Shown piece after piece: positions 1-64,000 of a DNA stretch of 64,000 bases. The first letter of the stretch is position 1, and every line of letters begins with the position of its first letter. Location: contig CP000070.1 in the NCBI GenBank assembly GCA_000002445.1, positions 128,001-192,000 of the forward strand, read 5' to 3'. Made by a program: the position numbers and the translations under genes. Origin of the DNA: Trypanosoma brucei (taxonomy: Eukaryota). The notes beneath the pieces were generated by a model. That model was not told where the DNA came from. It was given only the letters and a program-made list of their open reading frames with translations, and ran no database searches.

Positions 1-1247
1 ATCCTCCCATTGACGAAGTTGCTATTTGGCTGAGCTCCTCGTTTAGGGAGAGCACAACATTCGGACCTACTGAAGCGTGTGGATCCGTGAAAAGTTGCTG
101 CAGGGAAGGTGAAGAGGACGGGTTTGGAGTGATGGGGACGATATCACGGGCAATGCGGCACGTTGGACTCCTCTCCCACATATCCCATAGCTGTGCGGGC
201 CCCTTTCGCGAGAGGTCATCATTTAAATGACCTTTCATGCCACTCCCATCATAGCGAAGCAGTGAAGGCACTTCAAGAAGCCATGCGCGGGTCTTCGTGC
301 CGCTCGCAAGTAACATTTGCACCAACTGCAATAATACCGTAAAAGAACTAACGGAAAGACAACGAATAGAATGTAAGAGCCACAAACTCAGCAGTCCCAC
401 TTCCTCCTCAAAGGAAATGGAGAGGGTGGGACCTGCAACGCAGCCTTTCGTTGCATTCAATCCTGACCGTAAGAACATTGCGCACAGGGCACGAAGAAGT
501 ACACAGAGTATCGACGAGTACTCCAAGCACTCTTGTGGTCGAATAATGTGAAGTTGCTCCGTCTTGGAGCCAGGCCTAAGTGTGAAGAAGTGTAGAAGCC
601 CAACCGCTTCACGAAGCCACGCCTCCAGTTGCTGCGCATGGCACGGGGTCTCGTGTGAAGCACACCAAAGGAACAAAACCTCGTCGAAATCGCATTGGTG
701 GTTGTCGGCACCCGGCGCGGCATTTCCGGGGGATGTGGAAAGGCAGTCACGGCACTTTTTCTCGGTGGTTCCACAGAAATCCCTTTTGCCCTCTGAAAAA
801 ACACCGTCATTTCCCTCACAAATATTTATGGATGATGCATCCGTTAAAATTCCTGTTGGTGACGTGAGGAGGTTCTTTAGTTGGGCCACACGAACCCCAT
901 CCACAAAACACTCAGCGATCACTTGCCGTACCTCCTGCGGTAGTGGAACAGTACAAGCCACAGCAGCTGCAGCAGCGGAGGTATGTGAATTTACCATCTT
1001 GTGCTCGTTATTCACAACACCAAGGGGCCCTTCCGTGAATATCTGCGGAGTGTTTCGCGATCTCAAAGAGACGAAGAAGTTTAACCAATGATTCAATAGT
1101 GGTGGTCGTCCTACATCCCACGATAGTCGCTGAAGTTGAGCCAACGAAGACATCCAGATACTGGAAGCACCGGCCGAACCACTCATCCTTAATATGCGCG
1201 TCCGTGTACAACAAAAGTTGCTTAGCCTTCAAGTATTCAGCTTCCAT
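1..1247 (-). CDS. Hypothetical protein, partial, with an apparent frame interruption. An ATG at 1247 opens an 80-codon frame that stops at 1008. A second minus-strand frame is open from 1228 to position 1 and continues off the window; the ORF track misses it because it has no stop in the window
   Basis: Manual translation of the minus strand. MEAEYLKAKQLL... begins at the ATG at 1247-1245, directly downstream of a polyY tract plus AG (1261-1297). The stop is at 1010-1008. In the other frame there are no TTA/CTA/TCA triplets on the plus strand from 2 to 1228, with in-frame ATGs at 1186, 1153 and 997. Confidence 0.45.
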
Positions 1248-1260
1248 ACCTGTCACACGG

Positions 1261-1297
1261 GTAAGAGGAATAGCAAAAAAAAAAAAGGGAATACTTC
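1261..1297 (-). promoter_or_regulatory. Polypyrimidine tract (minus strand) plus downstream AG; a putative trans-splice acceptor signal for the gene starting at 1247
   Basis: The plus strand is purine-rich: gtaagaggaatagcaaaaaaaaaaaagggaatacttcc. Confidence 0.5.
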
Positions 1298-1644
1298 CCA
1301 TGGTTGCATGGATCAAGCAACAACATAATAATAGCACCCGTGCACCAACTTGTTGGCGCGCATGGTGTGAAAGAAGGCGGAACAAATGCACGTGTGTGTA
1401 CTTGTGCGCGTGGTATGTTGGGCATTTTCACGCACTAAACATTGTCAGCTTCCCGGAGCATATAACACAAATCACACACCTACAACGAAAATGGCCCGAA
1501 AAAAAAATATATGTATTTGTAGAATTATTGAAGTCGATAGCCCCACAACACTTGCCATATATTGCTTCAGAAACCAATATACGCTAGCAATGATGTATTC
1601 ATACAAACCACAACACACAAACATGTATACGTAATATACGAGCG

Positions 1645-2397
1645 CTACACTTGATACTTAGATTTGGGGCGGGTCCGTTGCCCCTTCCGCTTCTCTCCAG
1701 TATTCTTCACAGCACTCACCAACTGACCACTGAGTGTAGGATCCACCACATCACCCCTCTTTGTCTTGCTGCTTTTCAATTCCGGTAACATACCCACGCG
1801 TATCATCTTTGCAAAAGGAAGGTTAGCCACCGCGGCTAATTTGTACCGACGGAAGCGGAAGCGCTTAATAATTCTGTGCTTCTTCATTTGGAACCGCCGA
1901 GCCAACCATCGTGACGAGGGATATGGATAATTGCGGGGTCCAAAAGTCACCTGGCCATAAAATTTAGCGGCCCATCGAGCACTGAGTTCGTCCAACTGAT
2001 CGCCGTATGCAACCGAATCAACTTCTACATTTGTTTGCTGCTTCAGTTGTTTCCGTTCGCCTTCCTTTACGCTTCTCGTACCCGTATCGTTGCGGGTGCC
2101 ACTAGCAAAGTAAAAGTGACGAGGTCGGTGGGAAACATCAGCACTGGCAATCATGTGGTGACGAAATGAAGCCGTCGCATGATGCTCGTTGAAAGAAGCG
2201 GCAGTTGGTTTCCGATCAATATAACTCCCTCGTAGCGGTGGCGGCAATGGAAATATAACTGCCGGCGCCATCTGCGTTGTAGCACACCTCAGCTCTTGTG
2301 TTTCTTGGCATGTCGCTTGCATGGAGGTAGTGGTGGAGCCAAGTGCAGCAATCCCAAGTTTGGGTATGCGTGAGCACGCAACGCAGCCTGCGCGCAT
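1645..2397 (-). CDS. Hypothetical basic (Arg/Lys-rich) protein, 250 aa; possibly an organellar ribosomal-type or RNA-binding protein
   Basis: Complete ORF with an ATG start (verified, rc of cat at 2395-2397). Basic composition (RFRFRRYK..., KRKGQRTRPKSK). Same strand as all neighbouring genes. Confidence 0.55.
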   Translation of the reverse strand: MRAGCVACSRIPKLGIAALGSTTTSMQATCQETQELRCATTQMAPAVIFPLPPPLRGSYIDRKPTAASFNEHHATASFRHHMIASADVSHRPRHFYFASGTRNDTGTRSVKEGERKQLKQQTNVEVDSVAYGDQLDELSARWAAKFYGQVTFGPRNYPYPSSRWLARRFQMKKHRIIKRFRFRRYKLAAVANLPFAKMIRVGMLPELKSSKTKRGDVVDPTLSGQLVSAVKNTGEKRKGQRTRPKSKYQV

Positions 2398-4045
2398 GTG
2401 AATATTTCCGACGAGGTAAGCTAGAAAATTGGAAGCGGTAAAGGAAAATAAAAACAGAGAGACAATTTAAAAATAAAAGGAAGCACTGGCAGAACAAAAC
2501 AGGAGATGCACGCACGTGAAGCTGAGCAGACACACTCGCGGTGACGTCGGAAGCAGGAGGCGACTTCCCCACAAAGCAGTTGTGCGAATATGCTGAATAA
2601 CATGCGTTAACGAATAGGTTACCGAAAAAAGGACAAAGAACCTACCAAACTTGTTTGTTTCACTTCATTTCTTCAAATTACAACTCTTTTGCTCCTCTCT
2701 TCGCCCCGTCACGGTCCCTCACCTCCTTTCCATTACAGCAACCTCCTTATTTTAGTGGAGTTCCTTTCGTTGATGGCAGTTTCCGCTGATTCCACGTATA
2801 ACACACAACAAAACATTTAACGACCGTTAAGCGCAGGCCCCCCTCCACAAAGCAGGGGCTTGCATGAGAATCCTCACCCATCGGCAACGATGGTCCTTTT
2901 TTTTTTTTGATAATAAATTGTGTTAACATAGGCAAGCAAAACCTTCCGTTGGTCAGAGGAGAGGGAATAAAGGGGAGGCAAAAATAGAATGTGGGAAAGG
3001 GAGTATAAATATGAATGAACGTAAACATCCATGCATACATAATTAAACGAATACATGCTGTAGCGGAATACCAAAGGAAACAAAAAAGCCGCCGCATCCC
3101 CGGCACTGTTCTCTACTTTTAAGCATATAAAATTTAGGGAAACTCGATGCATGAGGATTTCAGTGACAACCCCCTAACGGGATAAGCAAGTGAGCAGAAT
3201 ATATAACAAGCCACTCTGCACGCCAGCACAAAGGTGTAAAAAGCACTGCTCCAATACTCATAGTTACAGAGATAAAATAAAAATAACACGAGCCTCCACC
3301 GCACCACCTTTCCCGGGTCAAAGTCGCGGATACGCTCTTCTATTGCTATTCTTTTTTTTTCTTTACCACCTTTCCCTGGTTGATATCGTAGGTCCACTGA
3401 TAATAAAGCTCTTCGCACTCCAGTACGCATCAGAGCCAAACATCCCTCTACTTCACCATTTCCTGTCGTCTTCCAACCTCATCTCAATAAACACACATGT
3501 GCACTCAGTTCACTAATCAACATTTCGGTGGATGCTTATTGAAATATTCGGATCATAACCACGCCATCGCAGCTCTCAGTCTTACTCCCTTCTTCACACC
3601 TTTTTCTGTTCTACATGAAGAAAACTGCAGGAAAATTGAGTACTATGTTGCTTCCACTTCTGACAATTTCATTTCTTCAGTTCCCCTATCACTTTGTTTC
3701 CCCTTCTCATCATTACTTCCTGTTTATCTCCGCAAAGGTATGAATTTTTGTGTGTATTTGCGTTTGCCCCTTTTGTCGCCATCCCGTTACGATTGAGTTT
3801 TTCCTCTTATCCTTATACTAACGCTATGAGAAAGTAACTGTCATTCATTGCTGACAGGATTGCACGACATTACACTACCTTCCTTTGTCATCCTCATCCT
3901 CGCCGTTCCTCCCCCCCCCCAACACTTTAAAGTAAACACCTGAGCTAAAGGGGGAAATAAATTACTCCAAAAATGCCCTACAGGAACTGAAAACAAAACA
4001 AAATACCACAGCTGTAGAGGAGGGGCTGACAAACGGAGTGTAGAG

Positions 4046-5050
4046 CTAAAGTAGAAATAGGAGCACAGCCAACAGAAAAACAAGCCCCTGCATAATGCTC
4101 GTGAAATTTCCACTAAAAAAGACAGCCCAATTTCCGGCCATTGTCTCCGTAGTTTTCTTCACATTTAATTGATCAAGCTGCCCACTCCCATGCTTTCCAC
4201 CAGACACATCGTGTCCTGCCAACTGCTGAGCCTTCGTGGCGAGAGCCTCTGGTGAAGCGGCACTCCAATTAACTTGTGGAAACACGCCTTCTAAGGCTTC
4301 GAGGACCGGTGATACAACGGGTTGAAGGTGATGGGCGGCCCAAACCACGCACGACACACAGAAACCAAAAATCAGTTTGGGAATGTGCAGCACATGCGCC
4401 TCAATATTCTTCAATCCCTGTCGTGCAGGAGGATTGAGCCAACTGCGGAAAAGCAAATAAGCCTGCACGACAAGTGAGATGCCGATACCCCACAGATAGA
4501 AATACAGAAATTTGTACAGTGATGTCCACAGGCGGCTGAGTCGCAAGTGGCGTTGGGCAAAACCGGGCGACGTGCACTTTATAGCTAATGTGTCCCGAAA
4601 CCTGTGCTCGCAGTTGATGTCTCCCATAAGATCCCCCGGCTCCTTTGCAGCCCCTCCGTTGGGGTCGCCTGTCCTACTGGCCGAAACTTTCTCCGCTGCA
4701 AGTTGGGCCACCTCCTCCTTTACGCGGGCCTGCCACAATTTTTTTTCCTCCGCAACGAACTCCTTAAGTCTCGAATTCGCACGCCAGTGTAACGGATAAC
4801 CGTCTTCCAGTACGTTTACCGCAGATGTGTCGTTAGTGAAGTAGTTGCTGCTACTTGTGACTCCTAATGTAACTGCAGCCCAACCGCCACGTCTTTTGGA
4901 GCGGTACGCAGGAAAGAATATGACATTGTCAGCATAATCTAAGCCCAAAAAACGGCGACCGATGCGGTAACGTGTGAGGCTCCAGAAGTGCGTTTCCACC
5001 ACACGCTGCATGCCATTGCTGCTGCTGCTGCCTCTCCTCCACCAACCCAT
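4046..5050 (-). CDS. Hypothetical membrane protein (~334 aa) with several hydrophobic helices and a C-terminal transmembrane anchor
   Basis: The ORF-track start at 5107 is GTG; the first in-frame ATG is at 5050 (MGWWRRG...). Hydrophobic segments include LYFYLWGIGISLVVQAYLLF and the C-terminal GLVFLLAVLLFLL. Confidence 0.55.
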   Translation of the reverse strand: MGWWRRGSSSSNGMQRVVETHFWSLTRYRIGRRFLGLDYADNVIFFPAYRSKRRGGWAAVTLGVTSSSNYFTNDTSAVNVLEDGYPLHWRANSRLKEFVAEEKKLWQARVKEEVAQLAAEKVSASRTGDPNGGAAKEPGDLMGDINCEHRFRDTLAIKCTSPGFAQRHLRLSRLWTSLYKFLYFYLWGIGISLVVQAYLLFRSWLNPPARQGLKNIEAHVLHIPKLIFGFCVSCVVWAAHHLQPVVSPVLEALEGVFPQVNWSAASPEALATKAQQLAGHDVSGGKHGSGQLDQLNVKKTTETMAGNWAVFFSGNFTSIMQGLVFLLAVLLFLL

Positions 5051-6014
5051 GTTTGTCGTGCAGTACCTCGTTAGATAACCAACTGCAGACGCAACTGAAG
5101 CACACACCCTATGCGAACAGCAATGTGTTTTTTTTTGTTATTGCAATATATGTGACAAGTGTATGAACTATATATAGATATAGGCGTAGAAGTATGTTGT
5201 GGCTTTCTTGTATGTCAAAGTGCTTAGTTTTTTGCCCTTTTCCTTCCCCTTAGTGAAGGGTCAAGTGGTAATCCTCTTCTTGAGTAACTGCTTTTCACCC
5301 TAATTACAGGGTACGGTAGAAACTTCTACGAAACTCACCGTGATGAGGAGGTTCTGTGACTTAAAAAGAGGTACAATTGACGCTCCCTCCTGTACTTCCC
5401 TTCAAAGTGGTCTCACACTCAAGCCTATTTTCCCTCTTAACTTCCTCCTCAGTAGGGCACGTGAGTCAAAGTGCCGCGCCTGTATGTGTGAATGTACGCT
5501 AAGTTACAGCAAGAATCAGCAGAGGGTACACAGGGGAAGGAGAATGAAAGAAATGAATGAGAGTTGACTTGGGTTGAGCAGGGATCAAACCAAAAGGTTT
5601 CGCATTAAATCGGATACTGGCAAGGTACACATTCACAGATATTCGAAGCTTTTAACAACGCTTCCCTCGGCGGATGAAGTTACTGAGCGAAGTTAAACGT
5701 ACTTTATTTTCATATATTTAAAAAGGAATTAACAACCACACAAAAACACGGACACGGAGGCCAAATTGCACGTCCAAGGTTGTCCGCTGGGGATGGCTTG
5801 GGGACATTTTTCGTCCTCATGCGACTTGGCTTATCATTTGTTCACACCAATCACCGTTACCATTTAGACCGACGAGAAATGAAAGGCGACTTAACAAATC
5901 ACGATAAGGGATCCATCGAAATGGCACGCTTGCACCCACAGACGAGTAGATTTACACAACTGTCGGTAACGGCACATACATACACTGGCTAATATCCAGT
6001 TTGTCAATCACCTG

Positions 6015-8969
6015 CTAACCATCCGCTTTAGCTCGCTTGTAGCGACGAAGTTCGTGTCGCTCCTCATCATCACTCTCATCATCCCCATTCCTGCCATTAT
6101 TCAACAGCTCCGCTACATCGGAACCGATGCCATCATCTTCCTCATCCAAATCATCCTCATCGTCGTCATCGTCAAAGTTGCCGTCCGGAATATCATCAGC
6201 CCCACTTCTCCCACTAGATGTGCTATCACTTTCGCTGTCATCCGCACTTTCTTCATCATCACTGCCATCGGACGGCGCTGCGGCGAGACCTACCTCCTCA
6301 TCACTTCCGGAATCAAAATCTTCCTCACCACTGTGACGGGATTCCATTCCATATGATGAGCCGCGTTCAGACTCAGCGACCATCGCCGTGGTTTGCTCCC
6401 CACGCGCCCGTTTCTTTTTGTGAATAGCATCCCCCTCGTCCTCTTCATCATCCTCAGTTGCATCTTCATCACCCTCCTCCTCCTCATCGCTAACTTCACT
6501 ATTACCCTCCTCTTCGTCATCAGTGCCACTGCTATTGTCGTCAACATCATCCTCCTCGTTTACGTCACCATCGGACAGAACCATTTGATCAAGAGCATCC
6601 AAATCCAGCTCCTCATCACTGTCCATGTCATTATCCTCCTCTTCATTTTCTTTAGAGGCTGCAGCCCCCTTCTTTGCTTTCCTCTTCGACTTTGAAGATG
6701 GTCTGGCTCCTTTCTTTTTATTACCGTCTTTTCGGCTCTTCCTTCTCTTGGAAGACAGTGAATCCACCTTGCGCTCTGTCGTTGCCGTCGAGTACAAGCC
6801 GCCCGAGTACTTTTTCTCCACAAACATTTTGGGAAATATGATGTCGCCGTGAGAGTTTGCAGACACGTTTCGTTCCGACGGGAAAACAGATTTGAAAATA
6901 GAAAGACGTCCATACATAACTGCAATCTGGTCGTACAGGGAAACCATGTTCCTGTACTGATGAAGAAGCGGCGCAACAAAGTCCTTCGGTGGGGATGGTT
7001 GATCGGGTTTAATCCCTTTCGTGGCCCCATCGCTGCTAGAAACAGCCGACTTTTGCTTCAGATCCTGTTGGACCTGATACATTTCAACGCCGCGGTAACG
7101 TATAATGGCATCGATCCATTGAAACAGAGGAGAACAGGGGGACGCTCCGCGCACCCGCTGCCCGAGTAACTGTAACAGTTGTAAACAATAAGGCAGCTGT
7201 AGCGACATTACGGTTGCCCGAATGTCACCACTACTTCGAGAGGCTACAGTGAGAAGTTCCATCACAGCAGATGTATCGTTCGCATGAAGCGCTTGGTAAA
7301 GGGGAACAGTTGCTAATCCCAACGCGTGTTGCTGCTGCTGCTGCCCAGCGGTTGATTCGTTGGATTCGGAGACATGCAGTTGCTTCAGCCGTTGTTCGAG
7401 TGTTAGGCTCTTCTGAGGGAGTTCTGATACGCTTTTCGCGTGATACGAAACTGCGGGAACAAACCCTTCCGTCCCAGCTCTCGTAGCACGCGCCGCCAGC
7501 AAAATTCGACGCTGTTGTTGTTGGTCGTGTGTCGCCCACGCGTTATCCAACGTCTCCAAATCATTGTACGCGACTAGATCGGCAGATGCTTTCGATTGAG
7601 TATCAGAAGGCACAAAATAAACTGCCACCTCCCCGCCACCTGCCACGAGTGCTGTACGCCTTCTTGCCGCTGCACTCCCTTTCAGTTTGACAGCTTTTGA
7701 CATGGCATCACAAAGATCAAGCACTTCGAATTGCGGTACGGCAAAACGCCCACGAAGCAGCAGCAGCGATGAGCAGGCCGACGAGGAACTGCCATCAGCT
7801 GCATTGGCGCCTGGAAGTAGTGAAGCGAAAAGCAGCCGTCCAGACTCGTCCTGCGACGTAAGTTGGAATGTGGGAGGTCTCGGCATTGGCTCAGCGACAG
7901 CGACAAGAAGGGATCGTCCGAGCATCCACACGAGTACGGTACCTGTAAAGGTCGTAACAACCACTAGGGCTCCTCCATCACTCATTCTACCAATATCCCC
8001 CTCACCCTTTGCCCCATTATTAGCAGCACTGGGCAAGTCATTCATACCATCCAGACCCCTGTCGTCACCGCTACTCGCACCCTCCCTTACAGAAATGCCG
8101 ATAATTCTCTGTCCACACATCAAACTCCTCCGGCATCGTGATGTTGCCGTACTACCATCAAGTGATGGGCGAGCGTCCCACACACGTACAGCGCCCTCTT
8201 GCGCATTGGAAGTAATAACAACCGGTTGTTGAGGCGTTCCACCCATCCACGCGATGTCTGTGCGGGAGGTATGCGATGCAAAAGTGATTAGACGATCAAG
8301 GGAGGCAGTTACAGCACTATGCACGCCGCCAACATCACCACTTGTTGCATTGTTCCCAATTCGAAGTCTGTACAAGGCATTTGTTGGTCCTGAAATAAAG
8401 ATACAGAAAACGGACTCGGGTATAAAGTCGTCACGTCCTGCTGAGGTTACCACATCTTCCACCGCCGCGATGGCACTGGCATCGTGTTGAACCCGCAGGT
8501 TAGTCACGATGCGCTCCCCCCGAATGCAGTCCACGACGTGCAGAAGGCGGTCCGCGGTTACGCAAAGCAAAAAATGGCCAGTAAAGGCCGTTGCTACAAC
8601 TGCCTGTTGCGTGTCTGACACACAAAGGTGTCCAACGAGTTCATCTTTCCCAACATTATGCAGAAGTAATGTGCCATTGCTGAGTCCCACCGCCGCAAAA
8701 GTTGTGTAAAGTGTGCAATCAGTTTTCCGTCCCTCCTTACCGCGCTTGCGTGTGGATTGTTGCTGCTCCACCCGCTCGTTTACGATTCCTAACGATAGTG
8801 AGGTTAAGGACACCACAGCAAGCGAGAAACGGTTCTGCGCCGGCACGTTAACAACTGCCGCAAGGTTTCCGGTTGCCACATCAAAAACACGTGCACTTGG
8901 GAAATCCATCCCAACGGCGAGGTACCGCCCCGCTTGTGTGCATCGTATCAACAGCGAGCGCTCCGTCAT
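6015..8969 (-). CDS. Nucleolar WD40-repeat protein with a Utp12-type domain and a long acidic/basic C-terminal tail; a small-subunit processome component of the UTP5/WDR43 type
   Basis: ATG start verified. The N-terminal half is WD-repeat-like. The central segment PLYQALHANDTSAVMELL...LPYCLQLLQLLGQRV...LFQWIDAIIRYRGVEMY fits the Utp12/Dip2 domain pattern. The C-terminal 330 aa is poly-acidic (D/E/S runs) with KKKGARPSSKSKRKAKK basic patches, typical of nucleolar proteins. Confidence 0.6.
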   Translation of the reverse strand: MTERSLLIRCTQAGRYLAVGMDFPSARVFDVATGNLAAVVNVPAQNRFSLAVVSLTSLSLGIVNERVEQQQSTRKRGKEGRKTDCTLYTTFAAVGLSNGTLLLHNVGKDELVGHLCVSDTQQAVVATAFTGHFLLCVTADRLLHVVDCIRGERIVTNLRVQHDASAIAAVEDVVTSAGRDDFIPESVFCIFISGPTNALYRLRIGNNATSGDVGGVHSAVTASLDRLITFASHTSRTDIAWMGGTPQQPVVITSNAQEGAVRVWDARPSLDGSTATSRCRRSLMCGQRIIGISVREGASSGDDRGLDGMNDLPSAANNGAKGEGDIGRMSDGGALVVVTTFTGTVLVWMLGRSLLVAVAEPMPRPPTFQLTSQDESGRLLFASLLPGANAADGSSSSACSSLLLLRGRFAVPQFEVLDLCDAMSKAVKLKGSAAARRRTALVAGGGEVAVYFVPSDTQSKASADLVAYNDLETLDNAWATHDQQQQRRILLAARATRAGTEGFVPAVSYHAKSVSELPQKSLTLEQRLKQLHVSESNESTAGQQQQQHALGLATVPLYQALHANDTSAVMELLTVASRSSGDIRATVMSLQLPYCLQLLQLLGQRVRGASPCSPLFQWIDAIIRYRGVEMYQVQQDLKQKSAVSSSDGATKGIKPDQPSPPKDFVAPLLHQYRNMVSLYDQIAVMYGRLSIFKSVFPSERNVSANSHGDIIFPKMFVEKKYSGGLYSTATTERKVDSLSSKRRKSRKDGNKKKGARPSSKSKRKAKKGAAASKENEEEDNDMDSDEELDLDALDQMVLSDGDVNEEDDVDDNSSGTDDEEEGNSEVSDEEEEGDEDATEDDEEDEGDAIHKKKRARGEQTTAMVAESERGSSYGMESRHSGEEDFDSGSDEEVGLAAAPSDGSDDEESADDSESDSTSSGRSGADDIPDGNFDDDDDEDDLDEEDDGIGSDVAELLNNGRNGDDESDDEERHELRRYKRAKADG

Positions 8970-9639
8970 TTCGTTTGCTGCTGCCTCGTCAACACACCTA
9001 TCTTTTTCTTTGTTTTACGCAGCTGTGTTTTGATCCACTTATATGTTAATTGGCGCTGCGACCTCAGTTACCACTCGGACCCAAGCGTGCGGCCTCTTGC
9101 GTCAAATGTGTGCTTTCCTTCACTTTAATACTTTTGTATTTTCTTTGAATTAGGTTTCGTTTCGCTTGATTATTGCTTACACTTTCAAATTCCCCCCCCT
9201 CACCTTTAATTAAGACCTTTTAACCGCACAAACACGTTATACCTATTTGTTTTCAGACAGAAAGAATAGAAACGCACGAAAGTAATTTAAAGAAAAAATA
9301 GATTAAAAAATGTATGCCGAAAATTGCAAAAATATTTGCACTCTTTGTGTGCATAAACGCAGGGAAAAATTAAGAAGATTATAATAGAACACAGAGTTTT
9401 TCGCTTCGATACTCAGAAACGTGAAGTTTAATCGCTAGTTATGACACGTGAAAGAACGTGTCATAATCCACCCAATACTGTTGTTTTTTTTTAATAACCC
9501 TTCCCTCCTCTTTCTTTCTCTCCTGCTGAAAAGAAAAAGGTCCAGCACGATTACTGTGCAATGAACAGCAGGAGGTGGCTCATCATCAAACAAACATGGA
9601 AGCAGAAACACTCCATTGCGTTGCAGCTAAACACGTACC

Positions 9640-11040
9640 TTACAATAGAAGACCAAACTCGCGCAGCATCACTACAGCAGGGTTGGTAAAACTCATGTCA
9701 TACCAATAGTTCACAGCTGCGATAAGCGGAAGGGGCGCAGAATGTTTTTGATCATGCCGTGAAACTTTAGCAATTTCTTCAGTCGACGCTTCCTCAATCA
9801 CTCGGCTATCCTCAGAATCTGCGTGTTGCGCCACACGGTGCAACCACAAAGCAGGAAGGTACAACACCTCACCAGGTTGCACGTACGCAATGAGTGGATG
9901 CAATTTGTCACGCAGCTCCTCTTTAATGTGCAGCGGGTCATCAACTGCAGCAGGTGTAAGCTCCACATCCATCCACGGCACCGACGTTCCGTCACGCGTG
10001 GGACTATCAGAAAATATGTATTCCTCTTCACCTTCTTTACAATTCGCTGCGGCTTTGAGGGTAAATGCTGCCGCTGGAAGTTCCGGCTTGGGCACAAACA
10101 CGCCTTCCCATGGAGGAACTAATATGAACTCCTTCACACCGCGCACAACCGCGTAAAGGTTCTCTACCCAGTCTTGATGCATTGATGAGACGGAGGCGGG
10201 TGTGCCAAGCCAAATATTAGCGGCCTCACGTTTACCTCCAAATACCCGAGTACCAAAGCGGTCCAATGCGGTGTCGATATCAGCATGGAGATGTTGGTAC
10301 TCCTCCGCAAGACAATTATTTTGCATTTGTGCGTATGCGATCGAACGTTGCGGCCGACGGAGGTCGACAAACTGGGATTTCAATGGAGGGACAAGTGGAT
10401 TTGCACGCAGCAGTCTGTACAACTCAGGCAGCGTCACTCGTAGCTCTGCGGCACTCATGAACAGCTTTTCGGTTACTACGAAGTCACTTTTACCTTCAAG
10501 TTTATCATGTACCTGTGACTCATTCTTTACAGCGTTGTACGTTACATATGTTACGGCGTCAGCCCGACCGTTAGGCGTCAATGCAACCGTCACGCGCCGA
10601 GGTCCCAACGTCCCTTGTGATTCCGCTTCATTATTACTGGTGCCATTCTTACTGTCCTCTGCATCCGATTCCGTCACAATCTCTTCATCCTCATGGAAGC
10701 TATCATTTTCATTAATTTCTCCATTCCCTTTACTGGTTCTTTCCTTCTCATACACCATGGGAAGTTTTTCATCCAGATCAAACAAATATCGGTCGTCCCG
10801 CCACCGCTGCAACGCCGGCCAATCACACAGCGCCCCCACAATGATGCATGGGCGGGAGTGAAACACAAACTCTCGCATAAACTCCTGTTCGGTTAACATT
10901 CTGAACTTTTCCTCGTCGCACGCGTTCCCACGACTGAGGCCATCGACACGTATTCTTTCGATGTTAAACTGCTGAAGCGCCTTTGAGGTCTCTGCGAAGG
11001 CTTCTGCAACTGTCAGCGTCTGCGCCTTTTCATTTGGCAT
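9640..11040 (-). CDS. JmjC-domain (cupin) protein, JMJD7/JmjC-hydroxylase-like, with an acidic insertion
   Basis: ATG verified. JmjC Fe(II)-binding signature ...WLGTPASVSSMHQDWVENLYAVVRGVKEFILVPP... (HxD), followed by ...VQPGEVLYLPALWLHRV (second His). Confidence 0.7.
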   Translation of the reverse strand: MPNEKAQTLTVAEAFAETSKALQQFNIERIRVDGLSRGNACDEEKFRMLTEQEFMREFVFHSRPCIIVGALCDWPALQRWRDDRYLFDLDEKLPMVYEKERTSKGNGEINENDSFHEDEEIVTESDAEDSKNGTSNNEAESQGTLGPRRVTVALTPNGRADAVTYVTYNAVKNESQVHDKLEGKSDFVVTEKLFMSAAELRVTLPELYRLLRANPLVPPLKSQFVDLRRPQRSIAYAQMQNNCLAEEYQHLHADIDTALDRFGTRVFGGKREAANIWLGTPASVSSMHQDWVENLYAVVRGVKEFILVPPWEGVFVPKPELPAAAFTLKAAANCKEGEEEYIFSDSPTRDGTSVPWMDVELTPAAVDDPLHIKEELRDKLHPLIAYVQPGEVLYLPALWLHRVAQHADSEDSRVIEEASTEEIAKVSRHDQKHSAPLPLIAAVNYWYDMSFTNPAVVMLREFGLLL

Positions 11041-11249
11041 CGCATGAACTTCCTGCAGTTTTTGGTTTTTTTTTCTTTTTTATGGTTCCTGTTTTAAGTC
11101 TCCTCTTTTTGTTTTATGCGGCGGTGGGTTTTAGGAGGCAAAACGAAGGTTACGTGCGTTTGCGACATGTGGGATAACAGAGAAGAAATAAAACACAGTG
11201 TTAAAATGGAAATAGATAAAGAGATAAATACATACATACATAAATAAAC

Positions 11250-11273
11250 ATATATATATATATATATATATAT
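11250..11273. repeat. (TA)12 microsatellite
   Basis: Read directly from the sequence. Confidence 0.9.
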
Positions 11274-12333
11274 TATAAAATAGGGTTCAACAATTCAACA
11301 CGAAATGGAAAACAAGACTGAAAACTCAAGTGACGAAAGGGGGTAAGTGACTGAGGTGAAATAAAAGAGAGGAAAACAGCATGGACAAACACAAATGTAG
11401 AAATGAGAAGAAGAAAAAAGCAAATGAACGCAAAAAAAAAAAAAGAAGACTTCCCGTTACACAGAAAAAAACAAAATGAGAAAAGAAAGAAGTATAGCAA
11501 AAGGGGGCCGCAGGGGATCAGTTGCGGAGCAGCACCACCCAAGCAAATCAAATGAAGGCACTTCAAAACTGCGCCAAGAGGCTGAAGCCCCCCTTCCTTT
11601 TCCCTTTGATTTTCTTTTTCATTTCATTTCATCTCACTTCATTTTATTTTTTCCCTTTTCTCTCCTTCTCCCCTCTAATTTTCGATTTTTAACCTCTCCA
11701 CTTCATTTATTTATGTATTTAATTTGTTTTTGTTTTTTGTTCGATTTTGTTCCTCCATCCCCTATTTCACATATATTCCCCATAGCTATCTCCCCGGCCT
11801 CATATTTGCATCATCTCAGCACTTTCCATTTCTTCTTTTTTTTTTATTGCGCCTCTTCAAGTTAACATTCCAGAGAAGTAACATATCCTGCGGCGGCACA
11901 GCAAAGGAAAGTGGGAAGCAGTTGCAAAAAAGAAAAAAAGACAACAAAAGAGACAAATGAAAAACAACAGCAAGACAAAAAAGAAAAAAAAACAAAAACA
12001 ATAGAAATCACGAACAATTTGGACAAGAAGAACACTAGCACCTCAATATGCGCTACCTACTACACTTTTTTTTTCGACTTCTTTTTTGTTTCTTTTTTTT
12101 TTGTTGTTGTTTTTATGCCGTCCATGTTAGATCATTCAACAACAATAACTGCTTTCATCATTTAACTACGGGTCTCACTTCGCAGTGGTCAAACGTGTTG
12201 CACGACACTTCCATCAAGAGAAGTTAAACACGAAAACAAACTTCAACTCATCCTGTTAGATTTGTGAAAACTGAATAACATTTTAAAAAAAAAAAGAAAA
12301 CAAAAAGCAGTAGCACATATACACCTATACACC

Positions 12334-12390
12334 TATATATATATATATATATATATACATATGCGTGTGTGTGTGTGTGTGTGTGTGTGT
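12334..12390. repeat. Compound microsatellite (TA)n followed by (GT)13
   Basis: ctatatatatatatatatatatatacatatgc followed by gtgtgtgtgtgtgtgtgtgtgtgtgt, read directly. Confidence 0.9.
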
Positions 12391-12921
12391 AAACACGGAG
12401 GGAAGAAAATCACTCGCCAAGCGACTTTCACTTCCCGCCCCACACACAAATTCGGGTGACTGGAGATGTTGTGCTCACAAATAATGGTGGCGCAGTTATC
12501 TTTCCCTTCTCTTTCCATTTCCCTTTTCTATATGTCACCCATTTCTCTCATTCAACATTTAAGAGTGTAGTTTCAACTTCTCTTCTCCTCTTTTAAAAAA
12601 TTCTTTTATATCTTAGTTCACTTGTTAAGAGTCGTTTCTTTTGCTCCGTTACATCTTCTCTTCTCTCAGAGAGGTACGAATAATAACAACGACTACTACA
12701 ACACGAAAACAACAATGAAAAATGGAAAAAAAAAATAACAAAAAACTTACGCGCACAAAAATAGACGTACGTCTTGTGCAAAGGCGTCCACACAAGCCAC
12801 GACCCGCAACACTCACTTTTAACACGGCGCATCGTTTAGGAAGGCATACATATTAAAGATAAAATGTAGGTAACACAAGTGAACTTTTACTTCACGATCT
12901 GCCAAACAGGGCCCACTTCGC

Positions 12922-15399
12922 TCATGCCAAGCCTTTGGAGAAACCTACGGGAAACACATCACTGCATTTAAGTAACTTGTCAATTGGGTTAAATTCGATA
13001 CTCATTGCAGCGCCATCACATGTCACGCACTGCAGTAATGTAGAGCCCGACCCATATTGTCCAAAACATGCGGAAGGGCCGGTCTCACCTGTTAAGCACG
13101 CGGCTCCCACGGAACTCTTTGATTGTGTCACCACATCCAAATGCCGGTACGCCGGCCGCTCCCACCAAACAACAAATGAACGCGCAAGCTCCTTTGATGT
13201 TGCGTAGTTGCGATTCGCATAACTTTCACCCGCTTTTTCGCTCCTAAAGGATTTACCAGCACATGAAGCATCTGCCACGTCATCAACACTTCCAGCGAGG
13301 CTCTGACTGTGTGAAGTGGCGGAGTCTCTGGTAGCGGTAGGTAAACATCGTCTTGCTGTCAAGTCTACCGTCTCTACAAGTGGTGACACTCGTCTCCAAA
13401 CGTAACCGGCTATGCCTTTACTTTCAAACCATGAACTGGTTGATGGGGCCTTCACGGCACTTTTTGAACCTCCAGTGTCTTGATGTAAACTCTCCCCCCG
13501 TGACGCCTCCCCGGAATTCAACGTTACTTCTGAAGAATACCCGTATTCACCCACAACTTGCGAGTCAGTTTGCTTTCTATTAGAGGAAGTTTCTGCAACG
13601 CGCATCAAATGCCTCCACAGTTCTGGCATTGTAGCTACCCATTTAGGAAGAAATACCTCATTTTTTAGGGGCAGTGGGCATTCAAGTGCGGCCCACTCGG
13701 AACTGAAGAACTTACAAAAACTGCGAAGTGAATGGAGAGAGGATTGAACGTTTTGCACTCGCATGGCCTTGGAGGGGTCCTTTGTGCTCACGTCATGGGG
13801 TTTCGGCTCCTCGTGCTCACCGGCAAAGAAAATCTTGAGAGTGTTGTGCGCAACACAGAAAAGAAATACTTCACCAAGAAACATCATATGAAAAATAGGA
13901 GTCGGTACGGAGACGTTTCGCAACTCCCTAATCATCACAAAGTGTCCTGTAAGTGGCGTGCCACTGTTGTTCCCGCCTTCGGCAGACCCTTCAGCATCAT
14001 CAACATATCTCCAAACACGTATAAGTGTGCCCCGCGAACTGCAACTCGCCACATGACACCGAATTCCCACACCAACGGATCTGTATTCAGCTCCTCCACA
14101 GTCAACTGTGGCCCCACCATCCACAAAAACAGCTAATGAAACCAACCTGTTTGCATGGGCTGGAGACTTTGTGCCCAACATTTCGGGGCCTCTCCAAGCA
14201 CTAAGGGGGTCCTCACTGGCATAACGCAGGAGACTAAACCCGAAAAGAGAACTACTAAATACAAGAAACTTTCTGTGAAAGTCAATAGCAAATGGTGCAG
14301 TAATGTCACATGAACCTTCTGTAGGTCGCACTGATGACGTTGTGGCCCCAAGAACCGTATCGTTGACTGACTTCATGCTGGACATAGAGCAATTACCAGT
14401 AAGGCTATCAGTAGCGAAGTTGTTGAACGCAGATGAGTTTCCACTAGCATGAAAGGGAGATAAGGATGGACGATTCATGACGGTAACGTCTGTTTGTGCT
14501 GGCGTCGAGAACACACATTGGCCAGTTTCGAAACTGTGCAACCGCAGCTCTACAGTTGTGAAAATAATAATAAGTTTGTGATCGAGATGTACAACCACAA
14601 CTGGATCAGGAACTGGAACAGTCCGTTCTTCCTGGATCTCTCCAGCAACGTAAATTTTCACCTCATTCCTTTCACCAAGTGGATATGGACCACCGCCGAC
14701 AAGAGCAACAAATTGTGTGCGATATAAGAGTGCCATGAGACCGACACCAACCTCCACTGGGAGCGGCTCAACCAACGAATGACGGATGGAAGAATCCACA
14801 TTTTGCGTGGTTAACTTGAGCACATCCCCAGTTGTTTGATCCCACGACAATCCTGCAGTTTGAAGGTTGGTAAGCGCACAGTCAGAGCCTACCGCACATG
14901 CGGCTGCTTCCGACTTCCAAGGCGGTTGCCCCGATGTCCCATAAGCATCCGCAGTAGTTTCTGCAAAGTCAGGAAGAAATGCCCCATATCCAGTTGACGG
15001 GTTGCAGTCAAATGTACTAAGAAGCACATCACATTCCCGCCTGTCACCAACGCTAGTTGAAGCCCTAACTTTCTCTTCTACACCACATGACATCTCTGCA
15101 TCCGGCCCTGAGGCTGCACTTGGCGTGCGGAAATGTGTGTAAGGTGAGGCACAATCGCTTTCTCGGCGGGGAAACTTCACTTCAACTGTGGTATAAAATG
15201 ATGGGGGAGATCCTCCTCGTCCTTCCCAACTCTCCTCCTTTGCCGAAGAGGGAGCAGCACCAGAGCCGCCGCGGTGAACATTATAAATCACATAACCCTT
15301 CTGATGGCCAACACCAACGCGCGAATAGTCTTGATTTGTGCAAAAACAGAGCGGCTGAAGTATTTCTTCAGCATCGTCTAGAAAGTCAAAATCTTCCAT
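12922..15399 (-). CDS. Hypothetical 825-aa protein; the N-terminus resembles the beta-propeller of the PROPPIN (Atg18/WIPI)/BCAS3 family
   Basis: ATG verified. The N-terminal ILQPLCFCTNQDYSRVGVGHQKGYVIYNVH resembles the Atg18/WIPI/BCAS3 start motif (L..FNQD..CFA.G...G..IYN). The rest of the protein is serine-rich and low-complexity. Confidence 0.5.
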   Translation of the reverse strand: MEDFDFLDDAEEILQPLCFCTNQDYSRVGVGHQKGYVIYNVHRGGSGAAPSSAKEESWEGRGGSPPSFYTTVEVKFPRRESDCASPYTHFRTPSAASGPDAEMSCGVEEKVRASTSVGDRRECDVLLSTFDCNPSTGYGAFLPDFAETTADAYGTSGQPPWKSEAAACAVGSDCALTNLQTAGLSWDQTTGDVLKLTTQNVDSSIRHSLVEPLPVEVGVGLMALLYRTQFVALVGGGPYPLGERNEVKIYVAGEIQEERTVPVPDPVVVVHLDHKLIIIFTTVELRLHSFETGQCVFSTPAQTDVTVMNRPSLSPFHASGNSSAFNNFATDSLTGNCSMSSMKSVNDTVLGATTSSVRPTEGSCDITAPFAIDFHRKFLVFSSSLFGFSLLRYASEDPLSAWRGPEMLGTKSPAHANRLVSLAVFVDGGATVDCGGAEYRSVGVGIRCHVASCSSRGTLIRVWRYVDDAEGSAEGGNNSGTPLTGHFVMIRELRNVSVPTPIFHMMFLGEVFLFCVAHNTLKIFFAGEHEEPKPHDVSTKDPSKAMRVQNVQSSLHSLRSFCKFFSSEWAALECPLPLKNEVFLPKWVATMPELWRHLMRVAETSSNRKQTDSQVVGEYGYSSEVTLNSGEASRGESLHQDTGGSKSAVKAPSTSSWFESKGIAGYVWRRVSPLVETVDLTARRCLPTATRDSATSHSQSLAGSVDDVADASCAGKSFRSEKAGESYANRNYATSKELARSFVVWWERPAYRHLDVVTQSKSSVGAACLTGETGPSACFGQYGSGSTLLQCVTCDGAAMSIEFNPIDKLLKCSDVFPVGFSKGLA

Positions 15400-15891
15400 T
15401 TGCTTCCTACCTGTACCCGTGTTTCGTGTGGGTCTGGCAATAAAAGTGTATATATATATATTTTTTTTTTTTTATATATGGGCGGTATACCGGAACCTCG
15501 CACAAGACAACAGTAAAGGAGGAAAAGAGCTATTTCAATTAGCAACGTCACAAGACACCTCGATACACGTGGACTCAACAATAACAACAATGCCGAAGTA
15601 ACATAAAAAGAAGTCATGTAGAGTGAAAAGAGCGCTCTGCTGAGAGGCAGTTACCCCTCAAAAATGAGGAAAAAACGTATCAGTAAGTGGTTAATAAATT
15701 CCCTCTGCTAGTTTGTAAATCGGAGGGCATTAAAATACTACAATACTGCCTCATACTCCCCTCACGACCCTGTAAATTATTTTCAACCGCCTAGCCAACG
15801 GGTAAATAGTACAATCACGCTAACAGAACGCAAGCACCATGCGTAAATGTTTTTGACGTCTGTGAACATATATACCATGCCTGTGCGTCTC

Positions 15892-15916
15892 CACACACAC
15901 ACACACACACACACAT
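15892..15916. repeat. (CA)n microsatellite
   Basis: ccacacacacacacacacacacacatacac. Confidence 0.9.
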
Positions 15917-16097
15917 ACACTGCCAAAAAGAGTTATTGAGAGGTAACGCAGGCAGCAAACGCAACGTTCCATACTCATAGGATACCTTTGGCGCTACAAC
16001 TTTTGAAGCATTTTGCAATTAGTACCCTCCTTGGGACCAAGCACTCAGCTCACGTGTAGACATATGGGCCGGCAACTCTCCGTGATTATTCGTCGCC

Positions 16098-18422
16098 TTA
16101 AAAAGAACCCGGTTTACTTGTAGAGGCCGCAGAGTTTGCGGCTTGCTGAATGTACGCCATCAACTCACCGTCATCTCGCTTCACCTCTGTCCGTGACCAC
16201 GGCACACCCTTGCGCATCATTTGATCTCCCAAATACCAAAGTGCATAACACCGTCGCCTGCGCTGCTCTTCCGTGATCGCAACGTCCTGGAGAACATTTT
16301 GAGCGGCAAAGCGAAGCACACAACTTGCGTCGGCCACAACCGAATCAAATTCCATGCTGAAATATTCCGTCATAACCTTCCTGGCCAACCACTCTGGATT
16401 ATCTTTGGCTCTGTCGTCCACCTTCTCGCGAAACGCTGCATAGACACGGTCAACACCAGAGAAAATTTTCTTGTATACGTGAAGCTTTGGTGCATAAAAA
16501 GGTAAAATGCCAAGGAATCGCTGACTTGATATGACATACGACTGTCCAACCTCGTACATCAGTTCCCTTCCAAAACACGCCTCCGCCAGGTGACGTGTGT
16601 AGCGGTCACAACGGTCCTCAAAGTCGCGCGAAAAACAGTTAAACTCGTTGGTAAAACAAGTCAGTTCATATGGTGAGCCCGTTCCTTCATTATTGGGAGT
16701 ATCGCCTTGGTTTTTGTGTTGTGCCGTAGTTTGTTTCCTCTCTCGTGCTGGCTGGTTCTTTTTTCTTCCACTTAATTCATCTATCAGTGCATCAGCAACC
16801 TCACTCTGGGGTTGACCACTTCGATGCTTGCAACCCTTTGCAGCCGGAGCCATTGCATGGACATCGACTATACGTACCAGCTCTAAAGTAAGTTCAAAGC
16901 AGCGAAGTACCTGAAGTTGCTCAAATTCGTGGAGAGAAACACTCACCTGTGCTTCGTTCCGCAAGTGCCAATGGGAACGCAACAGTTGCCCGAGTACTTT
17001 TTGTTTAAAAATTTCACCACCAAACACACTTTGGACAACTTCCTCAGGTGTCCGCGCCATGAACCGTCCCATTTTACTTTCGTGTAGCCGAAGTGCCTGC
17101 GCCCCGCCAAGATCATAGGAACGCCGTTTCTCAGGATTGGAGAGTATTTGATAAGCCTGTGATATGCTCTCAAACTTCTCCCTTGCTTTTCTGCGCTCTT
17201 CTTCGCTGCCACACTGAACAGTATCAGGATGAAAAACTTTAGCCAACCGCTTGTACTGAGCCTTCACTTGCTCCAGTGTAGCATTCCGCTTCACTTGAAG
17301 TACCTCGTAAGGATTTTCGATATTCTCCGCCCTGCCACGAGTTGTATGTTGTGCCTTTTGGTGCTTTCCCCCAAACTTCTCGTTTATACGGTCAAACGAG
17401 AAGCCCATCGACGCGAGCCGGTCTTTCCATCGATTCTCTGCCCTCATATTCTTCCGCCGGAATTCCAACCGACCAACACTTCGAATTGCGCGACGCTCAA
17501 GCGATACCTCACGATGAAGCCACAAAGCAGTTAGGGCGCTGCAGTAGTGCCACCGGCCACTTCCAGCTTCAAAGAAAAGTTTTCCAGAGAGTGCGTTCCA
17601 CACGCCGTACATGGAGTTTATCAGACCGGAGGGAACGTGAATAAGAGGTGAGAGAACTAATCCATAGGCAAGGAACTGCGAGGCGCGTAAAAATCCCGTA
17701 GCTGGCCCCCGAATAGCTCCCATGACAACTCCGTGGTCCCTAATTCCACGCAAAGTACCAAAGAAAACACATGCTAACGAATTCTGAATAGCAATTACAG
17801 AGTTCCACAATAATGTGTAGAGTGCTAACCAAATGTGGCGGCGGGGTGTCAAGTTCATCCTGCCGTAGAAATTAAGCGCATGCAAGCGCTTCATGCGGTT
17901 GAGGTAGTCAAGGTCAGCTGACAGCGTCGCTAATTGATCATTCAGTGCCGTCTCAGGCTGCCCCAACTTCTTCTTTCGCATATTTAGTAGCGCATGCCGC
18001 ATGCGGTTGAAGGTTTGGACGATAGTTGAAGAGGAGCCTACAGGCGGAACCCATCCAACAGGGCGCTGATGTCTTCCTTTAGCGCAAGCATTCGTTGCAC
18101 CATAGCAGCGGATTATCTTCACAACATTTGCCGGACGTCTCGTCCATGTGGACGGACAATCATCGACTACAAGTTGTGGCTTCTCAAAGAGCACAAAAGA
18201 CAACCTCTTCAGTTCTGCTTCCAGAGCGTCCGCCTTGGTTGCGAGTCGGTGGTGTATCGGCAGCATTTCGCTGTCTTCCTGTGAAGCGTCCATTGCTCGG
18301 AATTCCTCCTCTTCCAGCAACTGTTCACGTGTCTCTTCCGATATCCCTTCACTCGTAGTGGCGGTATGTAACCTCCAGCCGGTTGCCGCATTCAACCAAA
18401 CTAAAGAAACATGCCGCCGCAT
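16098..18422 (-). CDS. Membrane-associated J-protein: hydrophobic N-terminal half, a central DnaJ (J) domain, then a DnaJ-X-like region
   Basis: The ORF-track start at 18455 is TTG; the first ATG is at 18422 (MRRHVSLVW...). J domain NPYEVLQVKRNATLEQVKAQYKRLAKVFHPDTV...ISQAYQILSNPEKRRSYD contains the HPD motif. Several hydrophobic helices lie upstream (HIWLALYTLLWNSVIAIQ, FLAYGLVLSPLIHV). SVFGGEIFKQKVLGQLL follows the J domain. Confidence 0.75.
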   Translation of the reverse strand: MRRHVSLVWLNAATGWRLHTATTSEGISEETREQLLEEEEFRAMDASQEDSEMLPIHHRLATKADALEAELKRLSFVLFEKPQLVVDDCPSTWTRRPANVVKIIRCYGATNACAKGRHQRPVGWVPPVGSSSTIVQTFNRMRHALLNMRKKKLGQPETALNDQLATLSADLDYLNRMKRLHALNFYGRMNLTPRRHIWLALYTLLWNSVIAIQNSLACVFFGTLRGIRDHGVVMGAIRGPATGFLRASQFLAYGLVLSPLIHVPSGLINSMYGVWNALSGKLFFEAGSGRWHYCSALTALWLHREVSLERRAIRSVGRLEFRRKNMRAENRWKDRLASMGFSFDRINEKFGGKHQKAQHTTRGRAENIENPYEVLQVKRNATLEQVKAQYKRLAKVFHPDTVQCGSEEERRKAREKFESISQAYQILSNPEKRRSYDLGGAQALRLHESKMGRFMARTPEEVVQSVFGGEIFKQKVLGQLLRSHWHLRNEAQVSVSLHEFEQLQVLRCFELTLELVRIVDVHAMAPAAKGCKHRSGQPQSEVADALIDELSGRKKNQPARERKQTTAQHKNQGDTPNNEGTGSPYELTCFTNEFNCFSRDFEDRCDRYTRHLAEACFGRELMYEVGQSYVISSQRFLGILPFYAPKLHVYKKIFSGVDRVYAAFREKVDDRAKDNPEWLARKVMTEYFSMEFDSVVADASCVLRFAAQNVLQDVAITEEQRRRRCYALWYLGDQMMRKGVPWSRTEVKRDDGELMAYIQQAANSAASTSKPGSF

Positions 18423-19935
18423 CTCTCCTAACCCGATCCCCGGGGCGGATAACAAGTCCGGAGTTGCAGGCTTTTGATTATTTAATTAATTATTATTTTT
18501 TTTTTTTTTGGTTCGCTACTACCTGTAAAGATTTTGGGGGGCGCCGTCATAAACGGTGGCCGTGTCTCATGCGTAGAACATATCAATAGACAGGAAAGTG
18601 AGAGTAAAGGTGGTAGTGTGAAATCATGAAGTTCCATGAATTAAGCATTTCAGATGCTCATGCATTCTGGGCGAACCCCACATAAGTGCCTTTTTCTTAT
18701 CCTGCTTTTACTCAGCGTTAATATGAAATTATCACATGAGTACTGCAGAACAGTCATCAGCCAACTAGTAAGTAAGTAAGTAACATATCAATGATAACTG
18801 TTAAACATGAACCAGCCGGAGCCAACACTTCCATCGACAAGTGGTTGGAGGTTATGCAGAGATAGATGAGGCCAAAACACTACAACCCTTCAGTGTAACA
18901 GAATGCGATAAGATTCAAAGGTTATTGACATTACGCCATCGACATCTTTCCAACTGCGAAGCCGCTAGTCAAACAGTGAGATATTGCAATGCGCCACATA
19001 ACCATTAACCTTTGTTCATTTTCTCATACCACCACCAAACCAACAAAAGACATTAGAAAATGCGCCTCCCTCTCTTATCAGTATTCTTCTTCCAGATTCA
19101 ATATATCACCCGAAATGTAATTACCAACGGTGATGAAGCGTAGTAACACAAACACTACAAATGGGAGTCGAGCTGCTTCACACGATACCTCTTTACACAA
19201 AACAAATTTAATCAACCGCTACACGAGAAACGAGGTGGTGGCTGCCACATATATGTGGAATAAATAAAAAAAAAAGGAATACTCTCAAGGTTAGTAACGA
19301 GTAAAAGCAAAGAAATACACAACATGTAGCCGGAGGAAAACTTAGTTATTATAAATACATATATACATATATATTGATATTGATATTGATATAGATATAG
19401 ATATCCAGCACTTCCATTAACTCTCAAGAGTCTATGAACTACCAATAAAAGTAAATAAACTTACATGACATGCCCACAAAACACGCTGAGGGGGCGGATG
19501 TTACGGACAAAATGAAAAGTACGCTAAAGCATATGACGATGTTCTTTTTGAAACCTACATTTCATTTGGCACACACCGCATAAGAACTCATTCATAACTT
19601 AAAACTAAAGGGATGGAAAAAAAAAAGTCACGCTGAAGCGAAAAGAAGAGAAGAAAAGAGAAGAGAGTGTTTTTTTTTTTAAAAAAGTGAACTACTCCTG
19701 AAGTGCATGTAAAAACAGAAAGAGGACCGAAAAAACTGACCAAAACAGTGAGTGATGATAAGAAAACAAAGGTGGAGAATTCGCTGCTTTGAAATAAAAA
19801 GAAAACAAAAAAACAATGAACCAAAAATATCGCGGCAAACGCCTTCATACACTGCAGAAATGTCAATTAATATGAAAAGTTCACTGGAGAGGGTGTTCAC
19901 ATAGAAAGGAAATAAGTTGTATTCACAGCGACAAT

Positions 19936-19975
19936 TGTAATGATAATAATAATAATAATAATAATGGTAATAATA
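19936..19975. repeat. (AAT)n microsatellite; a second (AAT)n lies at about 20253-20275
   Basis: gataataataataataataataatggtaataat. Confidence 0.85.
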
Positions 19976-21657
19976 TTAGTTCAACGCAACGCAACGTAAA
20001 AGCAAAAAAAAAAATTGAAAATGATGGTCACAAAGCAGTAAAAGGGTGGAAACAGCTTTTCACAAGCAAGAGGGTAGTGCAGTTGGGAAACTAATGATGG
20101 CACAAAAAGACAAACAAAATCAAAAACGAAACAGCAAAAAGCAAAAAAAAAAAGCAAAGATGATGAGTTTGTAGTTGCTCGAAGGATTGTATGGTCCACA
20201 AGTTGTATTCAGATGTCCAAACCAGAATCCAAGGCAAAAGAGGAAGAGTATAATAATAATAATAATAATAATTAAAACAAAACAAAAGGAAAATGAACGG
20301 AAAGGGGGAAAAAAACATACCTGGACGGCCGCTAACGAAGTTTTGAAAGGCACTGAACTGAATGTGCTAAACAAACAAACAAACAGTTTAGCAACCGCAA
20401 TACATTCACACACTTAATAAATAAAAATATATATATACATATATTATTGACTTACAAAGATACAGGGGGAAAAAAAGAGGGGGGAAAATATAAAGGCAAT
20501 TCATATGTTCGATGATCCAGACACATATACACACACAAACGCGAACAAAAAAAAAGAAAAATAGTCGCACGCTCAATAAATAGAAGGGAAGAGAAAAATA
20601 CAGGGCGCGTGTAAAATGCCAAAGAAGCAGTCAAAAGGAATAAATTAAATAAATAAAAAACACAAACTACCGCTCAAATTCATAGACCACTGATTTTTTT
20701 AAAAATTAAAAAAAAACAAAAGTAACGACGATGAAACCCCGGAAGTGGGACGAAAGGAGGCATTTAAGGGGGATCACATCAGGTCAGTAGTGACTTTCCC
20801 ATCAAACAAACAAACAAACACAAAAAAAAAGAGGGTGCAGAACGTTTAAAGGGGAGGACAAGTAATACAAAGATAATTTTAAGAAAATATGAACAAATAA
20901 GACACGAAAAAGAAACAAATGAAAGAAGAAAACAAAAAAAAACAGTGGCTAAACACTAACAAAAAGAAAGTAAGTAGAAATGAGTAAAGGAATCCCGTGA
21001 AGAAACCATGTTAAATAAACATGACTCCTTGCACGAAAAAGTAAAACAAGTCGAACTACCACGAAAATAACAGTGGAAAAAAGGAAACCACAAAAAAAAA
21101 AACAACAACAACACGCCAGCAAAGAAAAAAAAGGAGGATGTTCTTCTTACACTTTGTAACCGGTTTAATACACAGAAATAATAGCACAAATATTTAAAAA
21201 AAAACAATATAAAAGTAAGAAGTAATGATAGAAAAGACATATCCAGTGGGACATAACCTTCGTGAGGTGATGCTGACCCTGAAGTTTACACCAATGGAGC
21301 GCAGCGGTGGTTACACGGCAAAAGTTTTCCCACAATTTGTTCGTACTATTTATTATTATTATTTTTTTTTTTTTTTGAGGGAGAGGTAGGGGCCTTTCCG
21401 CCGCTTCTTTGCAACTCGGCTATCACTTCGATTGATATATACGTGTCAATGATTTAAGCCTTCCAATTTTTTTTGTTTCTTCCCCCTTTTCTTTTCTTTT
21501 CTTTTCGCGTTCGTTCGTTCGTTTGTTTCTTTTATTTATTTATTTATTTATTTGTGCATGCGGGAGGGACTGGGAGAGGAGGAGGAGGGAAGGGATTTCA
21601 TTTGGTATTATCTCTATTTTCCTAACCTTAAGTCTAACATACTCCCCCCTCCCTCCG

Positions 21658-23124
21658 TTACACATTCTGTTGTAACCAATCACGAACAATAACTTTGCCA
21701 ACAACAAGCAGTAAGGCCCGATGTAATGCAGACGCCTGCTCCCTCACAGATGGATATCGCTGTTCTTCACTTTTGTGGCAATGCACATAAATTGGGCCGC
21801 TTCCAAATGTATAGGCGCCATCACTGCGGCATTTGCTCGTGTCCGCAGTGACGGGACTTCCTGGTGTTGAAGTTTCCTTATCACATGGTGTGTAATCAAT
21901 TACAGCACAAATAGGCGTTGCTCCTCCAAATTGCTCAATTGTTTCCCACACGTAACGAATGCCATCCATCGACGTGCCGTGGGCCAACCAGTCGATTCCA
22001 CGATTAAGACGCGAGACAACTCCCGAAGGGTTGAGTGTTGAATTCGCCGCGAAATATGATGGCTCGGATACCACACTTCCATTTCCTGTTGCAGGTGTGC
22101 CAAAGGCATCAAGTACAAAGCTACTTTCAGGAGTAATACCACTATATCGCGGAACGGGTCCAAGTTCCTCATCAGGAAGTATGACATACGCATCAGTACC
22201 AATTGTTTCCTGTTGTAAAACCTCACGGTTGAAACTTTGCTGTTGAGTAAGTCCAACAAGTCGAGTACGAACTCGCACATTACTTACAGTGCCTGCAAGC
22301 GTATCACCACCTTTACACTCTGGTATCAGAACTGGCACCTGCAATGTAACTCTGTGGTAACTCTTCCGAGGTGATTCCTCCAGGTTCATAATCCCTCGCC
22401 GGCGTTTCCAGCGGTGTGCTCCCGCTTCATCAAAACATAAGGTGGCCTCAAATGTACTTTGATCACTACTGTAAAGCGTAGAAATTGAGTCATTTGATGG
22501 ACTGGGGTTGAGAGTTGCGCTATGACTTCGACCATCATGACACTCGTCTGTTGCATTGGGGACACCGGTACCTTCTCCGATAAGTCGCTCAAGTTCTTCA
22601 AAGACTGCCGACAACCCAACATAGTCACGCTTATCAAATAGAGATTTGCCACGCAGAGAAATAACATAAATCTTCCGCTCTCTGCCACTGCCGGGTAAAG
22701 TACATTTTATTGGATAAGACGGATGAGTTGTAGTGGGATCTGCGGCACTGCTGGATGGTTCTGTAAAGGCTTCTAAAAGTCTCCGCGCCTTCCAATGGCA
22801 TTTTAAACACACACGCTGTAAAGCCGAGAGCCTCCCCATGAAAGTATTTATGAGACCCGCGAAAAGAGACGGGTTCCCACCACTTTGCGTTTCCTTTTCC
22901 TCCGGATTGTTGTCCACATGTGGATGATGTGGTTTTATTTCCTTCACTTGACAAACTTTATGCAACAGCTCGCGTGGAATGAAGGAGCCCGAGCAACAAC
23001 CACAAAAGAGGCCCCCACAACATCGGCAGTGGTGCCGCCTGCTGAAGAAATCAAACGCTTGGGCACATTGTTGGCACTCTGAAGAAGTTTCGTCCGGTTT
23101 CCACCTGCAGTTCTTCTTTTGCAT
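21658..23124 (-). CDS. FYVE-type zinc finger protein
   Basis: The ORF-track start at 23193 is GTG; the first ATG is at 23124 (MQKKNCRWKPDE...). Canonical FYVE signature W..D....C..C...F....RRHHCRCCGGLFCGCCS ... RVCLKCH. Confidence 0.8.
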   Translation of the reverse strand: MQKKNCRWKPDETSSECQQCAQAFDFFSRRHHCRCCGGLFCGCCSGSFIPRELLHKVCQVKEIKPHHPHVDNNPEEKETQSGGNPSLFAGLINTFMGRLSALQRVCLKCHWKARRLLEAFTEPSSSAADPTTTHPSYPIKCTLPGSGRERKIYVISLRGKSLFDKRDYVGLSAVFEELERLIGEGTGVPNATDECHDGRSHSATLNPSPSNDSISTLYSSDQSTFEATLCFDEAGAHRWKRRRGIMNLEESPRKSYHRVTLQVPVLIPECKGGDTLAGTVSNVRVRTRLVGLTQQQSFNREVLQQETIGTDAYVILPDEELGPVPRYSGITPESSFVLDAFGTPATGNGSVVSEPSYFAANSTLNPSGVVSRLNRGIDWLAHGTSMDGIRYVWETIEQFGGATPICAVIDYTPCDKETSTPGSPVTADTSKCRSDGAYTFGSGPIYVHCHKSEEQRYPSVREQASALHRALLLVVGKVIVRDWLQQNV

Positions 23125-24957
23125 GCACACACACACAAAAAAAACGACAACGCAAATGCAAATGCAAACTGCAAAAATTTTTTCTCTCGTCACTTTTATA
23201 TATTTCCCTCCTTTGTCAGCGAATACGAGTCACCAACTCAGTGAACGATGTCAGCAACAAATACGGCAACAAGTGAGTGAAAGAGAAAGGGATGGTGAGG
23301 TAAAAACTAAAATAAACTAAAAATAAAACAAGTTAAATAAATAAAATTAAGCGAGGATTTTGTCGCTTCCTTGGTAGAGAAAAACAAACAAAGGAACTCC
23401 ACAAAAAAAATCACACTACCTCTTTTTCTTCCTTAACTTACGTTCCACTGTCGGCGTTTCTTTCCTTCTTTTTTTTTCTTTCTTCAATTGCACTCTATTT
23501 AATCTTTTTTCCACCCCTTTCCCGTGTGTTCAACTTGTGGTCAGCCGTTTACTTAACCCTTTAAAACATTTTAAAGACATGAAAAGAGTAAAGTCGGAGA
23601 AAAAAAGAGAGAGAAAGAGAGACGTTGATGCGAATGAAAGTGTCAGGTTTTATGTGTTCAACCACTGTTTCCTTCTATTTTTATGTTATCAAGAATGTTA
23701 GAAACACTAAATATGAATAAGGTTTGTAAAATAAATAAAACATGACACAGAGAGATAACAAGTTATTGGAGTCCTCAGCTCACTGAAATGTCTACAATTT
23801 TACTCTGCTTTTATCATTTATTCCATCAAGATGTCTACTTCATTTGTAATTCCTCTTATCCCTATGTGTCGAAACCAGTGGAATTTAAAATGAATGTTTA
23901 TGTTTCTCATGCATAACTCAGACAATGTGATGTGAGGCAGGAACAGGCACAAAGGTACGGTACCGTCTGCAAGTGGTTAAACCCACAAAATACGTGAAGG
24001 AAAGAAATATAAATATAAATATTTTATTTTTTATTTTTTATTGAAAGAGATAAATAACAAAAAACGACAGCAACAACGGTGGCTCAGTTGTGGACCCCTA
24101 CAAAAGGATACAGTAACGCGTCACCTCTCATATCCCCTAGTAATTGACACTGCAAATTATTAAACCATGTGTCAGGAAATTAAAGTCAATCCTCTTTTTT
24201 AAATTTCTTTTTTTTTCCCACACGAAAAACACTCCAAAGGCGGGGGAATGTCATGAAATGTTTATTAAATAAACAATAAAAAGAAGCGAAACAACTGCCG
24301 CTCGCTCCCTCCGCAGTCCCGTAATCTCATCCCCTTCAAATACCCATTTGCACACATCGCTGTTCATTCACCGCGTGCGTAAAAACTACGGAATTGTCGT
24401 ATAGTTTGTGATTCAACACACCGTTCACATGTATGTTTGTTTATTTACAAAAGGCAAAGGAGGACAAAATGGCGCGGTCATCCATGAAAATGCCCCGATT
24501 TGTGTCCAAGAATAAACTGCTGACAGAGGAAAAGAACTAAATGCCCTAAACGCTTAACATATCTTTTATGTTCACTCCTTCGCTTGATCAACTAGCCTTC
24601 TTAAACTTGTGACCAATGAGCAACGCCCCGGACAAAGGGACGCCAGATGAAACGGTAAAAGGTGAGATAAATGAGCGGAAAAGATAAAAAAGGAATGATG
24701 AAATTGAAGTTTAAAGAAAATCATCAATGAAAATAAATACTTACCCACAAGGCAATACAAAGCCATGTGCCCCTTCACTATGTTATAACGGCGCGTATGT
24801 TCCTTTAACCGAGTCTTTAACACACAAACACACACATTATGACGGCTAAGTACTTCAATGCAGTCCTCTTTTTTTTGGAGGGGGGGAATAAAAAGAAAAA
24901 AGGACTTAAGTTGTTATCTTCGGCGGCTCCGCATCTTATGGATTTCGTTACGACCTA

Positions 24958-26958
24958 TCATTTAGACGACACTCTCCGAAGCCGTTCCTCCAACGGTAGC
25001 CTTTCAAGTCTCTGTCGCTTGCGTGCGGCATGGATTACCTTATCTGTGCTGGTAAAGTTAGTGCGGCTATCTTTCTTTGCCTCATATAACGTCACACGCC
25101 GCGACGCTCCCTCCTTTTCGCCTTCAGGACGTTGACGTCTGCGTCGTTGCTGCTTTCCACTACTCCGTACACCCTTAAGGTGTTTCTTTGCTTCGTTGAC
25201 ATCGTCCTCATTGTCCTCACCGCTATCATTATTACCACCACCATCGCTGCTGCCGCTTTCGTTCTCGCCAACATCCTCTGGAACAATAGAAAATAACTCC
25301 GATTCATATCGCTGCTTCCGTTCGCTTGCCTTTGCACGCCGCTCTTTTATCTGTTGCAGGAGCTTCGCGTATTCTGGGTTTGACGGATCTAACGCAAAAG
25401 GAGTTCCCCTACTTCCATTGAACGCCTTTTGGAATCGTGGATCAGCTTGAGCAGCAGCAAGCGCCTGATTCTTCAAAGTGGTTTTCCCATCAGTCATTGG
25501 ACCACCGTTGGCACTGTCAGCATCGCCAACTAATTCATTGTCACCCGTTTCAGCAGCATTGGCATTGCGCTTAAATTTACTAATACGATCCTCCCAGCGT
25601 TTCTCAGTTTTGCGCCTCGAGTTCTCCTGCACATAGCGGCTGAACGCTCCAGGATCAACAACGGCCTTCAGCTCACGATACAAAGCATTTTCAATAAAGG
25701 CACCATGCATGACGGGGCGAACCTTTCCCCCTGCCAAATCATCTGCCGTCATGCCAAGGTTCTCCATTTCTTCCTTGGACACAAAAGTGTAATCGTCATA
25801 GACGGTTGTTATCTCCTTCTCCTCAAGTTCTTCAGTTAAAATCTCCAGAAATGAGGCCCACCGCGGTGCCACGCCAAGCTGCGGTATGAAATGTACCTGG
25901 ACCCGAGGTGCATCACAGCAGATACAAATGACCCCACTATCACTGCACTCAAAAGGTTCCACAATGTTGTGTTGGCTGCGAAGGACACAAAAATCCGTAA
26001 TATCCGCCGGTGCCTCAATGCTAGTGAAGTTGCTTCCATCCTTCTTGCTCCACACCTTTACCATACGCGTATCAGCGGAGAGCACGTGTGTCGCCTCTCC
26101 TGTTGCAGTGCTGCTACCTTGAAAGAAGTACGTTTTGACAATAGGCAATGAGTTCATGTGATCCTTTACAATTAGCGGCTTCTGCAGTCGGAGATCATAC
26201 AAGAGCACCTGACCGGCTTCTGTCCCACAGCTAAACAGGAGGCCACGCTCATCATCTACGGCAATGTGGCGTAACTCACAACGTTCCTCAACACCTGATA
26301 CGGCTCCGGTACCTGCAACTGTTAACCGCGCTGCACATGAAGCTGCCCGGCTATCCCATGCCTCTACAACACCGTCCACACCGGCACAAAGCACGAGGCC
26401 GTGGTTTTTAAATACCTCCACGTGATTCACACCATCGGCGCACTGAGTTTTGTAGCTCTCAACGAAGGAACCAGTTTCTAAACTGAGACGAAATATTTCA
26501 TGTGATGTACCACTCGACAACAACTCAGCTGTGTGGGGATTAAATGCCAAGCACCTCATCGTGTGTGGAACACGAACACGGTCAACGATAGCCGCAGAGT
26601 GGTGAATAGTAATCTGCCGCCCCTCTCCCCGCAGCGCAAACTTACGGAAATCGGGAGAGAGTGACACCCCACCAAGTATAGGCATGTCGGCGTTGAAACT
26701 ATATTTCATGCTGAGTTGATTTACGTCAAAGCACTTTAATCGGGGCGGGTAGTCGCCAGCAGCGAATAGGTGCGTGCCATTTGCCGTTCGAAAGATTGTT
26801 CGCGCAAAGTGAGGAAATTCAAGGTCATGAATTAGTTCGACACGGTGCTCTCCCCCCGCGAGTCGCTTGTTTTTCCGTCGCTCCGCAATCCATTCCGGTA
26901 GAGACTTGCCGGCAGTGAGGTTGTAGGTTTTAACCTTGTTATGGAGCGATACCTGCAT
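24958..26958 (-). CDS. NOL10: Nucleolar protein 10 (NOL10/ENP2) homologue
   Basis: ATG verified. The N-terminus MQVSLHNKVKTYNLTAGKSLPEWIAERRK...VELIHDLEFP... matches the conserved NOL10/Enp2 start (MQVS.LN.VK.Y.L..GKSLPEW). WD-like middle region, and a C-terminal basic NUC153-like region (LDPSNPEYAKLLQQIKERR...). Confidence 0.85.
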   Translation of the reverse strand: MQVSLHNKVKTYNLTAGKSLPEWIAERRKNKRLAGGEHRVELIHDLEFPHFARTIFRTANGTHLFAAGDYPPRLKCFDVNQLSMKYSFNADMPILGGVSLSPDFRKFALRGEGRQITIHHSAAIVDRVRVPHTMRCLAFNPHTAELLSSGTSHEIFRLSLETGSFVESYKTQCADGVNHVEVFKNHGLVLCAGVDGVVEAWDSRAASCAARLTVAGTGAVSGVEERCELRHIAVDDERGLLFSCGTEAGQVLLYDLRLQKPLIVKDHMNSLPIVKTYFFQGSSTATGEATHVLSADTRMVKVWSKKDGSNFTSIEAPADITDFCVLRSQHNIVEPFECSDSGVICICCDAPRVQVHFIPQLGVAPRWASFLEILTEELEEKEITTVYDDYTFVSKEEMENLGMTADDLAGGKVRPVMHGAFIENALYRELKAVVDPGAFSRYVQENSRRKTEKRWEDRISKFKRNANAAETGDNELVGDADSANGGPMTDGKTTLKNQALAAAQADPRFQKAFNGSRGTPFALDPSNPEYAKLLQQIKERRAKASERKQRYESELFSIVPEDVGENESGSSDGGGNNDSGEDNEDDVNEAKKHLKGVRSSGKQQRRRRQRPEGEKEGASRRVTLYEAKKDSRTNFTSTDKVIHAARKRQRLERLPLEERLRRVSSK

Positions 26959-27155
26959 TTCAGCAACAAATATTTACTCAGTGCTGCCCAAGCTGCAGGT
27001 AAATTCTTGCTTAAAACTTTCGACCTAACTCTTCAAAGTTCCTTCAGTCCCACGACCGCAAGGGAAAACCGCAGCAGCAACAACACGACAGTCGCCGACA
27101 ACACTATCAGATATGCTGCTATGCGAACAGTGGCGGTAAATACACTGTGGTTTTT

Positions 27156-27218
27156 AAGAAAAAAATAGAAAAAAAAAAGACACAGATAAAAAAGGGAGAG
27201 AGAATGAGAGAGTTAGAT
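27156..27218 (-). promoter_or_regulatory. Polypyrimidine tract (minus strand) upstream of the NOL10 start; a putative trans-splicing/polyadenylation coupling signal
   Basis: Purine-rich plus strand: aagaaaaaaatagaaaaaaaaaagacacagataaaaaagggagagagaatgagagag. Confidence 0.45.
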
Positions 27219-27499
27219 TCCCACCAATATATTAAGTATGGTAACAACAACAACAATACATATATATATATATATATATGCACTAGGACCACAATTCACC
27301 CCATTACCCCACAGCCTACTCTCTTTTTTTTTTCGAATCCACACGATTAAGTTCTATAGGGAAACACACCTTGTGCTCATTGAGGCACCGTAACACAACG
27401 GACGCCCACACCAGTGCGCGACACATTCAAGAAAGAACGCATATGTATGTATATATATATATATATGTATACATGTATATAACAGCGTTTCCACTCGCT

Positions 27500-27523
27500 C
27501 TTTCTCTCTCTCTCTCTCTCTGT
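27500..27523. repeat. (TC)n microsatellite, with (TA)n nearby at about 27441-27480 and 27259-27279
   Basis: ctttctctctctctctctctctctg. Confidence 0.85.
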
Positions 27524-28245
27524 CGCGCGTATATGTTGTAGCACTGTTAAAACAGAAGCCCGCAATGTGCGTTAGAACCACAGGGGAGTGGGAAGCATAT
27601 CTTGACGGCACAAACATCCCTCGCAACGGTGTAGCAACAGAAGGTGACGGAGCAATCACATGCGTGGACAGAACAAGGCCTTCACTCCCTTCAACCCACC
27701 AATCTTCTCCGTAGCATTTTCTCGCATTCCCTACGAACATACAAACGAAGAGGAAGGGGCGTAAAAAAAACAATGGAGAAAAACCAATAATATTCGTTTG
27801 GCCCGGTCACCAACAGTCTCTTTTTTTTTTCTTTGTTTGCTATTCGTTACGTCTGAAAACAATATTTCGCCTTTACGACAACTCGTTAAACAACAATTTG
27901 TGCCCTTAATTCAACACCACAGTGACATCGAGATATACCTCAAGTCACCTTATCGTTGGGGGTGCTCGAACATGAAAGCGCGTGCTGATTCGTCACAACA
28001 ATAACATTAGCCTAAAAATCTCAAACACGTTCTACATTATTTACCTCCCCTATTAATCTACTTAGTTCACGCACTCAGTGTCACCTTTCCCTTTACACCA
28101 TTTAAGTACGTGCAACTAACGTACTATTATCATTTTCCCATTTGTTAAAACAAAAAAAAGTCTCTTCCTTCGCTTCCACCAATTTTATTTCTTTCTATTC
28201 ACAAACACAAAGAAATTAACCAAGGTCCAAATGCGTCACTGAAAT

Positions 28246-30165
28246 TTAGTCAACATCATCGGGGACTGGAGCGTTTCCTTCGCCCTCTCCTGAAGGAGGT
28301 GCCGGAGGTGCCTGTTCCATTGCCCGCTTTACGTAATATGCGGAGAGAATGGGGTGCGCCACCTGCTCAATTTCTTTATTCTTGGCGTCATATTCCTCCT
28401 TTGTTGCATCACGATTCTCATCAAGCCAATTTACCACAGCATTCACAACGGTTTGGATCTTCTGCTGGTCTTCTTGACTAATGTTCTGCTGGACGTCGGG
28501 GTCGCTTAGCGTAGAGCGAAGCGAAAATGTGTAGTTCTCAACGGAATTGCGTGCTTCAATCTTTTCTGCGTTTGCTCGGTCCTCTTCCGCGAATTTTTCA
28601 GCCTCCGCAACCATTTTGTCAATCTGTTCGCGTGAGAGCCGACCCTTGTCATTCGATATGGTGATGGCTTGTGTTTTACCAGCCGTCTCTTCCACAGCGG
28701 TAACAACAAGAATGCCGTCAACGTTCACGTCGAAGCTCACGGTAATCCGCGGCTTGCCGCGGGGCGCAGGGGGGATGTCAGTGAGCGTAAATGTTCCTAA
28801 GCATTGGCATTGCGACACCAAGGGGCGCTCACCCTCGTAAACTTTGATTTCAACACTGCGTTGGTTGTCAGCGTTGGTGGAAAATGTTTGCGATTTTTGT
28901 GCGGGCACGCTGGTGTTGCGCGGAATGAGCACAGACATTACACCACCGGCAGTTTCAACACCCAGTGAAAGCGGAGTCACATCGACTAGGAGAAGGTCTT
29001 TCGTTTGCTTACTTTTGCCACCAGATACGATATGAGCTTGTACCGCGGCTCCATAAGCAACCGCCTCATCAGGGTTGATTGAACGGTTCGGCTCCTTGCC
29101 GTTGAAAAAGTTCTGCACCAACTGTTGCACGCGGGGAATGCGAGTTGATCCACCGACAAGAACCACATCGTCCACTGCCGATGCATCAACCTCGGCATCT
29201 TTCAGGACCTTCCTCACTGGCTCTAGGCAGCGCTCGAATTGGTCACGGCACATCTCCTCGAACCGAGCTCGCGTTATTTTGGAGAAAAAGTCAAACCCTT
29301 CATACAGTGCATCAATCTCAATGTTGGTGCTTGCTGAACTGGAAAGTGTTCGCTTCACCCGTTCGCATGCCGTACGCAAACGCCTCATCGCACGTGCGTT
29401 TCCACGCAAATCCTTACCGGTGCGGGTTCTGAACTCAGTCGCGAAGTAATCCACAAGGCGGCTGTCAAAGTCTTCCCCACCAAGATGTGTGTCACCAGCA
29501 GTTGCCCTCACTTCAAATAAGCCACCGTCAATGTTTAGCAACGTCACATCAAAAGTACCACCTCCAAGATCAAAGATGAGCACCGTCTTCATTGCTCCTT
29601 CAGAACTTCTGTCCATGCCATACGCAATGGCTGCGGCTGTTGGTTCGTTAACGATGCGCAACACCTCAAGACCAGCAATTGATCCCGCGTCTTTTGTTGC
29701 TTGACGTTGCGAGTCGTTGAAATACGCAGGCACAGTCACGACGGCCTTTGATACCTTCTCGCCAAGGTAGGATTCCGCGATTTCCTTCATTTTCTGCAAG
29801 ACCATCGCACTTATCTCTTCGGGGAAAAAGGTTCTCCTCTCACCTTGGTACTCTACCTCCACAACCGGTTTCCCTTCCTTCACAGTTACCTTAAAGGGCC
29901 AATGTTTCATGTCAGCTTGCAGGTCTGGGTCATCATATTTTCGGCCAATTATTCGCTTGGCATCAAACACCGTATTTGTTGGGTTCATGGCCACTTGATT
30001 CTTTGCGGCATCGCCAACCAGTCGCTCAGTTTCACTGAAGGACACATAAGAAGGTGTTGTGCGGTTACCCTGATCGTTGGCGACAATTTCAACCTGATCA
30101 TTTTTGAACACACCCACGCACGAGTAAGTTGTGCCAAGATCAATGCCGATCGCCGGAGCAGGCAT
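28246..30165 (-). CDS. HSP70.4: HSP70 family chaperone; the cytosolic HSP70.4-type member of trypanosomatids
   Basis: ATG verified. Textbook HSP70 motifs: [39 protein letters not shown], a substrate-binding domain and a helical lid. The C-terminus ends ...PVPDDVD rather than EEVD. Confidence 0.95.
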
Positions 30166-30784
30166 ACTTTCTTTTTCTTTGCTTATATTTTCCTAACAAC
30201 ACTCAAATAATAAAAAAAGAAAGAAGAAAAGAAGAGCATACACGTATATACAACACCTTCAGTTTCGCGCATCGTAATCGCCTTGGTTTCCCGCATGAGT
30301 TGTCGAAAGATTATCCTCGTATTAATTCCTTGTAGTCGCACTTTTTCTTGTTTATCTCCTCCTCCCAACTCTATGTTTATCTTTTGTTTTCACACTTATC
30401 CATGACCTTGCAACGCCTAACCCGCTTCTTCACCGCGATAATTCAGCTCCACATTCTCAAACTAATACCCAACGGCAGAAAAAGCGGTATTGGTATGGGA
30501 AAAGAGGTAGTGTGAAATACACAAACGCTGTCGACCTCTTCGACATGGAGAGAAGCAAGGGTCCGGCTGAATCAAACGTGTTTACTAGCAAAAAAAAAAA
30601 GTATTACTTACACAGGAATATAAGGATGCCACAGCTTAATATGCGCTGCGATTAAGCCCGAAGTCATTTTGCATCGTGAAGGCGTCGCCTCATCCCTCAT
30701 TCCTTCGGTCTCTATGTAAAATCGGTATGAAAAAAACTGCTCATATATATATATTTTTTATACTTATGTTTGAATGTATGGAAT

Positions 30785-33700
30785 CTAAAGTGAAATGTTC
30801 ACCGTACAAAGGGGTGCCTTCCGTCGTTGCTGAATGCTAAGTGTCACCCAATCCGATTTGAAGACACTCAACACCCCCACATGAGGCATGCCCCTAATAA
30901 CGCTACCACTCATGTTACTGTCGCTGTCGCCAGATGAACCACAGCCACCCGCTATTTTCCAAGCGTCTTTACCGCCTGCAACACGGGTTGACTGACCATC
31001 ACATTTAATACTCTGCTGAAACGGATCCACACCCACGGCAGTCGAACGAGATTCACTTTTCTGAGCTACTTGTTGAAGCTCACCTCGCATTTTCCCCTGA
31101 GCTTCTTGCTTTGCCCTAACCAGTTGTTCCTTCGCATTTTGGAAAACCTTTACGATGCCGCCGCGTATCTCCCCAACAAGAGCGTCTTCTTGATGTGGTT
31201 CATCTATTAGAAGAATAATCTCTTTTGTTGGAAAGACATTTCCACATCCCACGCCTCCCACAACTGCCTCTTCTGTTCCCTTTATTTGCACGAGAACGAA
31301 GTCGAGTAGTGTGTTTGGAGACTTCCGTGGGGGTATGTGGCACTTCTTTAACCCTGTGACTTCGTTAGGCCCGTGAAGTTTCTTTCCTTCACTCCCGCTT
31401 TCCCCCAGTTGGAGTGCTGCAGTTCCTTCGTTACCAATTTTCCAACACATTGCCCATTCCACAACACCTCCGCCGGTCTCGAGAACGTTCCGCATTGAGT
31501 GGGCCCTTGCGGTAACCGCTGGTGAAGCATCAGCTGCTACAATGACCAAAATAAAGTACTTATTTTCAAATAAGAGCTTCCCCGTGGCCTGCCGCTGTAG
31601 CCGCCTGTTGCGGCACTGCATGGCGAGCTGGCGAGTGCATCGTGGTGCATCCGGTGGGAGGAGCTCGGGGGTCCATTCGTGCATGGAGAGATCGTGGAGT
31701 GGCCCAAAACACTGACGGTTTTCACAATCTTCCAGAATCTTCGGGGTTACCACCCACAGCCCCGCAGCGATGGCTGCAAGGACACTTTCCCTCTGTGTTA
31801 GCTGGTGCGTTACCAAAATATCTGCCTCGCGAGTGCCGTGCACAAGTTGCACACGACTAATGACCTTTGCGGTCTCAGATGCACAATGAAGATGCTGTTG
31901 TTGAGGGCATGCCGGGCCCATAATATCGGCAGCCTCATCCTGATCCCCATCACAGTTCCTGCGGGGGGCACGACTGTTCAGCTCGTCACAAAATGCGACG
32001 AAGCAATCCTTCCCCGGGACATCATGCGGAATATAAATGCGTGGAGCGTCGAAAATAATTTTTGAGCGTTGTTTCGACACAACACCAGCAGCCGCGGAGG
32101 GCAAAGCCAGTCGCTTATCAATAACAGCGTCACTGCTCCTACTTCCCTCGGGATCCCACAGCTGCGGCATCTCCTGAACTTCTCTGGAATACTTTCTACC
32201 AACGGAAGTCAGCGGGCCATGATCGACTACAGATCCACCATCACATGGTTTGTTGTGGCGGTTCTCATCACCAGCTCTCAAGAGGTGACTATCAGCTGCC
32301 TTTAGTTCATTTTCCTCGTCGTCGCTAACGTCACCCAACAAAAGGGTGCGGCGAACGGGTGTGCACGCGTTCGCACTACTTGGGCTGTTATCCGCCATAT
32401 TTTCCTCAAGTCTTGCTGGCGTGTTAGACTTCCCCCGTGATAAACCACATAGAAAGCCAATGGGGGGAAACGTCTCCTCATCTCCCACCAAAGCCGCTTT
32501 AACATGGGCAGAAGGCGATGCAAACCGGGGTGTGCTGGCACGTTGCTGCCCGGGGGTGCGCAATGTAGCCCGAGCTGGCGTAGCACCTGGCGTTGTAAAA
32601 TCGAATTGGTAGTTGACAGCAAGTTGCGGTGACTGGAAAACCGGGCTGTGGCATGTTGCGCTACTGAATGGGAGTAGCGTCACGTCAGTTTCTCGTACTG
32701 GTGTAGCGGGTGGCGTCACGGCAGAGTAAACTAGGGGCCCACCAATGACGGTTTCACCTTCAACCGCCCTATTTTCCTTGTGTGGTTGCTGACGAGTGAG
32801 TGTCGTTGGTAAGGCAAAAGGTTTCTCATCAAGAAAAGTGCCCCATGCCACACTAGCCTCCAGCCATTCCAACCCGACTAATGAGACACGATCGGATGCA
32901 GCATACTGTACTAACCTTTGCGGTAGCAATTCCTGGTGCACCTCACAAGGCCACGTGCTACCGCGGGAGAGTAGTGCATCCATACTTTTTCGCTCATCCA
33001 CATCGCCCGTCCTAAAGCAGCAGCGAATGTCAGAAACTGCTGACGAGCCACCCACCGCCACCTCGTCCACAACCTGGGGGATTTTAGAAAGAAAAATGGT
33101 TGCAACATCCACAAGCACAACATGCGTGACAGCTTCCAGCACCAACTTCTCCGCTCGGTGACCACATAGTTCGCTAACAGCAGCACCAAGGCAGTTCAAA
33201 AGTACCCGACGAAGCGCAGTCAGCGTCTCAAACCCCTGATCGTCAATAACGCATCCTTGTTGTCCTGATTTAGAGGGCATCAGACATAAAAAGTACACAG
33301 TTACACCGATGAGTGGAGCTTTTTCATTCCGGCGGCGGCCAAGCCACGGTGATGGTGCTAAGGGCATCCCTCCTTTGGTGGTGACATCACCACGGCGCAA
33401 TAACTGCTGCCGTGCCAGTCGCTCCGCCTCTGTAGGTGTTGATCTATAAAAAAGAAAGCAACTTTTGGGTTGTAATAGGTGACGTGCCGCCAGCGAGCAC
33501 AAAATGTAGTCTTGCGTGACGCTCGGAAGAAAGCGAAACGGGTGGCGAGCGGGGGCGGTATCTGCTTGCCGTTGGTTCCTTCCGAGCAGTAGCACATCGG
33601 AAGGTTTCTGATTTCCATGCGGCACGACATAAAAAACGTGATGAAATGGTCCCGCAGGTCTAGTACCATTTGAAGGGGTGTCAACGTTACCAGGTTTATC

Positions 33701-35998
33701 GGATCGGGCTAGCGTAGTTGTTTCGCCTGCTGCTCGAGAAACCTTCCTGTGTGAAAATGATCCCGCATCATGCGCACGGATCAGCTTCCTGTACGCTGAT
33801 GTGAAGTAGTGAATCATCGATGTGATATTGTCCTCACGCGGTTCATTTTCCTTCACCCCAGTACATTCCTTTTCCCCTTCACCGGCACCGGCTCCTGTAC
33901 GGGACAGCACCTTGACCCACTCGTTGAGGGATCTTTTTGTCCATTCACCTTTACCGTATTTGATCAGTGCGCGGACGATATTGAGATCAACGCGTGAAAA
34001 GTCGTTCTCAACGAAACAAAAGAAGGACTTAGTGAATACAGGACGGCACTCTTCGTCATCAGAAGAGCCCTTTAGCAGTACGTATAGCTCGTTGAATTTC
34101 TGCACCGCAAGACTTGCGTCCGCTTCGTAACGTTTCCTTGCATCATCAACTGACTTTGACGACGTTGTTACGGCTTTGTCGTGTTGACGACCACCACTCT
34201 CAGCAGTTGTCGCTTGGTTATTTGTTGGGTTGTTTCTCGGTCGAGGTCGAAGAACGGCTCGATTCACCTTCCCTTGCTGAAGTTGCTGTTGTTGCCGATC
34301 AAAATCCATAAACGCTGCCATGTTCGTCAAGGGTTGAAGGCTGAACATACCAGTCGTCGGAAGTTTCTCCAAGGGAAGTGGAACCGGCTCAAATATTAAA
34401 TCTTCCGCTTCATGACCAGAAGAGGCACTCATCTGCGCTGCCACCTGACAACACTCTCGGAGCCAACCTACCGTTACAATGCGTTCTACCGGGATTCCAT
34501 ATGTCACACTCAGGTGGTCACGCAGCTGCGCAAGCAGCATGGCTTTCTGCTTTTGGTCCTCACTTGCGACCGCAGCCATACGTGTTGCCTCTTTTATGTC
34601 TTCGTCCACCAGTTCGCTGCCTACCACGACCACATCTGTGAAGGGTGTGACAACGGGTGTGCGCAGAAAACGACAGCGTACGGCCATACGTGCACAATCC
34701 ACTAACTGCGGCGGAGTACAACCTAATAGTGATATCTGCAGGAAAGGTCGACTATGTGTAAAGAATGTTTCACAAAAGTCAAATATGTCCTTGTCACCAT
34801 TGCTCCGACTTGCCTCCAGAGAGGTAGAGCTAGTCATACAGTTTTGAAGTCGCACCTCACCGGTCATACCGCTGTTGGTTGGAATGGGATGAGGGTCAGC
34901 AACGGAAGAAAATGGATTCAGCGTTGCACCACTCGTTGAAAGGTGAAGCGGGGGCGGCGCATCCAGCACTGCGTTTTCATCCCCCATTGGAAAACCCGTT
35001 GCACAGCACTCACTTCCAGTGTGCGAAGTATTCCATGTTCCAAACAACTTCTGCGAAGTGCTCAAATGATGGCTACCCGTTGCTTGTCTTTCGGGGGACA
35101 CTATTCTGATTGCACGCTGCGAATCATCACTAGACAAAGCACTATTGCATTCATCGCGGGCCCTCTTCCTGTACGGTTTGTTGTCGATATCCACCACTAC
35201 ATGTCCCGCGACGGATGTTGCTGCATTCCCTACGGAACCGGCAACCTGCGTATGCGGCACCACACCACCAACAACAGAGCTTGGTAGTGCACAAAGTTCG
35301 GCGATCGTCTCGAAGTCAGTACGAGATAAGCCAGCATCGCAACCGTTGGAGTTTCCACCCAAACAGGTGCTTTGCAGTGCAGCCAATGAAAGGAAACGCG
35401 TGTGCTCTACAACAGGGATATTGGTGGCCCATGCAAAACGAATTTTTTCTGGGAGAATCGGTCCGGCCGCAGCACCGTCACGCATTGCTGTTGAGGGACG
35501 ACCGTGTTTCTGCTGTAATTGTTGGAACTGCTTCAACCAATCGGGGGAAACAAAAAGCATGGAAATACACGCCGAGAGTGTTCGACTAAAGGTTCCGCCA
35601 TTACTTTCGATGATAGAAGTGAGAGCTCTTTCCTCGTCCACAGTCAACTGCGTTGCGCAGAAAACATAACCATGAAGAAGAGGCACACGACAGTCACTAA
35701 TGGGAAGGCGGCCATGTGATTCCAACCACCGCAATGACACGACAGGTATCGACTGCTGCTCCGCTACAAGGCGTTTACGAGTAAGTCCTCGCCCAGCGAC
35801 AAGAATGGTTGTCCGTTTTGTGATGCGCGTCTGCGTTTTTGCCCCAAGCGAAGAAGCGAGATTCGTTACCTGGCGAAGTGACACTGCCCCACTCATCTCC
35901 CCGTTTGCGGGTGCCGCTGTTACAGTACTAACTGCATCGTCCTCGTCGACTTCATCGGAGAATCCAGAGAAACACACATAGTGACCAGAGAGAGCCAT
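30785..35998 (-). CDS. Large (about 1738 aa) BRCT-domain protein with BRCT domains at both the N- and C-terminus; a putative DNA-damage/replication scaffold
   Basis: N-terminal BRCT: MALSGHYVCFSGFSDEVDEDD...ITKRTTILVAGRGLTRKRLVAEQQSIPVVSLRWLESH. C-terminal BRCT-like: VQLVHGTREADILVTHQLTQRESVLAAIAAGLWVVTPKILEDC. I favour the start at 35998 (ATG verified) over the track start at 36163, because the polyY tract (36112-36150) lies between the two ATGs. Confidence 0.7.
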   Translation of the reverse strand: MALSGHYVCFSGFSDEVDEDDAVSTVTAAPANGEMSGAVSLRQVTNLASSLGAKTQTRITKRTTILVAGRGLTRKRLVAEQQSIPVVSLRWLESHGRLPISDCRVPLLHGYVFCATQLTVDEERALTSIIESNGGTFSRTLSACISMLFVSPDWLKQFQQLQQKHGRPSTAMRDGAAAGPILPEKIRFAWATNIPVVEHTRFLSLAALQSTCLGGNSNGCDAGLSRTDFETIAELCALPSSVVGGVVPHTQVAGSVGNAATSVAGHVVVDIDNKPYRKRARDECNSALSSDDSQRAIRIVSPERQATGSHHLSTSQKLFGTWNTSHTGSECCATGFPMGDENAVLDAPPPLHLSTSGATLNPFSSVADPHPIPTNSGMTGEVRLQNCMTSSTSLEASRSNGDKDIFDFCETFFTHSRPFLQISLLGCTPPQLVDCARMAVRCRFLRTPVVTPFTDVVVVGSELVDEDIKEATRMAAVASEDQKQKAMLLAQLRDHLSVTYGIPVERIVTVGWLRECCQVAAQMSASSGHEAEDLIFEPVPLPLEKLPTTGMFSLQPLTNMAAFMDFDRQQQQLQQGKVNRAVLRPRPRNNPTNNQATTAESGGRQHDKAVTTSSKSVDDARKRYEADASLAVQKFNELYVLLKGSSDDEECRPVFTKSFFCFVENDFSRVDLNIVRALIKYGKGEWTKRSLNEWVKVLSRTGAGAGEGEKECTGVKENEPREDNITSMIHYFTSAYRKLIRAHDAGSFSHRKVSRAAGETTTLARSDKPGNVDTPSNGTRPAGPFHHVFYVVPHGNQKPSDVLLLGRNQRQADTAPARHPFRFLPSVTQDYILCSLAARHLLQPKSCFLFYRSTPTEAERLARQQLLRRGDVTTKGGMPLAPSPWLGRRRNEKAPLIGVTVYFLCLMPSKSGQQGCVIDDQGFETLTALRRVLLNCLGAAVSELCGHRAEKLVLEAVTHVVLVDVATIFLSKIPQVVDEVAVGGSSAVSDIRCCFRTGDVDERKSMDALLSRGSTWPCEVHQELLPQRLVQYAASDRVSLVGLEWLEASVAWGTFLDEKPFALPTTLTRQQPHKENRAVEGETVIGGPLVYSAVTPPATPVRETDVTLLPFSSATCHSPVFQSPQLAVNYQFDFTTPGATPARATLRTPGQQRASTPRFASPSAHVKAALVGDEETFPPIGFLCGLSRGKSNTPARLEENMADNSPSSANACTPVRRTLLLGDVSDDEENELKAADSHLLRAGDENRHNKPCDGGSVVDHGPLTSVGRKYSREVQEMPQLWDPEGSRSSDAVIDKRLALPSAAAGVVSKQRSKIIFDAPRIYIPHDVPGKDCFVAFCDELNSRAPRRNCDGDQDEAADIMGPACPQQQHLHCASETAKVISRVQLVHGTREADILVTHQLTQRESVLAAIAAGLWVVTPKILEDCENRQCFGPLHDLSMHEWTPELLPPDAPRCTRQLAMQCRNRRLQRQATGKLLFENKYFILVIVAADASPAVTARAHSMRNVLETGGGVVEWAMCWKIGNEGTAALQLGESGSEGKKLHGPNEVTGLKKCHIPPRKSPNTLLDFVLVQIKGTEEAVVGGVGCGNVFPTKEIILLIDEPHQEDALVGEIRGGIVKVFQNAKEQLVRAKQEAQGKMRGELQQVAQKSESRSTAVGVDPFQQSIKCDGQSTRVAGGKDAWKIAGGCGSSGDSDSNMSGSVIRGMPHVGVLSVFKSDWVTLSIQQRRKAPLCTVNISL

Positions 35999-36111
35999 GT
36001 AAAATTGTCTATGGCCCTTCTCCGCTTTATGTTCTCCCCTGTCCTCCTTTTGATTTTGTTTTATTTTTTGGCAGGTGTCCTTTGGCCCTGAACAAGCACA
36101 CGCGCGACTTT

Positions 36112-36150
36112 GCGAGAAAAAAATTAAGAAAGAAGGATTGCTGAAGCGAT
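36112..36150 (-). promoter_or_regulatory. Polypyrimidine tract (minus strand) between the two candidate ATGs of the BRCT gene; it favours the ATG at 35998 as the start
   Basis: Purine-rich plus strand: gcgagaaaaaaattaagaaagaaggattgctgaagcga. Confidence 0.4.
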
Positions 36151-36529
36151 GCGGTTCCCCCATGTGCGAATAAAGTTATGTTACTCAACGTAAAAGATGA
36201 TAGAGACGATCATATCACGCTGCAGTTGAAACTGTTCGCAGGTGGGTCATACTTAACAAATTTCATCAATAAACAAAAGCTGGGGGTTTTATTATTATTA
36301 TGGAAAATTGAAAAGAAAACGTAAACAAATCGCGTGAAAGGAGGGCCTCTCGGATAACGGAACGTAGCACGCCTGGAAGAAAGGATTAGCCTCTCCTTGT
36401 CCACATGCACGGACATTTTTCTAATAAACGTGTATGATCACCCCCCCCCCTCGTTGCTGTTGGAGCTTATTGTTGGAAGGGATGGGAGGGGGGTCTCGCT
36501 CTTCCCATCAATCTATTCATACACCTCTA

Positions 36530-38356
36530 TCAGTTTCTCGGTGGGATAAATATATCACCGTCGTCATCCTCGTCGTCACTACCGGTGAAATTGGTCACAC
36601 TTACGTCTCGCCACATCTCAGGATCACTGATGCCTTCGTGAGAGGTGTTTGAAGTAAAGGCCCGCGGTGCATCATTCCCGGAAGCACGTCGATTGTTGTT
36701 GGTTCCATTAGCCACCGCCTCGTTGCTGTCTTCTTCACCAGTTTCTGAACTTGTCAGCTCAGCATCGTCGTTGATGTTTCCAACATTGTCATTATCAATA
36801 AAGATTCGATTATCCCGCCCTTGATCGTTGTAACGTTCCACATGTGCTCCAGAAGCCGAGAGTCTGACCGTTTCGGACGCTCCTAAGCCCCCGTGAGCGG
36901 CGAGCCCCAGTGTTTCACGGAACTCCCGGAGGCGCCTCATGTGTTGGTCTCTCTCCTCTTGTTTCATCAGTAATAGCTCCTTTTTTTCGGCCTCATCTCC
37001 TCCACGGGCCCACGCCGTTACAAGGCGCCGCTCACCGTCGAAAACTGGTCGGTCATCCAGATGAAACAATTTGCTGCAGCGCGCGAGTACGGTCTTTCGA
37101 TACCGCGGAATGGTTCTCACGAGGGGATTACCAGACAGCTTCAAGGCCCTCAGACGATACATTCGCTCCAATACGAGAAGAACTGCCTCACCATCGGCAA
37201 GTTGGTTGTTGCTGAGGTCCAGTACCGAAAGGTTCTTGTAGCACAGTAGCTGAATTATGTCGTTCGCTGCGGTGAGATAATTACAAGCTAGATTTAGTGT
37301 ACGGAGGGAACTACAGGGAGTGCGATACTCGTCAGGGACCTCACTAAGAGGTTTGCCATCTTCTAGCGGATCCAGTGGTTTATGCGGACAGAAGGAGGCA
37401 TATGCATCCAATCGTTTGCACCATGCCTCCAAGTTCCCATCCCTCCCGGGGTCATTAACTGCGTTTCCGACATCACAACCGTCACCGCTAACCTTTTCAT
37501 TGATATGTATCCCTTCTTCTTGCGTTACTTCTGGACTGCCGGTGGCATCCTCGGTTATCTCGTCGGATTGCTGCTGCAACAACTTCCCCCCGGTGGGAGA
37601 ACTATTCAGTTCGCGCTGCATGCTCTTGGAGTTGGCCACAATAGCATTAGCCTTCGTGGTCAGCTCCTCCTCGTATTGCGCAGCCTTTTTATCGAAAGGC
37701 GCACAGGAGACTTCGACAGAGCGAATACAGTTGCTGGATAAGTTAACGGAGTCCAGAAACTGAAACGAACTTAAGTCTGGCATACGTCGCAATGCGTTGT
37801 TATGCAAATACAACTGGCGCAGCGTCGGGTAGAGAGATTGAAACACGTCCTTGGTGGCCCTTCCCGCGTTACATGACGACTTGGTGGCAGTCGACTTAAA
37901 AGCAAGCGCCGCGGCGCCATCGGTTTTACTATTTATACCATATTCTGCCGACCTCACGCACCCTGCAGCACCCGAGGAATCCACCTGAGATCTTTCCAAC
38001 CAGTCCGCACAGCAATCCAAGTGGGCACTTTTGGACATAACCTGTGTCGTGTCAGTAGCGCTCGCTTCCGTATACGCGTTCACCTCTTCTTCAGTTCCTG
38101 CACCCTGCCCCTCCGCCTGCACATTGCATGGTTGGCTATCTTTCCCGCAATGAATAACAGTGAAGGCATTGCCCTCCAACCAAAGCACCTTCACATCCGT
38201 GTAAGGATCAAAGGCACCCTCTTCAATACTATCAAATCCCTTATTGTGCAGGTAAAGCTTTTCATTACATACTGGGTTGCGGTAAAATCCAGTCTTGACA
38301 CAAATGCGCTTTATGACATCGGTTGTGATGGTCGTGGAGAGTGAATTTTCCGTCAT
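36530..38356 (-). CDS. DNAAF1: Dynein axonemal assembly factor 1 (DNAAF1/LRRC50/ODA7) homologue; a leucine-rich-repeat protein
   Basis: The ORF-track start at 38401 is TTG; the first ATG is at 38356 (MTENSLST...). N-terminal LYLHNKGFDSIEEGAF...VLWLEGNAF and LRR block ...LDLSNNQLADGEAVLLVLERMYRLRALKLSGNPLVRTIPRYRKTVLARCSKLFHLDDRPVF...AWARGGDEAEKKE are collinear with human DNAAF1 (...LDLSHNKLSD...LNLMGNPV...YRRTV...LDDRPVF...AWARGG..AEKEE). Confidence 0.8.
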   Translation of the reverse strand: MTENSLSTTITTDVIKRICVKTGFYRNPVCNEKLYLHNKGFDSIEEGAFDPYTDVKVLWLEGNAFTVIHCGKDSQPCNVQAEGQGAGTEEEVNAYTEASATDTTQVMSKSAHLDCCADWLERSQVDSSGAAGCVRSAEYGINSKTDGAAALAFKSTATKSSCNAGRATKDVFQSLYPTLRQLYLHNNALRRMPDLSSFQFLDSVNLSSNCIRSVEVSCAPFDKKAAQYEEELTTKANAIVANSKSMQRELNSSPTGGKLLQQQSDEITEDATGSPEVTQEEGIHINEKVSGDGCDVGNAVNDPGRDGNLEAWCKRLDAYASFCPHKPLDPLEDGKPLSEVPDEYRTPCSSLRTLNLACNYLTAANDIIQLLCYKNLSVLDLSNNQLADGEAVLLVLERMYRLRALKLSGNPLVRTIPRYRKTVLARCSKLFHLDDRPVFDGERRLVTAWARGGDEAEKKELLLMKQEERDQHMRRLREFRETLGLAAHGGLGASETVRLSASGAHVERYNDQGRDNRIFIDNDNVGNINDDAELTSSETGEEDSNEAVANGTNNNRRASGNDAPRAFTSNTSHEGISDPEMWRDVSVTNFTGSDDEDDDGDIFIPPRN

Positions 38357-39244
38357 ACTTCGGTTGCTCTTCCAACCGATGGCAAGGTTGTTAGGCTCCA
38401 ACGGGAAGATGCACTCTTCCTATCACCCACTCCCCCTATATGTAGCGGCCGCTCCTTCACACTCGGTGAATGAAGAAAGCAGTGAATGGCTAAATAATAG
38501 TGATAATAGTCTTTCAAGTAGGTGCTAGTGATGCTATGGTAGTATCAGTACCTCAGTGTGTTAGCTTTTTTTTTAACCTTTTGGTATTGTGTGATCTAAA
38601 TGTCTTCACACTAGAGGGTTCTGCTCCCTTGTGTGTGTTTGGTCGGAGGAGCGAATCCAACGACGGTAACGCAGCAGCGGCGGAGTAACGAGGCGATAGT
38701 CAAAATAAACAAAAGCAAAATATAACGAGTGAGCAAACCACGTACCGATGCACATCTGCGCAAGTGGTGGCATAGAACGGAATTAAAAGGTGAAGTCAAA
38801 CGTCAGCGAATGGCAAGTGGCAAATGGGGAAAAGAAGAGTAACTCCCCTCGCCCTAATGTATTCGAAAACAGAAGAAGAAAAAAGGGGAAAAGAACCTCC
38901 CCTGAGGAACTCTCCGGCAGCTAACACGCGAGTCGCTTATGTCACAACGCTGTAGACCCCATGCGGAAATGCGTTTGCACCAACAACTTGTGTGTGTGAG
39001 AGAGAGGAAACATACGTGAAGTGCTCGGATATATCCCCCCGACGGTTCACCTTTAAAAGAAATGTGTGATGTTTCTAACGATAGCATACTGATATGTGAC
39101 GCGTCATGCACATGCATAGGTGATGTCCGGCCTCCAAAAATGGGTTGCTGTGCAGCTTTTGTCATGAATAAATACAAAAGAGACGCTCCCCCTAAACAAA
39201 AGATAAAACAAACGCCCCTCCCCCTGTCTTTCCCAATAGAATAC

Positions 39245-40888
39245 TTAACCACCTTCACCTCGTTTCTGCTGTTGATAATAATCTCTGAGGGAATTCATTA
39301 GAGCGTCCATGGTTTGCTTATTAGCACCTTTGTACGACTGGCCGTAAGTTATGAATATTTCAGCCAGTGCCTGCAAGGCTTCAAGTCGCTGTCGCCGCTC
39401 CTCTTCGGGTACCTGATGATCCAGTAGAAGAGACGTTGCCACCCACCGAGCTGTGCTCTCCAATTCCTCAACGGAGGTGTACCAGGCCAAATCCACCATT
39501 GTAGCAGAATCCCTAAGAGTGTGTTGGCGGATGCGGCACAAGTGGCGCCATTTGTCAAGGCGTCGACGCATACGATGCGGCCCCGCCTCGTTTAAATACA
39601 GAGTCATTCTCTCCCTTGGTCCAGACGCTTTGCCGTACAGCACCACACGCATGTACTCATGACCCACCGCATGCAGAACCTCGCGCGCAAGACCCGTGTT
39701 AAGTAACCGTTGCAAGCGTCCCTTGAGTTCCTGAAGCGCAGGCGCGCCCTTGCTGTCCTTCTCGCTCCGTAGAGGTTGCAAGTAAACGCTAAGCAACTCA
39801 TCGCGACACCGTTCCAGCGTGCGCTGCCTGAAAATAGCAAGCTCTTCCTGTGTCCAGTCAAGTCCATCAATTACACGTTGCGAAAAGCTCCCTGTCTTAA
39901 CGTCACCCACTATGGCATACAGAGCGTCACCACCAAATAGGGCCCGAACAGCACCACGCTTCTTCTTACCTATGTCCTCTACCCCACTTCTCCCACCCAT
40001 ATCATACTTACGGCGCTTCTCCGCGTTACCAAGAACACGGTATGCTTTGGTTAAAACGTCAAACTGAGACGCTGCTGATTGGCTTGGATTCCTGTCAGGG
40101 TGAATTTCAAGAGCAAGACGATTGTAAGCCTCTTTGATTTGCTGCGGTGTTGCGTCCCGTGTAACACCTAGAATTGCATAGTAATCGTCACCTTCACTAG
40201 GGTGTGTACCTCCCTTTCGTTCATACCCTACATCTCGCTTGCCCCGGCGCTTGCGACGCGTTTCCCGCTTCATTGCCCGCTCGAACAGTTTTTCCGGTGG
40301 TGCCTGAAGTGAGAGAAGTGGATGGGAATTGCCAACAACACCAGAGGGGTACTCATATCTGCAGGAGAGTTCATTCCAGCAGCAACCTGGGCAAAACAGG
40401 TAAAATATGGGCGCCCTCAACGTGTGAACGCCGCATAGCAGCATCTGTTGCACAGCCGCGTACCATGCAATGGCCATAAAAACAGCTCCCCAGAACAACC
40501 CAACACCTGGGGCAATGACTAAAGCCGCTGGTCTCAAGCCTCGCAACCGTATCGCCTCAAGGGATACGGAAAGCGCCAGTAACGGCGAAACGAGAAAAGA
40601 AAGCGTTATATTAAGGGCAGCCCCACCCACAGCCCTCACTATATTCCTCGTTGGGCGTGTTGAAAGGATCACACGCCCCTCATCACCTTCTTCCTCACAG
40701 CGCCGCTTCAGAAATGCAACTTCCTCCTCCGTTATTAGCGTGAAAACCCTGCGATCGCCTTCTGGTCGGACAAAGGAGGAAAGCCACCATCCTTTACCAC
40801 TGGTGCGCCGTGCTTGGAGCGGGATGTGTTGCGTCACCGCGGTCAACTGCTGAAGAATGAGCCGCCTGGCTGTTAGTCCACTTGACAT
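39245..40888 (-). CDS. Membrane J-protein: N-terminal transmembrane helices, a DnaJ (J) domain and a C-terminal DnaJ-X domain
   Basis: ATG verified. J domain DYYAILGVTRDATPQQIKEAYNRLALEIHPDRNP...LTKAYRVLGNAEKRRKYD (HPD). DnaJ-X-like start RALFGGDALYAIVGDVK. Hydrophobic helices upstream (LVIAPGVGLFWGAVFMAIAWYAAV). Confidence 0.8.
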   Translation of the reverse strand: MSSGLTARRLILQQLTAVTQHIPLQARRTSGKGWWLSSFVRPEGDRRVFTLITEEEVAFLKRRCEEEGDEGRVILSTRPTRNIVRAVGGAALNITLSFLVSPLLALSVSLEAIRLRGLRPAALVIAPGVGLFWGAVFMAIAWYAAVQQMLLCGVHTLRAPIFYLFCPGCCWNELSCRYEYPSGVVGNSHPLLSLQAPPEKLFERAMKRETRRKRRGKRDVGYERKGGTHPSEGDDYYAILGVTRDATPQQIKEAYNRLALEIHPDRNPSQSAASQFDVLTKAYRVLGNAEKRRKYDMGGRSGVEDIGKKKRGAVRALFGGDALYAIVGDVKTGSFSQRVIDGLDWTQEELAIFRQRTLERCRDELLSVYLQPLRSEKDSKGAPALQELKGRLQRLLNTGLAREVLHAVGHEYMRVVLYGKASGPRERMTLYLNEAGPHRMRRRLDKWRHLCRIRQHTLRDSATMVDLAWYTSVEELESTARWVATSLLLDHQVPEEERRQRLEALQALAEIFITYGQSYKGANKQTMDALMNSLRDYYQQQKRGEGG

Positions 40889-41509
40889 GTACCCTAAACC
40901 TTTCCATCACCAGAGTCAAAAAGCAGAAGATAAACGTGTTAACCCTGACAACTTCCACTGCTCTAAAACAATAAATGAACAAACAAGGCAACAATGTGAA
41001 ACGCAACACAGTGGAGTTATTAGAAAATGGGAACAATCGTTTATTAGTCCGAAACGATTCCTACAGCGCACAAAGATTTCTTTCTTGGTGCTTTTAATGG
41101 TACTGCGGATAATTTCCATGCCTTCAGGTATGTAATATGGGTTCATTTCGAAAGAAAAAAAAGATAAACGCACGTGAGCGACACATGTGTATCTATAAAT
41201 GTATACATGTTGATCAAAGTGACGACATGACGATTGTATAAAACACAAATCTATATCTATGTGGTTGGTTTAAATGAAATCTCGCCTCAAACCCATGTAA
41301 ACGCAGGTTTGTAGGTACAAGAGTTCACGTGCAATTTAAAACAATATGTTGCTTCTATTGCTACATTGTCATGTCTAATTATATCTAGAATACGTTTGAC
41401 AAAGAGAGTTTTAAAGAAAAAAAAAAGAAAACTTTTTCTCTACAGAAACCGCAAAATCGTCCAAGCGGTGGTGGTAGTGCACTTATGGTCCTGCGCATAA
41501 AACTTGTTC

Positions 41510-44056
41510 CTACTCCGAATAGAAAGAACTTGGTTGCGACTGCCCTCCACTGGCTGGACACGGAACCATTGTGAGAGAGATGCCCAACAGGTTGCACATC
41601 ACGTACGCGAGGTCTTGGTGCAAACGTGGTAGCCGAAGTTGGTAAAACCTCGGCAATGCGGTTTGAACATCATCCGAGTGAGTGCAATACGTCCCAGATG
41701 ACTCCTTGTCCGCTTTAGCCAGCGTCGACTCGGCGATCGTCATCGGACGATACCAAGGGAAACGGCCCAACGGCCCATTAATCTTCAGCAGCATCTCCTG
41801 GAGAGATACTTGAGCTAGATGGGCAGCCTGGGCTGCTCGGGCCTCCTCTCGCTTTCTTAACAGCTCGATTTCAAAGGCGCCCATTCTGTTATTTATCCAC
41901 CGTTCAGTATCGCTACCTACCTCATTTTTAAACACATTAACTTGTGGTTTTCTGTAATTTTTACAACTATCCAAAATGAACACTCGATATCGTAGTCCCT
42001 CGATCTCCATTGGTTCAGGAAGGACACCGCTTAACTTCGACGCCTCGACGCTCATTAAAAAGGCTACTGCAATATCACCGTAGTCAACCGCTTTCTCTTT
42101 CAGGGAATTAAGAGCGGAGCCGTTCAACGTGGGGGACGAGGCCGCAGCAGTGTACGAAGGTTCCGGCCCGCGTGTCGGCTGCTTATCAGACCTGGGGTGA
42201 AATCCTACGAATGACTTGTCAGCCGCCGCACTTGTAATGGTTTGCATGCTGACTCTCTCTGGTGCATCGCCTACACTCTCATTCAGTAAGGGCAGCACGT
42301 GTACCACCTCTCGCTTGCCAAACCGCTCCACACATGACTTTTCGGCGAGAACGGAGCGGACGATAACGCTCCGCTCCTCACGGAAGTTAACCTCTTGCAT
42401 ACCCTTCCCTCTCTTACCCCCTGGGGAAAAGCGTGTGGTGGCAAATACAAGTTCCAAGCAATTCTCCTTTTCAACAACGGTACTACTATCTGAAAGCGGG
42501 GTGATTCGCTGGAGCGTCGGGAACCCGCCGAGTGTACGAATGTACAGCAGTGCAACATAAAGAATACGTGCGGCGTAAGAAAGTTCTACGCAGCTTCCCT
42601 GGTCAAGTATCGTCTGTTTATCCAATGTAGCTGCCGAATCACCACCGGATGCCAGCCACCACTTCTTCAAACTACCTTCAGGTCCTCGCTGGGAACCCAC
42701 CGCAAATAACATGCTATTCAAGTTCCTACTAACCAATAAACCTTGTGGATCCCTCAGAATGGCAGAGCAAGCAACGAGAGAGTTAGGTTGTTCTCCCACC
42801 GCGCCCGTAGCCCCCGCTTTGTCGCTCAAATTCTTTAAAAACCCGATGTGCCCACGGCTGGAAGAGCAGCTCCACAACCTGTAAAAAACGTTTTGGTAGT
42901 CATCGAATGTCTCCGTGTACGTCATCCGGTTGTTGGCAAGTGTGACGGCGAGCTCCCCCCGCTCCCCTGGCTTCTCCTCGGTATCACCAAACTCCTGCAA
43001 TGGCTGCTTCCACGAACTTAAGTTTGCCTTTTCGGCCGGAGTGCCATCCTCCACATGCCACACGTCGTTGTGTCTACTCTTTTCCTTCAACCGGGTTATT
43101 TTAGAGGGGTGAATTGAGCCTCCAGGGAAAACAACATTTGCGGGCGGCTCTCCTGAGGTACCCCAGAAGTGATGAAACAACGCATCACCTGCTTCGTTGC
43201 TCAAACCGGTAGTTACGTCGTTCACGGGTTTACTGCTGTTGTTGGGGAAGCCATCCCACCTCGGGAAGGTGAGGTCGGGGGAAGAGTAGAAACCATGATG
43301 CTGCGACGGTGCCTGTGAACTTGTTTCATCAAGTGTGGGTGCGTCTTTGAGGTACAACTCTCGTGCGACACGTCGTGGGAGAGGAGACATGGTTGAGGTA
43401 TGTGCTTGTTTTTTTGCCTCGGGGCTACCTTCTAGTGGTGGAGCACCCCAACATTCATTCTCATTTACTGTTATACTCTCAATGAAACTCTTCCTGTTCG
43501 CCGGAGTGGCCGTGGTATAATCCCTCAGTGTCGATACAGCTGTTGCTCGTGCCTGGTGCTTGCGCGCCCTGCGGCTTGCAGCACGCGACACTACTACTTC
43601 GTTTTGCTTCTCTTTTGCAGATTCCTGCTTCCTAGTCGCCTTTGAACCTTGGCGGCCTTGATGGAGGCGCTTTCGCTCCTGGGCAGCTTTTGGTCGTGCG
43701 GCGCTGCGGCCACGGTCGGTTTTCTTCCCCATTTTGTTACTCGCAGAACGCGGACGCGCTTCACTCGCACGAGTGGGGATGCGTAAATTTCGATCCCCTC
43801 GAAGAGGAGCTGCCAAGGCAGCAGTGGGCGACCTCTTTTCCTCCGACGCCACGGCTGTCGGTGACGAGGCACACTCATCGGTGTTAGCATACTTTCTTAG
43901 CGTATCAGCCACACTTAAAAGTTCCTCCGACGCATAACTTGCGCTGCCCCTCGTATCGGCAGCGTCGTTGCGGGAGGGGTCGGCGTCGGGTTCCAAAAAT
44001 AGCTTAATGGACGTAGCGAGACGCACATTTAGACCTTCGCCAGCCCCCTCAAACAT
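41510..44056 (-). CDS. Hypothetical protein (about 848 aa), no recognisable domain
   Basis: The ORF-track start at 44170 is TTG; the first ATG is at 44056 (MFEGAGEGLN...). Long uninterrupted ORF on the unit strand with a basic low-complexity N-terminal region. Confidence 0.55.
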   Translation of the reverse strand: MFEGAGEGLNVRLATSIKLFLEPDADPSRNDAADTRGSASYASEELLSVADTLRKYANTDECASSPTAVASEEKRSPTAALAAPLRGDRNLRIPTRASEARPRSASNKMGKKTDRGRSAARPKAAQERKRLHQGRQGSKATRKQESAKEKQNEVVVSRAASRRARKHQARATAVSTLRDYTTATPANRKSFIESITVNENECWGAPPLEGSPEAKKQAHTSTMSPLPRRVARELYLKDAPTLDETSSQAPSQHHGFYSSPDLTFPRWDGFPNNSSKPVNDVTTGLSNEAGDALFHHFWGTSGEPPANVVFPGGSIHPSKITRLKEKSRHNDVWHVEDGTPAEKANLSSWKQPLQEFGDTEEKPGERGELAVTLANNRMTYTETFDDYQNVFYRLWSCSSSRGHIGFLKNLSDKAGATGAVGEQPNSLVACSAILRDPQGLLVSRNLNSMLFAVGSQRGPEGSLKKWWLASGGDSAATLDKQTILDQGSCVELSYAARILYVALLYIRTLGGFPTLQRITPLSDSSTVVEKENCLELVFATTRFSPGGKRGKGMQEVNFREERSVIVRSVLAEKSCVERFGKREVVHVLPLLNESVGDAPERVSMQTITSAAADKSFVGFHPRSDKQPTRGPEPSYTAAASSPTLNGSALNSLKEKAVDYGDIAVAFLMSVEASKLSGVLPEPMEIEGLRYRVFILDSCKNYRKPQVNVFKNEVGSDTERWINNRMGAFEIELLRKREEARAAQAAHLAQVSLQEMLLKINGPLGRFPWYRPMTIAESTLAKADKESSGTYCTHSDDVQTALPRFYQLRLPRLHQDLAYVMCNLLGISLTMVPCPASGGQSQPSSFYSE

Positions 44057-44771
44057 GATGAAGCAAGCTTGACCAGGGGTCAATGAAAGAACACCTAATT
44101 CACTTGCAAGTGGTCGCGCTTTCCTATTTCGGTCGCTGTACTCTACGCAGCGAATTAGTTCCTTCTTCAAACTAAGGGATAGGAGTAAAAAAAAAAATCA
44201 TATATGTGGGTAAAGGAACGAGACACGACAACAGAGCGAATGAACACCATTTTTCTACCACTACACACATTTTTCACATTTTTCTTTGTTTTATAAATCA
44301 TGCAATATGCATTGCATACAAAACAAGATCGGGCGATCGTGAGGGCAATGGGACAAGTCCACACAGGCAACTAAGAGAAAATCACAAACGGGAATGAAGG
44401 GACGAAAAGAAGAAAAGTGAAATCCTTGCAGACAAATATTATCCTCGTCCGCTTCTGCCCTTACTCTCCTTTTACCCATTACAAACTTAATCCGCATTGC
44501 ATTCCCGGCTCCCCTCTTATCTACATAATGAACCCCGCCACGATCCCCAAACATAGGAGAAAGGGGTTGGGGAAAAGTACAAGTAGCTTTTTCTAAGTAC
44601 ATTCATCTCATTCAATTTATCGCCATTCACATGTCTTTTTCACCGCTTGACCTGTCGGACACCTCGCAGCGAACCTCTAGAAGTTTAAAAATGAAAAATG
44701 AAAGGGAAAATGGCGGTGAGCTAACCAAATCGATACTCGAACACAAACATGGCCTTTGAACAGAAGCGGCT

Positions 44772-46481
44772 TTAGTTGTCTTCACTCTCAAGGGGAGTGC
44801 TTCCACGCACGTGGACATGAAACCCCTTCAGAAGAAACCTCCTCTCCTCTGAAGGTCCTGAAAGTGGAGGTTGAGTGTCGTCCTTTTCCATGTAAATGAC
44901 GTTATCGCACATTGTGCCACAACTGACGTCGCCCTCTAAACGAACAGTGCCCTCCAAAGCATTCTTCTGAAGGGAAGGATGTTGCGCAGGAATGGGCGGC
45001 GGCCTTGGCACGTCAGCGTCCTCCTCTTCCTCACCTTCTTCTTCCACTTCTTCGTTCTCATTTTCTTCAGCTTCCCGCTGTGCACGCTCGCAGGCCACTC
45101 TCTCAACAGCTTCTGCATCAGGTGGTATAGGTGGCACACGACCTTTTACAAGGATGCACTCCCTCCCACACCATCTAATCGCACAGCACTTAACTTTAGC
45201 AGCGCCACACTCTCCAGTGAAGAGTATGCCCACAGTACTATGGCTTTCCAGCCGCAGGAACTTCAATTCGGTGCCCGCGCAACCGTCGACAAGCATAACC
45301 CCAATATCTGTGTGGGCAATAAAGCAGTCACGCACGGAAACATCCGCATCGTCCAGATACAGTGCTACGTTGCACATAGCCTTTGTAGGTATCTTGGGTT
45401 GGGATACGACCTTCTTCCACCGATTCTTCAGGCGAAATAAGGGGCTTTGTTGTGCATGACGCGCAGCACGAAACTGGTCGGCGGTATACGTGGTTGGCGT
45501 TCCCTCAACAGGACCCAAAATCATGGAGGTGTGGATCTGCAGTGAGCACCGTGGATACGCGTAAAGCGCCTGCTTCGCACTGCCGTAAATAATGCAGAAC
45601 TCTATCAGCGCCTCGCTAAGAGGGTGGGCCACTACTGTTGGCAGCACTGGAGGTTCCGTAGATGGTTGACACGTAGTCGTTTCCACGGCCTCGGTCGTCG
45701 CTAAGGGATCTTTCCTCTGTAATGCATAATCGCCGAAGACACAGTGGCGGAATGTGGATCTGGTGAGTGGATTAAGCTCGATACCCCCAAAGAAGCATAA
45801 ACCTTGCATTTCCAGATGATTATCCTTTGCTTTGTGAACCATCTCAGCCTCCTCTGTGGACCCCTCTGGAGCATCGTCGGCATTTTCCTCCTCTTCATCC
45901 CCATCAGCCACTCTATCCTGCTCATCATCATAGTGTTTAATGCCCTGCAATCCCTCAGGAATTTCCGCGTCTTCATCGACAGAAACAAACGGCCGACTGT
46001 GACGCACTATCAGTCGCCCTTCAATCACTGGAAACAGTTGGGGATCTGGTGCTGTAGGGGTTACAGTTGCGGTAGCAGGTGCTTCACCACCGTAGGGCGC
46101 GTACCATGGGCCCAATCGGCGCTCGTCCCTTGGAATATGGATCTTCTTGCGATAACCAGCCTTCCGCCCCAGTGCCACCGGGACGCTCATAATCCGTAAG
46201 CCATCCAGTCGAGACTCCTCAATGACCACCTCTTTCTCAAGATAGGCGCCAGGGTACACGATCACAAGGTCCTCACGGTATGTCACCGCGTCCAACGCTT
46301 CCTGCAGCTTCTGCATGCTACTAAAACCACCCACGTAAAATGTACTTGGTCCATCTTCCAGCTGGGAGAGATCGTTTGATTCCTCCCACTCCTCTTCTTC
46401 TTCCTCTTCTTCTTCCTCTTCCTCCTCTTCTTCTTCCTCTTCTTCTTCACGTGCTTCAAGCTCGCTTTTCTTCGGAGGCAT
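44772..46481 (-). CDS. Hypothetical protein (569 aa) with an N-terminal poly-glutamate run of more than 20 residues
   Basis: ATG verified. MPPKKSELEAREEEEEEEEEEEEEEEEEEEEWEE is encoded by a (GAG/GAA)n codon repeat at about 46372-46450. The rest is non-repetitive. Confidence 0.6.
   Translation of the reverse strand: MPPKKSELEAREEEEEEEEEEEEEEEEEEEEWEESNDLSQLEDGPSTFYVGGFSSMQKLQEALDAVTYREDLVIVYPGAYLEKEVVIEESRLDGLRIMSVPVALGRKAGYRKKIHIPRDERRLGPWYAPYGGEAPATATVTPTAPDPQLFPVIEGRLIVRHSRPFVSVDEDAEIPEGLQGIKHYDDEQDRVADGDEEEENADDAPEGSTEEAEMVHKAKDNHLEMQGLCFFGGIELNPLTRSTFRHCVFGDYALQRKDPLATTEAVETTTCQPSTEPPVLPTVVAHPLSEALIEFCIIYGSAKQALYAYPRCSLQIHTSMILGPVEGTPTTYTADQFRAARHAQQSPLFRLKNRWKKVVSQPKIPTKAMCNVALYLDDADVSVRDCFIAHTDIGVMLVDGCAGTELKFLRLESHSTVGILFTGECGAAKVKCCAIRWCGRECILVKGRVPPIPPDAEAVERVACERAQREAEENENEEVEEEGEEEEDADVPRPPPIPAQHPSLQKNALEGTVRLEGDVSCGTMCDNVIYMEKDDTQPPLSGPSEERRFLLKGFHVHVRGSTPLESEDN
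46372..46450 (-). repeat. (GAG/GAA)n codon repeat encoding a poly-Glu run
   Basis: The plus strand reads tcctcttcttcttcctcttcttcttcctcttcctcc... Confidence 0.85.
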
Positions 46482-47573
46482 AGATATTGCTTAGACCTCT
46501 GTTTGTCTTATGAAATCCTTTGTGTCAGAAAATAGCAGACAGAGAAGAGGAGTAATGGAATGCCGCCATGGAGAACGCAGGACATAGCGGGAAAACAGGG
46601 TAACGTTAGTGACTGTAAAAGTGGGCAACTTTCGGTAATGTCAGGAGTTCGGTTTCTCCTCTTTTCTTCCCCAGATTCATCATCTACTTTTCAGATTGTA
46701 ACAACGAATAGTTCGTGAGGAAATGGGCAAGAAACAACCCATAGGTCACGCACAAAGGAATAAAGTGAGCAGCGCTGTCACGTAAAAACATGTGAAACGA
46801 GATGGTGATGTAACTCCAGGGGTGTGAGAGAAAATGAAAGACAAGCGTGACCACAACAGCAGGATCAACATGGAATAGACAGAACTTTGGGGAAGTACAT
46901 TCTTCTAAATATTTTTCTCACCCAACTGGAGTTGCATAACGGCTGAAGTCCGTGTTTCCACAGGTTGATAACACCTTCTATTTCCATCATCCCGACACAT
47001 ATATACATTCCCAACACCAGTGCTTACATGCAGCCACTGGCTATTAACAGACCACTCACGGGCTCATTTCATCCTGTTTTGCTCGTAAACAAACAAAAGG
47101 TGAAAAAAACAATGCCCCGGAATGCAAGTTAGAAAAAGGGAAGGTGCCCCGGTACAAACTCACTTGAGATGATATGAGTTACTTTCCTAACTCTCCACAC
47201 CTCTACGACAATTTAGTGTGTTGAGGTACGCAGTCGTCCATTGAGACACGGGCCTACGCACTTTTGGATTGGTGAAATAAGACACACCACGTCAAAAAAA
47301 AAAAATGTCGTGGAGTAACCGCGAGTCTGCAGAGCCGTCACGAGCTCAGTTGCAGCGCAAACCCCCGTAACGAGCGCCGTATGCCTGCGTCAATTTAGTA
47401 CGGGGTTGCCATCGTTCCGGGGACACAGGCACTAAGCACTAAATAACAAAGTTTTAACTATAAGACAACCCCTTTCTTCTCGTGCGAAATTTGTTCTATC
47501 AAGTGACACCGTCCACACGGTGAACTGCACCAAATAGTGCAACGCACAAGAGCGACAAATCACCTGGCGAGCC

Positions 47574-48608
47574 CTATAATCTCGGTTTCTTCTTTGGATG
47601 CAATGCTTCCTCGTGAACTTTTGTAAAATCGTCAGGTTTCCCCGGCTTACCCGTTTCAAAGGGGGCACGGCAGTCAGTATCACCAGCGCCACATCGCTTG
47701 CGGCAGTGGTCCAACTTTTGGGCATAATGCGCAATTCTTCCGTGCTGTCGCGCCTTTTCACGCGTGGCATCCGCAAGTTCTCTAGTCAGTGACTCCACAG
47801 AGTTGTATGTCTCGAGTGCAACAGTTCGAAGTTTCTGCAGCCGCTCAACCCCCACCGTCCCATTCTGCGTTAGTGCATTGTACCGATTCTGGGCTCTTCC
47901 CAGGGAATCTTGTAATTTAATGCACTGATCCTCCAACTGCTGCTGACTGTTTGCAAGGTTGAGTTCGCGACTATTGAGATTTCTACACCGCTTCATCAAA
48001 TCCTTTACTTCGCGCTTTAATCTATCCACATAAGCTTCAGTCGGTGGGCACTGCCTTTGGCCAGTAATGCACACCTCATCGTCTACATCATGCGCAACAT
48101 CAGTCTCACTACTACCAGCATTATTCATGTCGACAACGACTTCTCCTTGCTGTTGCCCAGCTCTTCGCCTACACTGTGGGTGGAAGCACAGAATATCAGA
48201 TTTCCTCTTCAAGGGATGACGGCAGATGGGGCACTGTGCACCAGTCTTGTACTCGTACAGCTGCATTGCGCACGTAAAGTGAAGTAAGTGCCCACATGGA
48301 AGCACTGCGATTCCCTCCAGGGCTCCTGACGTCTCGGATGAACTCGCTGCCAACCTTGCTCTACCAGCACCCAAACGGTACAAACTTACCGCCGCCACAA
48401 AGGCGTCTGGCATGTTGCCGACCCACCCAAACGCGCCGTTTGGCCAAACTCGCATGGGAAAGTTGACTTCATCACCTACTTGGTTCAGATCACCACTTGC
48501 ACCCACGTCCGTTGACGATGGCGTTGCTGCGGGTGCGTTACTCAACAGCGACTCAATGCAAATGGGGCACTCTGCACCACGCAAAAACTCAAACTGAGGC
48601 ATTAGCAT
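47574..48608 (-). CDS. RING-H2 zinc finger protein with a coiled-coil region (putative E3 ubiquitin ligase)
   Basis: The ORF-track start at 48626 is GTG; the first ATG is at 48608 (MLMPQFEF...). RING signature CPICIESL...LPCGHLLHFTCAMQLYEYKTGAQCPICRHPL. Heptad-like charged region LKREVKDLMKRCRNLNSRELNLANSQQQLEDQCIKLQDSL. Confidence 0.7.
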   Translation of the reverse strand: MLMPQFEFLRGAECPICIESLLSNAPAATPSSTDVGASGDLNQVGDEVNFPMRVWPNGAFGWVGNMPDAFVAAVSLYRLGAGRARLAASSSETSGALEGIAVLPCGHLLHFTCAMQLYEYKTGAQCPICRHPLKRKSDILCFHPQCRRRAGQQQGEVVVDMNNAGSSETDVAHDVDDEVCITGQRQCPPTEAYVDRLKREVKDLMKRCRNLNSRELNLANSQQQLEDQCIKLQDSLGRAQNRYNALTQNGTVGVERLQKLRTVALETYNSVESLTRELADATREKARQHGRIAHYAQKLDHCRKRCGAGDTDCRAPFETGKPGKPDDFTKVHEEALHPKKKPRL

Positions 48609-49065
48609 ATTTGGCAGTGCTGGCACGTACGCAACTCCTCTTCCCCCACCTTCACCCGAGCCAGATGGAAAAGAATACGTAATGCGTTACTTATGTGTAT
48701 AAATCCTGCCACAAAGTATCGATAATATTCCCTTCCGCCTCCACACTTGGCACTAGCCTTCCTGGTGTTAAGAGAATCAGGGAAAGAAATAAATCGCAAG
48801 GTGCACCATGTTGATGCAGGGGAAAGTGAAGAAATGGAGAAGCAGCATCCGACGTGAAATTTTTAAAAGTGCAAAGTTGTGTCGAAACTCATTATGATGT
48901 TTCCGCGTAGACCCTGTTTTTAATCAATTGGCAGTTCGTGAAAAGAGTTTTGTCAATAAAAATTATAAGCGGTAGAGAAAGAATAAGGTAACCTTCTGCC
49001 CAACAAAACGTAAGGGGAAATGCGACGCAGCAGAAGCTCGCCAAAACGTTACGACGACATTACAT

Positions 49066-50982
49066 TTACTCTACAACCCAAGGTGGCGGAGGTGCAAGAA
49101 AAATAACAACTGGTCCCTGCCGCTGCACAAAACCCACATCCATACGCACTGCGTCTTCATAGCAGCACTCCAAACTGGGCGGTGGGCCCTCACCGTACCC
49201 CAAAATTTGACCTTCGGTGATGCTTTCGGAGTCGACCACATCCGAGCAGGCAAGTAAAGATTTATGCTCCATTTCGTACCGCCAGGCGTGCAAGGCAACG
49301 CGGGACCCATTGGAACCATCAAAAGAAGCCACAGGAAGTTTCCCACCACACTCCCAGCACAACTCGTCGGAAGCATAAAATCTGTCACGAAAAGATTTTG
49401 GCAACTCGTCTACGCAAAAGTAAAAAGTTTGCCTATCATGCCCTCGCTCATTTGTATTGTATGTCACATCCCCAACAATGGGATGTCCCCAATCACTAAG
49501 GTGGATACGAATCTGATGCATGCGACCAGAGAATGGCACGCAGTGGACAAGACTTTCGGTGTTCGTTCCTGCATCTTTATGGTGGGAGTGATCACTCTGA
49601 TAGTGCCGTAGCGGCTGACACAGCGTCATAGCATCCTGACAAAACATTTCCTTGATAGGGGTCCCATACGATTCATTCAAATCTTCATATATCGTTTCAT
49701 TTTCACTGAACCTGTACTGCCGCAACGGAGAGGTGAAAAGAACCGGTACACCAACTGAATTCACAAAAGTCTTTACGTTCATCCCATCAGTTGCATCTCT
49801 GCGCCCTTCATGAGAGTTTTTGGTAACAATTAACAAGCCACCGTTAATGGGGCATGTGGTATCTTTCTCATTGCTGTCAGCTAGCACGCCTTCCTTATTT
49901 TTATCCCCAGGACAATTTTCAAATCGTATCTTCATAGAATTTTCCGGGAAACAGCCACGAACCCGCGCCAAGTACCGTTTCCTGACTGTGGCGCCGGACA
50001 TGTGCAACTTATCAAAAGTAATCGTCCCCTCGTCGCTCTCAAAGCGGGATCGCCGTGGCAGAATCTCCTCCATCTGCCGCGTCTTACTCATAAGCGCTTC
50101 TCCAACGCGCCGCGCTGCTACCTTCGAGATTCCCAAGAGAAGCACACCAGATGTTACTTTATCCAACCTATGGCAGGGCCGCGGGAGCCGCTCAATAGGC
50201 ACCGTGTCTTCTTCCATTGAATCCGTGAGATAATACGCCAGCAGCTCATCCCGCTCCCTCCCAGTAAGGTGAATAGTAGAAACCAACGATTGCAGGAGTG
50301 GATCCTTCTCTACAAGCCATGCATGCAGACGTCTTGGCGCAAGGACGTATTCCAGCATAGCTGTGCAGGAATTCATGAAATACCTGCCACTTGCATGAGT
50401 CGGCAAACCGGCAGGTTTGTGCACAACCAGAATTCCATATTCACAAATACGCACCGCCGCTAGAACTATGGGCTCGACGCCCGTGGCGCCCATACGCACG
50501 GGGATTTCATGTCGGTGGACCGAATGAAGAACAACGTCCCCATGCTGAAGTGGTCCGTTCGCATTAGATGAATCCCCAGCACTGGCATCTGCTCCACTCG
50601 GCTCGCCCGCAGTGTGAGATCGTTTCATGTGATTCCGTCGGACATTGCACCTCGATCGCGAGATTTTCTGCAAGCGTCCCTTTTCCACGCAAGCCTCGTA
50701 GTAACTGCGGGAGTGATGAACATGCTCCTCGGAGTAAACATCCACCAGCTCACGGCCCACCCAACGACCCTTTACGAAAACGCGAAACGTAAAAAAATAC
50801 GGGACGACAAAGCGCCGCGTAGGTTGTTCGCGCTCCTTAGGAGGTGAAGTCGCGGTGTACCATGGAAAACCGGGGAACAGCGGCGTGCTGTATAATTTTC
50901 GCTTCGATTCATCATTCCAGGAGGCCTCTTCCAAAAGTTGGAGCCGTGTTGCCTCCATAGATCCTTTGGTACTGTAACACAT
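49066..50982 (-). CDS. RluA-family RNA pseudouridine synthase domain protein (large, with insertions)
   Basis: The ORF-track start at 51054 is GTG; in-frame ATGs lie at 50982 and 50958. RluA motifs GILVVHKPAGLPTHASGRY and the catalytic HRLDKVTSGVLLLG. Confidence 0.75.
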   Translation of the reverse strand: MCYSTKGSMEATRLQLLEEASWNDESKRKLYSTPLFPGFPWYTATSPPKEREQPTRRFVVPYFFTFRVFVKGRWVGRELVDVYSEEHVHHSRSYYEACVEKGRLQKISRSRCNVRRNHMKRSHTAGEPSGADASAGDSSNANGPLQHGDVVLHSVHRHEIPVRMGATGVEPIVLAAVRICEYGILVVHKPAGLPTHASGRYFMNSCTAMLEYVLAPRRLHAWLVEKDPLLQSLVSTIHLTGRERDELLAYYLTDSMEEDTVPIERLPRPCHRLDKVTSGVLLLGISKVAARRVGEALMSKTRQMEEILPRRSRFESDEGTITFDKLHMSGATVRKRYLARVRGCFPENSMKIRFENCPGDKNKEGVLADSNEKDTTCPINGGLLIVTKNSHEGRRDATDGMNVKTFVNSVGVPVLFTSPLRQYRFSENETIYEDLNESYGTPIKEMFCQDAMTLCQPLRHYQSDHSHHKDAGTNTESLVHCVPFSGRMHQIRIHLSDWGHPIVGDVTYNTNERGHDRQTFYFCVDELPKSFRDRFYASDELCWECGGKLPVASFDGSNGSRVALHAWRYEMEHKSLLACSDVVDSESITEGQILGYGEGPPPSLECCYEDAVRMDVGFVQRQGPVVIFLAPPPPWVVE

Positions 50983-51120
50983 GAAAAATGCAGAGAATAT
51001 AAAGAGATTGTTTTCCTCGTTTGGAGTTGGATTCCCTCCTCTCCATACGACCACGCGAGATTATTTCAAATAAAAGGTCAGAGGAAAGATAGGACATCCA
51101 ATATAAAACGACAAGGGTGA

Positions 51121-52824
51121 CTATTCTTGCTGAAAGTCAGCCGCCGTCTTACCTCGGACCTTTTTCATTACCTCATGCACCTCTGATGGTGGGGGGACAG
51201 GTTCGCGGAGCATACCCCGTCTCACTAAAACTGACATGAGTCGATCGTACATAGTTAACTGCTTCACGTAGTACAGGGAAAAGAGAATGTGACGCACATC
51301 TCGCGGAACTTCTGCAGTTGATGTTATCTCGATGGTCAAACATGTGAACTCCGTAACCCTACTCCAAAATGCGTCGTCCATATAACGGCGAGAAGCAAGA
51401 GCACAACACAGCACAGCAACATCCTCAAGCAACTCCTCTGCGTTCACCACTGATCCTTCATGCTTTGCAGCCTTTCGCTCTGCCACCTTACGCTCCTTTA
51501 GTGAAAGCAATCGCAACTTCACTGCTTCAATATTGGTCTGACTTGGGGTTGGCCTTAACCGGGTTGTCACCTCACGCATGCGAACCTCAGTGGCTCTAGC
51601 TAATGCGTTCATTTGAGACAATACGGTGTACGACGTCATAACGGGCTTAAGGGCCTCACTGGTCGCAGGGGCGGAGGTTGTGGCGGATTTATTCTCATCT
51701 CTATCATCAGAGTCGTTAACACTGATATCGGCAGAAGAAATCGAGGCCTGACCCACGTGGGGATCATCAAAATCCGTGCATTGGGCAAAGGCCGTAGCGA
51801 GCCTGCCAAGTCGCTTGCTATCAAGTTGTTCGCAAGCACCAAGTGCGGGCAACAAGAGTTGATAAACAACGGGGAGCAGAACAACAGGCGGATCAACCGA
51901 CAACAGTGCTCCGCCGGTGTCAGCCAGCATTATGGCATGTTGAAGAAGTTCAGCGGAAAGTTTCACACCCATATGGCTAAGGCGCTCCCCATCACGTGAC
52001 GGTATTGGACTTGGTGCCTGTGTTGGTACGACATCGTTCGTAGTGTTCACTCCATTTTCGCATTCCGTAGCCAACTTTTCATCAGGTAAGTGATCATGTA
52101 TGGCGTGCCAGACATGCGTAAGTCTCTCACGCGCCAGGTAAAAAATAACTACACGGATCTCATCAACAACGGTGGAAAGTAGTCCCTCATCCAAGCCATG
52201 CACAGCCGCATTGACAGACACTACGTTTTCTGGCATTTGGAGGCTCGGTGGTCCTGCTCGGAGAGTGCACAGTCGCAAAGCTGAACAAAGAGCCTGTACG
52301 AAAACAGGAAGGCAATACAGGTCGCGCGGAACCCGCTCCCCAGTGCCCTGTGGATCACTATGGTTCGCAAGCAGTTCCTTCTCCAATGTAGAGAGAAGGG
52401 AAGTGGTTTCAGTCCGGGGAAAGTGGCTTCGCCAGAGAAGACAGAATCGTCTCAAAGCCTCCGTGTCGTCTACATTTTGCAGCATGTCTTGGATACTCAC
52501 AACAATACGCTCCCAGACCGGAGCTGAATCACTTGACTCCTCAAGTCCCAGTGGAAGAACTCCACCACTTCGGGGGATGGAAGAACAGCGCCTGGAGAAC
52601 GAAACGACACGTAATGAAGGCGGCTGCAGCCTTCCTACCCTCCTGAAAATAGGTCGTATATACCACTGACACTTCATCATCCCGTGCCTCGCACAGGCTC
52701 CCACGACCGGCGCCAAGGAGACCAGCATCCGTGTGTGGAATGTTGTGCCTAAGAGAGAACAAAACGGGCAAATAATGATATTATCCACGCAAAGATCCAT
52801 TTCCTGCACATTCATTGGGTGCAT
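51121..52824 (-). CDS. Hypothetical protein (about 567 aa)
   Basis: The ORF-track start at 52893 is TTG; the first ATG is at 52824. The true start could lie further downstream (MLVSLAPVV... or MMKCQWY...). Long ORF on the unit strand. Confidence 0.5.
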   Translation of the reverse strand: MHPMNVQEMDLCVDNIIICPFCSLLGTTFHTRMLVSLAPVVGACARHGMMKCQWYIRPIFRRVGRLQPPSLRVVSFSRRCSSIPRSGGVLPLGLEESSDSAPVWERIVVSIQDMLQNVDDTEALRRFCLLWRSHFPRTETTSLLSTLEKELLANHSDPQGTGERVPRDLYCLPVFVQALCSALRLCTLRAGPPSLQMPENVVSVNAAVHGLDEGLLSTVVDEIRVVIFYLARERLTHVWHAIHDHLPDEKLATECENGVNTTNDVVPTQAPSPIPSRDGERLSHMGVKLSAELLQHAIMLADTGGALLSVDPPVVLLPVVYQLLLPALGACEQLDSKRLGRLATAFAQCTDFDDPHVGQASISSADISVNDSDDRDENKSATTSAPATSEALKPVMTSYTVLSQMNALARATEVRMREVTTRLRPTPSQTNIEAVKLRLLSLKERKVAERKAAKHEGSVVNAEELLEDVAVLCCALASRRYMDDAFWSRVTEFTCLTIEITSTAEVPRDVRHILFSLYYVKQLTMYDRLMSVLVRRGMLREPVPPPSEVHEVMKKVRGKTAADFQQE

Positions 52825-53531
52825 CCGTAGAGGATAAAAGGAACGGAAAGTTATCAAAGGTTCTACCGAACCCCTCTGACAAACATCACACAAAACAATC
52901 CTTTATTGTTTAAACGATCGGTATACAAGTAGCAGAGAATCGTGAGGCGAAAATCGCTTCACCATACATATAAACCCACAAGCTGTGTCTTCTTCCAACA
53001 CCCAACACCCGTTAGTGCCGGCAGGCTACCGATACCCGCGTCCGACATGTTCGCAGCTATGATTTGAAACTTGCATTATTATTAAGGAGGGCTCGCAGGT
53101 AGGAACAGGGGAAAACGGGTAATAACTAAAAAATCGAACGGTACTCACACAACGTGAACCTTGAGAGTGCGGAATGGGAAAAAAAGCATGAGGGCGTCCT
53201 CAGGATCCACCGGTTGATAAATATGTTAGTAAAAACGAAGGAAAGTAATAATTTCCTGGCACCATGGCAACCATCCTTTCAGTATCGGTTACTCACCTCC
53301 ACAGGACAAACCACATGCGTTGCCCGGCAACAACGCATTCCATGCACACAAAACAACTGAGACTGATGGAATGGATGCTTGTATTAAAACCACCAACGGT
53401 TATCTCGATAGATACTGGCGTACTCCGAAGACGACTTTCCCCCTTAAAATGTGCGTATTTTTCGCTAAATTAGACAGACAAGATCGAAAGCATATGCCCT
53501 GCTCGTGAACCTGGGTGCACAGTAATTACCA

Positions 53532-55163
53532 CTAAAGCGATGCTTCGTCAGGTAACACTCCCTCGCGGAATGCCTCCTTCATCCGCTGGGACAGCTCCGG
53601 TGCAAGATCGTTGCCGTAGTGCGATAAGAGCGCCTGCAGTTGCCTCCCCTCCTCCGCCGTTATGGGGCGCACACGCTTTCCTGTTTTTGGGTCGACGAGA
53701 TCGTCCTTCTGCTCCATCACTATCGCAACCATATCATTTGCTTGGGAAAAAATGACCTGCAGACACTTCTTGGGCACGTATATTTTCAGCGTGACAACGA
53801 CATCGAGTATGCTAAGGATGACGGGTAGTGCTGGGTACTCAACTTCGTCAAGGCGGCACCCGATCTGCTCACCCATTGCGCGGAGCTTCTGCCGAGTCGG
53901 TTCCGCATTCATCGCATTGCGACCTCCATCACTTACTTGATTGAAACATGTGCGTATGGCAATCATGGCGGCGTTCGCCATATGATGGGTAAGCTGATCG
54001 GAGGTACAAATACGCTCTACTAACCGTTCACACACCTCCAGGCGCATGGTGCGCCACTTACGCAATACGTGGGCGAGCGTGGCACACTCGTGCGGGGTAA
54101 AGTCACCCACGTGATTCGTGGCACGGATAGCTAATGGCTCAAGGTGAAATGGCGTAAGGTCATGTACTGTATAACACTGCAATACACCGAGTAGTGACGG
54201 TAGGTCGAAGTCATTCGCGAGGACTCCAACACGGCGAGACATCGCCAGCAACACCTTACGGCGGATATCCAGTGTCTCTTTGGCACATCCACGACGGGTT
54301 TTAAAAAGACGAGTTGAAAATGCCTTAACGGAAGACATGTCAATGTTCTCGTAATTACTGAATTTGAGAAGTGATTTCTCCATGCGATTCCAAAGGTGCC
54401 TGTTGTAAAAGTTGGCTGTAACAACATGCGTTGTCACATACAACACATCATCAGCAGAGAGGACACCGTCACCATCGCGACGTAACACCTCAACCGTTAG
54501 CATTCGCATAGCCGCTGTGTACTGCTTCTCTTCCAACCAATCCCGTTCTTTTAGCGAAGTTGTGTAATAAAGTGTCCGGCGTAGCTCGTGCATCCCTGCA
54601 CGCTGCAACAAGGGTGTTGTTTGCATTTGCTTTACTAATGCTGTCATTTCATTGGTCGCCGACGTCTTCAGCTCCTCAACGAATTCCTCCATGCCTTCCT
54701 GCGTAAGAATTTCAGCGCTAGCACTGAGTGCATTCTGGGCTTTCAGTTGCACCGCCAATTCATCCGCCTTTGCAACACACTCCGACAGTACGTCACAATG
54801 AGCGGTGATGGCGGTGGAGGTGACCGGAAGGGAGCCGTTGACTCCAGATCCCGGTGAGTACGACACGGGAAGCGGGCCTTCCATTGCCACCGCCTCCCCT
54901 CCCCCAGTTCCAACATTTAACGAAGGATTGGTAACAGGTGACAGCGGTGAACCGGTGACGGGTGGCCCAGAGGACGCAATCCATCGTTTTGTGTCAAGAA
55001 CTGTAAAACCTGCCTTCGGTAGCACGGTAACTACCGGGTAGCGGCGATACAACAGATTCCTACTGAAAACTCGTTCATGGTAACCAATGCCAGAATGTAC
55101 AGAATGTTTGGACGACAGTAAACTCCCCACATCCTGACAACATAAAACTACCCGACGTCGCAT
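53532..55163 (-). CDS. Hypothetical protein (543 aa); the N-terminus looks like an organellar targeting sequence and the body is alpha-helical
   Basis: ATG verified. Arg-rich N-terminus MRRRVVLCCQ...LLYRRYPVV. No recognisable catalytic motif. Confidence 0.55.
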   Translation of the reverse strand: MRRRVVLCCQDVGSLLSSKHSVHSGIGYHERVFSRNLLYRRYPVVTVLPKAGFTVLDTKRWIASSGPPVTGSPLSPVTNPSLNVGTGGGEAVAMEGPLPVSYSPGSGVNGSLPVTSTAITAHCDVLSECVAKADELAVQLKAQNALSASAEILTQEGMEEFVEELKTSATNEMTALVKQMQTTPLLQRAGMHELRRTLYYTTSLKERDWLEEKQYTAAMRMLTVEVLRRDGDGVLSADDVLYVTTHVVTANFYNRHLWNRMEKSLLKFSNYENIDMSSVKAFSTRLFKTRRGCAKETLDIRRKVLLAMSRRVGVLANDFDLPSLLGVLQCYTVHDLTPFHLEPLAIRATNHVGDFTPHECATLAHVLRKWRTMRLEVCERLVERICTSDQLTHHMANAAMIAIRTCFNQVSDGGRNAMNAEPTRQKLRAMGEQIGCRLDEVEYPALPVILSILDVVVTLKIYVPKKCLQVIFSQANDMVAIVMEQKDDLVDPKTGKRVRPITAEEGRQLQALLSHYGNDLAPELSQRMKEAFREGVLPDEASL

Positions 55164-56356
55164 GCGCGAAATCCCTTCACCTGATCCGCTCTAAGAGAAG
55201 AGAAACTTAAAGACATGCACAAAGTGTTGCGAGTGATCGTTGGAAGCATTGAGAAAACGGTAGTACTACAACACTCGCACTGATGCAGATCCATTGAACA
55301 CACACTAGAGGGAGAGCTCGTTGAGGATAAAGTAAAGATTTGGAGCTTTAATCTCTTTTGCACGAGGGCAACAAACTCCGTACAGAAAATAAAAAGTTCC
55401 CTCGTGGAAAAACACAAGCTACACGAAGCATAACACCACGCACGGAGGGCACAACGACCCGGGGTAGCATAAGCAAAGAAAAAAACCTTAAAAAAATTAA
55501 TAACACGATATATGTTCTGATCGTCGCTGTTGCCCTTCCAACCTAGCCTACCGCACAAAAGCGGAGGCAAAGAAGGATTTAAAAGGAGGGGGTGAATTTA
55601 AATGCTATCTTGCACATAATAAGTTGTAATGTGGGTTATACATCGCTTAGCACAACTAACTGATGCCACATAATTGATAAACTAAAAGGTGGGGAAAGAA
55701 GAAACTCCTCTCCCCTTCTATCCCATGACTCATGGTAGAGCAACCACACAACAACCTGCGCAGTGTCGCACATGGGTAAAATCTATTGGAGGAGCTGCGC
55801 GTAAACAGTCGGTATCAAAACAGGTCGCAAGTTTTCTAACAGAGACCGGCAACGGAGAAAATTACAAAAACCAACGTGCGACAAAAAAGGGGATACAGAG
55901 GAGAAACGTTGCCTCTAAATCTGAGCAACTGCACACGTTGTTGCTCACAAGTACAGGAGAAACAAAGATATGAGGAATATGCCAAGTAAGCAGTCAAGCG
56001 TGGGAATGAAGGAAGGAAGGTATCTCGTGCGACACACTAAAGGGGACGCAACCGGTTCCGCGTCAGCTACGGGGAAGTGAAAAAAAGAAACTTGAAAAAC
56101 ACACCCAATATATATGCATATATGCTCTCACTTGATTTCGCCATCCTTCACGTGCAGTTATTGACGGTTCCCTCGAAATATTGCACGGGAACTGCCATGT
56201 TCTATAGGAGGTGAAACTCGTATCAGAGACACCACTGGCAACCACCAAACGGTACACGCATGCCACAAAGCAAATGCAGAAGCAAGTATGCAGGGAAAAA
56301 ATTTAACCGTCAAACGGAAGTTCACGCATGGTCCCAACACGACAGCACGCAATTAT

Positions 56357-59300
56357 TTACCATGAACTACTACACGACTCCGTCTCATGGCTCTTTGCGG
56401 TGCGGTCATTAGTGTGCGAATCCCGCCCAGAACTTGTTTCTGACCTGGTGTCATCACTGACATCACTGGTGGCATCTGATTTAGTATCTTTGATATCCGT
56501 AGCGGTATCTGCAGTAGCTGGTTCCTGTTCAACACTGGTAACAGATTTCGCATCATCACTAACATCACTGGTGGCATCTGATTTAGTATCTTTGATATCC
56601 GTAGCGGTATCTGCAGTAGCTGGTTCCTGTTCAACACTGGTAACAGATTTCGCATCATCACTAACATCACTGGTGGCATCTGATTTAGTATCTTTGATAT
56701 CCGTAGCGGTATCTGCAGTAGCTGGTTCCTGTTCAACACTGGTAACAGATTTCGCATCATCACTAACATCACTGGTGGCATCTGATTTAGTATCTTTGAT
56801 ATCCGTAGCGGTATCTGCAGTAGCTGGTTCCTGTTCAACACTGGTAACAGATTTCGCATCATCACTAACATCACTGGTGGCATCTGATTTAGTATCTTTG
56901 ATATCCGTAGCGGTATCTGCAGTAGCTGGTTCCTGTTCAACACTGGTAACAGATTTCGCATCATCACTAACATCACTGGTGGCATCTGATTTAGTATCTT
57001 TGATATCCGTAGCGGTATCTGCAGTAGCTGGTTCCTGTTCAACACTGGTAACAGATTTCGCATCATCACTAACATCACTGGTGGCATCTGATTTAGTATC
57101 TTTGATATCCGTAGCGGTATCTGCAGTAGCTGGTTCCTGTTCAACACTGGTAACAGATTTCGCATCATCACTAACATCACTGGTGGCATCTGATTTAGTA
57201 TCTTTGATATCCGTAGCGGTATCTGCAGTAGCTGGTTCCTGTTCAACACTGGTAACAGATTTCGCATCATCACTAACATCACTGGTGGCATCTGATTTAG
57301 TATCTTTGATATCCGTAGCGGTATCTGCAGTAGCTGGTTCCTGTTCAACACTGGTAACAGATTTCGCATCATCACTAACATCACTGGTGGCATCTGATTT
57401 AGTATCTTTGATATCCGTAGCGGTATCTGCAGTAGCTGGTTCCTGTTCAACACTGGTAACAGATTTCGCATCATCACTAACATCACTGGTGGCATCTGAT
57501 TTAGTATCTTTGATATCCGTAGCGGTATCTGCAGTAGCTGGTTCCTGTTCAACACTGGTAACAGATTTCGCATCATCACTAACATCACTGGTAGTGTATG
57601 GCTTAGTCGCCCGAGATTTCGTGGTGGCGTCCGACGGTGTTGGCCCCTGCCCTACGCTTGCGGCGGACTGTGTGCCGTCGCTTACTTCAGAGGCAGCCTC
57701 TGATTTTGGTTCCAATGATTTCGTGGTATTTTCCAACAGGTCCCGTTGTTGCTCATCAGCCCTCCTCGCGGAGCCCTCAATGACAGTTCCTTCAACAGGG
57801 TTGACAACACCTTTAGTGGTGGGCTCCTGCTCATCACTGGCATTTGATAGCGCACCTTTACCTATCTTGGTAAGACTCGCTACATTCGAAACTTCACCTG
57901 CTGAAACATTACCACCCGTATGTGCCTCTTCGTTGGATCCTCCTCCCGATCGCCGGTCAACACTCAACCCTGCAGCTCCCATTCCATTCGTTTCCTTTGC
58001 TTTTAGAACGGTGTCCCTTACGGTGGAAGCCTTCTCCTTGCAAGTCTTTAAATGTGCTCCGTGGCTGATGTCAGTAACTCTGTTTAATTTATCGTTTGGA
58101 GCCACTGTGACACAGCCTTCAACGGCAGACTCGTGTTTGTGACCGGTGCCCAGTAACTCATTCTGCGGAGCACCGCTACTCTTTTGTACAATCATCCCCA
58201 TGGTTGTGTGCCGGGGCAAACCCGCGGGGCTGTCGCTGGAAAGTTGATGTTTCACCGATGCGGTGTCTGCTTCGTCAGTTCGTACAGTCGCTTGCGATGC
58301 GCTTCTAAAATCCTGATATCTCCTCAAGTTTTCCTCTCCCGTCATGTGTGGCTTCTGGTTCCCTAAAACTTTAGTCGATTGGACACTTTTCGCGGAATCA
58401 CACGATGATGGACGCACGATTCGACGCTCCTCTACCCCTTCGTCCGTTACATGCCTAAGCGTAACCCCCAATTCCCCACCCTGCATCTCCTCTCGGTTTA
58501 ACAACTTCTGTTTCGCTCCAAGGTGCGATACTAGCCAACGGTTGTACGCATCTTCTAGATGGTGTAATAATACCTCCTTGCGATTCACGTCATATTCTCC
58601 CCCCTCTCCACAATTTTCCCTTTCTATCTCCTCTACCTCATGTTCGAGAAGCAGCTGTTCTACTACTCGTTTGTGAAGCATGCGAGCTTGCTGATAGCTT
58701 CTGATCCCGTCGAAGTAGCGGTGGAAAACACTCTCAGTCATTTGTGCACCATCGGGCAAGGGACATCCCGGTACTCTGCCATCAAATAAAGAAGCATCAC
58801 GTGTCCCGCGTCCTTCTATTTCAGGTCTATTGTGGGAGAAATTTCCCCGCGTCCTCCGGTTTCGAAGTGTAGTGATGTCCCTAGCCCCAGTTCCACGAGA
58901 CGAAGTGGACCCAGAAAGACCGGGGTAAGAAACTCCTAGAGCTGCAAACGAATCAGCAGCAGTCACTCCGAACTTATTTCTGTTGCTGTTGAAACTGAGC
59001 CCACCCACATGCTGCTGCAGTGATGGGGACAATTTATTACGGGATTGGTCACACGATGTTGCTCCTGAACGAGACCGGGAAGAACTATTAAAACGCATGG
59101 ACGAATATGCAGACATTGGTGCATCACCTGTACCTGATGCATAGAAACGGTGAAATCTCTTGGGAGTCTGGACGCGCCTGCTGGGTGACCTTCTTTCAAA
59201 CGAGTATAATTTCACCAGTTTCGGCTCTCCTAAGTCAAAGATCGAGTCGTCCTGTTGCATTCGTTGTGGCATTCCCACATTTGTTCCGGGAGATACCCTC

Positions 59301-60907
59301 GTACGACGATTCCGTTGGGGCGAGACAGACATGCGTCTACCATTAACAGGACTCTGGGGGGAAGCGTTAATTGGCCAGTTTTGCGAGTAACTCCAGTGAG
59401 TGGTACTTGCAGAGTTGGGCATCCCGCTCGACCTTCGAGTTGAAGCATTAGGAGTACACATTCCATCCCTTGATTGGGAATTGCCTTGGTTCCCAGATAA
59501 CGCACGCCAATAAGTGCTGGAGGGCAAATAACCGCCACTAATGTCCGTACGTTGATGACCCTCTCCGTATACAGGGGACGTGGACGATCCGTTATCTGCT
59601 CTCATATGTGTCTCCCCTGTCGGATTTAATGAAAGTTTGTCTACTCGAGTGCCTGGGCGGCTGCAATGAGGTGTGCAGAAAGAATAACCATTTTGCCGCT
59701 GCCCCTCAATCTCTTCTTGCTCCCGGGATTGTCCACCACTCATGGGTCTCCAATGGTCAATGCCAGGTCGAGATAAATTACATGAGGAGCAACGGGACCC
59801 ATCAAAGCCACTGCATGACCTCGGCACCCGCATCGGTGAGGCGGGAGCAGCCGTAAATAGATGCTGAGCTGCAGGTTGGGAATGCGATGACACACCAAAC
59901 GACCCACACGAAAGACTGTTCGGACTACGTGATCCGCAAGGTACACTTTGAATGCAACTGCCATGCACGACCCCGGAGCCTGCGTGAGCAGCCACTGGAA
60001 TTCCACTCCCATAACTGGCTCTGCGAACACTATCAAAGTCCCTGGAGTCCCTGACACTGTTTCCCATATAGTTATTTAACTTAGTAAAAAACAGTTGTTG
60101 TTTCTGCTTCATACAGGGAAAGTCATTACCAACCACTCCTGTGGACCCCGCATTGCCACCCCCGTGAGCACATGGCTTCCCCCCTCCATCAGCATCACTG
60201 CAGTCAGCAGCGCGGCTGCCGTGGCGGTCACCATCTTTGCACCCTTCGGTAAACGATCCGTCGATTATGGAAGACGGTGGTCGAGTGACTGTTGGGTCTT
60301 GCTTGCGGGAATGGTATCCACGTATTATGCATGAATGGGAAATCGCGCTGAGTTCCTTTCCGAGTTGTTCCATGGCAAGTCGGCGCCTTAAAACGGAACA
60401 GCAATCACCAACTGCTTCGGTTGTATCTATCAGATATTTTGCACTCTCTAACCGCAGGAGGGCCTGCTGGAAGCAATTGTGCTGAATGAAGACACGCGCC
60501 TCCCCGAATTTCTGCCAGGCGATGTCTAATGCCGCATGAACCCTCTTGCGAGCCTCGTCTCCAGTACTACTTGTAGGCCTTTCACACCCGTGGAATGAAT
60601 GCGGTGGTTTTGACTCACCTCGAACGGATTTCCCCCCCCTTCCTTCGGAATCTGGTCTCACTGATCGAACCCTCGTCCTCCGTTGAAGCGGTGTGTAGTC
60701 AAGTCCCCGCGTCAGTGGCGTCGCACTCTGCGCCCGGGAAGAAGGCCTCGAAGTTTTGTGGCTCACAACACTGCTTCTTCGTGGAGCTCTACCTCGACCA
60801 GCCGCACCTGCAGGTGTTGCACAGGATACCCATTGTCTTGATCTAAAAATGAAGTCTGAATCAGACAAATGACCCTTCGCGTCTCTTCCAACGGCGATCA
60901 CCCTCAT
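56357..60907 (-). CDS. Large (1516 aa) Ser/Thr/Asp-rich low-complexity protein with about 11 C-terminal 34-aa tandem repeats (SDATSDVSDDAKSVTSVEQEPATADTATDIKDTK)
   Basis: ATG verified at 60907, with a polyY tract upstream (60995-61105). 102-nt perfect tandem repeats at about 56446-57590. The N-terminal region has a helical segment ARKRVHAALDIAWQKFGEARVFIQHNCFQQALLRLESAKYLID. Confidence 0.7.
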   Translation of the reverse strand: MRVIAVGRDAKGHLSDSDFIFRSRQWVSCATPAGAAGRGRAPRRSSVVSHKTSRPSSRAQSATPLTRGLDYTPLQRRTRVRSVRPDSEGRGGKSVRGESKPPHSFHGCERPTSSTGDEARKRVHAALDIAWQKFGEARVFIQHNCFQQALLRLESAKYLIDTTEAVGDCCSVLRRRLAMEQLGKELSAISHSCIIRGYHSRKQDPTVTRPPSSIIDGSFTEGCKDGDRHGSRAADCSDADGGGKPCAHGGGNAGSTGVVGNDFPCMKQKQQLFFTKLNNYMGNSVRDSRDFDSVRRASYGSGIPVAAHAGSGVVHGSCIQSVPCGSRSPNSLSCGSFGVSSHSQPAAQHLFTAAPASPMRVPRSCSGFDGSRCSSCNLSRPGIDHWRPMSGGQSREQEEIEGQRQNGYSFCTPHCSRPGTRVDKLSLNPTGETHMRADNGSSTSPVYGEGHQRTDISGGYLPSSTYWRALSGNQGNSQSRDGMCTPNASTRRSSGMPNSASTTHWSYSQNWPINASPQSPVNGRRMSVSPQRNRRTRVSPGTNVGMPQRMQQDDSIFDLGEPKLVKLYSFERRSPSRRVQTPKRFHRFYASGTGDAPMSAYSSMRFNSSSRSRSGATSCDQSRNKLSPSLQQHVGGLSFNSNRNKFGVTAADSFAALGVSYPGLSGSTSSRGTGARDITTLRNRRTRGNFSHNRPEIEGRGTRDASLFDGRVPGCPLPDGAQMTESVFHRYFDGIRSYQQARMLHKRVVEQLLLEHEVEEIERENCGEGGEYDVNRKEVLLHHLEDAYNRWLVSHLGAKQKLLNREEMQGGELGVTLRHVTDEGVEERRIVRPSSCDSAKSVQSTKVLGNQKPHMTGEENLRRYQDFRSASQATVRTDEADTASVKHQLSSDSPAGLPRHTTMGMIVQKSSGAPQNELLGTGHKHESAVEGCVTVAPNDKLNRVTDISHGAHLKTCKEKASTVRDTVLKAKETNGMGAAGLSVDRRSGGGSNEEAHTGGNVSAGEVSNVASLTKIGKGALSNASDEQEPTTKGVVNPVEGTVIEGSARRADEQQRDLLENTTKSLEPKSEAASEVSDGTQSAASVGQGPTPSDATTKSRATKPYTTSDVSDDAKSVTSVEQEPATADTATDIKDTKSDATSDVSDDAKSVTSVEQEPATADTATDIKDTKSDATSDVSDDAKSVTSVEQEPATADTATDIKDTKSDATSDVSDDAKSVTSVEQEPATADTATDIKDTKSDATSDVSDDAKSVTSVEQEPATADTATDIKDTKSDATSDVSDDAKSVTSVEQEPATADTATDIKDTKSDATSDVSDDAKSVTSVEQEPATADTATDIKDTKSDATSDVSDDAKSVTSVEQEPATADTATDIKDTKSDATSDVSDDAKSVTSVEQEPATADTATDIKDTKSDATSDVSDDAKSVTSVEQEPATADTATDIKDTKSDATSDVSDDAKSVTSVEQEPATADTATDIKDTKSDATSDVSDDTRSETSSGRDSHTNDRTAKSHETESCSSSW
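56446..57590. repeat. Tandem array of about 11 near-identical 102-bp units, coding and in-frame (34 codons per unit)
   Basis: The landmark atttagtatc recurs at 56479, 56581, 56683 ... 57499, exactly 102 bp apart. All three minus-strand frames and one plus-strand frame stay open through the array, which produces three overlapping ORF-track entries. Confidence 0.95.
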
Positions 60908-60994
60908 GACGCCCTAAGAGAAAGAAGTTAATGTCAAAAAAAAAAAATATATATATATATATATGAAATCAAACATGATGTGACACGGTGGTAA

Positions 60995-61105
60995 AGTTAA
61001 GCAAAGCAACTGAGAACAGCTAAAAAACAAATAAAAAGAGGGAAACAACAACAGCAGTCCCTCCGGCAAAGATAAAAGCGAAAGTGAAAGGTAAGTGTAA
61101 CGGTC
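60995..61105 (-). promoter_or_regulatory. Extended polypyrimidine region (minus strand) upstream of the repeat-protein gene
   Basis: Purine-rich plus strand: gcaaagcaactgagaacagctaaaaaacaaataaaaagagggaaacaacaacagcag...aaaagcgaaagtgaaaggtaag. Confidence 0.4.
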
Positions 61106-61569
61106 AGCACAGGGTCAAAAAAAGAGAATTAAATCTGCGGCCCACTGAGCAAGGGGAAACAGATACACAATACATGTGGGTGTACATCGGTTGACACAGC
61201 TTTCTTTTATGACTCTATTTTCCTCGGAGACCCCCCATTATGCATGAAGGTTTGTGATCATCCATCTAACATCTATTGCGCCTCCTCCTCACCATTCGAT
61301 CCTCTTTTTCACTTCTTCTCTGTCTCCACGGCTTTCTTGCTTCCATCAAAAACAACATACAGTATATATAAATATTTATTTGCATTCCAAGTTGTGCACA
61401 CACCGAGTCGGAGCACAGCTTGGCTTCCCTCCACATTGTTCATTTTGAGTATAGCGCAGGTCAAACATAGATGCAACCTCGGGAAGAAAAAGAGGGGAGT
61501 TTCAAGGCTGCATCCCACGTTGCCAAGACAAATTGAACTTCACTGCCTCTTCTTGCACGCAGGCCAATC

Positions 61570-62490
61570 TCACATGCCTGGTGTCGGGGTACTACTCTTC
61601 TCTACAGCGGCAAATCTTTTAATCTCATTGATAATCTGCTGATTGGCTTTTCTCAGATACTTCACTTCCTCCTCGTGGATCTTCTGTTCGGACTGCTTCT
61701 GCTCCTCGAAGCGCTTCAGCATCCCATTGTGCTTTGCTCGTAACTCATTCACACGATTCTCGAGTCGACGCACCTCGCTTTCCATCCATTCTTTCTCCTT
61801 GAATAGATAGCTTCTCAAATCACGCTCAATGGCCTTTCGTACGGTATATTGAGAGGCACTATCAAACAGAATATCGTACGTATTTGTTGTTTGCTGCATC
61901 TCCTCCGCCAATTCGGCTAGCAGCAACCCACGTTCCGGACAGAGCACAGTCACCTGTCGAATAACCTCCCGCATTCCATCTGCGTATATCCCCTCCCGAA
62001 TAGTGCATACCACTCCAGAGGGACGTGCATGCTCCTGTTGACAGCGCCGCTCCAAGTGTTCCTGAAGGTGAACACAGTCCAAACGGCTCGTGTGATCAAC
62101 GGCAGCAGCCTTCATCCATGCACATTCCTGCTCCTGCCCGCGGGTATTGGTACGATCCTTATCGTGTCCCGGCACGTTGAGTGGCACGGGGGGAAACAAT
62201 TTGGCGAGGGCTTTTACTGGAGTTAAACTTTCCTGAGTGAGTCGCACTGGTCCCCCATCCGACTGAATGGCGTCTCGTGTGCCGGCAACCCCGCTTTGCG
62301 TTTGCCCGAACTTTTGTCTATTGGTGGTGGGAATGGTGGGCGCCTCTTGGCCCGCGGCGGCGGCTGTAGCAGCATTAACCGCTGCAGCCGTGATCGGCTC
62401 ATCGTCACTAATTAAGTTTGAAGGAACAGCACGATACAACACGGTGCCTTCCTCATCGTAAACGTTCGGTGGTGCGTTCAAGGTTGCCAT
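61570..62490 (-). CDS. DNALI1: Axonemal inner-arm dynein light chain p28 (DNALI1 family)
   Basis: ATG verified. ...DCVHLQEHLERRCQQEHARPSGVVCTIREGIYADGMREVIRQVTVLCPERGLLLAEL...YLRKANQQIINEIKR is collinear with human DNALI1 (...DVVHLEEQLD...ICPVRRELYSQCFDELIRQVTINCAERGLLLL...FLKRTNQQLK). Confidence 0.85.
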   Translation of the reverse strand: MATLNAPPNVYDEEGTVLYRAVPSNLISDDEPITAAAVNAATAAAAGQEAPTIPTTNRQKFGQTQSGVAGTRDAIQSDGGPVRLTQESLTPVKALAKLFPPVPLNVPGHDKDRTNTRGQEQECAWMKAAAVDHTSRLDCVHLQEHLERRCQQEHARPSGVVCTIREGIYADGMREVIRQVTVLCPERGLLLAELAEEMQQTTNTYDILFDSASQYTVRKAIERDLRSYLFKEKEWMESEVRRLENRVNELRAKHNGMLKRFEEQKQSEQKIHEEEVKYLRKANQQIINEIKRFAAVEKSSTPTPGM

Positions 62491-63359
62491 TTTGAGTGTC
62501 TAACGCAGCCGTGCAGGCCTTTACTTTCCCACGTCTATTGAGTGCCCCCACCCCGTTACTTTTCTTCTTGCAGATTTTTCTCTCTTCTGACCTACTAACT
62601 GCACTTGATTTACCTGCTAATATGTTGCGAACAGGTAAAAGAGCAAGGACGCAGAACCCTGTCCTCCTGAACCGCAAAGAAGACATGAGTGTTAGAGCGA
62701 GAGGAATCGCAGCATGTATGTGTTAATGAAAAGCCGTGATGCAAGTGAGAGTAGGTTGATGAATAGCACGAAACCGGAGCGGATCGCCGGTATTTCCAGC
62801 ACGCACGATAATGTTTCATTTTCTCATGCAAGAAACGTGACAAAATAAGGATTGGAGGATTCATCAGCCCATAGAGAGGTGGAAATATAATAAGAAATAA
62901 TATCACTTCCCACGAATTTTATTTCGTAAAAAAAAAAGCAACTGAGAAGCTAAAATGACTCCGAGCTTTCCCACAGATAAACAACAAAAACAAAAAAGTC
63001 ACATGCCCTTGCACCTTCGGTTGCTTTTACGTGGCATGCGGAGACTGGGAGACCGCTGGAAGTTAAACAATTTCAATTGTTCTTGTTAACCACCCTTTTT
63101 TTTTTGTGAACGACAACAATTCACCCGCGCTCCTTTCACAACTTAAGGTAAAGCAACAAATGGAGATGTAGACGCCAGATAAATGCTGATCCAAACGAAA
63201 GACCTCCTCTGGGTCATAGTCATTTCACCTACCACTAATAATTTTTTTAAAAAAAGGAAAATTATGTGTCTCATCATTGCTTCTCCTTAGAAAAAGATAA
63301 CACCAGGCCCACCTTGCCCACGTTGGTGTTGCCTTCAGTTGGAGGACGTAACCACGCCA

Positions 63360-64000
63360 CTACTGCAAACCTACTTGAGACAAAACGTTCTGCGAGTACT
63401 CCGCAAGCACCTCGCGTGCCTTCACCGCACATCGTTGCACGCGTATGGCCTCAACCAAAAGACTCTGTTGCCCCTTAACCCACGCTCGCTGTTCCTCTAC
63501 AGATAAGGATGATGGTGCCTTCTGCAGAATTCTTTCAAATGGAGGAAGTTCCACTGTGACCTTTGTTTCCCCTGAAAGCTCATGGTCACTCACGGCAGTT
63601 GGCAGCTTATTCTCACCCTCACCTACTTGTGAGCTCTTGTCAGAGGGGATAGCAGAAGGAGCGAACATCGCCATAATGCGCCGCGATTCTGAACGCCAAG
63701 CCTCCTCATCATTTCCAGCATCTGTGGCGATTCCATACTCATTGGCGCATTCACAGTAGTGTTTGGTCAACGGAGACGGTGACGGTAGGTACTTACAGGT
63801 GCTGCAGTCCATCACATCGCCGTGTACGGGCGTACCAACTGTCGTTATATCTGCACTCACCAACGGACAGTGCAGAGCCGTTTTAAAGCGATGCTTGCCT
63901 CTGCTGTCCTTAGAAACGGTCTTGGTCTCTTCTCTTTTCAACTGCAGCTGGTAGACATTACCAAGGCAATCTCCCGCAAGATGCACAACAGACGACAAAT
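63360..64000 (-). CDS. Hypothetical protein; the 5' end probably lies beyond the right edge of the window
   Basis: The frame is open to the window edge. The M in the ORF track at 63998 is actually a TTG codon. Cys-containing segment ...CSTCKYLPSPSPLTKHYCECANEYG. Confidence 0.5.
   Translation of the reverse strand, partial: LSSVVHLAGDCLGNVYQLQLKREETKTVSKDSRGKHRFKTALHCPLVSADITTVGTPVHGDVMDCSTCKYLPSPSPLTKHYCECANEYGIATDAGNDEEAWRSESRRIMAMFAPSAIPSDKSSQVGEGENKLPTAVSDHELSGETKVTVELPPFERILQKAPSSLSVEEQRAWVKGQQSLLVEAIRVQRCAVKAREVLAEYSQNVLSQVGLQ

What the first reader, a model, noticed from the sequence alone, without database searches (positions are those of the whole stretch)
1..1247. Gene at the left edge shows an apparent frameshift, and the ORF track misses an open frame running off the window
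A minus-strand gene starts at the ATG at 1247, directly after a polyY/AG acceptor (MEAEYLKAKQLLLYTDAHIKDEWFGRCFQYLD...), but stops after 80 codons at 1008. A second minus-strand frame that overlaps it is open from 1228 all the way to position 1 (more than 400 codons, ...MVNSHTSAAAAAVACTVPLPQEVRQVIAECFVDG...LSQIATSSMGG) and continues beyond the window. There is no polyY tract between the two, so two separate genes are unlikely. The alternatives are an indel sequencing error, a genuine pseudogene or strain-specific frameshift, or a very small upstream ORF overlapping a downstream gene.
Basis: seen in the sequence. Interest (0 to 1): 0.5.

Follow-up and report, generated by a model that had tools for sequence, protein, structure and literature searches.

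The report
Intact gene with overlapping upstream ORF
There is no frameshift: the long frame is the intact, already annotated Trypanosoma brucei gene Tb927.7.620, which starts at the ATG at 1186, and the 80-codon frame is a non-conserved, out-of-frame upstream ORF at the very start of the same mRNA, which is an ordinary arrangement in trypanosomes.

Summary
The two overlapping minus-strand frames exist as described. They are not a frameshift.

**The real gene.** The long frame from ATG 1186 to codon 395 at position 2 is letter for letter the annotated T. b. brucei TREU927 protein XP_845686.1/Q57VQ8. Its TGA stop starts at window position 1. By position it is Tb927.7.620. Orthologues in seven other Trypanosoma species all start in this frame, and twelve invariant residues (W11 to F38) lie inside the overlap. 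Five Trypanozoon assemblies show no indel here.

**The 79-codon ORF (1247..1008).** It has no homologue among 5.8 billion proteins. It is absent from T. vivax, T. cruzi, T. conorhini and T. grayi. All three of its substitutions within Trypanozoon change its amino acids, and the two inside the overlap are silent in the annotated frame.

**One mRNA.** An RNA-seq contig starts exactly at the predicted spliced-leader acceptor (AG 1251-1250). ATG 1247 is therefore nucleotide 3 of a 63-nt 5' UTR, which makes this an out-of-frame overlapping uORF. It probably lowers translation of the main ORF, but that is inferred.

**The product.** TrypTag places it at the tripartite attachment complex.

Verdict: ordinary and already annotated; low interest.

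The parts
1..1186 (-). Coding sequence of the annotated gene: 395 codons from 1186 to 2. Position 1 is the first base of the TGA stop. It is T. b. brucei TREU927 'hypothetical protein, conserved' XP_845686.1/Q57VQ8, and Tb927.7.620 by position.
   Evidence: The translation is an exact match to the annotated TREU927 and T. equiperdum OVI protein. Orthologues in seven further Trypanosoma species are co-linear from the N-terminus. The TGA stop is seen in L006 and L007.
1008..1247 (-). Out-of-frame (+2) upstream ORF: 79 codons plus TAA. It starts in the 5' UTR and overlaps the first 179 nt of the main CDS.
   Evidence: Searches show the two frames. The peptide is not in the 15-billion-protein collection and has no homologue at E<=10. 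It is absent in T. vivax, T. cruzi, T. conorhini and T. grayi. All 3 of its substitutions within Trypanozoon are non-synonymous in this frame.
1187..1249 (-). Predicted 5' UTR of 63 nt. ATG 1247 is its third nucleotide.
   Evidence: RNA-seq contig L007 starts at window 1250/1249 and runs without gaps to 76 nt beyond the stop. The same ENA run series yields contigs that carry spliced-leader sequence.
1250..1251 (-). Predicted spliced-leader acceptor AG (cAG|GT), the first AG after the pyrimidine tract.
   Evidence: The T-run lies 25-36 nt upstream, within the -14 to -43 range reported for major T. brucei splice sites (PMC2916883). The base at -3 is not G (PMC2936537).
1259..1291 (-). Pyrimidine tract (T12 run at 1286-1275) that directs trans-splicing of this gene and polyadenylation of the upstream one.
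   Evidence: Read directly from the sequence.
1404..1423 (-). Polyadenylation region of the upstream gene Tb927.7.630. It bounds the intergenic spacer, so the next mRNA must start downstream of it.
   Evidence: Kolev 2010 supplement: poly(A) at chr7 129,404/129,423 with a 3' UTR of 241/222 nt, which fixes the window offset at 128,000. RNA contig L008 ends at window 1421.

Best explanation
**Shown.** The left edge of the window holds one intact, already annotated protein-coding gene of T. b. brucei TREU927 chromosome 7. By position it is Tb927.7.620 (395 aa, 43 kDa). Its coding frame is the long frame, and its start codon is the ATG at 1186. Nothing is shifted.

**Partly shown.** The 79-codon frame starting at ATG 1247 is a lineage-specific, out-of-frame upstream ORF. 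The spliced leader is added at the first AG after the pyrimidine tract (1251-1250). ATG 1247 is therefore nucleotide 3 of a 63-nt 5' UTR and the first AUG a scanning ribosome meets.

**Inferred.** Ribosomes that initiate at ATG 1247 terminate at 1010-1008, which is 176 nt past the main AUG, and are lost for the main ORF. The protein would then be made by ribosomes that scan past the uAUG. Its context lacks the -3A and +5C that favour initiation in T. brucei. The protein could also come from minor mRNAs spliced at the downstream AGs (1242, 1228, 1222, 1189). The net effect would be a modest lowering of output. The peptide itself has no function.

**The main product.** It is a Trypanosoma-restricted, mostly alpha-helical protein. 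The TrypTag atlas places it at the tripartite attachment complex that ties kinetoplast DNA to the basal body. A structural or assembly role there is the most likely function. That is inferred from localisation only.
For: **The annotated frame is the coding frame.**
- The translation of 1186..2 is an exact match to XP_845686.1/Q57VQ8.
- Orthologues from T. congolense, T. vivax, T. cruzi, T. c. marinkellei, T. conorhini, T. rangeli and T. grayi align from the N-terminus. W11, L15, Q17, L18, Q19, S22, W23, R27, P29, W34, F37 and F38 are invariant, and all lie inside the overlap.
- W11 lies upstream of M12, and a stop sits at 1231-1229. ATG 1186 is therefore the only possible start.

**No indel.** TREU927, DAL972, T. 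equiperdum OVI, T. b. equiperdum and an RNA contig align without gaps.

**The alternative ORF is not constrained.**
- The two substitutions in the overlap are silent in the main frame and change the amino acid in the other frame.
- The peptide has no homologue, and the ORF has no counterpart in four outgroup species.
- Open runs of this length in the +2 frame are common.

**One mRNA covers both frames.**
- RNA contig L007 spans window 1250 to 76 nt beyond the stop.
- Sister contigs carry spliced-leader sequence, so the run series is RNA-seq.
- The upstream mRNA ends at 1404-1423.

**Published background.**
- uORFs, including those overlapping the CDS, go with about 2-fold lower translation efficiency in T. 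brucei (PMC4210626).
- Initiation context preferences are from PMC13069569.
- TAC localisation is from the PMC9981465 source data.
Against: - No spliced-leader read counts or ribosome footprints for this gene could be retrieved. Use of AG 1251-1250 as the major site rests on sequence rules and on one RNA contig whose first base (G) could be either leader or genome.
- Translation of the uORF and its effect on the main ORF are not shown.
- Codon-usage scoring over the 179-nt overlap barely separates the frames. The 21 codons upstream of the main ATG score slightly coding-like.
- Only three substitutions are available within Trypanozoon.
- T. congolense DNA could not be obtained.
- The gene ID Tb927.7.620 is assigned by position between Tb927.7.610 and Tb927.7.630, not read from a record.
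- The TAC role rests on a single high-throughput localisation.
Confidence: 0.92

Rival explanations
1. A true frameshift. A single ancestral ORF began at ATG 1247 and was broken by an indel, either as a pseudogene or strain-specific frameshift or as a sequencing or assembly error in this genome.
For: Only the appearance: the first ATG after the splice acceptor opens a frame that stops after 79 codons, while a second frame stays open. An automatic gene caller split the RNA contig in the same way, into 80 aa plus 332 aa.
Against: The long frame has its own conserved start. Its N-terminal residues 8-40 are conserved across eight species within the overlap. No orthologue carries anything like the 79-aa peptide. 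No indel is present among five independent sequences. The main frame cannot be extended upstream because of the stop at 1231-1229.
Confidence: 0.01
2. Programmed +1 ribosomal frameshifting. Translation starts at ATG 1247 and shifts into the long frame, which would give an N-terminally extended fusion protein.
For: The two frames overlap on one mRNA.
Against: The main frame has its own ATG, followed by conserved residues from position 8 on. In four outgroups the upstream frame is absent or closed. The substitutions are silent in the main frame and not in the upstream frame. No shift signal was searched for.
Confidence: 0.01
3. Dual coding. The 79-codon ORF is translated into a functional Trypanozoon-specific small protein, in addition to any effect on the main ORF.
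For: Its AUG is the first on the mRNA. The ORF is intact in all five Trypanozoon sequences. Its first 21 codons score mildly coding-like.
Against: All 3 of its substitutions within Trypanozoon are non-synonymous. It has no homologue anywhere and no counterpart in four other species. Its length is within chance for this frame. It was not found in the held supplements of the small-proteome study.
Confidence: 0.04
4. An inert chance ORF. ATG 1247 is on the mRNA or on part of the mRNAs, but it is bypassed or spliced out so efficiently that it has no measurable effect on the main ORF.
For: Four AGs lie between 1247 and 1186 and could serve as alternative acceptors. [quoted passage not shown] The uAUG lacks -3A and +5C. 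The tagged protein is detectable in TrypTag.
Against: The first AG after the tract is the expected major site, and the RNA contig reaches it. Genes whose uORFs overlap the CDS show lower translation efficiency on average. Upstream ATGs are depleted from T. brucei 5' UTRs, which implies that they matter (PMC2926603).
Confidence: 0.35

Closest known systems
[quoted passage not shown] 2014, PMC4210626; 'type D' alternative-frame ORFs of Nilsson et al. 2010, PMC2916883)
   Same: The AUG lies in the trans-spliced 5' UTR, in another frame, and the ORF terminates inside the main CDS. The class is associated with about 2-fold lower translation efficiency.
   Different: This uORF could not be found in the held supplements. 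Its translation is untested. It starts unusually close to the leader junction, at nucleotide 3 of the UTR.
Out-of-frame overlapping uORF control as in mammalian ATF4 uORF2 (from general knowledge)
   Same: A ribosome that initiates at the upstream AUG terminates past the main AUG and cannot make the main protein.
   Different: There is no upstream helper uORF and no evidence of regulated re-initiation. The ORF is not conserved beyond Trypanozoon, so a regulatory switch is not indicated.
Tripartite attachment complex proteins of T. brucei (p197, p166, TAC102, TAC60, TAC65, TAC40, TAP110)
   Same: Tb927.7.620 is listed with them among the 20 proteins of the TrypTag 'Tripartite attachment complex' class. 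Like several of them it is lineage-restricted: only six cluster representatives, all Trypanosoma, turned up among 1.84 billion proteins.

Membership tests
Frameshifted gene (pseudogene, strain-specific frameshift, or indel sequencing error) | Homology to orthologues switches from one reading frame to the other at a definable point | tested here: not met
   All orthologues align to the long frame alone, from residue 1 to 395.
Frameshifted gene (pseudogene, strain-specific frameshift, or indel sequencing error) | An indel relative to close relatives or independent assemblies | tested here: not met
   Ungapped identity apart from 2-18 substitutions in DAL972, T. equiperdum OVI and T. b. equiperdum. 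The RNA contig shows no gap opening over 1250 nt.
Frameshifted gene (pseudogene, strain-specific frameshift, or indel sequencing error) | The upstream-frame peptide is conserved as the N-terminus of the orthologues | tested here: not met
   No homologue at E<=10. The ORF is absent in four outgroup loci.
Out-of-frame overlapping upstream ORF of a trans-spliced mRNA | The upstream AUG lies on the mature mRNA, between the spliced-leader acceptor and the main AUG | tested here: met
   RNA contig L007 starts at window 1250/1249. The run series is shown to be spliced-leader-bearing RNA-seq. The first AG after the pyrimidine tract is at 1251-1250. Caveat: no leader-junction read was seen for this gene.
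Out-of-frame overlapping upstream ORF of a trans-spliced mRNA | It is in a different frame from the main ORF and stops downstream of the main AUG | tested here: met
   It is in the +2 frame. The stop at 1010-1008 lies 176 nt past ATG 1186.
Out-of-frame overlapping upstream ORF of a trans-spliced mRNA | Ribosomes initiate at the upstream AUG (frame-specific footprints) | not testable with these tools
   The gene was not found in the held ribosome-profiling supplements.
Out-of-frame overlapping upstream ORF of a trans-spliced mRNA | Removing the upstream AUG raises main-ORF output | not testable with these tools
   This needs an experiment. Only class-level statistics are available.
Tripartite attachment complex component | The protein localises between the basal body and kinetoplast DNA | not testable with these tools
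   Reported by TrypTag: Tb927.7.620 is in the TAC class of the source data (PMC9981465).
Tripartite attachment complex component | Depletion causes missegregation or loss of kinetoplast DNA | not testable with these tools
   No publication on this gene was found in the library.
Tripartite attachment complex component | Sequence or fold relationship to a known TAC subunit | not tested
   No direct comparison with TAC subunits was made. General searches gave no Pfam family, no PDB sequence match, and only generic helical matches.
Programmed ribosomal frameshift gene | The downstream frame lacks its own conserved start, and the upstream frame is conserved | tested here: not met
   The downstream frame has a conserved start region. 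The upstream frame is not conserved.

The most novel reading that the evidence does not exclude
The 79-codon ORF that begins two bases after the spliced-leader junction is efficiently translated. It acts as a Trypanozoon-specific gate, possibly tuned by choice among the five closely spaced AG acceptors. The gate would set the dose of a tripartite-attachment-complex protein, or would itself yield a functional small protein.
Probability: 0.06. Interest if true: 0.35.

Novelty: already known. Interest (0 to 1): 0.07.

Why it matters
The practical lesson concerns annotation. In trypanosome sequence, the first ATG after a splice acceptor is not necessarily the start codon. Resolving this removes a false pseudogene or frameshift flag from an intact gene.

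The only biological interest is modest. An uncharacterised, Trypanosoma-only protein that TrypTag places at the tripartite attachment complex carries an out-of-frame uAUG at the very start of its mRNA. That could be tested as a determinant of its expression level.

Tried and rejected
- **Codon usage.** Codon-usage likelihoods were trained on 20 genes of the window. Over the 179-nt overlap they do not separate the frames, so I relied on orthologue conservation instead.
- **Pfam.** The 395-aa protein has no family. The 79-aa peptide gave only a sub-threshold IS1 transposase match (E 0.14, 13 bits against a cut-off of 24), which I dismissed as noise.
- **Profile search.** A profile search of 1.84 billion representatives found only Trypanosoma orthologues, so it gave no functional lead.
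- **Membrane protein idea.** The hydrophobic 19-mers of the T. brucei protein are not conserved in the orthologues, so I rejected it.
- **Per-gene expression data.** I looked for splice-site, ribosome-profiling and small-ORF data for Tb927.7.620 or its coordinates. There was nothing in the held supplements of Nilsson 2010, Jensen 2014, Kolev 2010 (only the neighbouring genes), Vasquez 2014 and Ericson 2014. Siegel 2010 has no held supplements.
- **Origin of the RNA run.** A literature search for run ERR7929162 found nothing. Its RNA-seq nature was instead shown by spliced-leader sequence on sister contigs.
- **T. congolense DNA.** Not on record.

Full report
**What is in the sequence.** Read on the minus strand, the region is laid out as follows.
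- A pyrimidine tract lies at about 1291-1259 and contains a T12 run at 1286-1275.
- The first AG after it is at 1251-1250.
- Two bases later comes an ATG at 1247. That ATG opens 79 sense codons, closed by TAA at 1010-1008.
- The overlapping frame has a stop at 1231-1229 and is then open for 409 codons down to position 2. It has in-frame ATGs at 1186, 1153 and 997.
- The ORF tool does not list this frame, because it does not list ORFs that run off the source.

The alternative ORF lies in the +2 frame of the long one. In 20 control genes of the same window (41.6 kb), that frame contains 19 open runs of at least 58 codons. The length of the short ORF is thus within chance.

**Which frame is the gene.** I searched with a chimeric query made of both frames. 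It returned six Trypanosoma proteins, and all of them matched only the long frame. Their sequences start upstream of the ATG at 997, for example MSGSAGASSIWMSSLAQLQRLSWDVGRPP... in T. b. equiperdum, MSNIWMASLGQLQ... in T. congolense and MAAVAAGGVWQKALAQLQ... in T. cruzi.

In the alignment, W11, L15, Q17, L18, Q19, S22, W23, R27, P29, W34, F37 and F38 are invariant, and all lie inside the overlap with the short ORF. W11 precedes M12, and the frame is closed at 1231-1229. ATG 1186 is therefore the only possible start.

A profile search of 1.84 billion representatives added only T. grayi and T. vivax, so the family is restricted to Trypanosoma.

The translation of 1186..2 is identical to the annotated TREU927 protein XP_845686.1/AAZ12127.1 (UniProt Q57VQ8, 'hypothetical protein, conserved') and to the T. 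equiperdum OVI protein. Relatives show that the codon after residue 395 is TGA. Window position 1 is its T.

**No indel, and selection acts on the long frame.** DAL972, T. equiperdum OVI and T. b. equiperdum align to the window without gaps across the gene and its 5' region. An RNA contig does the same. Within the overlap there are two substitutions, at window 1106 and 1025. Both are silent in the annotated frame and change the amino acid in the short frame. A third, in the part of the short ORF upstream of ATG 1186, also changes its amino acid.

The 79-aa peptide is not in the 15-billion-protein collection and has no homologue at E<=10. In T. vivax, T. cruzi, T. conorhini and T. grayi, no upstream ATG opens an ORF that runs into the coding sequence. 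In T. vivax and T. cruzi the +2 frame is closed after about 33 codons.

Codon-usage scoring of the short overlap was not discriminating.

**Where this is in the genome.** Kolev et al. 2010 list the poly(A) site of Tb927.7.630 at chr7 129,404/129,423, with a 3' UTR of 241/222 nt. This places its stop at 129,645, which is window 1645, the end of the 250-aa ORF at 1645..2397. The window is therefore chr7 128,001-192,000.

The next gene downstream of the focal gene encodes a DNA ligase in every species examined. Tb927.7.610 and Tb927.7.600 are the kinetoplast ligases (PMC10719067). The focal gene is therefore Tb927.7.620 by position.

**One mRNA, with the short ORF's ATG at its 5' end.**
- The protein cluster contains a 332-aa member from a Logan assembly of run ERR7929162.
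- Its 1,328-nt contig (L007) matches window 1250..1 without gaps. It continues through TGA for 76 nt and stops about 45 nt before the next pyrimidine tract.
- A second contig from the same run (L008) ends at window 1421, inside the mapped polyadenylation region of Tb927.7.630.
- The spacer 1420..1251 is missing from both contigs.
- Contigs of the same run series for another gene of the window begin with 27 or 14 nt of the T. brucei spliced leader. One from ERR7929162 itself begins with the leader's last four bases. These are therefore RNA-seq assemblies of trans-spliced mRNAs.
- L007 starts G|GTATGG. This is what a leader ending in ...ATTG joined at AG 1251-1250 would give, although that single G could equally be genomic.

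The position fits published rules. The AG is preceded by a T-rich tract at -14 to -43, and there is no G at -3 (PMC2916883; PMC2936537). ATG 1247 is therefore on the mRNA, most likely as nucleotide 3 of a 63-nt 5' UTR.

**How it most likely works.**

*Shown:* the gene is intact, and an out-of-frame AUG precedes the real start on the same RNA.

*Inferred:* a scanning ribosome meets AUG 1247 first.
- If it initiates there, it terminates 176 nt beyond the main AUG and cannot make the protein.
- Production of the protein then depends on leaky scanning. The upstream AUG has G at -3 and A at +5. The main AUG has A at -3. Neither has the +5C that promotes strong initiation (PMC13069569).
- Alternatively it depends on minor mRNAs spliced at the AGs at 1242, 1228, 1222 or 1189.

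In T. brucei, upstream ATGs occur in about 11-20% of 5' UTRs and are depleted relative to chance (PMC2926603; PMC4210626). Genes with uORFs show about 2-fold lower translation efficiency, including those whose uORF overlaps the CDS. I could not retrieve splice-site counts or footprints for this gene. Both translation of the uORF and its effect therefore remain untested.

**What the gene product is.**
- The protein has no Pfam domain and no relative among solved structures.
- It has no conserved transmembrane segment.
- The AlphaFold model from the seven-sequence alignment is all-helical but of low confidence (pLDDT 58, pTM 0.62).
- In the TrypTag source data, Tb927.7.620 is one of 20 proteins in the 'Tripartite attachment complex' class. 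It sits there with p197, p166, TAC102, TAC60, TAC65, TAC40 and TAP110. Its neighbours Tb927.7.600 and Tb927.7.610 are in the antipodal-site class (PMC9981465).
- No paper in the library mentions the gene in its main text.

A structural or assembly role at the attachment complex is the best guess. It rests on localisation alone.

**Verdict.** The apparent frameshift comes from taking the first ATG after the splice acceptor as the start codon. The gene is intact and already annotated as such. The short ORF belongs to a known and common class. Interest is low.

Noticed in passing
window 1645..2397 (-): The 250-aa gene upstream (Tb927.7.630) is the mitochondrial ribosomal protein mS38. It gives a full-length, near-exact sequence match to chain Cn of PDB 6HIV (E 2.5e-169), although most sources name it 'hypothetical'.
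   Followed up: partly
L008 1-26, joined at window 2333: The RNA contig for mS38 from run ERR7929162 begins with 26 nt (GCATCAGTATGTTTTTTAGCGCGAAG). This sequence is neither spliced leader nor found anywhere in the window or the related loci. The junction lies inside the annotated CDS and has no AG before it. It may be a chimeric assembly or a strain difference; it is unexplained.
   Followed up: partly
window 1..2397 and beyond the left edge; L001, L002, L003, L004, L016: The gene order mS38, then Tb927.7.620 (TAC class in TrypTag), then kinetoplast DNA ligase is conserved in T. brucei, T. vivax, T. cruzi, T. conorhini and T. grayi. A second ligase gene follows where the locus reaches that far (T. 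cruzi, T. conorhini; Tb927.7.600 in T. brucei). This is a run of mitochondrial or kinetoplast-related genes.
   Followed up: no
window ~1194..1589 (+), equivalent to L005 1098..1493 (-): The T. b. gambiense DAL972 record carries a 131-aa ORF on the opposite strand. It spans the intergenic spacer, the pyrimidine tract and the 5' UTR of Tb927.7.620, and it is very likely a spurious call.
   Followed up: no
window 62654..62689 (-), upstream of the dynein light chain gene 61570..62490: RNA contigs show the spliced leader joined at two acceptor sites 8 nt apart, at window 62667 and 62659. Other contigs reach further upstream. This is an example of alternative trans-splicing in this window.
   Followed up: partly
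window 1008..1066 (main-frame residues about 41-66): African trypanosomes carry a poorly conserved insertion here relative to the T. cruzi clade, and the model predicts it to be disordered (pLDDT below 50). It contains the ATG at 997 and the stop of the short ORF.
   Followed up: no
window 44772..46481 (-): The translation from the first ATG of this 569-codon ORF is not in the protein collection, whereas eight other long ORFs of the window are. The annotated start of this gene probably differs.
   Followed up: no

What the first reader, a model, noticed from the sequence alone, without database searches (positions are those of the whole stretch)
30785..36163. Giant protein with BRCT domains at both ends; start codon ambiguity
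A roughly 1740-aa protein carries a BRCT fold at the N-terminus (HYVCFSGF...TTILVAGRGLTRKRL...VVSLRWLESH) and another at the C-terminus (ADILVTHQLTQRESVLAAIAAGLWVVTPKIL), separated by about 1400 aa of Ser/Pro/Ala-rich sequence. This architecture is typical of DNA-damage and replication checkpoint scaffolds (TopBP1/Dpb11, Rtt107/PTIP type), which are poorly defined in kinetoplastids. The ORF track begins at the ATG at 36163, but a polyY tract (36112-36150) lies between that ATG and the ATG at 35998, so the shorter form (start MALSGHYVCF) is more consistent with trans-splicing.
Basis: partly seen in the sequence, partly recalled or inferred. Interest (0 to 1): 0.5.

Follow-up and report, generated by a model that had tools for sequence, protein, structure and literature searches.

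The report
Trypanosome TopBP1-like multi-BRCT scaffold protein
This Trypanosoma brucei gene encodes a very divergent, uncharacterised relative of TopBP1, the multi-BRCT scaffold that other eukaryotes use to start DNA replication and to signal DNA damage; it is an ordinary conserved gene, but a useful handle on a poorly understood trypanosome pathway.

Summary

The "1400 aa Ser/Pro/Ala-rich spacer" is wrong. The middle holds three conserved blocks with BRCT hallmarks, a conserved cluster of Ser/Thr-Pro sites and several short motifs. A compact relative from the early-branching kinetoplastid Papus matches only TopBP1 among 5.8 billion proteins, and does so in three separate regions in the same order.

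The short start (ATG 35998) is supported: six orthologues start there, and T. cruzi has an in-frame stop upstream. Spliced-leader data were not available.

Verdict: a divergent kinetoplastid TopBP1 orthologue that lacks BRCT0 and BRCT6 and has an atypical BRCT7 pocket. Function is inferred. It is a new member of a known kind, of moderate interest.

The parts
30785..35998 (-). Coding sequence in the preferred short form: 1737 aa plus stop, starting MALSGHYVCF.
   Evidence: Orthologues start at this Met. The T. equiperdum annotation is 1737 aa. T. cruzi has an in-frame stop upstream of its equivalent Met.
35999..36163 (-). 55-codon upstream in-frame extension from ATG 36163. It is probably 5' UTR or intergenic rather than coding.
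   Evidence: It is absent from all orthologues outside the T. brucei group. It contains the pyrimidine tract. T. b. gambiense differs here by a 1-codon indel inside that tract.
36108..36137 (-). Pyrimidine tract (36137-36114, TCCTTCTTTCTTAATTTTTTTCTC) and the first downstream AG (36109/36108). This is the candidate spliced-leader acceptor and would give a 109-nt 5' UTR.
   Evidence: Other, shorter tracts with AG sites lie upstream (AG 36374/36373 and AG 36281/36280), so which site is used is not shown.
35714..35998 (-). BRCT 'N1' (ORF residues 56-150), equivalent to TopBP1 BRCT1. It has an acidic insertion between strand 1 and helix 1. S66 and K130 occupy the phosphate-pocket Ser/Thr and Lys positions.
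   Evidence: Pfam PTCB-BRCT E 2.5e-8 and BRCT E 1.2e-6. hhalign against a TopBP1 alignment gives 99.2%. The best of nine TopBP1 BRCTs is BRCT1. K130 aligns to TopBP1 K155.
35378..35686 (-). BRCT 'N2' (ORF residues 160-262), equivalent to TopBP1 BRCT2, with a 28-aa Gln-rich insertion. T171 and K240 align to TopBP1 T208 and K250.
   Evidence: Pfam BRCT_2 E 4.9e-4 and BRCT E 7.2e-4. hhalign results. The best of nine TopBP1 BRCTs is BRCT2, at 97.4%.
35246..35323 (-). Conserved short motif RTDFETIAELCALPSSVVGGVVPHTQ (ORF residues 281-306); function unknown.
   Evidence: 15 invariant positions across 8 Trypanosoma sequences.
35153..35173 (-). Basic YRKRARD stretch (ORF residues 331-337), which looks like a nuclear localisation signal.
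   Evidence: Read from the sequence. Most orthologues have a basic run such as RKRPR, KRPR or RKRCR here. The NLS reading is inference only.
34439..34762 (-). Block 'M3' (ORF residues 468-575): probable BRCT, positionally equivalent to TopBP1 BRCT3.
   Evidence: Conserved block ending in the ...IPVERIVTVGWLRECC hallmark. The hhalign block-by-domain matrix gives BRCT3 as best, at 83.7%. Pfam BRCT is E 0.09 on the Papus orthologue. There is no usable structure model.
34067..34135 (-). Conserved predicted helix KRYEADASLAVQKFNELYVLLKG (ORF residues 677-699), just upstream of M4. It is a speculative counterpart of the GINS-binding helix that sits between TopBP1 BRCT3 and BRCT4.
   Evidence: Conservation. 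It is helical in the low-confidence model. The position is analogous to the GINI helix described in PMC10899662. No sequence similarity was shown.
33449..34030 (-). Block 'M4' (ORF residues 712-905): probable BRCT with a roughly 90-aa insertion.
   Evidence: On the orthologous blocks, Papus gives Pfam BRCT_2 E 8.9e-4 and LIG3_BRCT E 3.9e-3, and P0028 gives BRCT_2 E 8.8e-3. The junction of M4 and M5 in Papus matches the TopBP1 BRCT4/5 structure 3UEN at E 6e-4. The hhalign matrix reaches only 36%.
32825..33316 (-). Block 'M5' (ORF residues 950-1113): probable BRCT, forming a pair with M4.
   Evidence: Hallmarks VTHVVLVD and VSLVGLEWLEASVAWGTFLDE. hhalign against TopBP1 BRCT domains gives 93.2%, with BRCT3 the best match. 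Pfam BRCT_2 is E 0.032 on P0028 and LIG3_BRCT is E 0.01 on P0019.
32354..32725 (-). Conserved cluster of Ser/Thr-Pro sites (ORF residues 1147-1270) in a linker without BRCT signal. It includes TDVTLLPF, YQFDFTTPGATP and TLRTPGQQR.
   Evidence: 12 of the protein's 24 S/T-P sites fall in residues 1100-1300. Eight of these (1150-1268) are conserved in 4-6 of 6 other Trypanosoma species.
32144..32170 (-). MPQLWDPEG motif (ORF residues 1332-1340), a speculative aromatic element like that of an ATR-activation domain.
   Evidence: Found in T. brucei, T. cruzi, T. melophagium, T. rangeli and P0005. The regex did not find it in T. vivax or T. congolense, and only a WNP was found in P0013. The resemblance to the fish TopBP1 stretch 'VWDDPTAREE' (P0035) was judged by eye only.
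31712..32047 (-). BRCT 'C6' (ORF residues 1373-1484), equivalent to TopBP1 BRCT7.
   Evidence: In the AlphaFold model the ordered parts have pLDDT 70-90 and the b1-a1-b2-b3-a2-b4-a3 order. The best of nine TopBP1 BRCTs is BRCT7, at 92.8%. A Ser occupies the position of TopBP1 K1317.
31568..31711 (-). Helical linker between the two C-terminal BRCTs (ORF residues 1485-1532).
   Evidence: Helices 125-131 and 144-163 of the model. It aligns to the TopBP1 BRCT7-8 linker.
30794..31567 (-). BRCT 'C7' (ORF residues 1533-1790), equivalent to TopBP1 BRCT8, with three long low-confidence insertions.

Best explanation
The gene encodes the kinetoplastid orthologue of TopBP1 (Dpb11/Rad4/Cut5 family), a nuclear adaptor made mostly of BRCT domains.

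Shown here:
- A BRCT1-BRCT2 pair at the N-terminus that keeps the phosphate-pocket Ser/Thr and Lys residues.
- A canonical tandem BRCT at the C-terminus that is closest to TopBP1 BRCT7/8.
- Three conserved central blocks with BRCT hallmarks.
- A conserved cluster of Ser/Thr-Pro sites in the linker before the C-terminal pair.
- Conservation of the whole layout, and of gene order, across kinetoplastids.

Inferred:
- As in other eukaryotes, the N-terminal pair probably reads phosphorylated partners, for example the Rad9 tail of the 9-1-1 clamp or a CDK-phosphorylated origin-firing factor.
- The central and C-terminal BRCTs probably dock further partners, so that the protein bridges factors at replication origins and at stalled forks or breaks.
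- The Ser/Thr-Pro linker probably makes this bridging depend on the cell cycle.

Translation most likely starts at ATG 35998, downstream of a spliced-leader acceptor near 36108.
For: Identity and conservation:
- The ORF is 100% identical to TREU927 XP_845696.1.
- Orthologues are 34-42% identical across Trypanosoma.
- The gene order DnaJ-LRR-BRCT-HSP70-NOL10 is the same in T. cruzi.
- An exhaustive HMMER search of 1.84 billion representatives found only 26 relatives. Most are laid out in the same order as the T. brucei protein, and they include 2200-3350-aa forms.

Link to TopBP1:
- The 978-aa relative from Papus ankaliazontas hits only TopBP1, apart from itself, among 5.8 billion proteins (E 1e-23 to 8e-7).
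- The Papus protein matches solved TopBP1 fragments in three regions in the same order: BRCT1-2 (E 6e-11), BRCT4/5 (E 6e-4) and BRCT7/8 (E 1e-9).
- A kinetoplastid-wide profile with T. brucei as master, searched against the PDB, gives TopBP1 BRCT0-2 at E 9e-14, TopBP1 BRCT7/8 at E 1.2e-10 and fission-yeast Rad4 at E 1e-6.
- hhalign against a TopBP1 alignment gives 99.2% (E 8e-20) for BRCT1-2 and 60% (E 9e-5) for BRCT7-8.
- With Trypanosoma sequences only, the values are 91% and 44%. A reversed-sequence control reaches only E 0.5.
- In the block-by-domain matrix, five of seven blocks are best matched by the TopBP1 BRCT in the same position.

Structure and pockets:
- K130 and K240 align to TopBP1 K155 and K250. 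Those lysines are the ones that bind phosphate (PMC6175577).

Start codon.
Against: - No direct functional, localisation or interaction data were obtained.
- Sequence identity to TopBP1 is low. With Trypanosoma sequences alone the PDB search is not significant (E 0.16), so the link leans on the Papus intermediate and on profile-profile and fold comparison.
- The central blocks lack structural support. The AlphaFold model of residues 455-1125 failed (pLDDT 35), and its Foldseek hits are all at E >= 1.
- M4 and M5 do not map cleanly onto BRCT4 and BRCT5.
- SLF1 matches the C-terminal pair about as well as TopBP1 does by sequence.
- BRCT0 and BRCT6 are absent.
- The BRCT7-type pocket lacks the Lys, which is a Ser here, and in Trypanosoma appears to lack the Ser as well.
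- No convincing ATR-activation domain was found. A review also calls this domain poorly conserved in the putative trypanosomatid homologue (PMC8377203).
- The reverse search, TopBP1 against the T. brucei proteome, could not be run.
Confidence: 0.75

Rival explanations
1. It is a lineage-specific multi-BRCT adaptor that shares individual BRCT modules with TopBP1 but is not its functional orthologue. Two examples: a reader of phosphorylated histone H2A like PTIP, Brc1, Rtt107 or MDC1; or a recruiter of the SMC5/6 complex like SLF1, acting through the C-terminal tandem.
For: - BRCT domains are promiscuous, and the middle of the protein is only loosely assignable.
- BRCT0, BRCT6 and a clear ATR-activation domain are missing.
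Against: - The N-terminal pair is specifically like TopBP1/Rad4/ECT2. Neither the T. brucei-master profile nor the Papus protein gave a PTIP, Rtt107, Brc1 or SLF1 hit in that region.
- Matches to three TopBP1 regions fall in the same order.
- All non-self hits of the Papus orthologue are TopBP1.
- There are no ankyrin repeats or other SLF1 features.
- PTIP reaches only E 1e-3, and on one domain.
- The pocket of the C-terminal pair lacks the canonical Lys that the H2A readers use.
Confidence: 0.17
2. The annotated long form is the real protein: translation starts at ATG 36163 and adds 55 residues at the N-terminus.
For: - ATG 36163 is in frame, with no stop before 35998.
- The TREU927 and T. 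b. gambiense annotations use it.
- Shorter pyrimidine tracts with AG sites lie further upstream (AG 36374/36373 and 36281/36280). If one of them were used, ATG 36163 would be inside the mRNA.
Against: - The extension is not found in any species outside the T. brucei group.
- It is a translation of a pyrimidine tract and A-rich sequence.
- It varies by an indel within that tract between subspecies.
- T. cruzi cannot encode an extension, because it has an in-frame stop 138 nt upstream.
- The T. equiperdum annotation uses the short form.
- If splicing occurred at 36281/36280, the mRNA would also carry upstream ATGs at 36266, 36250 and 36213.
Confidence: 0.1

Closest known systems
[quoted passage not shown]
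   Same: - A long adaptor built of many BRCTs.
- An N-terminal BRCT1-2 pair that keeps the pocket Lys residues matching K155 and K250.
- Central BRCTs.
- A linker rich in phosphorylation sites.
- Domain order that corresponds along the whole length.
   Different: - No BRCT0, because the protein starts at BRCT1.
- No detectable BRCT6.
- Large insertions in N1, N2, M4 and C7.
- A Ser at the position of K1317 in the BRCT7 pocket.
- No recognisable ATR-activation domain or GINS-binding helix by sequence.
- Only about 15-25% identity within the aligned domains.
Rad4/Cut5 (S. pombe) and Dpb11 (S. cerevisiae), the fungal TopBP1 orthologues
   Same: Like them, this protein starts directly with BRCT1-2 and has no BRCT0. 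The kinetoplastid profile hits the Rad4 BRCT1-2 structure (4BMC) at E 1e-6. P0028 hits it at E 2.6e-8.
   Different: From established knowledge, the fungal proteins have only four BRCTs and lack the C-terminal BRCT7/8-type tandem. This protein has about seven BRCTs and is 2-3 times longer.
SLF1 (SMC5-SMC6 complex localization factor 1; 8IR2/8IR4)
   Different: From established knowledge, the SLF1 tandem is at the N-terminus and is followed by ankyrin repeats. No ankyrin or other SLF1 feature was found here, and SLF1 has nothing like the BRCT1-2 pair.
PTIP/PAXIP1, Brc1 and Rtt107 (six-BRCT gamma-H2A(X)-binding scaffolds)
   Different: Fold and sequence scores are lower than for TopBP1: PTIP reaches E 1e-3 against 1e-9. 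There is no similarity in the N-terminal half, and the pocket Lys is missing.

Membership tests
TopBP1 / Dpb11 / Rad4(Cut5) | An N-terminal BRCT1-BRCT2 pair homologous to that of TopBP1/Rad4. | tested here: met
   - hhalign gives 99.2%, E 8e-20, for short-form residues 43-204 against TopBP1 124-269.
- With Trypanosoma sequences only it gives 91%.
- The profile against the PDB gives 6HM5 at E 9e-14, 2XNH at E 1e-10 and Rad4 4BMC at E 1e-6.
TopBP1 / Dpb11 / Rad4(Cut5) | Phosphate-binding residues in BRCT1 (Thr114, Arg121, Lys155) and in BRCT2 (Lys250 and the strand-1 Thr). | tested here: met
   - ORF K130 aligns to K155, T171 to T208 and K240 to K250.
- K130, T171 and K240 are invariant in 8 Trypanosoma sequences. 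S66 is Ser or Thr in all of them and sits in the CF(S/T)GF motif.
- The Arg of the triad could not be placed with confidence.
- Residue roles are taken from PMC6175577.
TopBP1 / Dpb11 / Rad4(Cut5) | A second set of BRCTs after the first pair (TopBP1 BRCT3 and BRCT4/5; Rad4/Dpb11 BRCT3/4). | tested here: inconclusive
   - M3 is best matched by BRCT3 at 83.7%. M5 matches a BRCT at 93.2%, but the best domain is BRCT3. M4 reaches only 36%.
- The M4/M5 junction in Papus hits the TopBP1 BRCT4/5 structure 3UEN at E 6e-4.
- Sub-threshold Pfam BRCT hits occur on the orthologous blocks.
- The AlphaFold model failed.
TopBP1 / Dpb11 / Rad4(Cut5) | A C-terminal canonical tandem, BRCT7/8. This is present in metazoan TopBP1 and absent from the yeast proteins. 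| tested here: met
   - The AlphaFold model has pTM 0.60.
- Foldseek gives 9MAT, 3AL3 and 3AL2 at E 4.5e-8 to 1.1e-7.
- A block HMM hits only the BRCT7/8 region of TopBP1, at iE 9e-10.
TopBP1 / Dpb11 / Rad4(Cut5) | The BRCT7 phosphate pocket (Ser1273 and Lys1317 in human TopBP1; these residue numbers are from my own knowledge). | tested here: not met
   - hhalign places the Ser of the invariant QRES motif at the Lys position of RNEK.
- By my manual alignment, Trypanosoma has Pro-His where TopBP1 has Ser-Ser at the end of strand 1, whereas Papus keeps a Ser.
- The Arg of QRES might substitute for the Lys; this was not tested.
TopBP1 / Dpb11 / Rad4(Cut5) | BRCT0 and BRCT6, which are metazoan additions and not present across the whole family. 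| tested here: not met
   - The protein begins 4 residues before BRCT1 strand 1. Even the long form adds only 55 aa.
- No BRCT signal was found between M5 and C6 by Pfam on T. brucei or by profile comparison. That stretch is 27-30% S+P+A.
TopBP1 / Dpb11 / Rad4(Cut5) | An ATR/Mec1-activation domain with a critical aromatic residue in an unstructured region. | tested here: inconclusive
   The only candidate is MPQ(Q/L)WDPE at ORF residues 1332-1340. It is conserved in 5 of 7 Trypanosoma sequences but not beyond them. Its resemblance to the fish TopBP1 stretch 'VWDDPTAREE' (P0035) was judged by eye. A review states that this domain is poorly conserved (PMC8377203).
TopBP1 / Dpb11 / Rad4(Cut5) | A GINS-binding (GINI) helix between BRCT3 and BRCT4. 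| not testable with these tools
   A conserved helix at ORF residues 677-699 sits in the right place. GINI regions share little sequence even between TopBP1 and Dpb11 (PMC10899662). A test needs complex modelling or binding assays.
TopBP1 / Dpb11 / Rad4(Cut5) | Reciprocal best-match orthology. | tested here: inconclusive
   In the forward direction, the non-self hits of the Papus orthologue among 5.8 billion proteins are all TopBP1. The reverse search, TopBP1 against the T. brucei proteome, was not possible with these tools.
TopBP1 / Dpb11 / Rad4(Cut5) | Function: required for origin firing and checkpoint signalling, and binds phosphorylated Rad9 and Sld3/Treslin. | not testable with these tools
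   No experimental data were reachable. Reviews say the putative trypanosomatid homologue has not been investigated (PMC8377203, PMC7783291, PMC12677790).
PTIP / Brc1 / Rtt107 | Six BRCTs, with a C-terminal BRCT5/6 tandem as the closest relative of the query's C-terminal pair, and an N-terminal module related to PTIP or Rtt107. | tested here: not met
- PTIP 3SQD reaches E 1e-3 on one domain only, against 1e-9 for TopBP1.
- There is no PTIP, Rtt107 or Brc1 hit to the N-terminal pair.
SLF1 | An N-terminal tandem BRCT followed by ankyrin repeats. | tested here: not met
   The tandem is similar, but here it lies at the C-terminus. Pfam finds no ankyrin repeats. An additional TopBP1-type BRCT1-2 pair is present.

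The most novel reading that the evidence does not exclude
The conserved linker between M5 and the C-terminal tandem (ORF residues about 1147-1340) is the regulatory heart of the protein. It holds eight conserved Ser/Thr-Pro sites, the YQFDFTTP motif and the WDPE aromatic motif.

On this reading the CDK-type sites are read in cis or in trans by the protein's own BRCT pockets. The 'CDK substrate' role that Sld2 and Sld3 play in yeast would then be merged with the Dpb11-type 'reader' in one polypeptide. The aromatic motif would be the missing ATR activator in a lineage for which the reviews read here report no ATRIP or ETAA1 homologue.
Probability: 0.12. Interest if true: 0.7.

Novelty: new member of a known kind. 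Interest (0 to 1): 0.4.

Why it matters
Trypanosomatid replication initiation and ATR signalling are missing several canonical parts. The reviews read here report no ATRIP, ETAA1 or Chk1 homologues, and to my knowledge no Sld2 or Sld3/Treslin has been identified.

Reviews mention a 'putative TopBP1 homologue' that has never been studied. No paper in the searchable library gives its gene identity.

This work fixes a specific T. brucei gene, XP_845696.1 on chromosome 7. It also supplies a domain map, the probable true start codon, pocket residues to mutate (K130 and K240) and candidate regulatory motifs.

That makes two questions directly testable by tagging, depletion and point mutation: how origins fire, and how ATR is activated in these parasites. 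The divergence from human TopBP1 (no BRCT0 or BRCT6, an altered BRCT7 pocket) is also relevant to selective inhibition.

Tried and rejected
- The word-indexed homologue search, run with the full protein and then with the full alignment, returned only Trypanosoma sequences. Low-complexity words probably filled the candidate list. The exhaustive HMMER search was needed to reach distant orthologues.
- Pfam on the T. brucei segments M3, M4, M5 and C7 gave nothing, and on C6 only E 0.27.
- The Trypanosoma-only profile against the PDB was not significant (E 0.16).
- hhalign between blocks of the same protein was uninformative. Even the two proven BRCTs, N1 and N2, did not match each other.
- HMMER block profiles of M3, M4 and M5 against TopBP1 were not significant.
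- The AlphaFold model of the 671-aa middle region failed (pLDDT 35). Its Foldseek hits are all at E >= 1, although most are BRCT domains, so I did not count them as evidence.
- The afdb50 fold library was unavailable.
- The TriTrypDB gene id could not be fixed. Searches for Tb927.7.700.720.1010.1020 and .1040 found no papers, and Tb927.7.1000 is PIF8.
- Genois et al. 2014, which lists the putative TopBP1, is not held in the library.
- The cap on papers stopped me reading the T. brucei DNA-damage and cell-cycle phosphoproteome papers and the RNAi cell-cycle screen paper.
- Rejected: a PTIP/Rtt107-type identity and an SLF1 identity (see the membership tests).
- Rejected: the antisense ORF at 35145-35669 as a gene. 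It is only a mechanical ORF inside a conserved coding sequence.


Full report
Numbering. Residue numbers are those of the 1792-aa ORF that begins at ATG 36163. Subtract 55 for the short form that begins at ATG 35998.

1. The observation

The minus strand carries one uninterrupted ORF from 36163 to 30785, of 1792 codons. Its product is 100% identical to T. b. brucei TREU927 XP_845696.1 / UniProt Q57VR8, on the 2.2-Mb chromosome 7. It is 99% identical to the T. b. gambiense protein. Both are annotated only as 'hypothetical protein, conserved' or 'BRCT domain-containing protein'.

Orthologues of 1715-1804 aa exist in T. cruzi, T. c. marinkellei, T. rangeli, T. melophagium and T. vivax, and one comes from an unnamed assembly. 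They are 34-42% identical. The gene order DnaJ - LRR protein - this gene - HSP70 - NOL10 is the same in T. cruzi. This is a real, conserved gene.

Pfam on the whole protein gives BRCT E 1.4e-12, PTCB-BRCT E 1.4e-8 and BRCT_2 E 6.4e-6. On segments, these hits resolve into two adjacent BRCTs, N1 (56-150) and N2 (160-262). So the N-terminal BRCT is confirmed, and it is a pair.

The quoted string is therefore the second half of the first unit (C6, 1373-1484). A second BRCT (C7, 1533-1790) follows it and carries three long disordered insertions.

The description of the middle as about 1400 aa of Ser/Pro/Ala-rich sequence does not hold. S+P+A is 12-30% per 100 residues and about 23% overall. The alignment shows strongly conserved blocks at 468-575 (M3), 712-905 (M4) and 950-1113 (M5), plus short motifs at 281-306 and 1147-1217.

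2. What it is

Only 26 proteins among 1.84 billion representatives match a profile of the C-terminal 1200 residues. A full-length profile matches most of them in the same block order as the T. brucei protein. They include forms of 2200-3350 aa, which I take to be from other trypanosomatids, although the sources give no names.

They also include compact forms of 978-1453 aa. One of these, P0029 (978 aa), comes from the early-branching kinetoplastid Papus ankaliazontas. Its BRCTs are much more canonical: Pfam BRCT E 1.3e-32.

This Papus protein is the bridge to known families.
- Against solved structures it matches TopBP1 in three separate regions in the same order.
  - Residues 6-168 match BRCT1-2 (6HM5/2XNH, E 6e-11 to 7e-9).
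  - Residues 508-580 match the BRCT4/5 junction (3UEN/6RMM, E 6e-4).
  - Residues 751-886 match BRCT7/8 (3AL2, E 1e-9).

The T. brucei protein also links to TopBP1 more directly.
- An 11-sequence kinetoplastid profile with T. brucei as first sequence hits TopBP1 BRCT0-2 at E 9e-14. It hits TopBP1 BRCT7/8 at E 1.2e-10, fission-yeast Rad4 BRCT1-2 at E 1e-6 and ECT2 at E 1e-6.
- Profile-profile comparison with an alignment of six TopBP1 sequences gives 99.2% (E 8e-20) for N1-N2 against BRCT1-2. It gives 60% (E 9e-5) for C6-C7 against BRCT7-8.
- With Trypanosoma sequences alone the values are 91% and 44%. A reversed-sequence control gives nothing better than E 0.5.
- I also built a matrix of the seven kinetoplastid blocks against the nine TopBP1 BRCTs. 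Best partners that keep the positional order are:
  - N1 to BRCT1 (96%).
  - N2 to BRCT2 (97%).
  - M3 to BRCT3 (84%).
  - C6 to BRCT7 (93%).
  - C7 to BRCT8 (17%).
- The other two blocks do not map cleanly. M5 matches a BRCT at 93%, but BRCT3 is the best domain. M4 reaches only 36%.

Evidence that M3-M5 are BRCT folds is weaker.
- They carry BRCT hallmarks in the alignment, for example ...IPVERIVTVGWLRECC, VTHVVLVD and VSLVGLEWLEASVAWGTFLDE.
- Orthologous blocks give sub-threshold Pfam BRCT hits: M4 E 8.9e-4 and 8.8e-3, M5 E 0.01-0.03, and M3 E 0.09.
- The hhalign values are given above.
- The AlphaFold model of residues 455-1125 failed (pLDDT 35). Its Foldseek hits are BRCT domains, but all at E >= 1. 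I do not count that as evidence.

3. Details relevant to mechanism

In N1 and N2 the residues that align to the phosphate-binding Lys155 and Lys250 of TopBP1 are lysines, K130 and K240. The strand-1 Ser/Thr positions are S66 and T171. K130, T171 and K240 are invariant in Trypanosoma, and S66 is Ser or Thr in all of them. The roles of these residues are taken from PMC6175577. This is the basis for proposing that the N-terminal pair reads phosphopeptides as in TopBP1/Rad4.

In C6 the invariant motif QRES puts a Ser where TopBP1 has Lys1317. By my manual alignment, Trypanosoma also lacks the strand-1 Ser. The C-terminal pair may therefore bind its ligand in an unusual way.

There is no room for BRCT0, and no BRCT signal lies between M5 and C6.

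That linker instead holds 12 of the protein's 24 Ser/Thr-Pro sites. Eight of them are conserved in 4-6 of 6 other species. They are embedded in the conserved motifs TDVTLLPF, YQFDFTTPGATP and TLRTPGQQR.

Three further elements are leads only.
- MPQ(Q/L)WDPE at 1332-1340 resembles the aromatic core of the TopBP1 ATR-activation domain, by eye only. It is conserved in 5 of 7 Trypanosoma sequences and not beyond them.
- A conserved helix at 677-699 sits where TopBP1 has its GINS-binding helix, but shows no similarity to it.
- YRKRARD at 331-337 looks like a nuclear localisation signal.

4. Start codon

A 24-nt pyrimidine tract (36137-36114) followed by AG at 36109/36108 lies between the two in-frame ATGs. 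Splicing there would give a 109-nt 5' UTR.

The points in favour of ATG 35998 are these.
- All six orthologues outside the T. brucei group begin at the Met equivalent to 35998.
- In T. cruzi an in-frame stop lies 138 nt upstream of that Met with no ATG between them. A long pyrimidine tract plus AG lies 196 nt upstream.
- The T. equiperdum annotation uses the 1737-aa form.
- The 55-aa extension is the translation of the pyrimidine tract and A-rich sequence. It differs between subspecies by an indel inside the tract.

Shorter tracts with AG sites exist further upstream, so use of ATG 36163 is not excluded. I put it at about 10%.

5. Comparison with what is known

The best-supported reading is a divergent orthologue of TopBP1/Rad4/Dpb11.
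- It shares the BRCT1-2 reader pair, the central BRCTs and the BRCT7/8-type tandem.
- Like the fungal proteins, it lacks BRCT0.
- Like metazoan TopBP1, it has the C-terminal tandem.
- It lacks BRCT6, a canonical BRCT7 pocket and a recognisable ATR-activation domain.

SLF1 is an equally good match for the C-terminal pair alone, but nothing else fits. PTIP, Brc1 and Rtt107 score lower everywhere.

In the literature, reviews state that a putative trypanosomatid TopBP1 homologue was listed in 2014 but has never been investigated, and that its ATR-activation domain is poorly conserved (PMC8377203, PMC7783291). A 2025 Leishmania paper says there are no reports of TOPBP1 (PMC12677790). No paper in the searchable library pairs TopBP1 with a Tb927 gene identifier. 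The 2014 review is not held, so I cannot tell whether it lists this gene.

6. Verdict

This is a real gene. The description of the middle was wrong. The short start is favoured.

It is a new, very divergent and uncharacterised member of a known kind. Its function in origin firing and checkpoint signalling is inferred from homology only. Interest is moderate (0.4). The finding is not surprising, but it gives a concrete, mutable entry point into trypanosome replication and ATR biology.

Noticed in passing
window 56451-57592 (inside ORF 56357-60907, minus strand): A tandem repeat of 102 bp in 11.2 copies, 99% identical, which would be a 34-aa repeat. It lies within a 1516-aa ORF. The plus-strand ORF at 56328-58142 that overlaps it is probably an artefact of the repeat.
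   Followed up: no
window 18000-22000: A low-GC stretch (GC 0.37-0.40, against about 0.48 elsewhere) with strong positive AT skew (up to +0.26). No ORF of 250 aa or more lies between 18455 and 21658. It may be a long UTR or intergenic region.
   Followed up: no
whole window: All ORFs of 250 aa or more lie on the minus strand except the ORF over the repeat noted above. This is consistent with one polycistronic transcription unit. Neighbours of the gene are a FYVE protein (21658-23193), NOL10 (24958-26958), HSP70 (28246-30165), an LRR protein (36530-38401) and a DnaJ/DnaJ-X protein (39245-40888). The order DnaJ-LRR-BRCT-HSP70-NOL10 is kept in T. cruzi.
   Followed up: partly
window 35145-35669 (+): An antisense ORF of 174 aa with a TTG start lies inside the BRCT gene. 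It is a mechanical ORF opposite conserved coding sequence, with no evidence that it is a gene.
   Followed up: no
window 36440-36495 (gene strand): The intergenic region upstream of the gene, probably the 3' UTR of the LRR gene, contains a C-rich tract (CCCCCCTCCCATCCCTTCC) and a run of ten G about 30 nt apart. Significance unknown.
   Followed up: no
orthologues P0014-P0018 and P0020: Some kinetoplastid orthologues are 3000-3350 aa, nearly twice the T. brucei length. The same conserved blocks are separated by much longer linkers. The source organisms are not named.
   Followed up: partly
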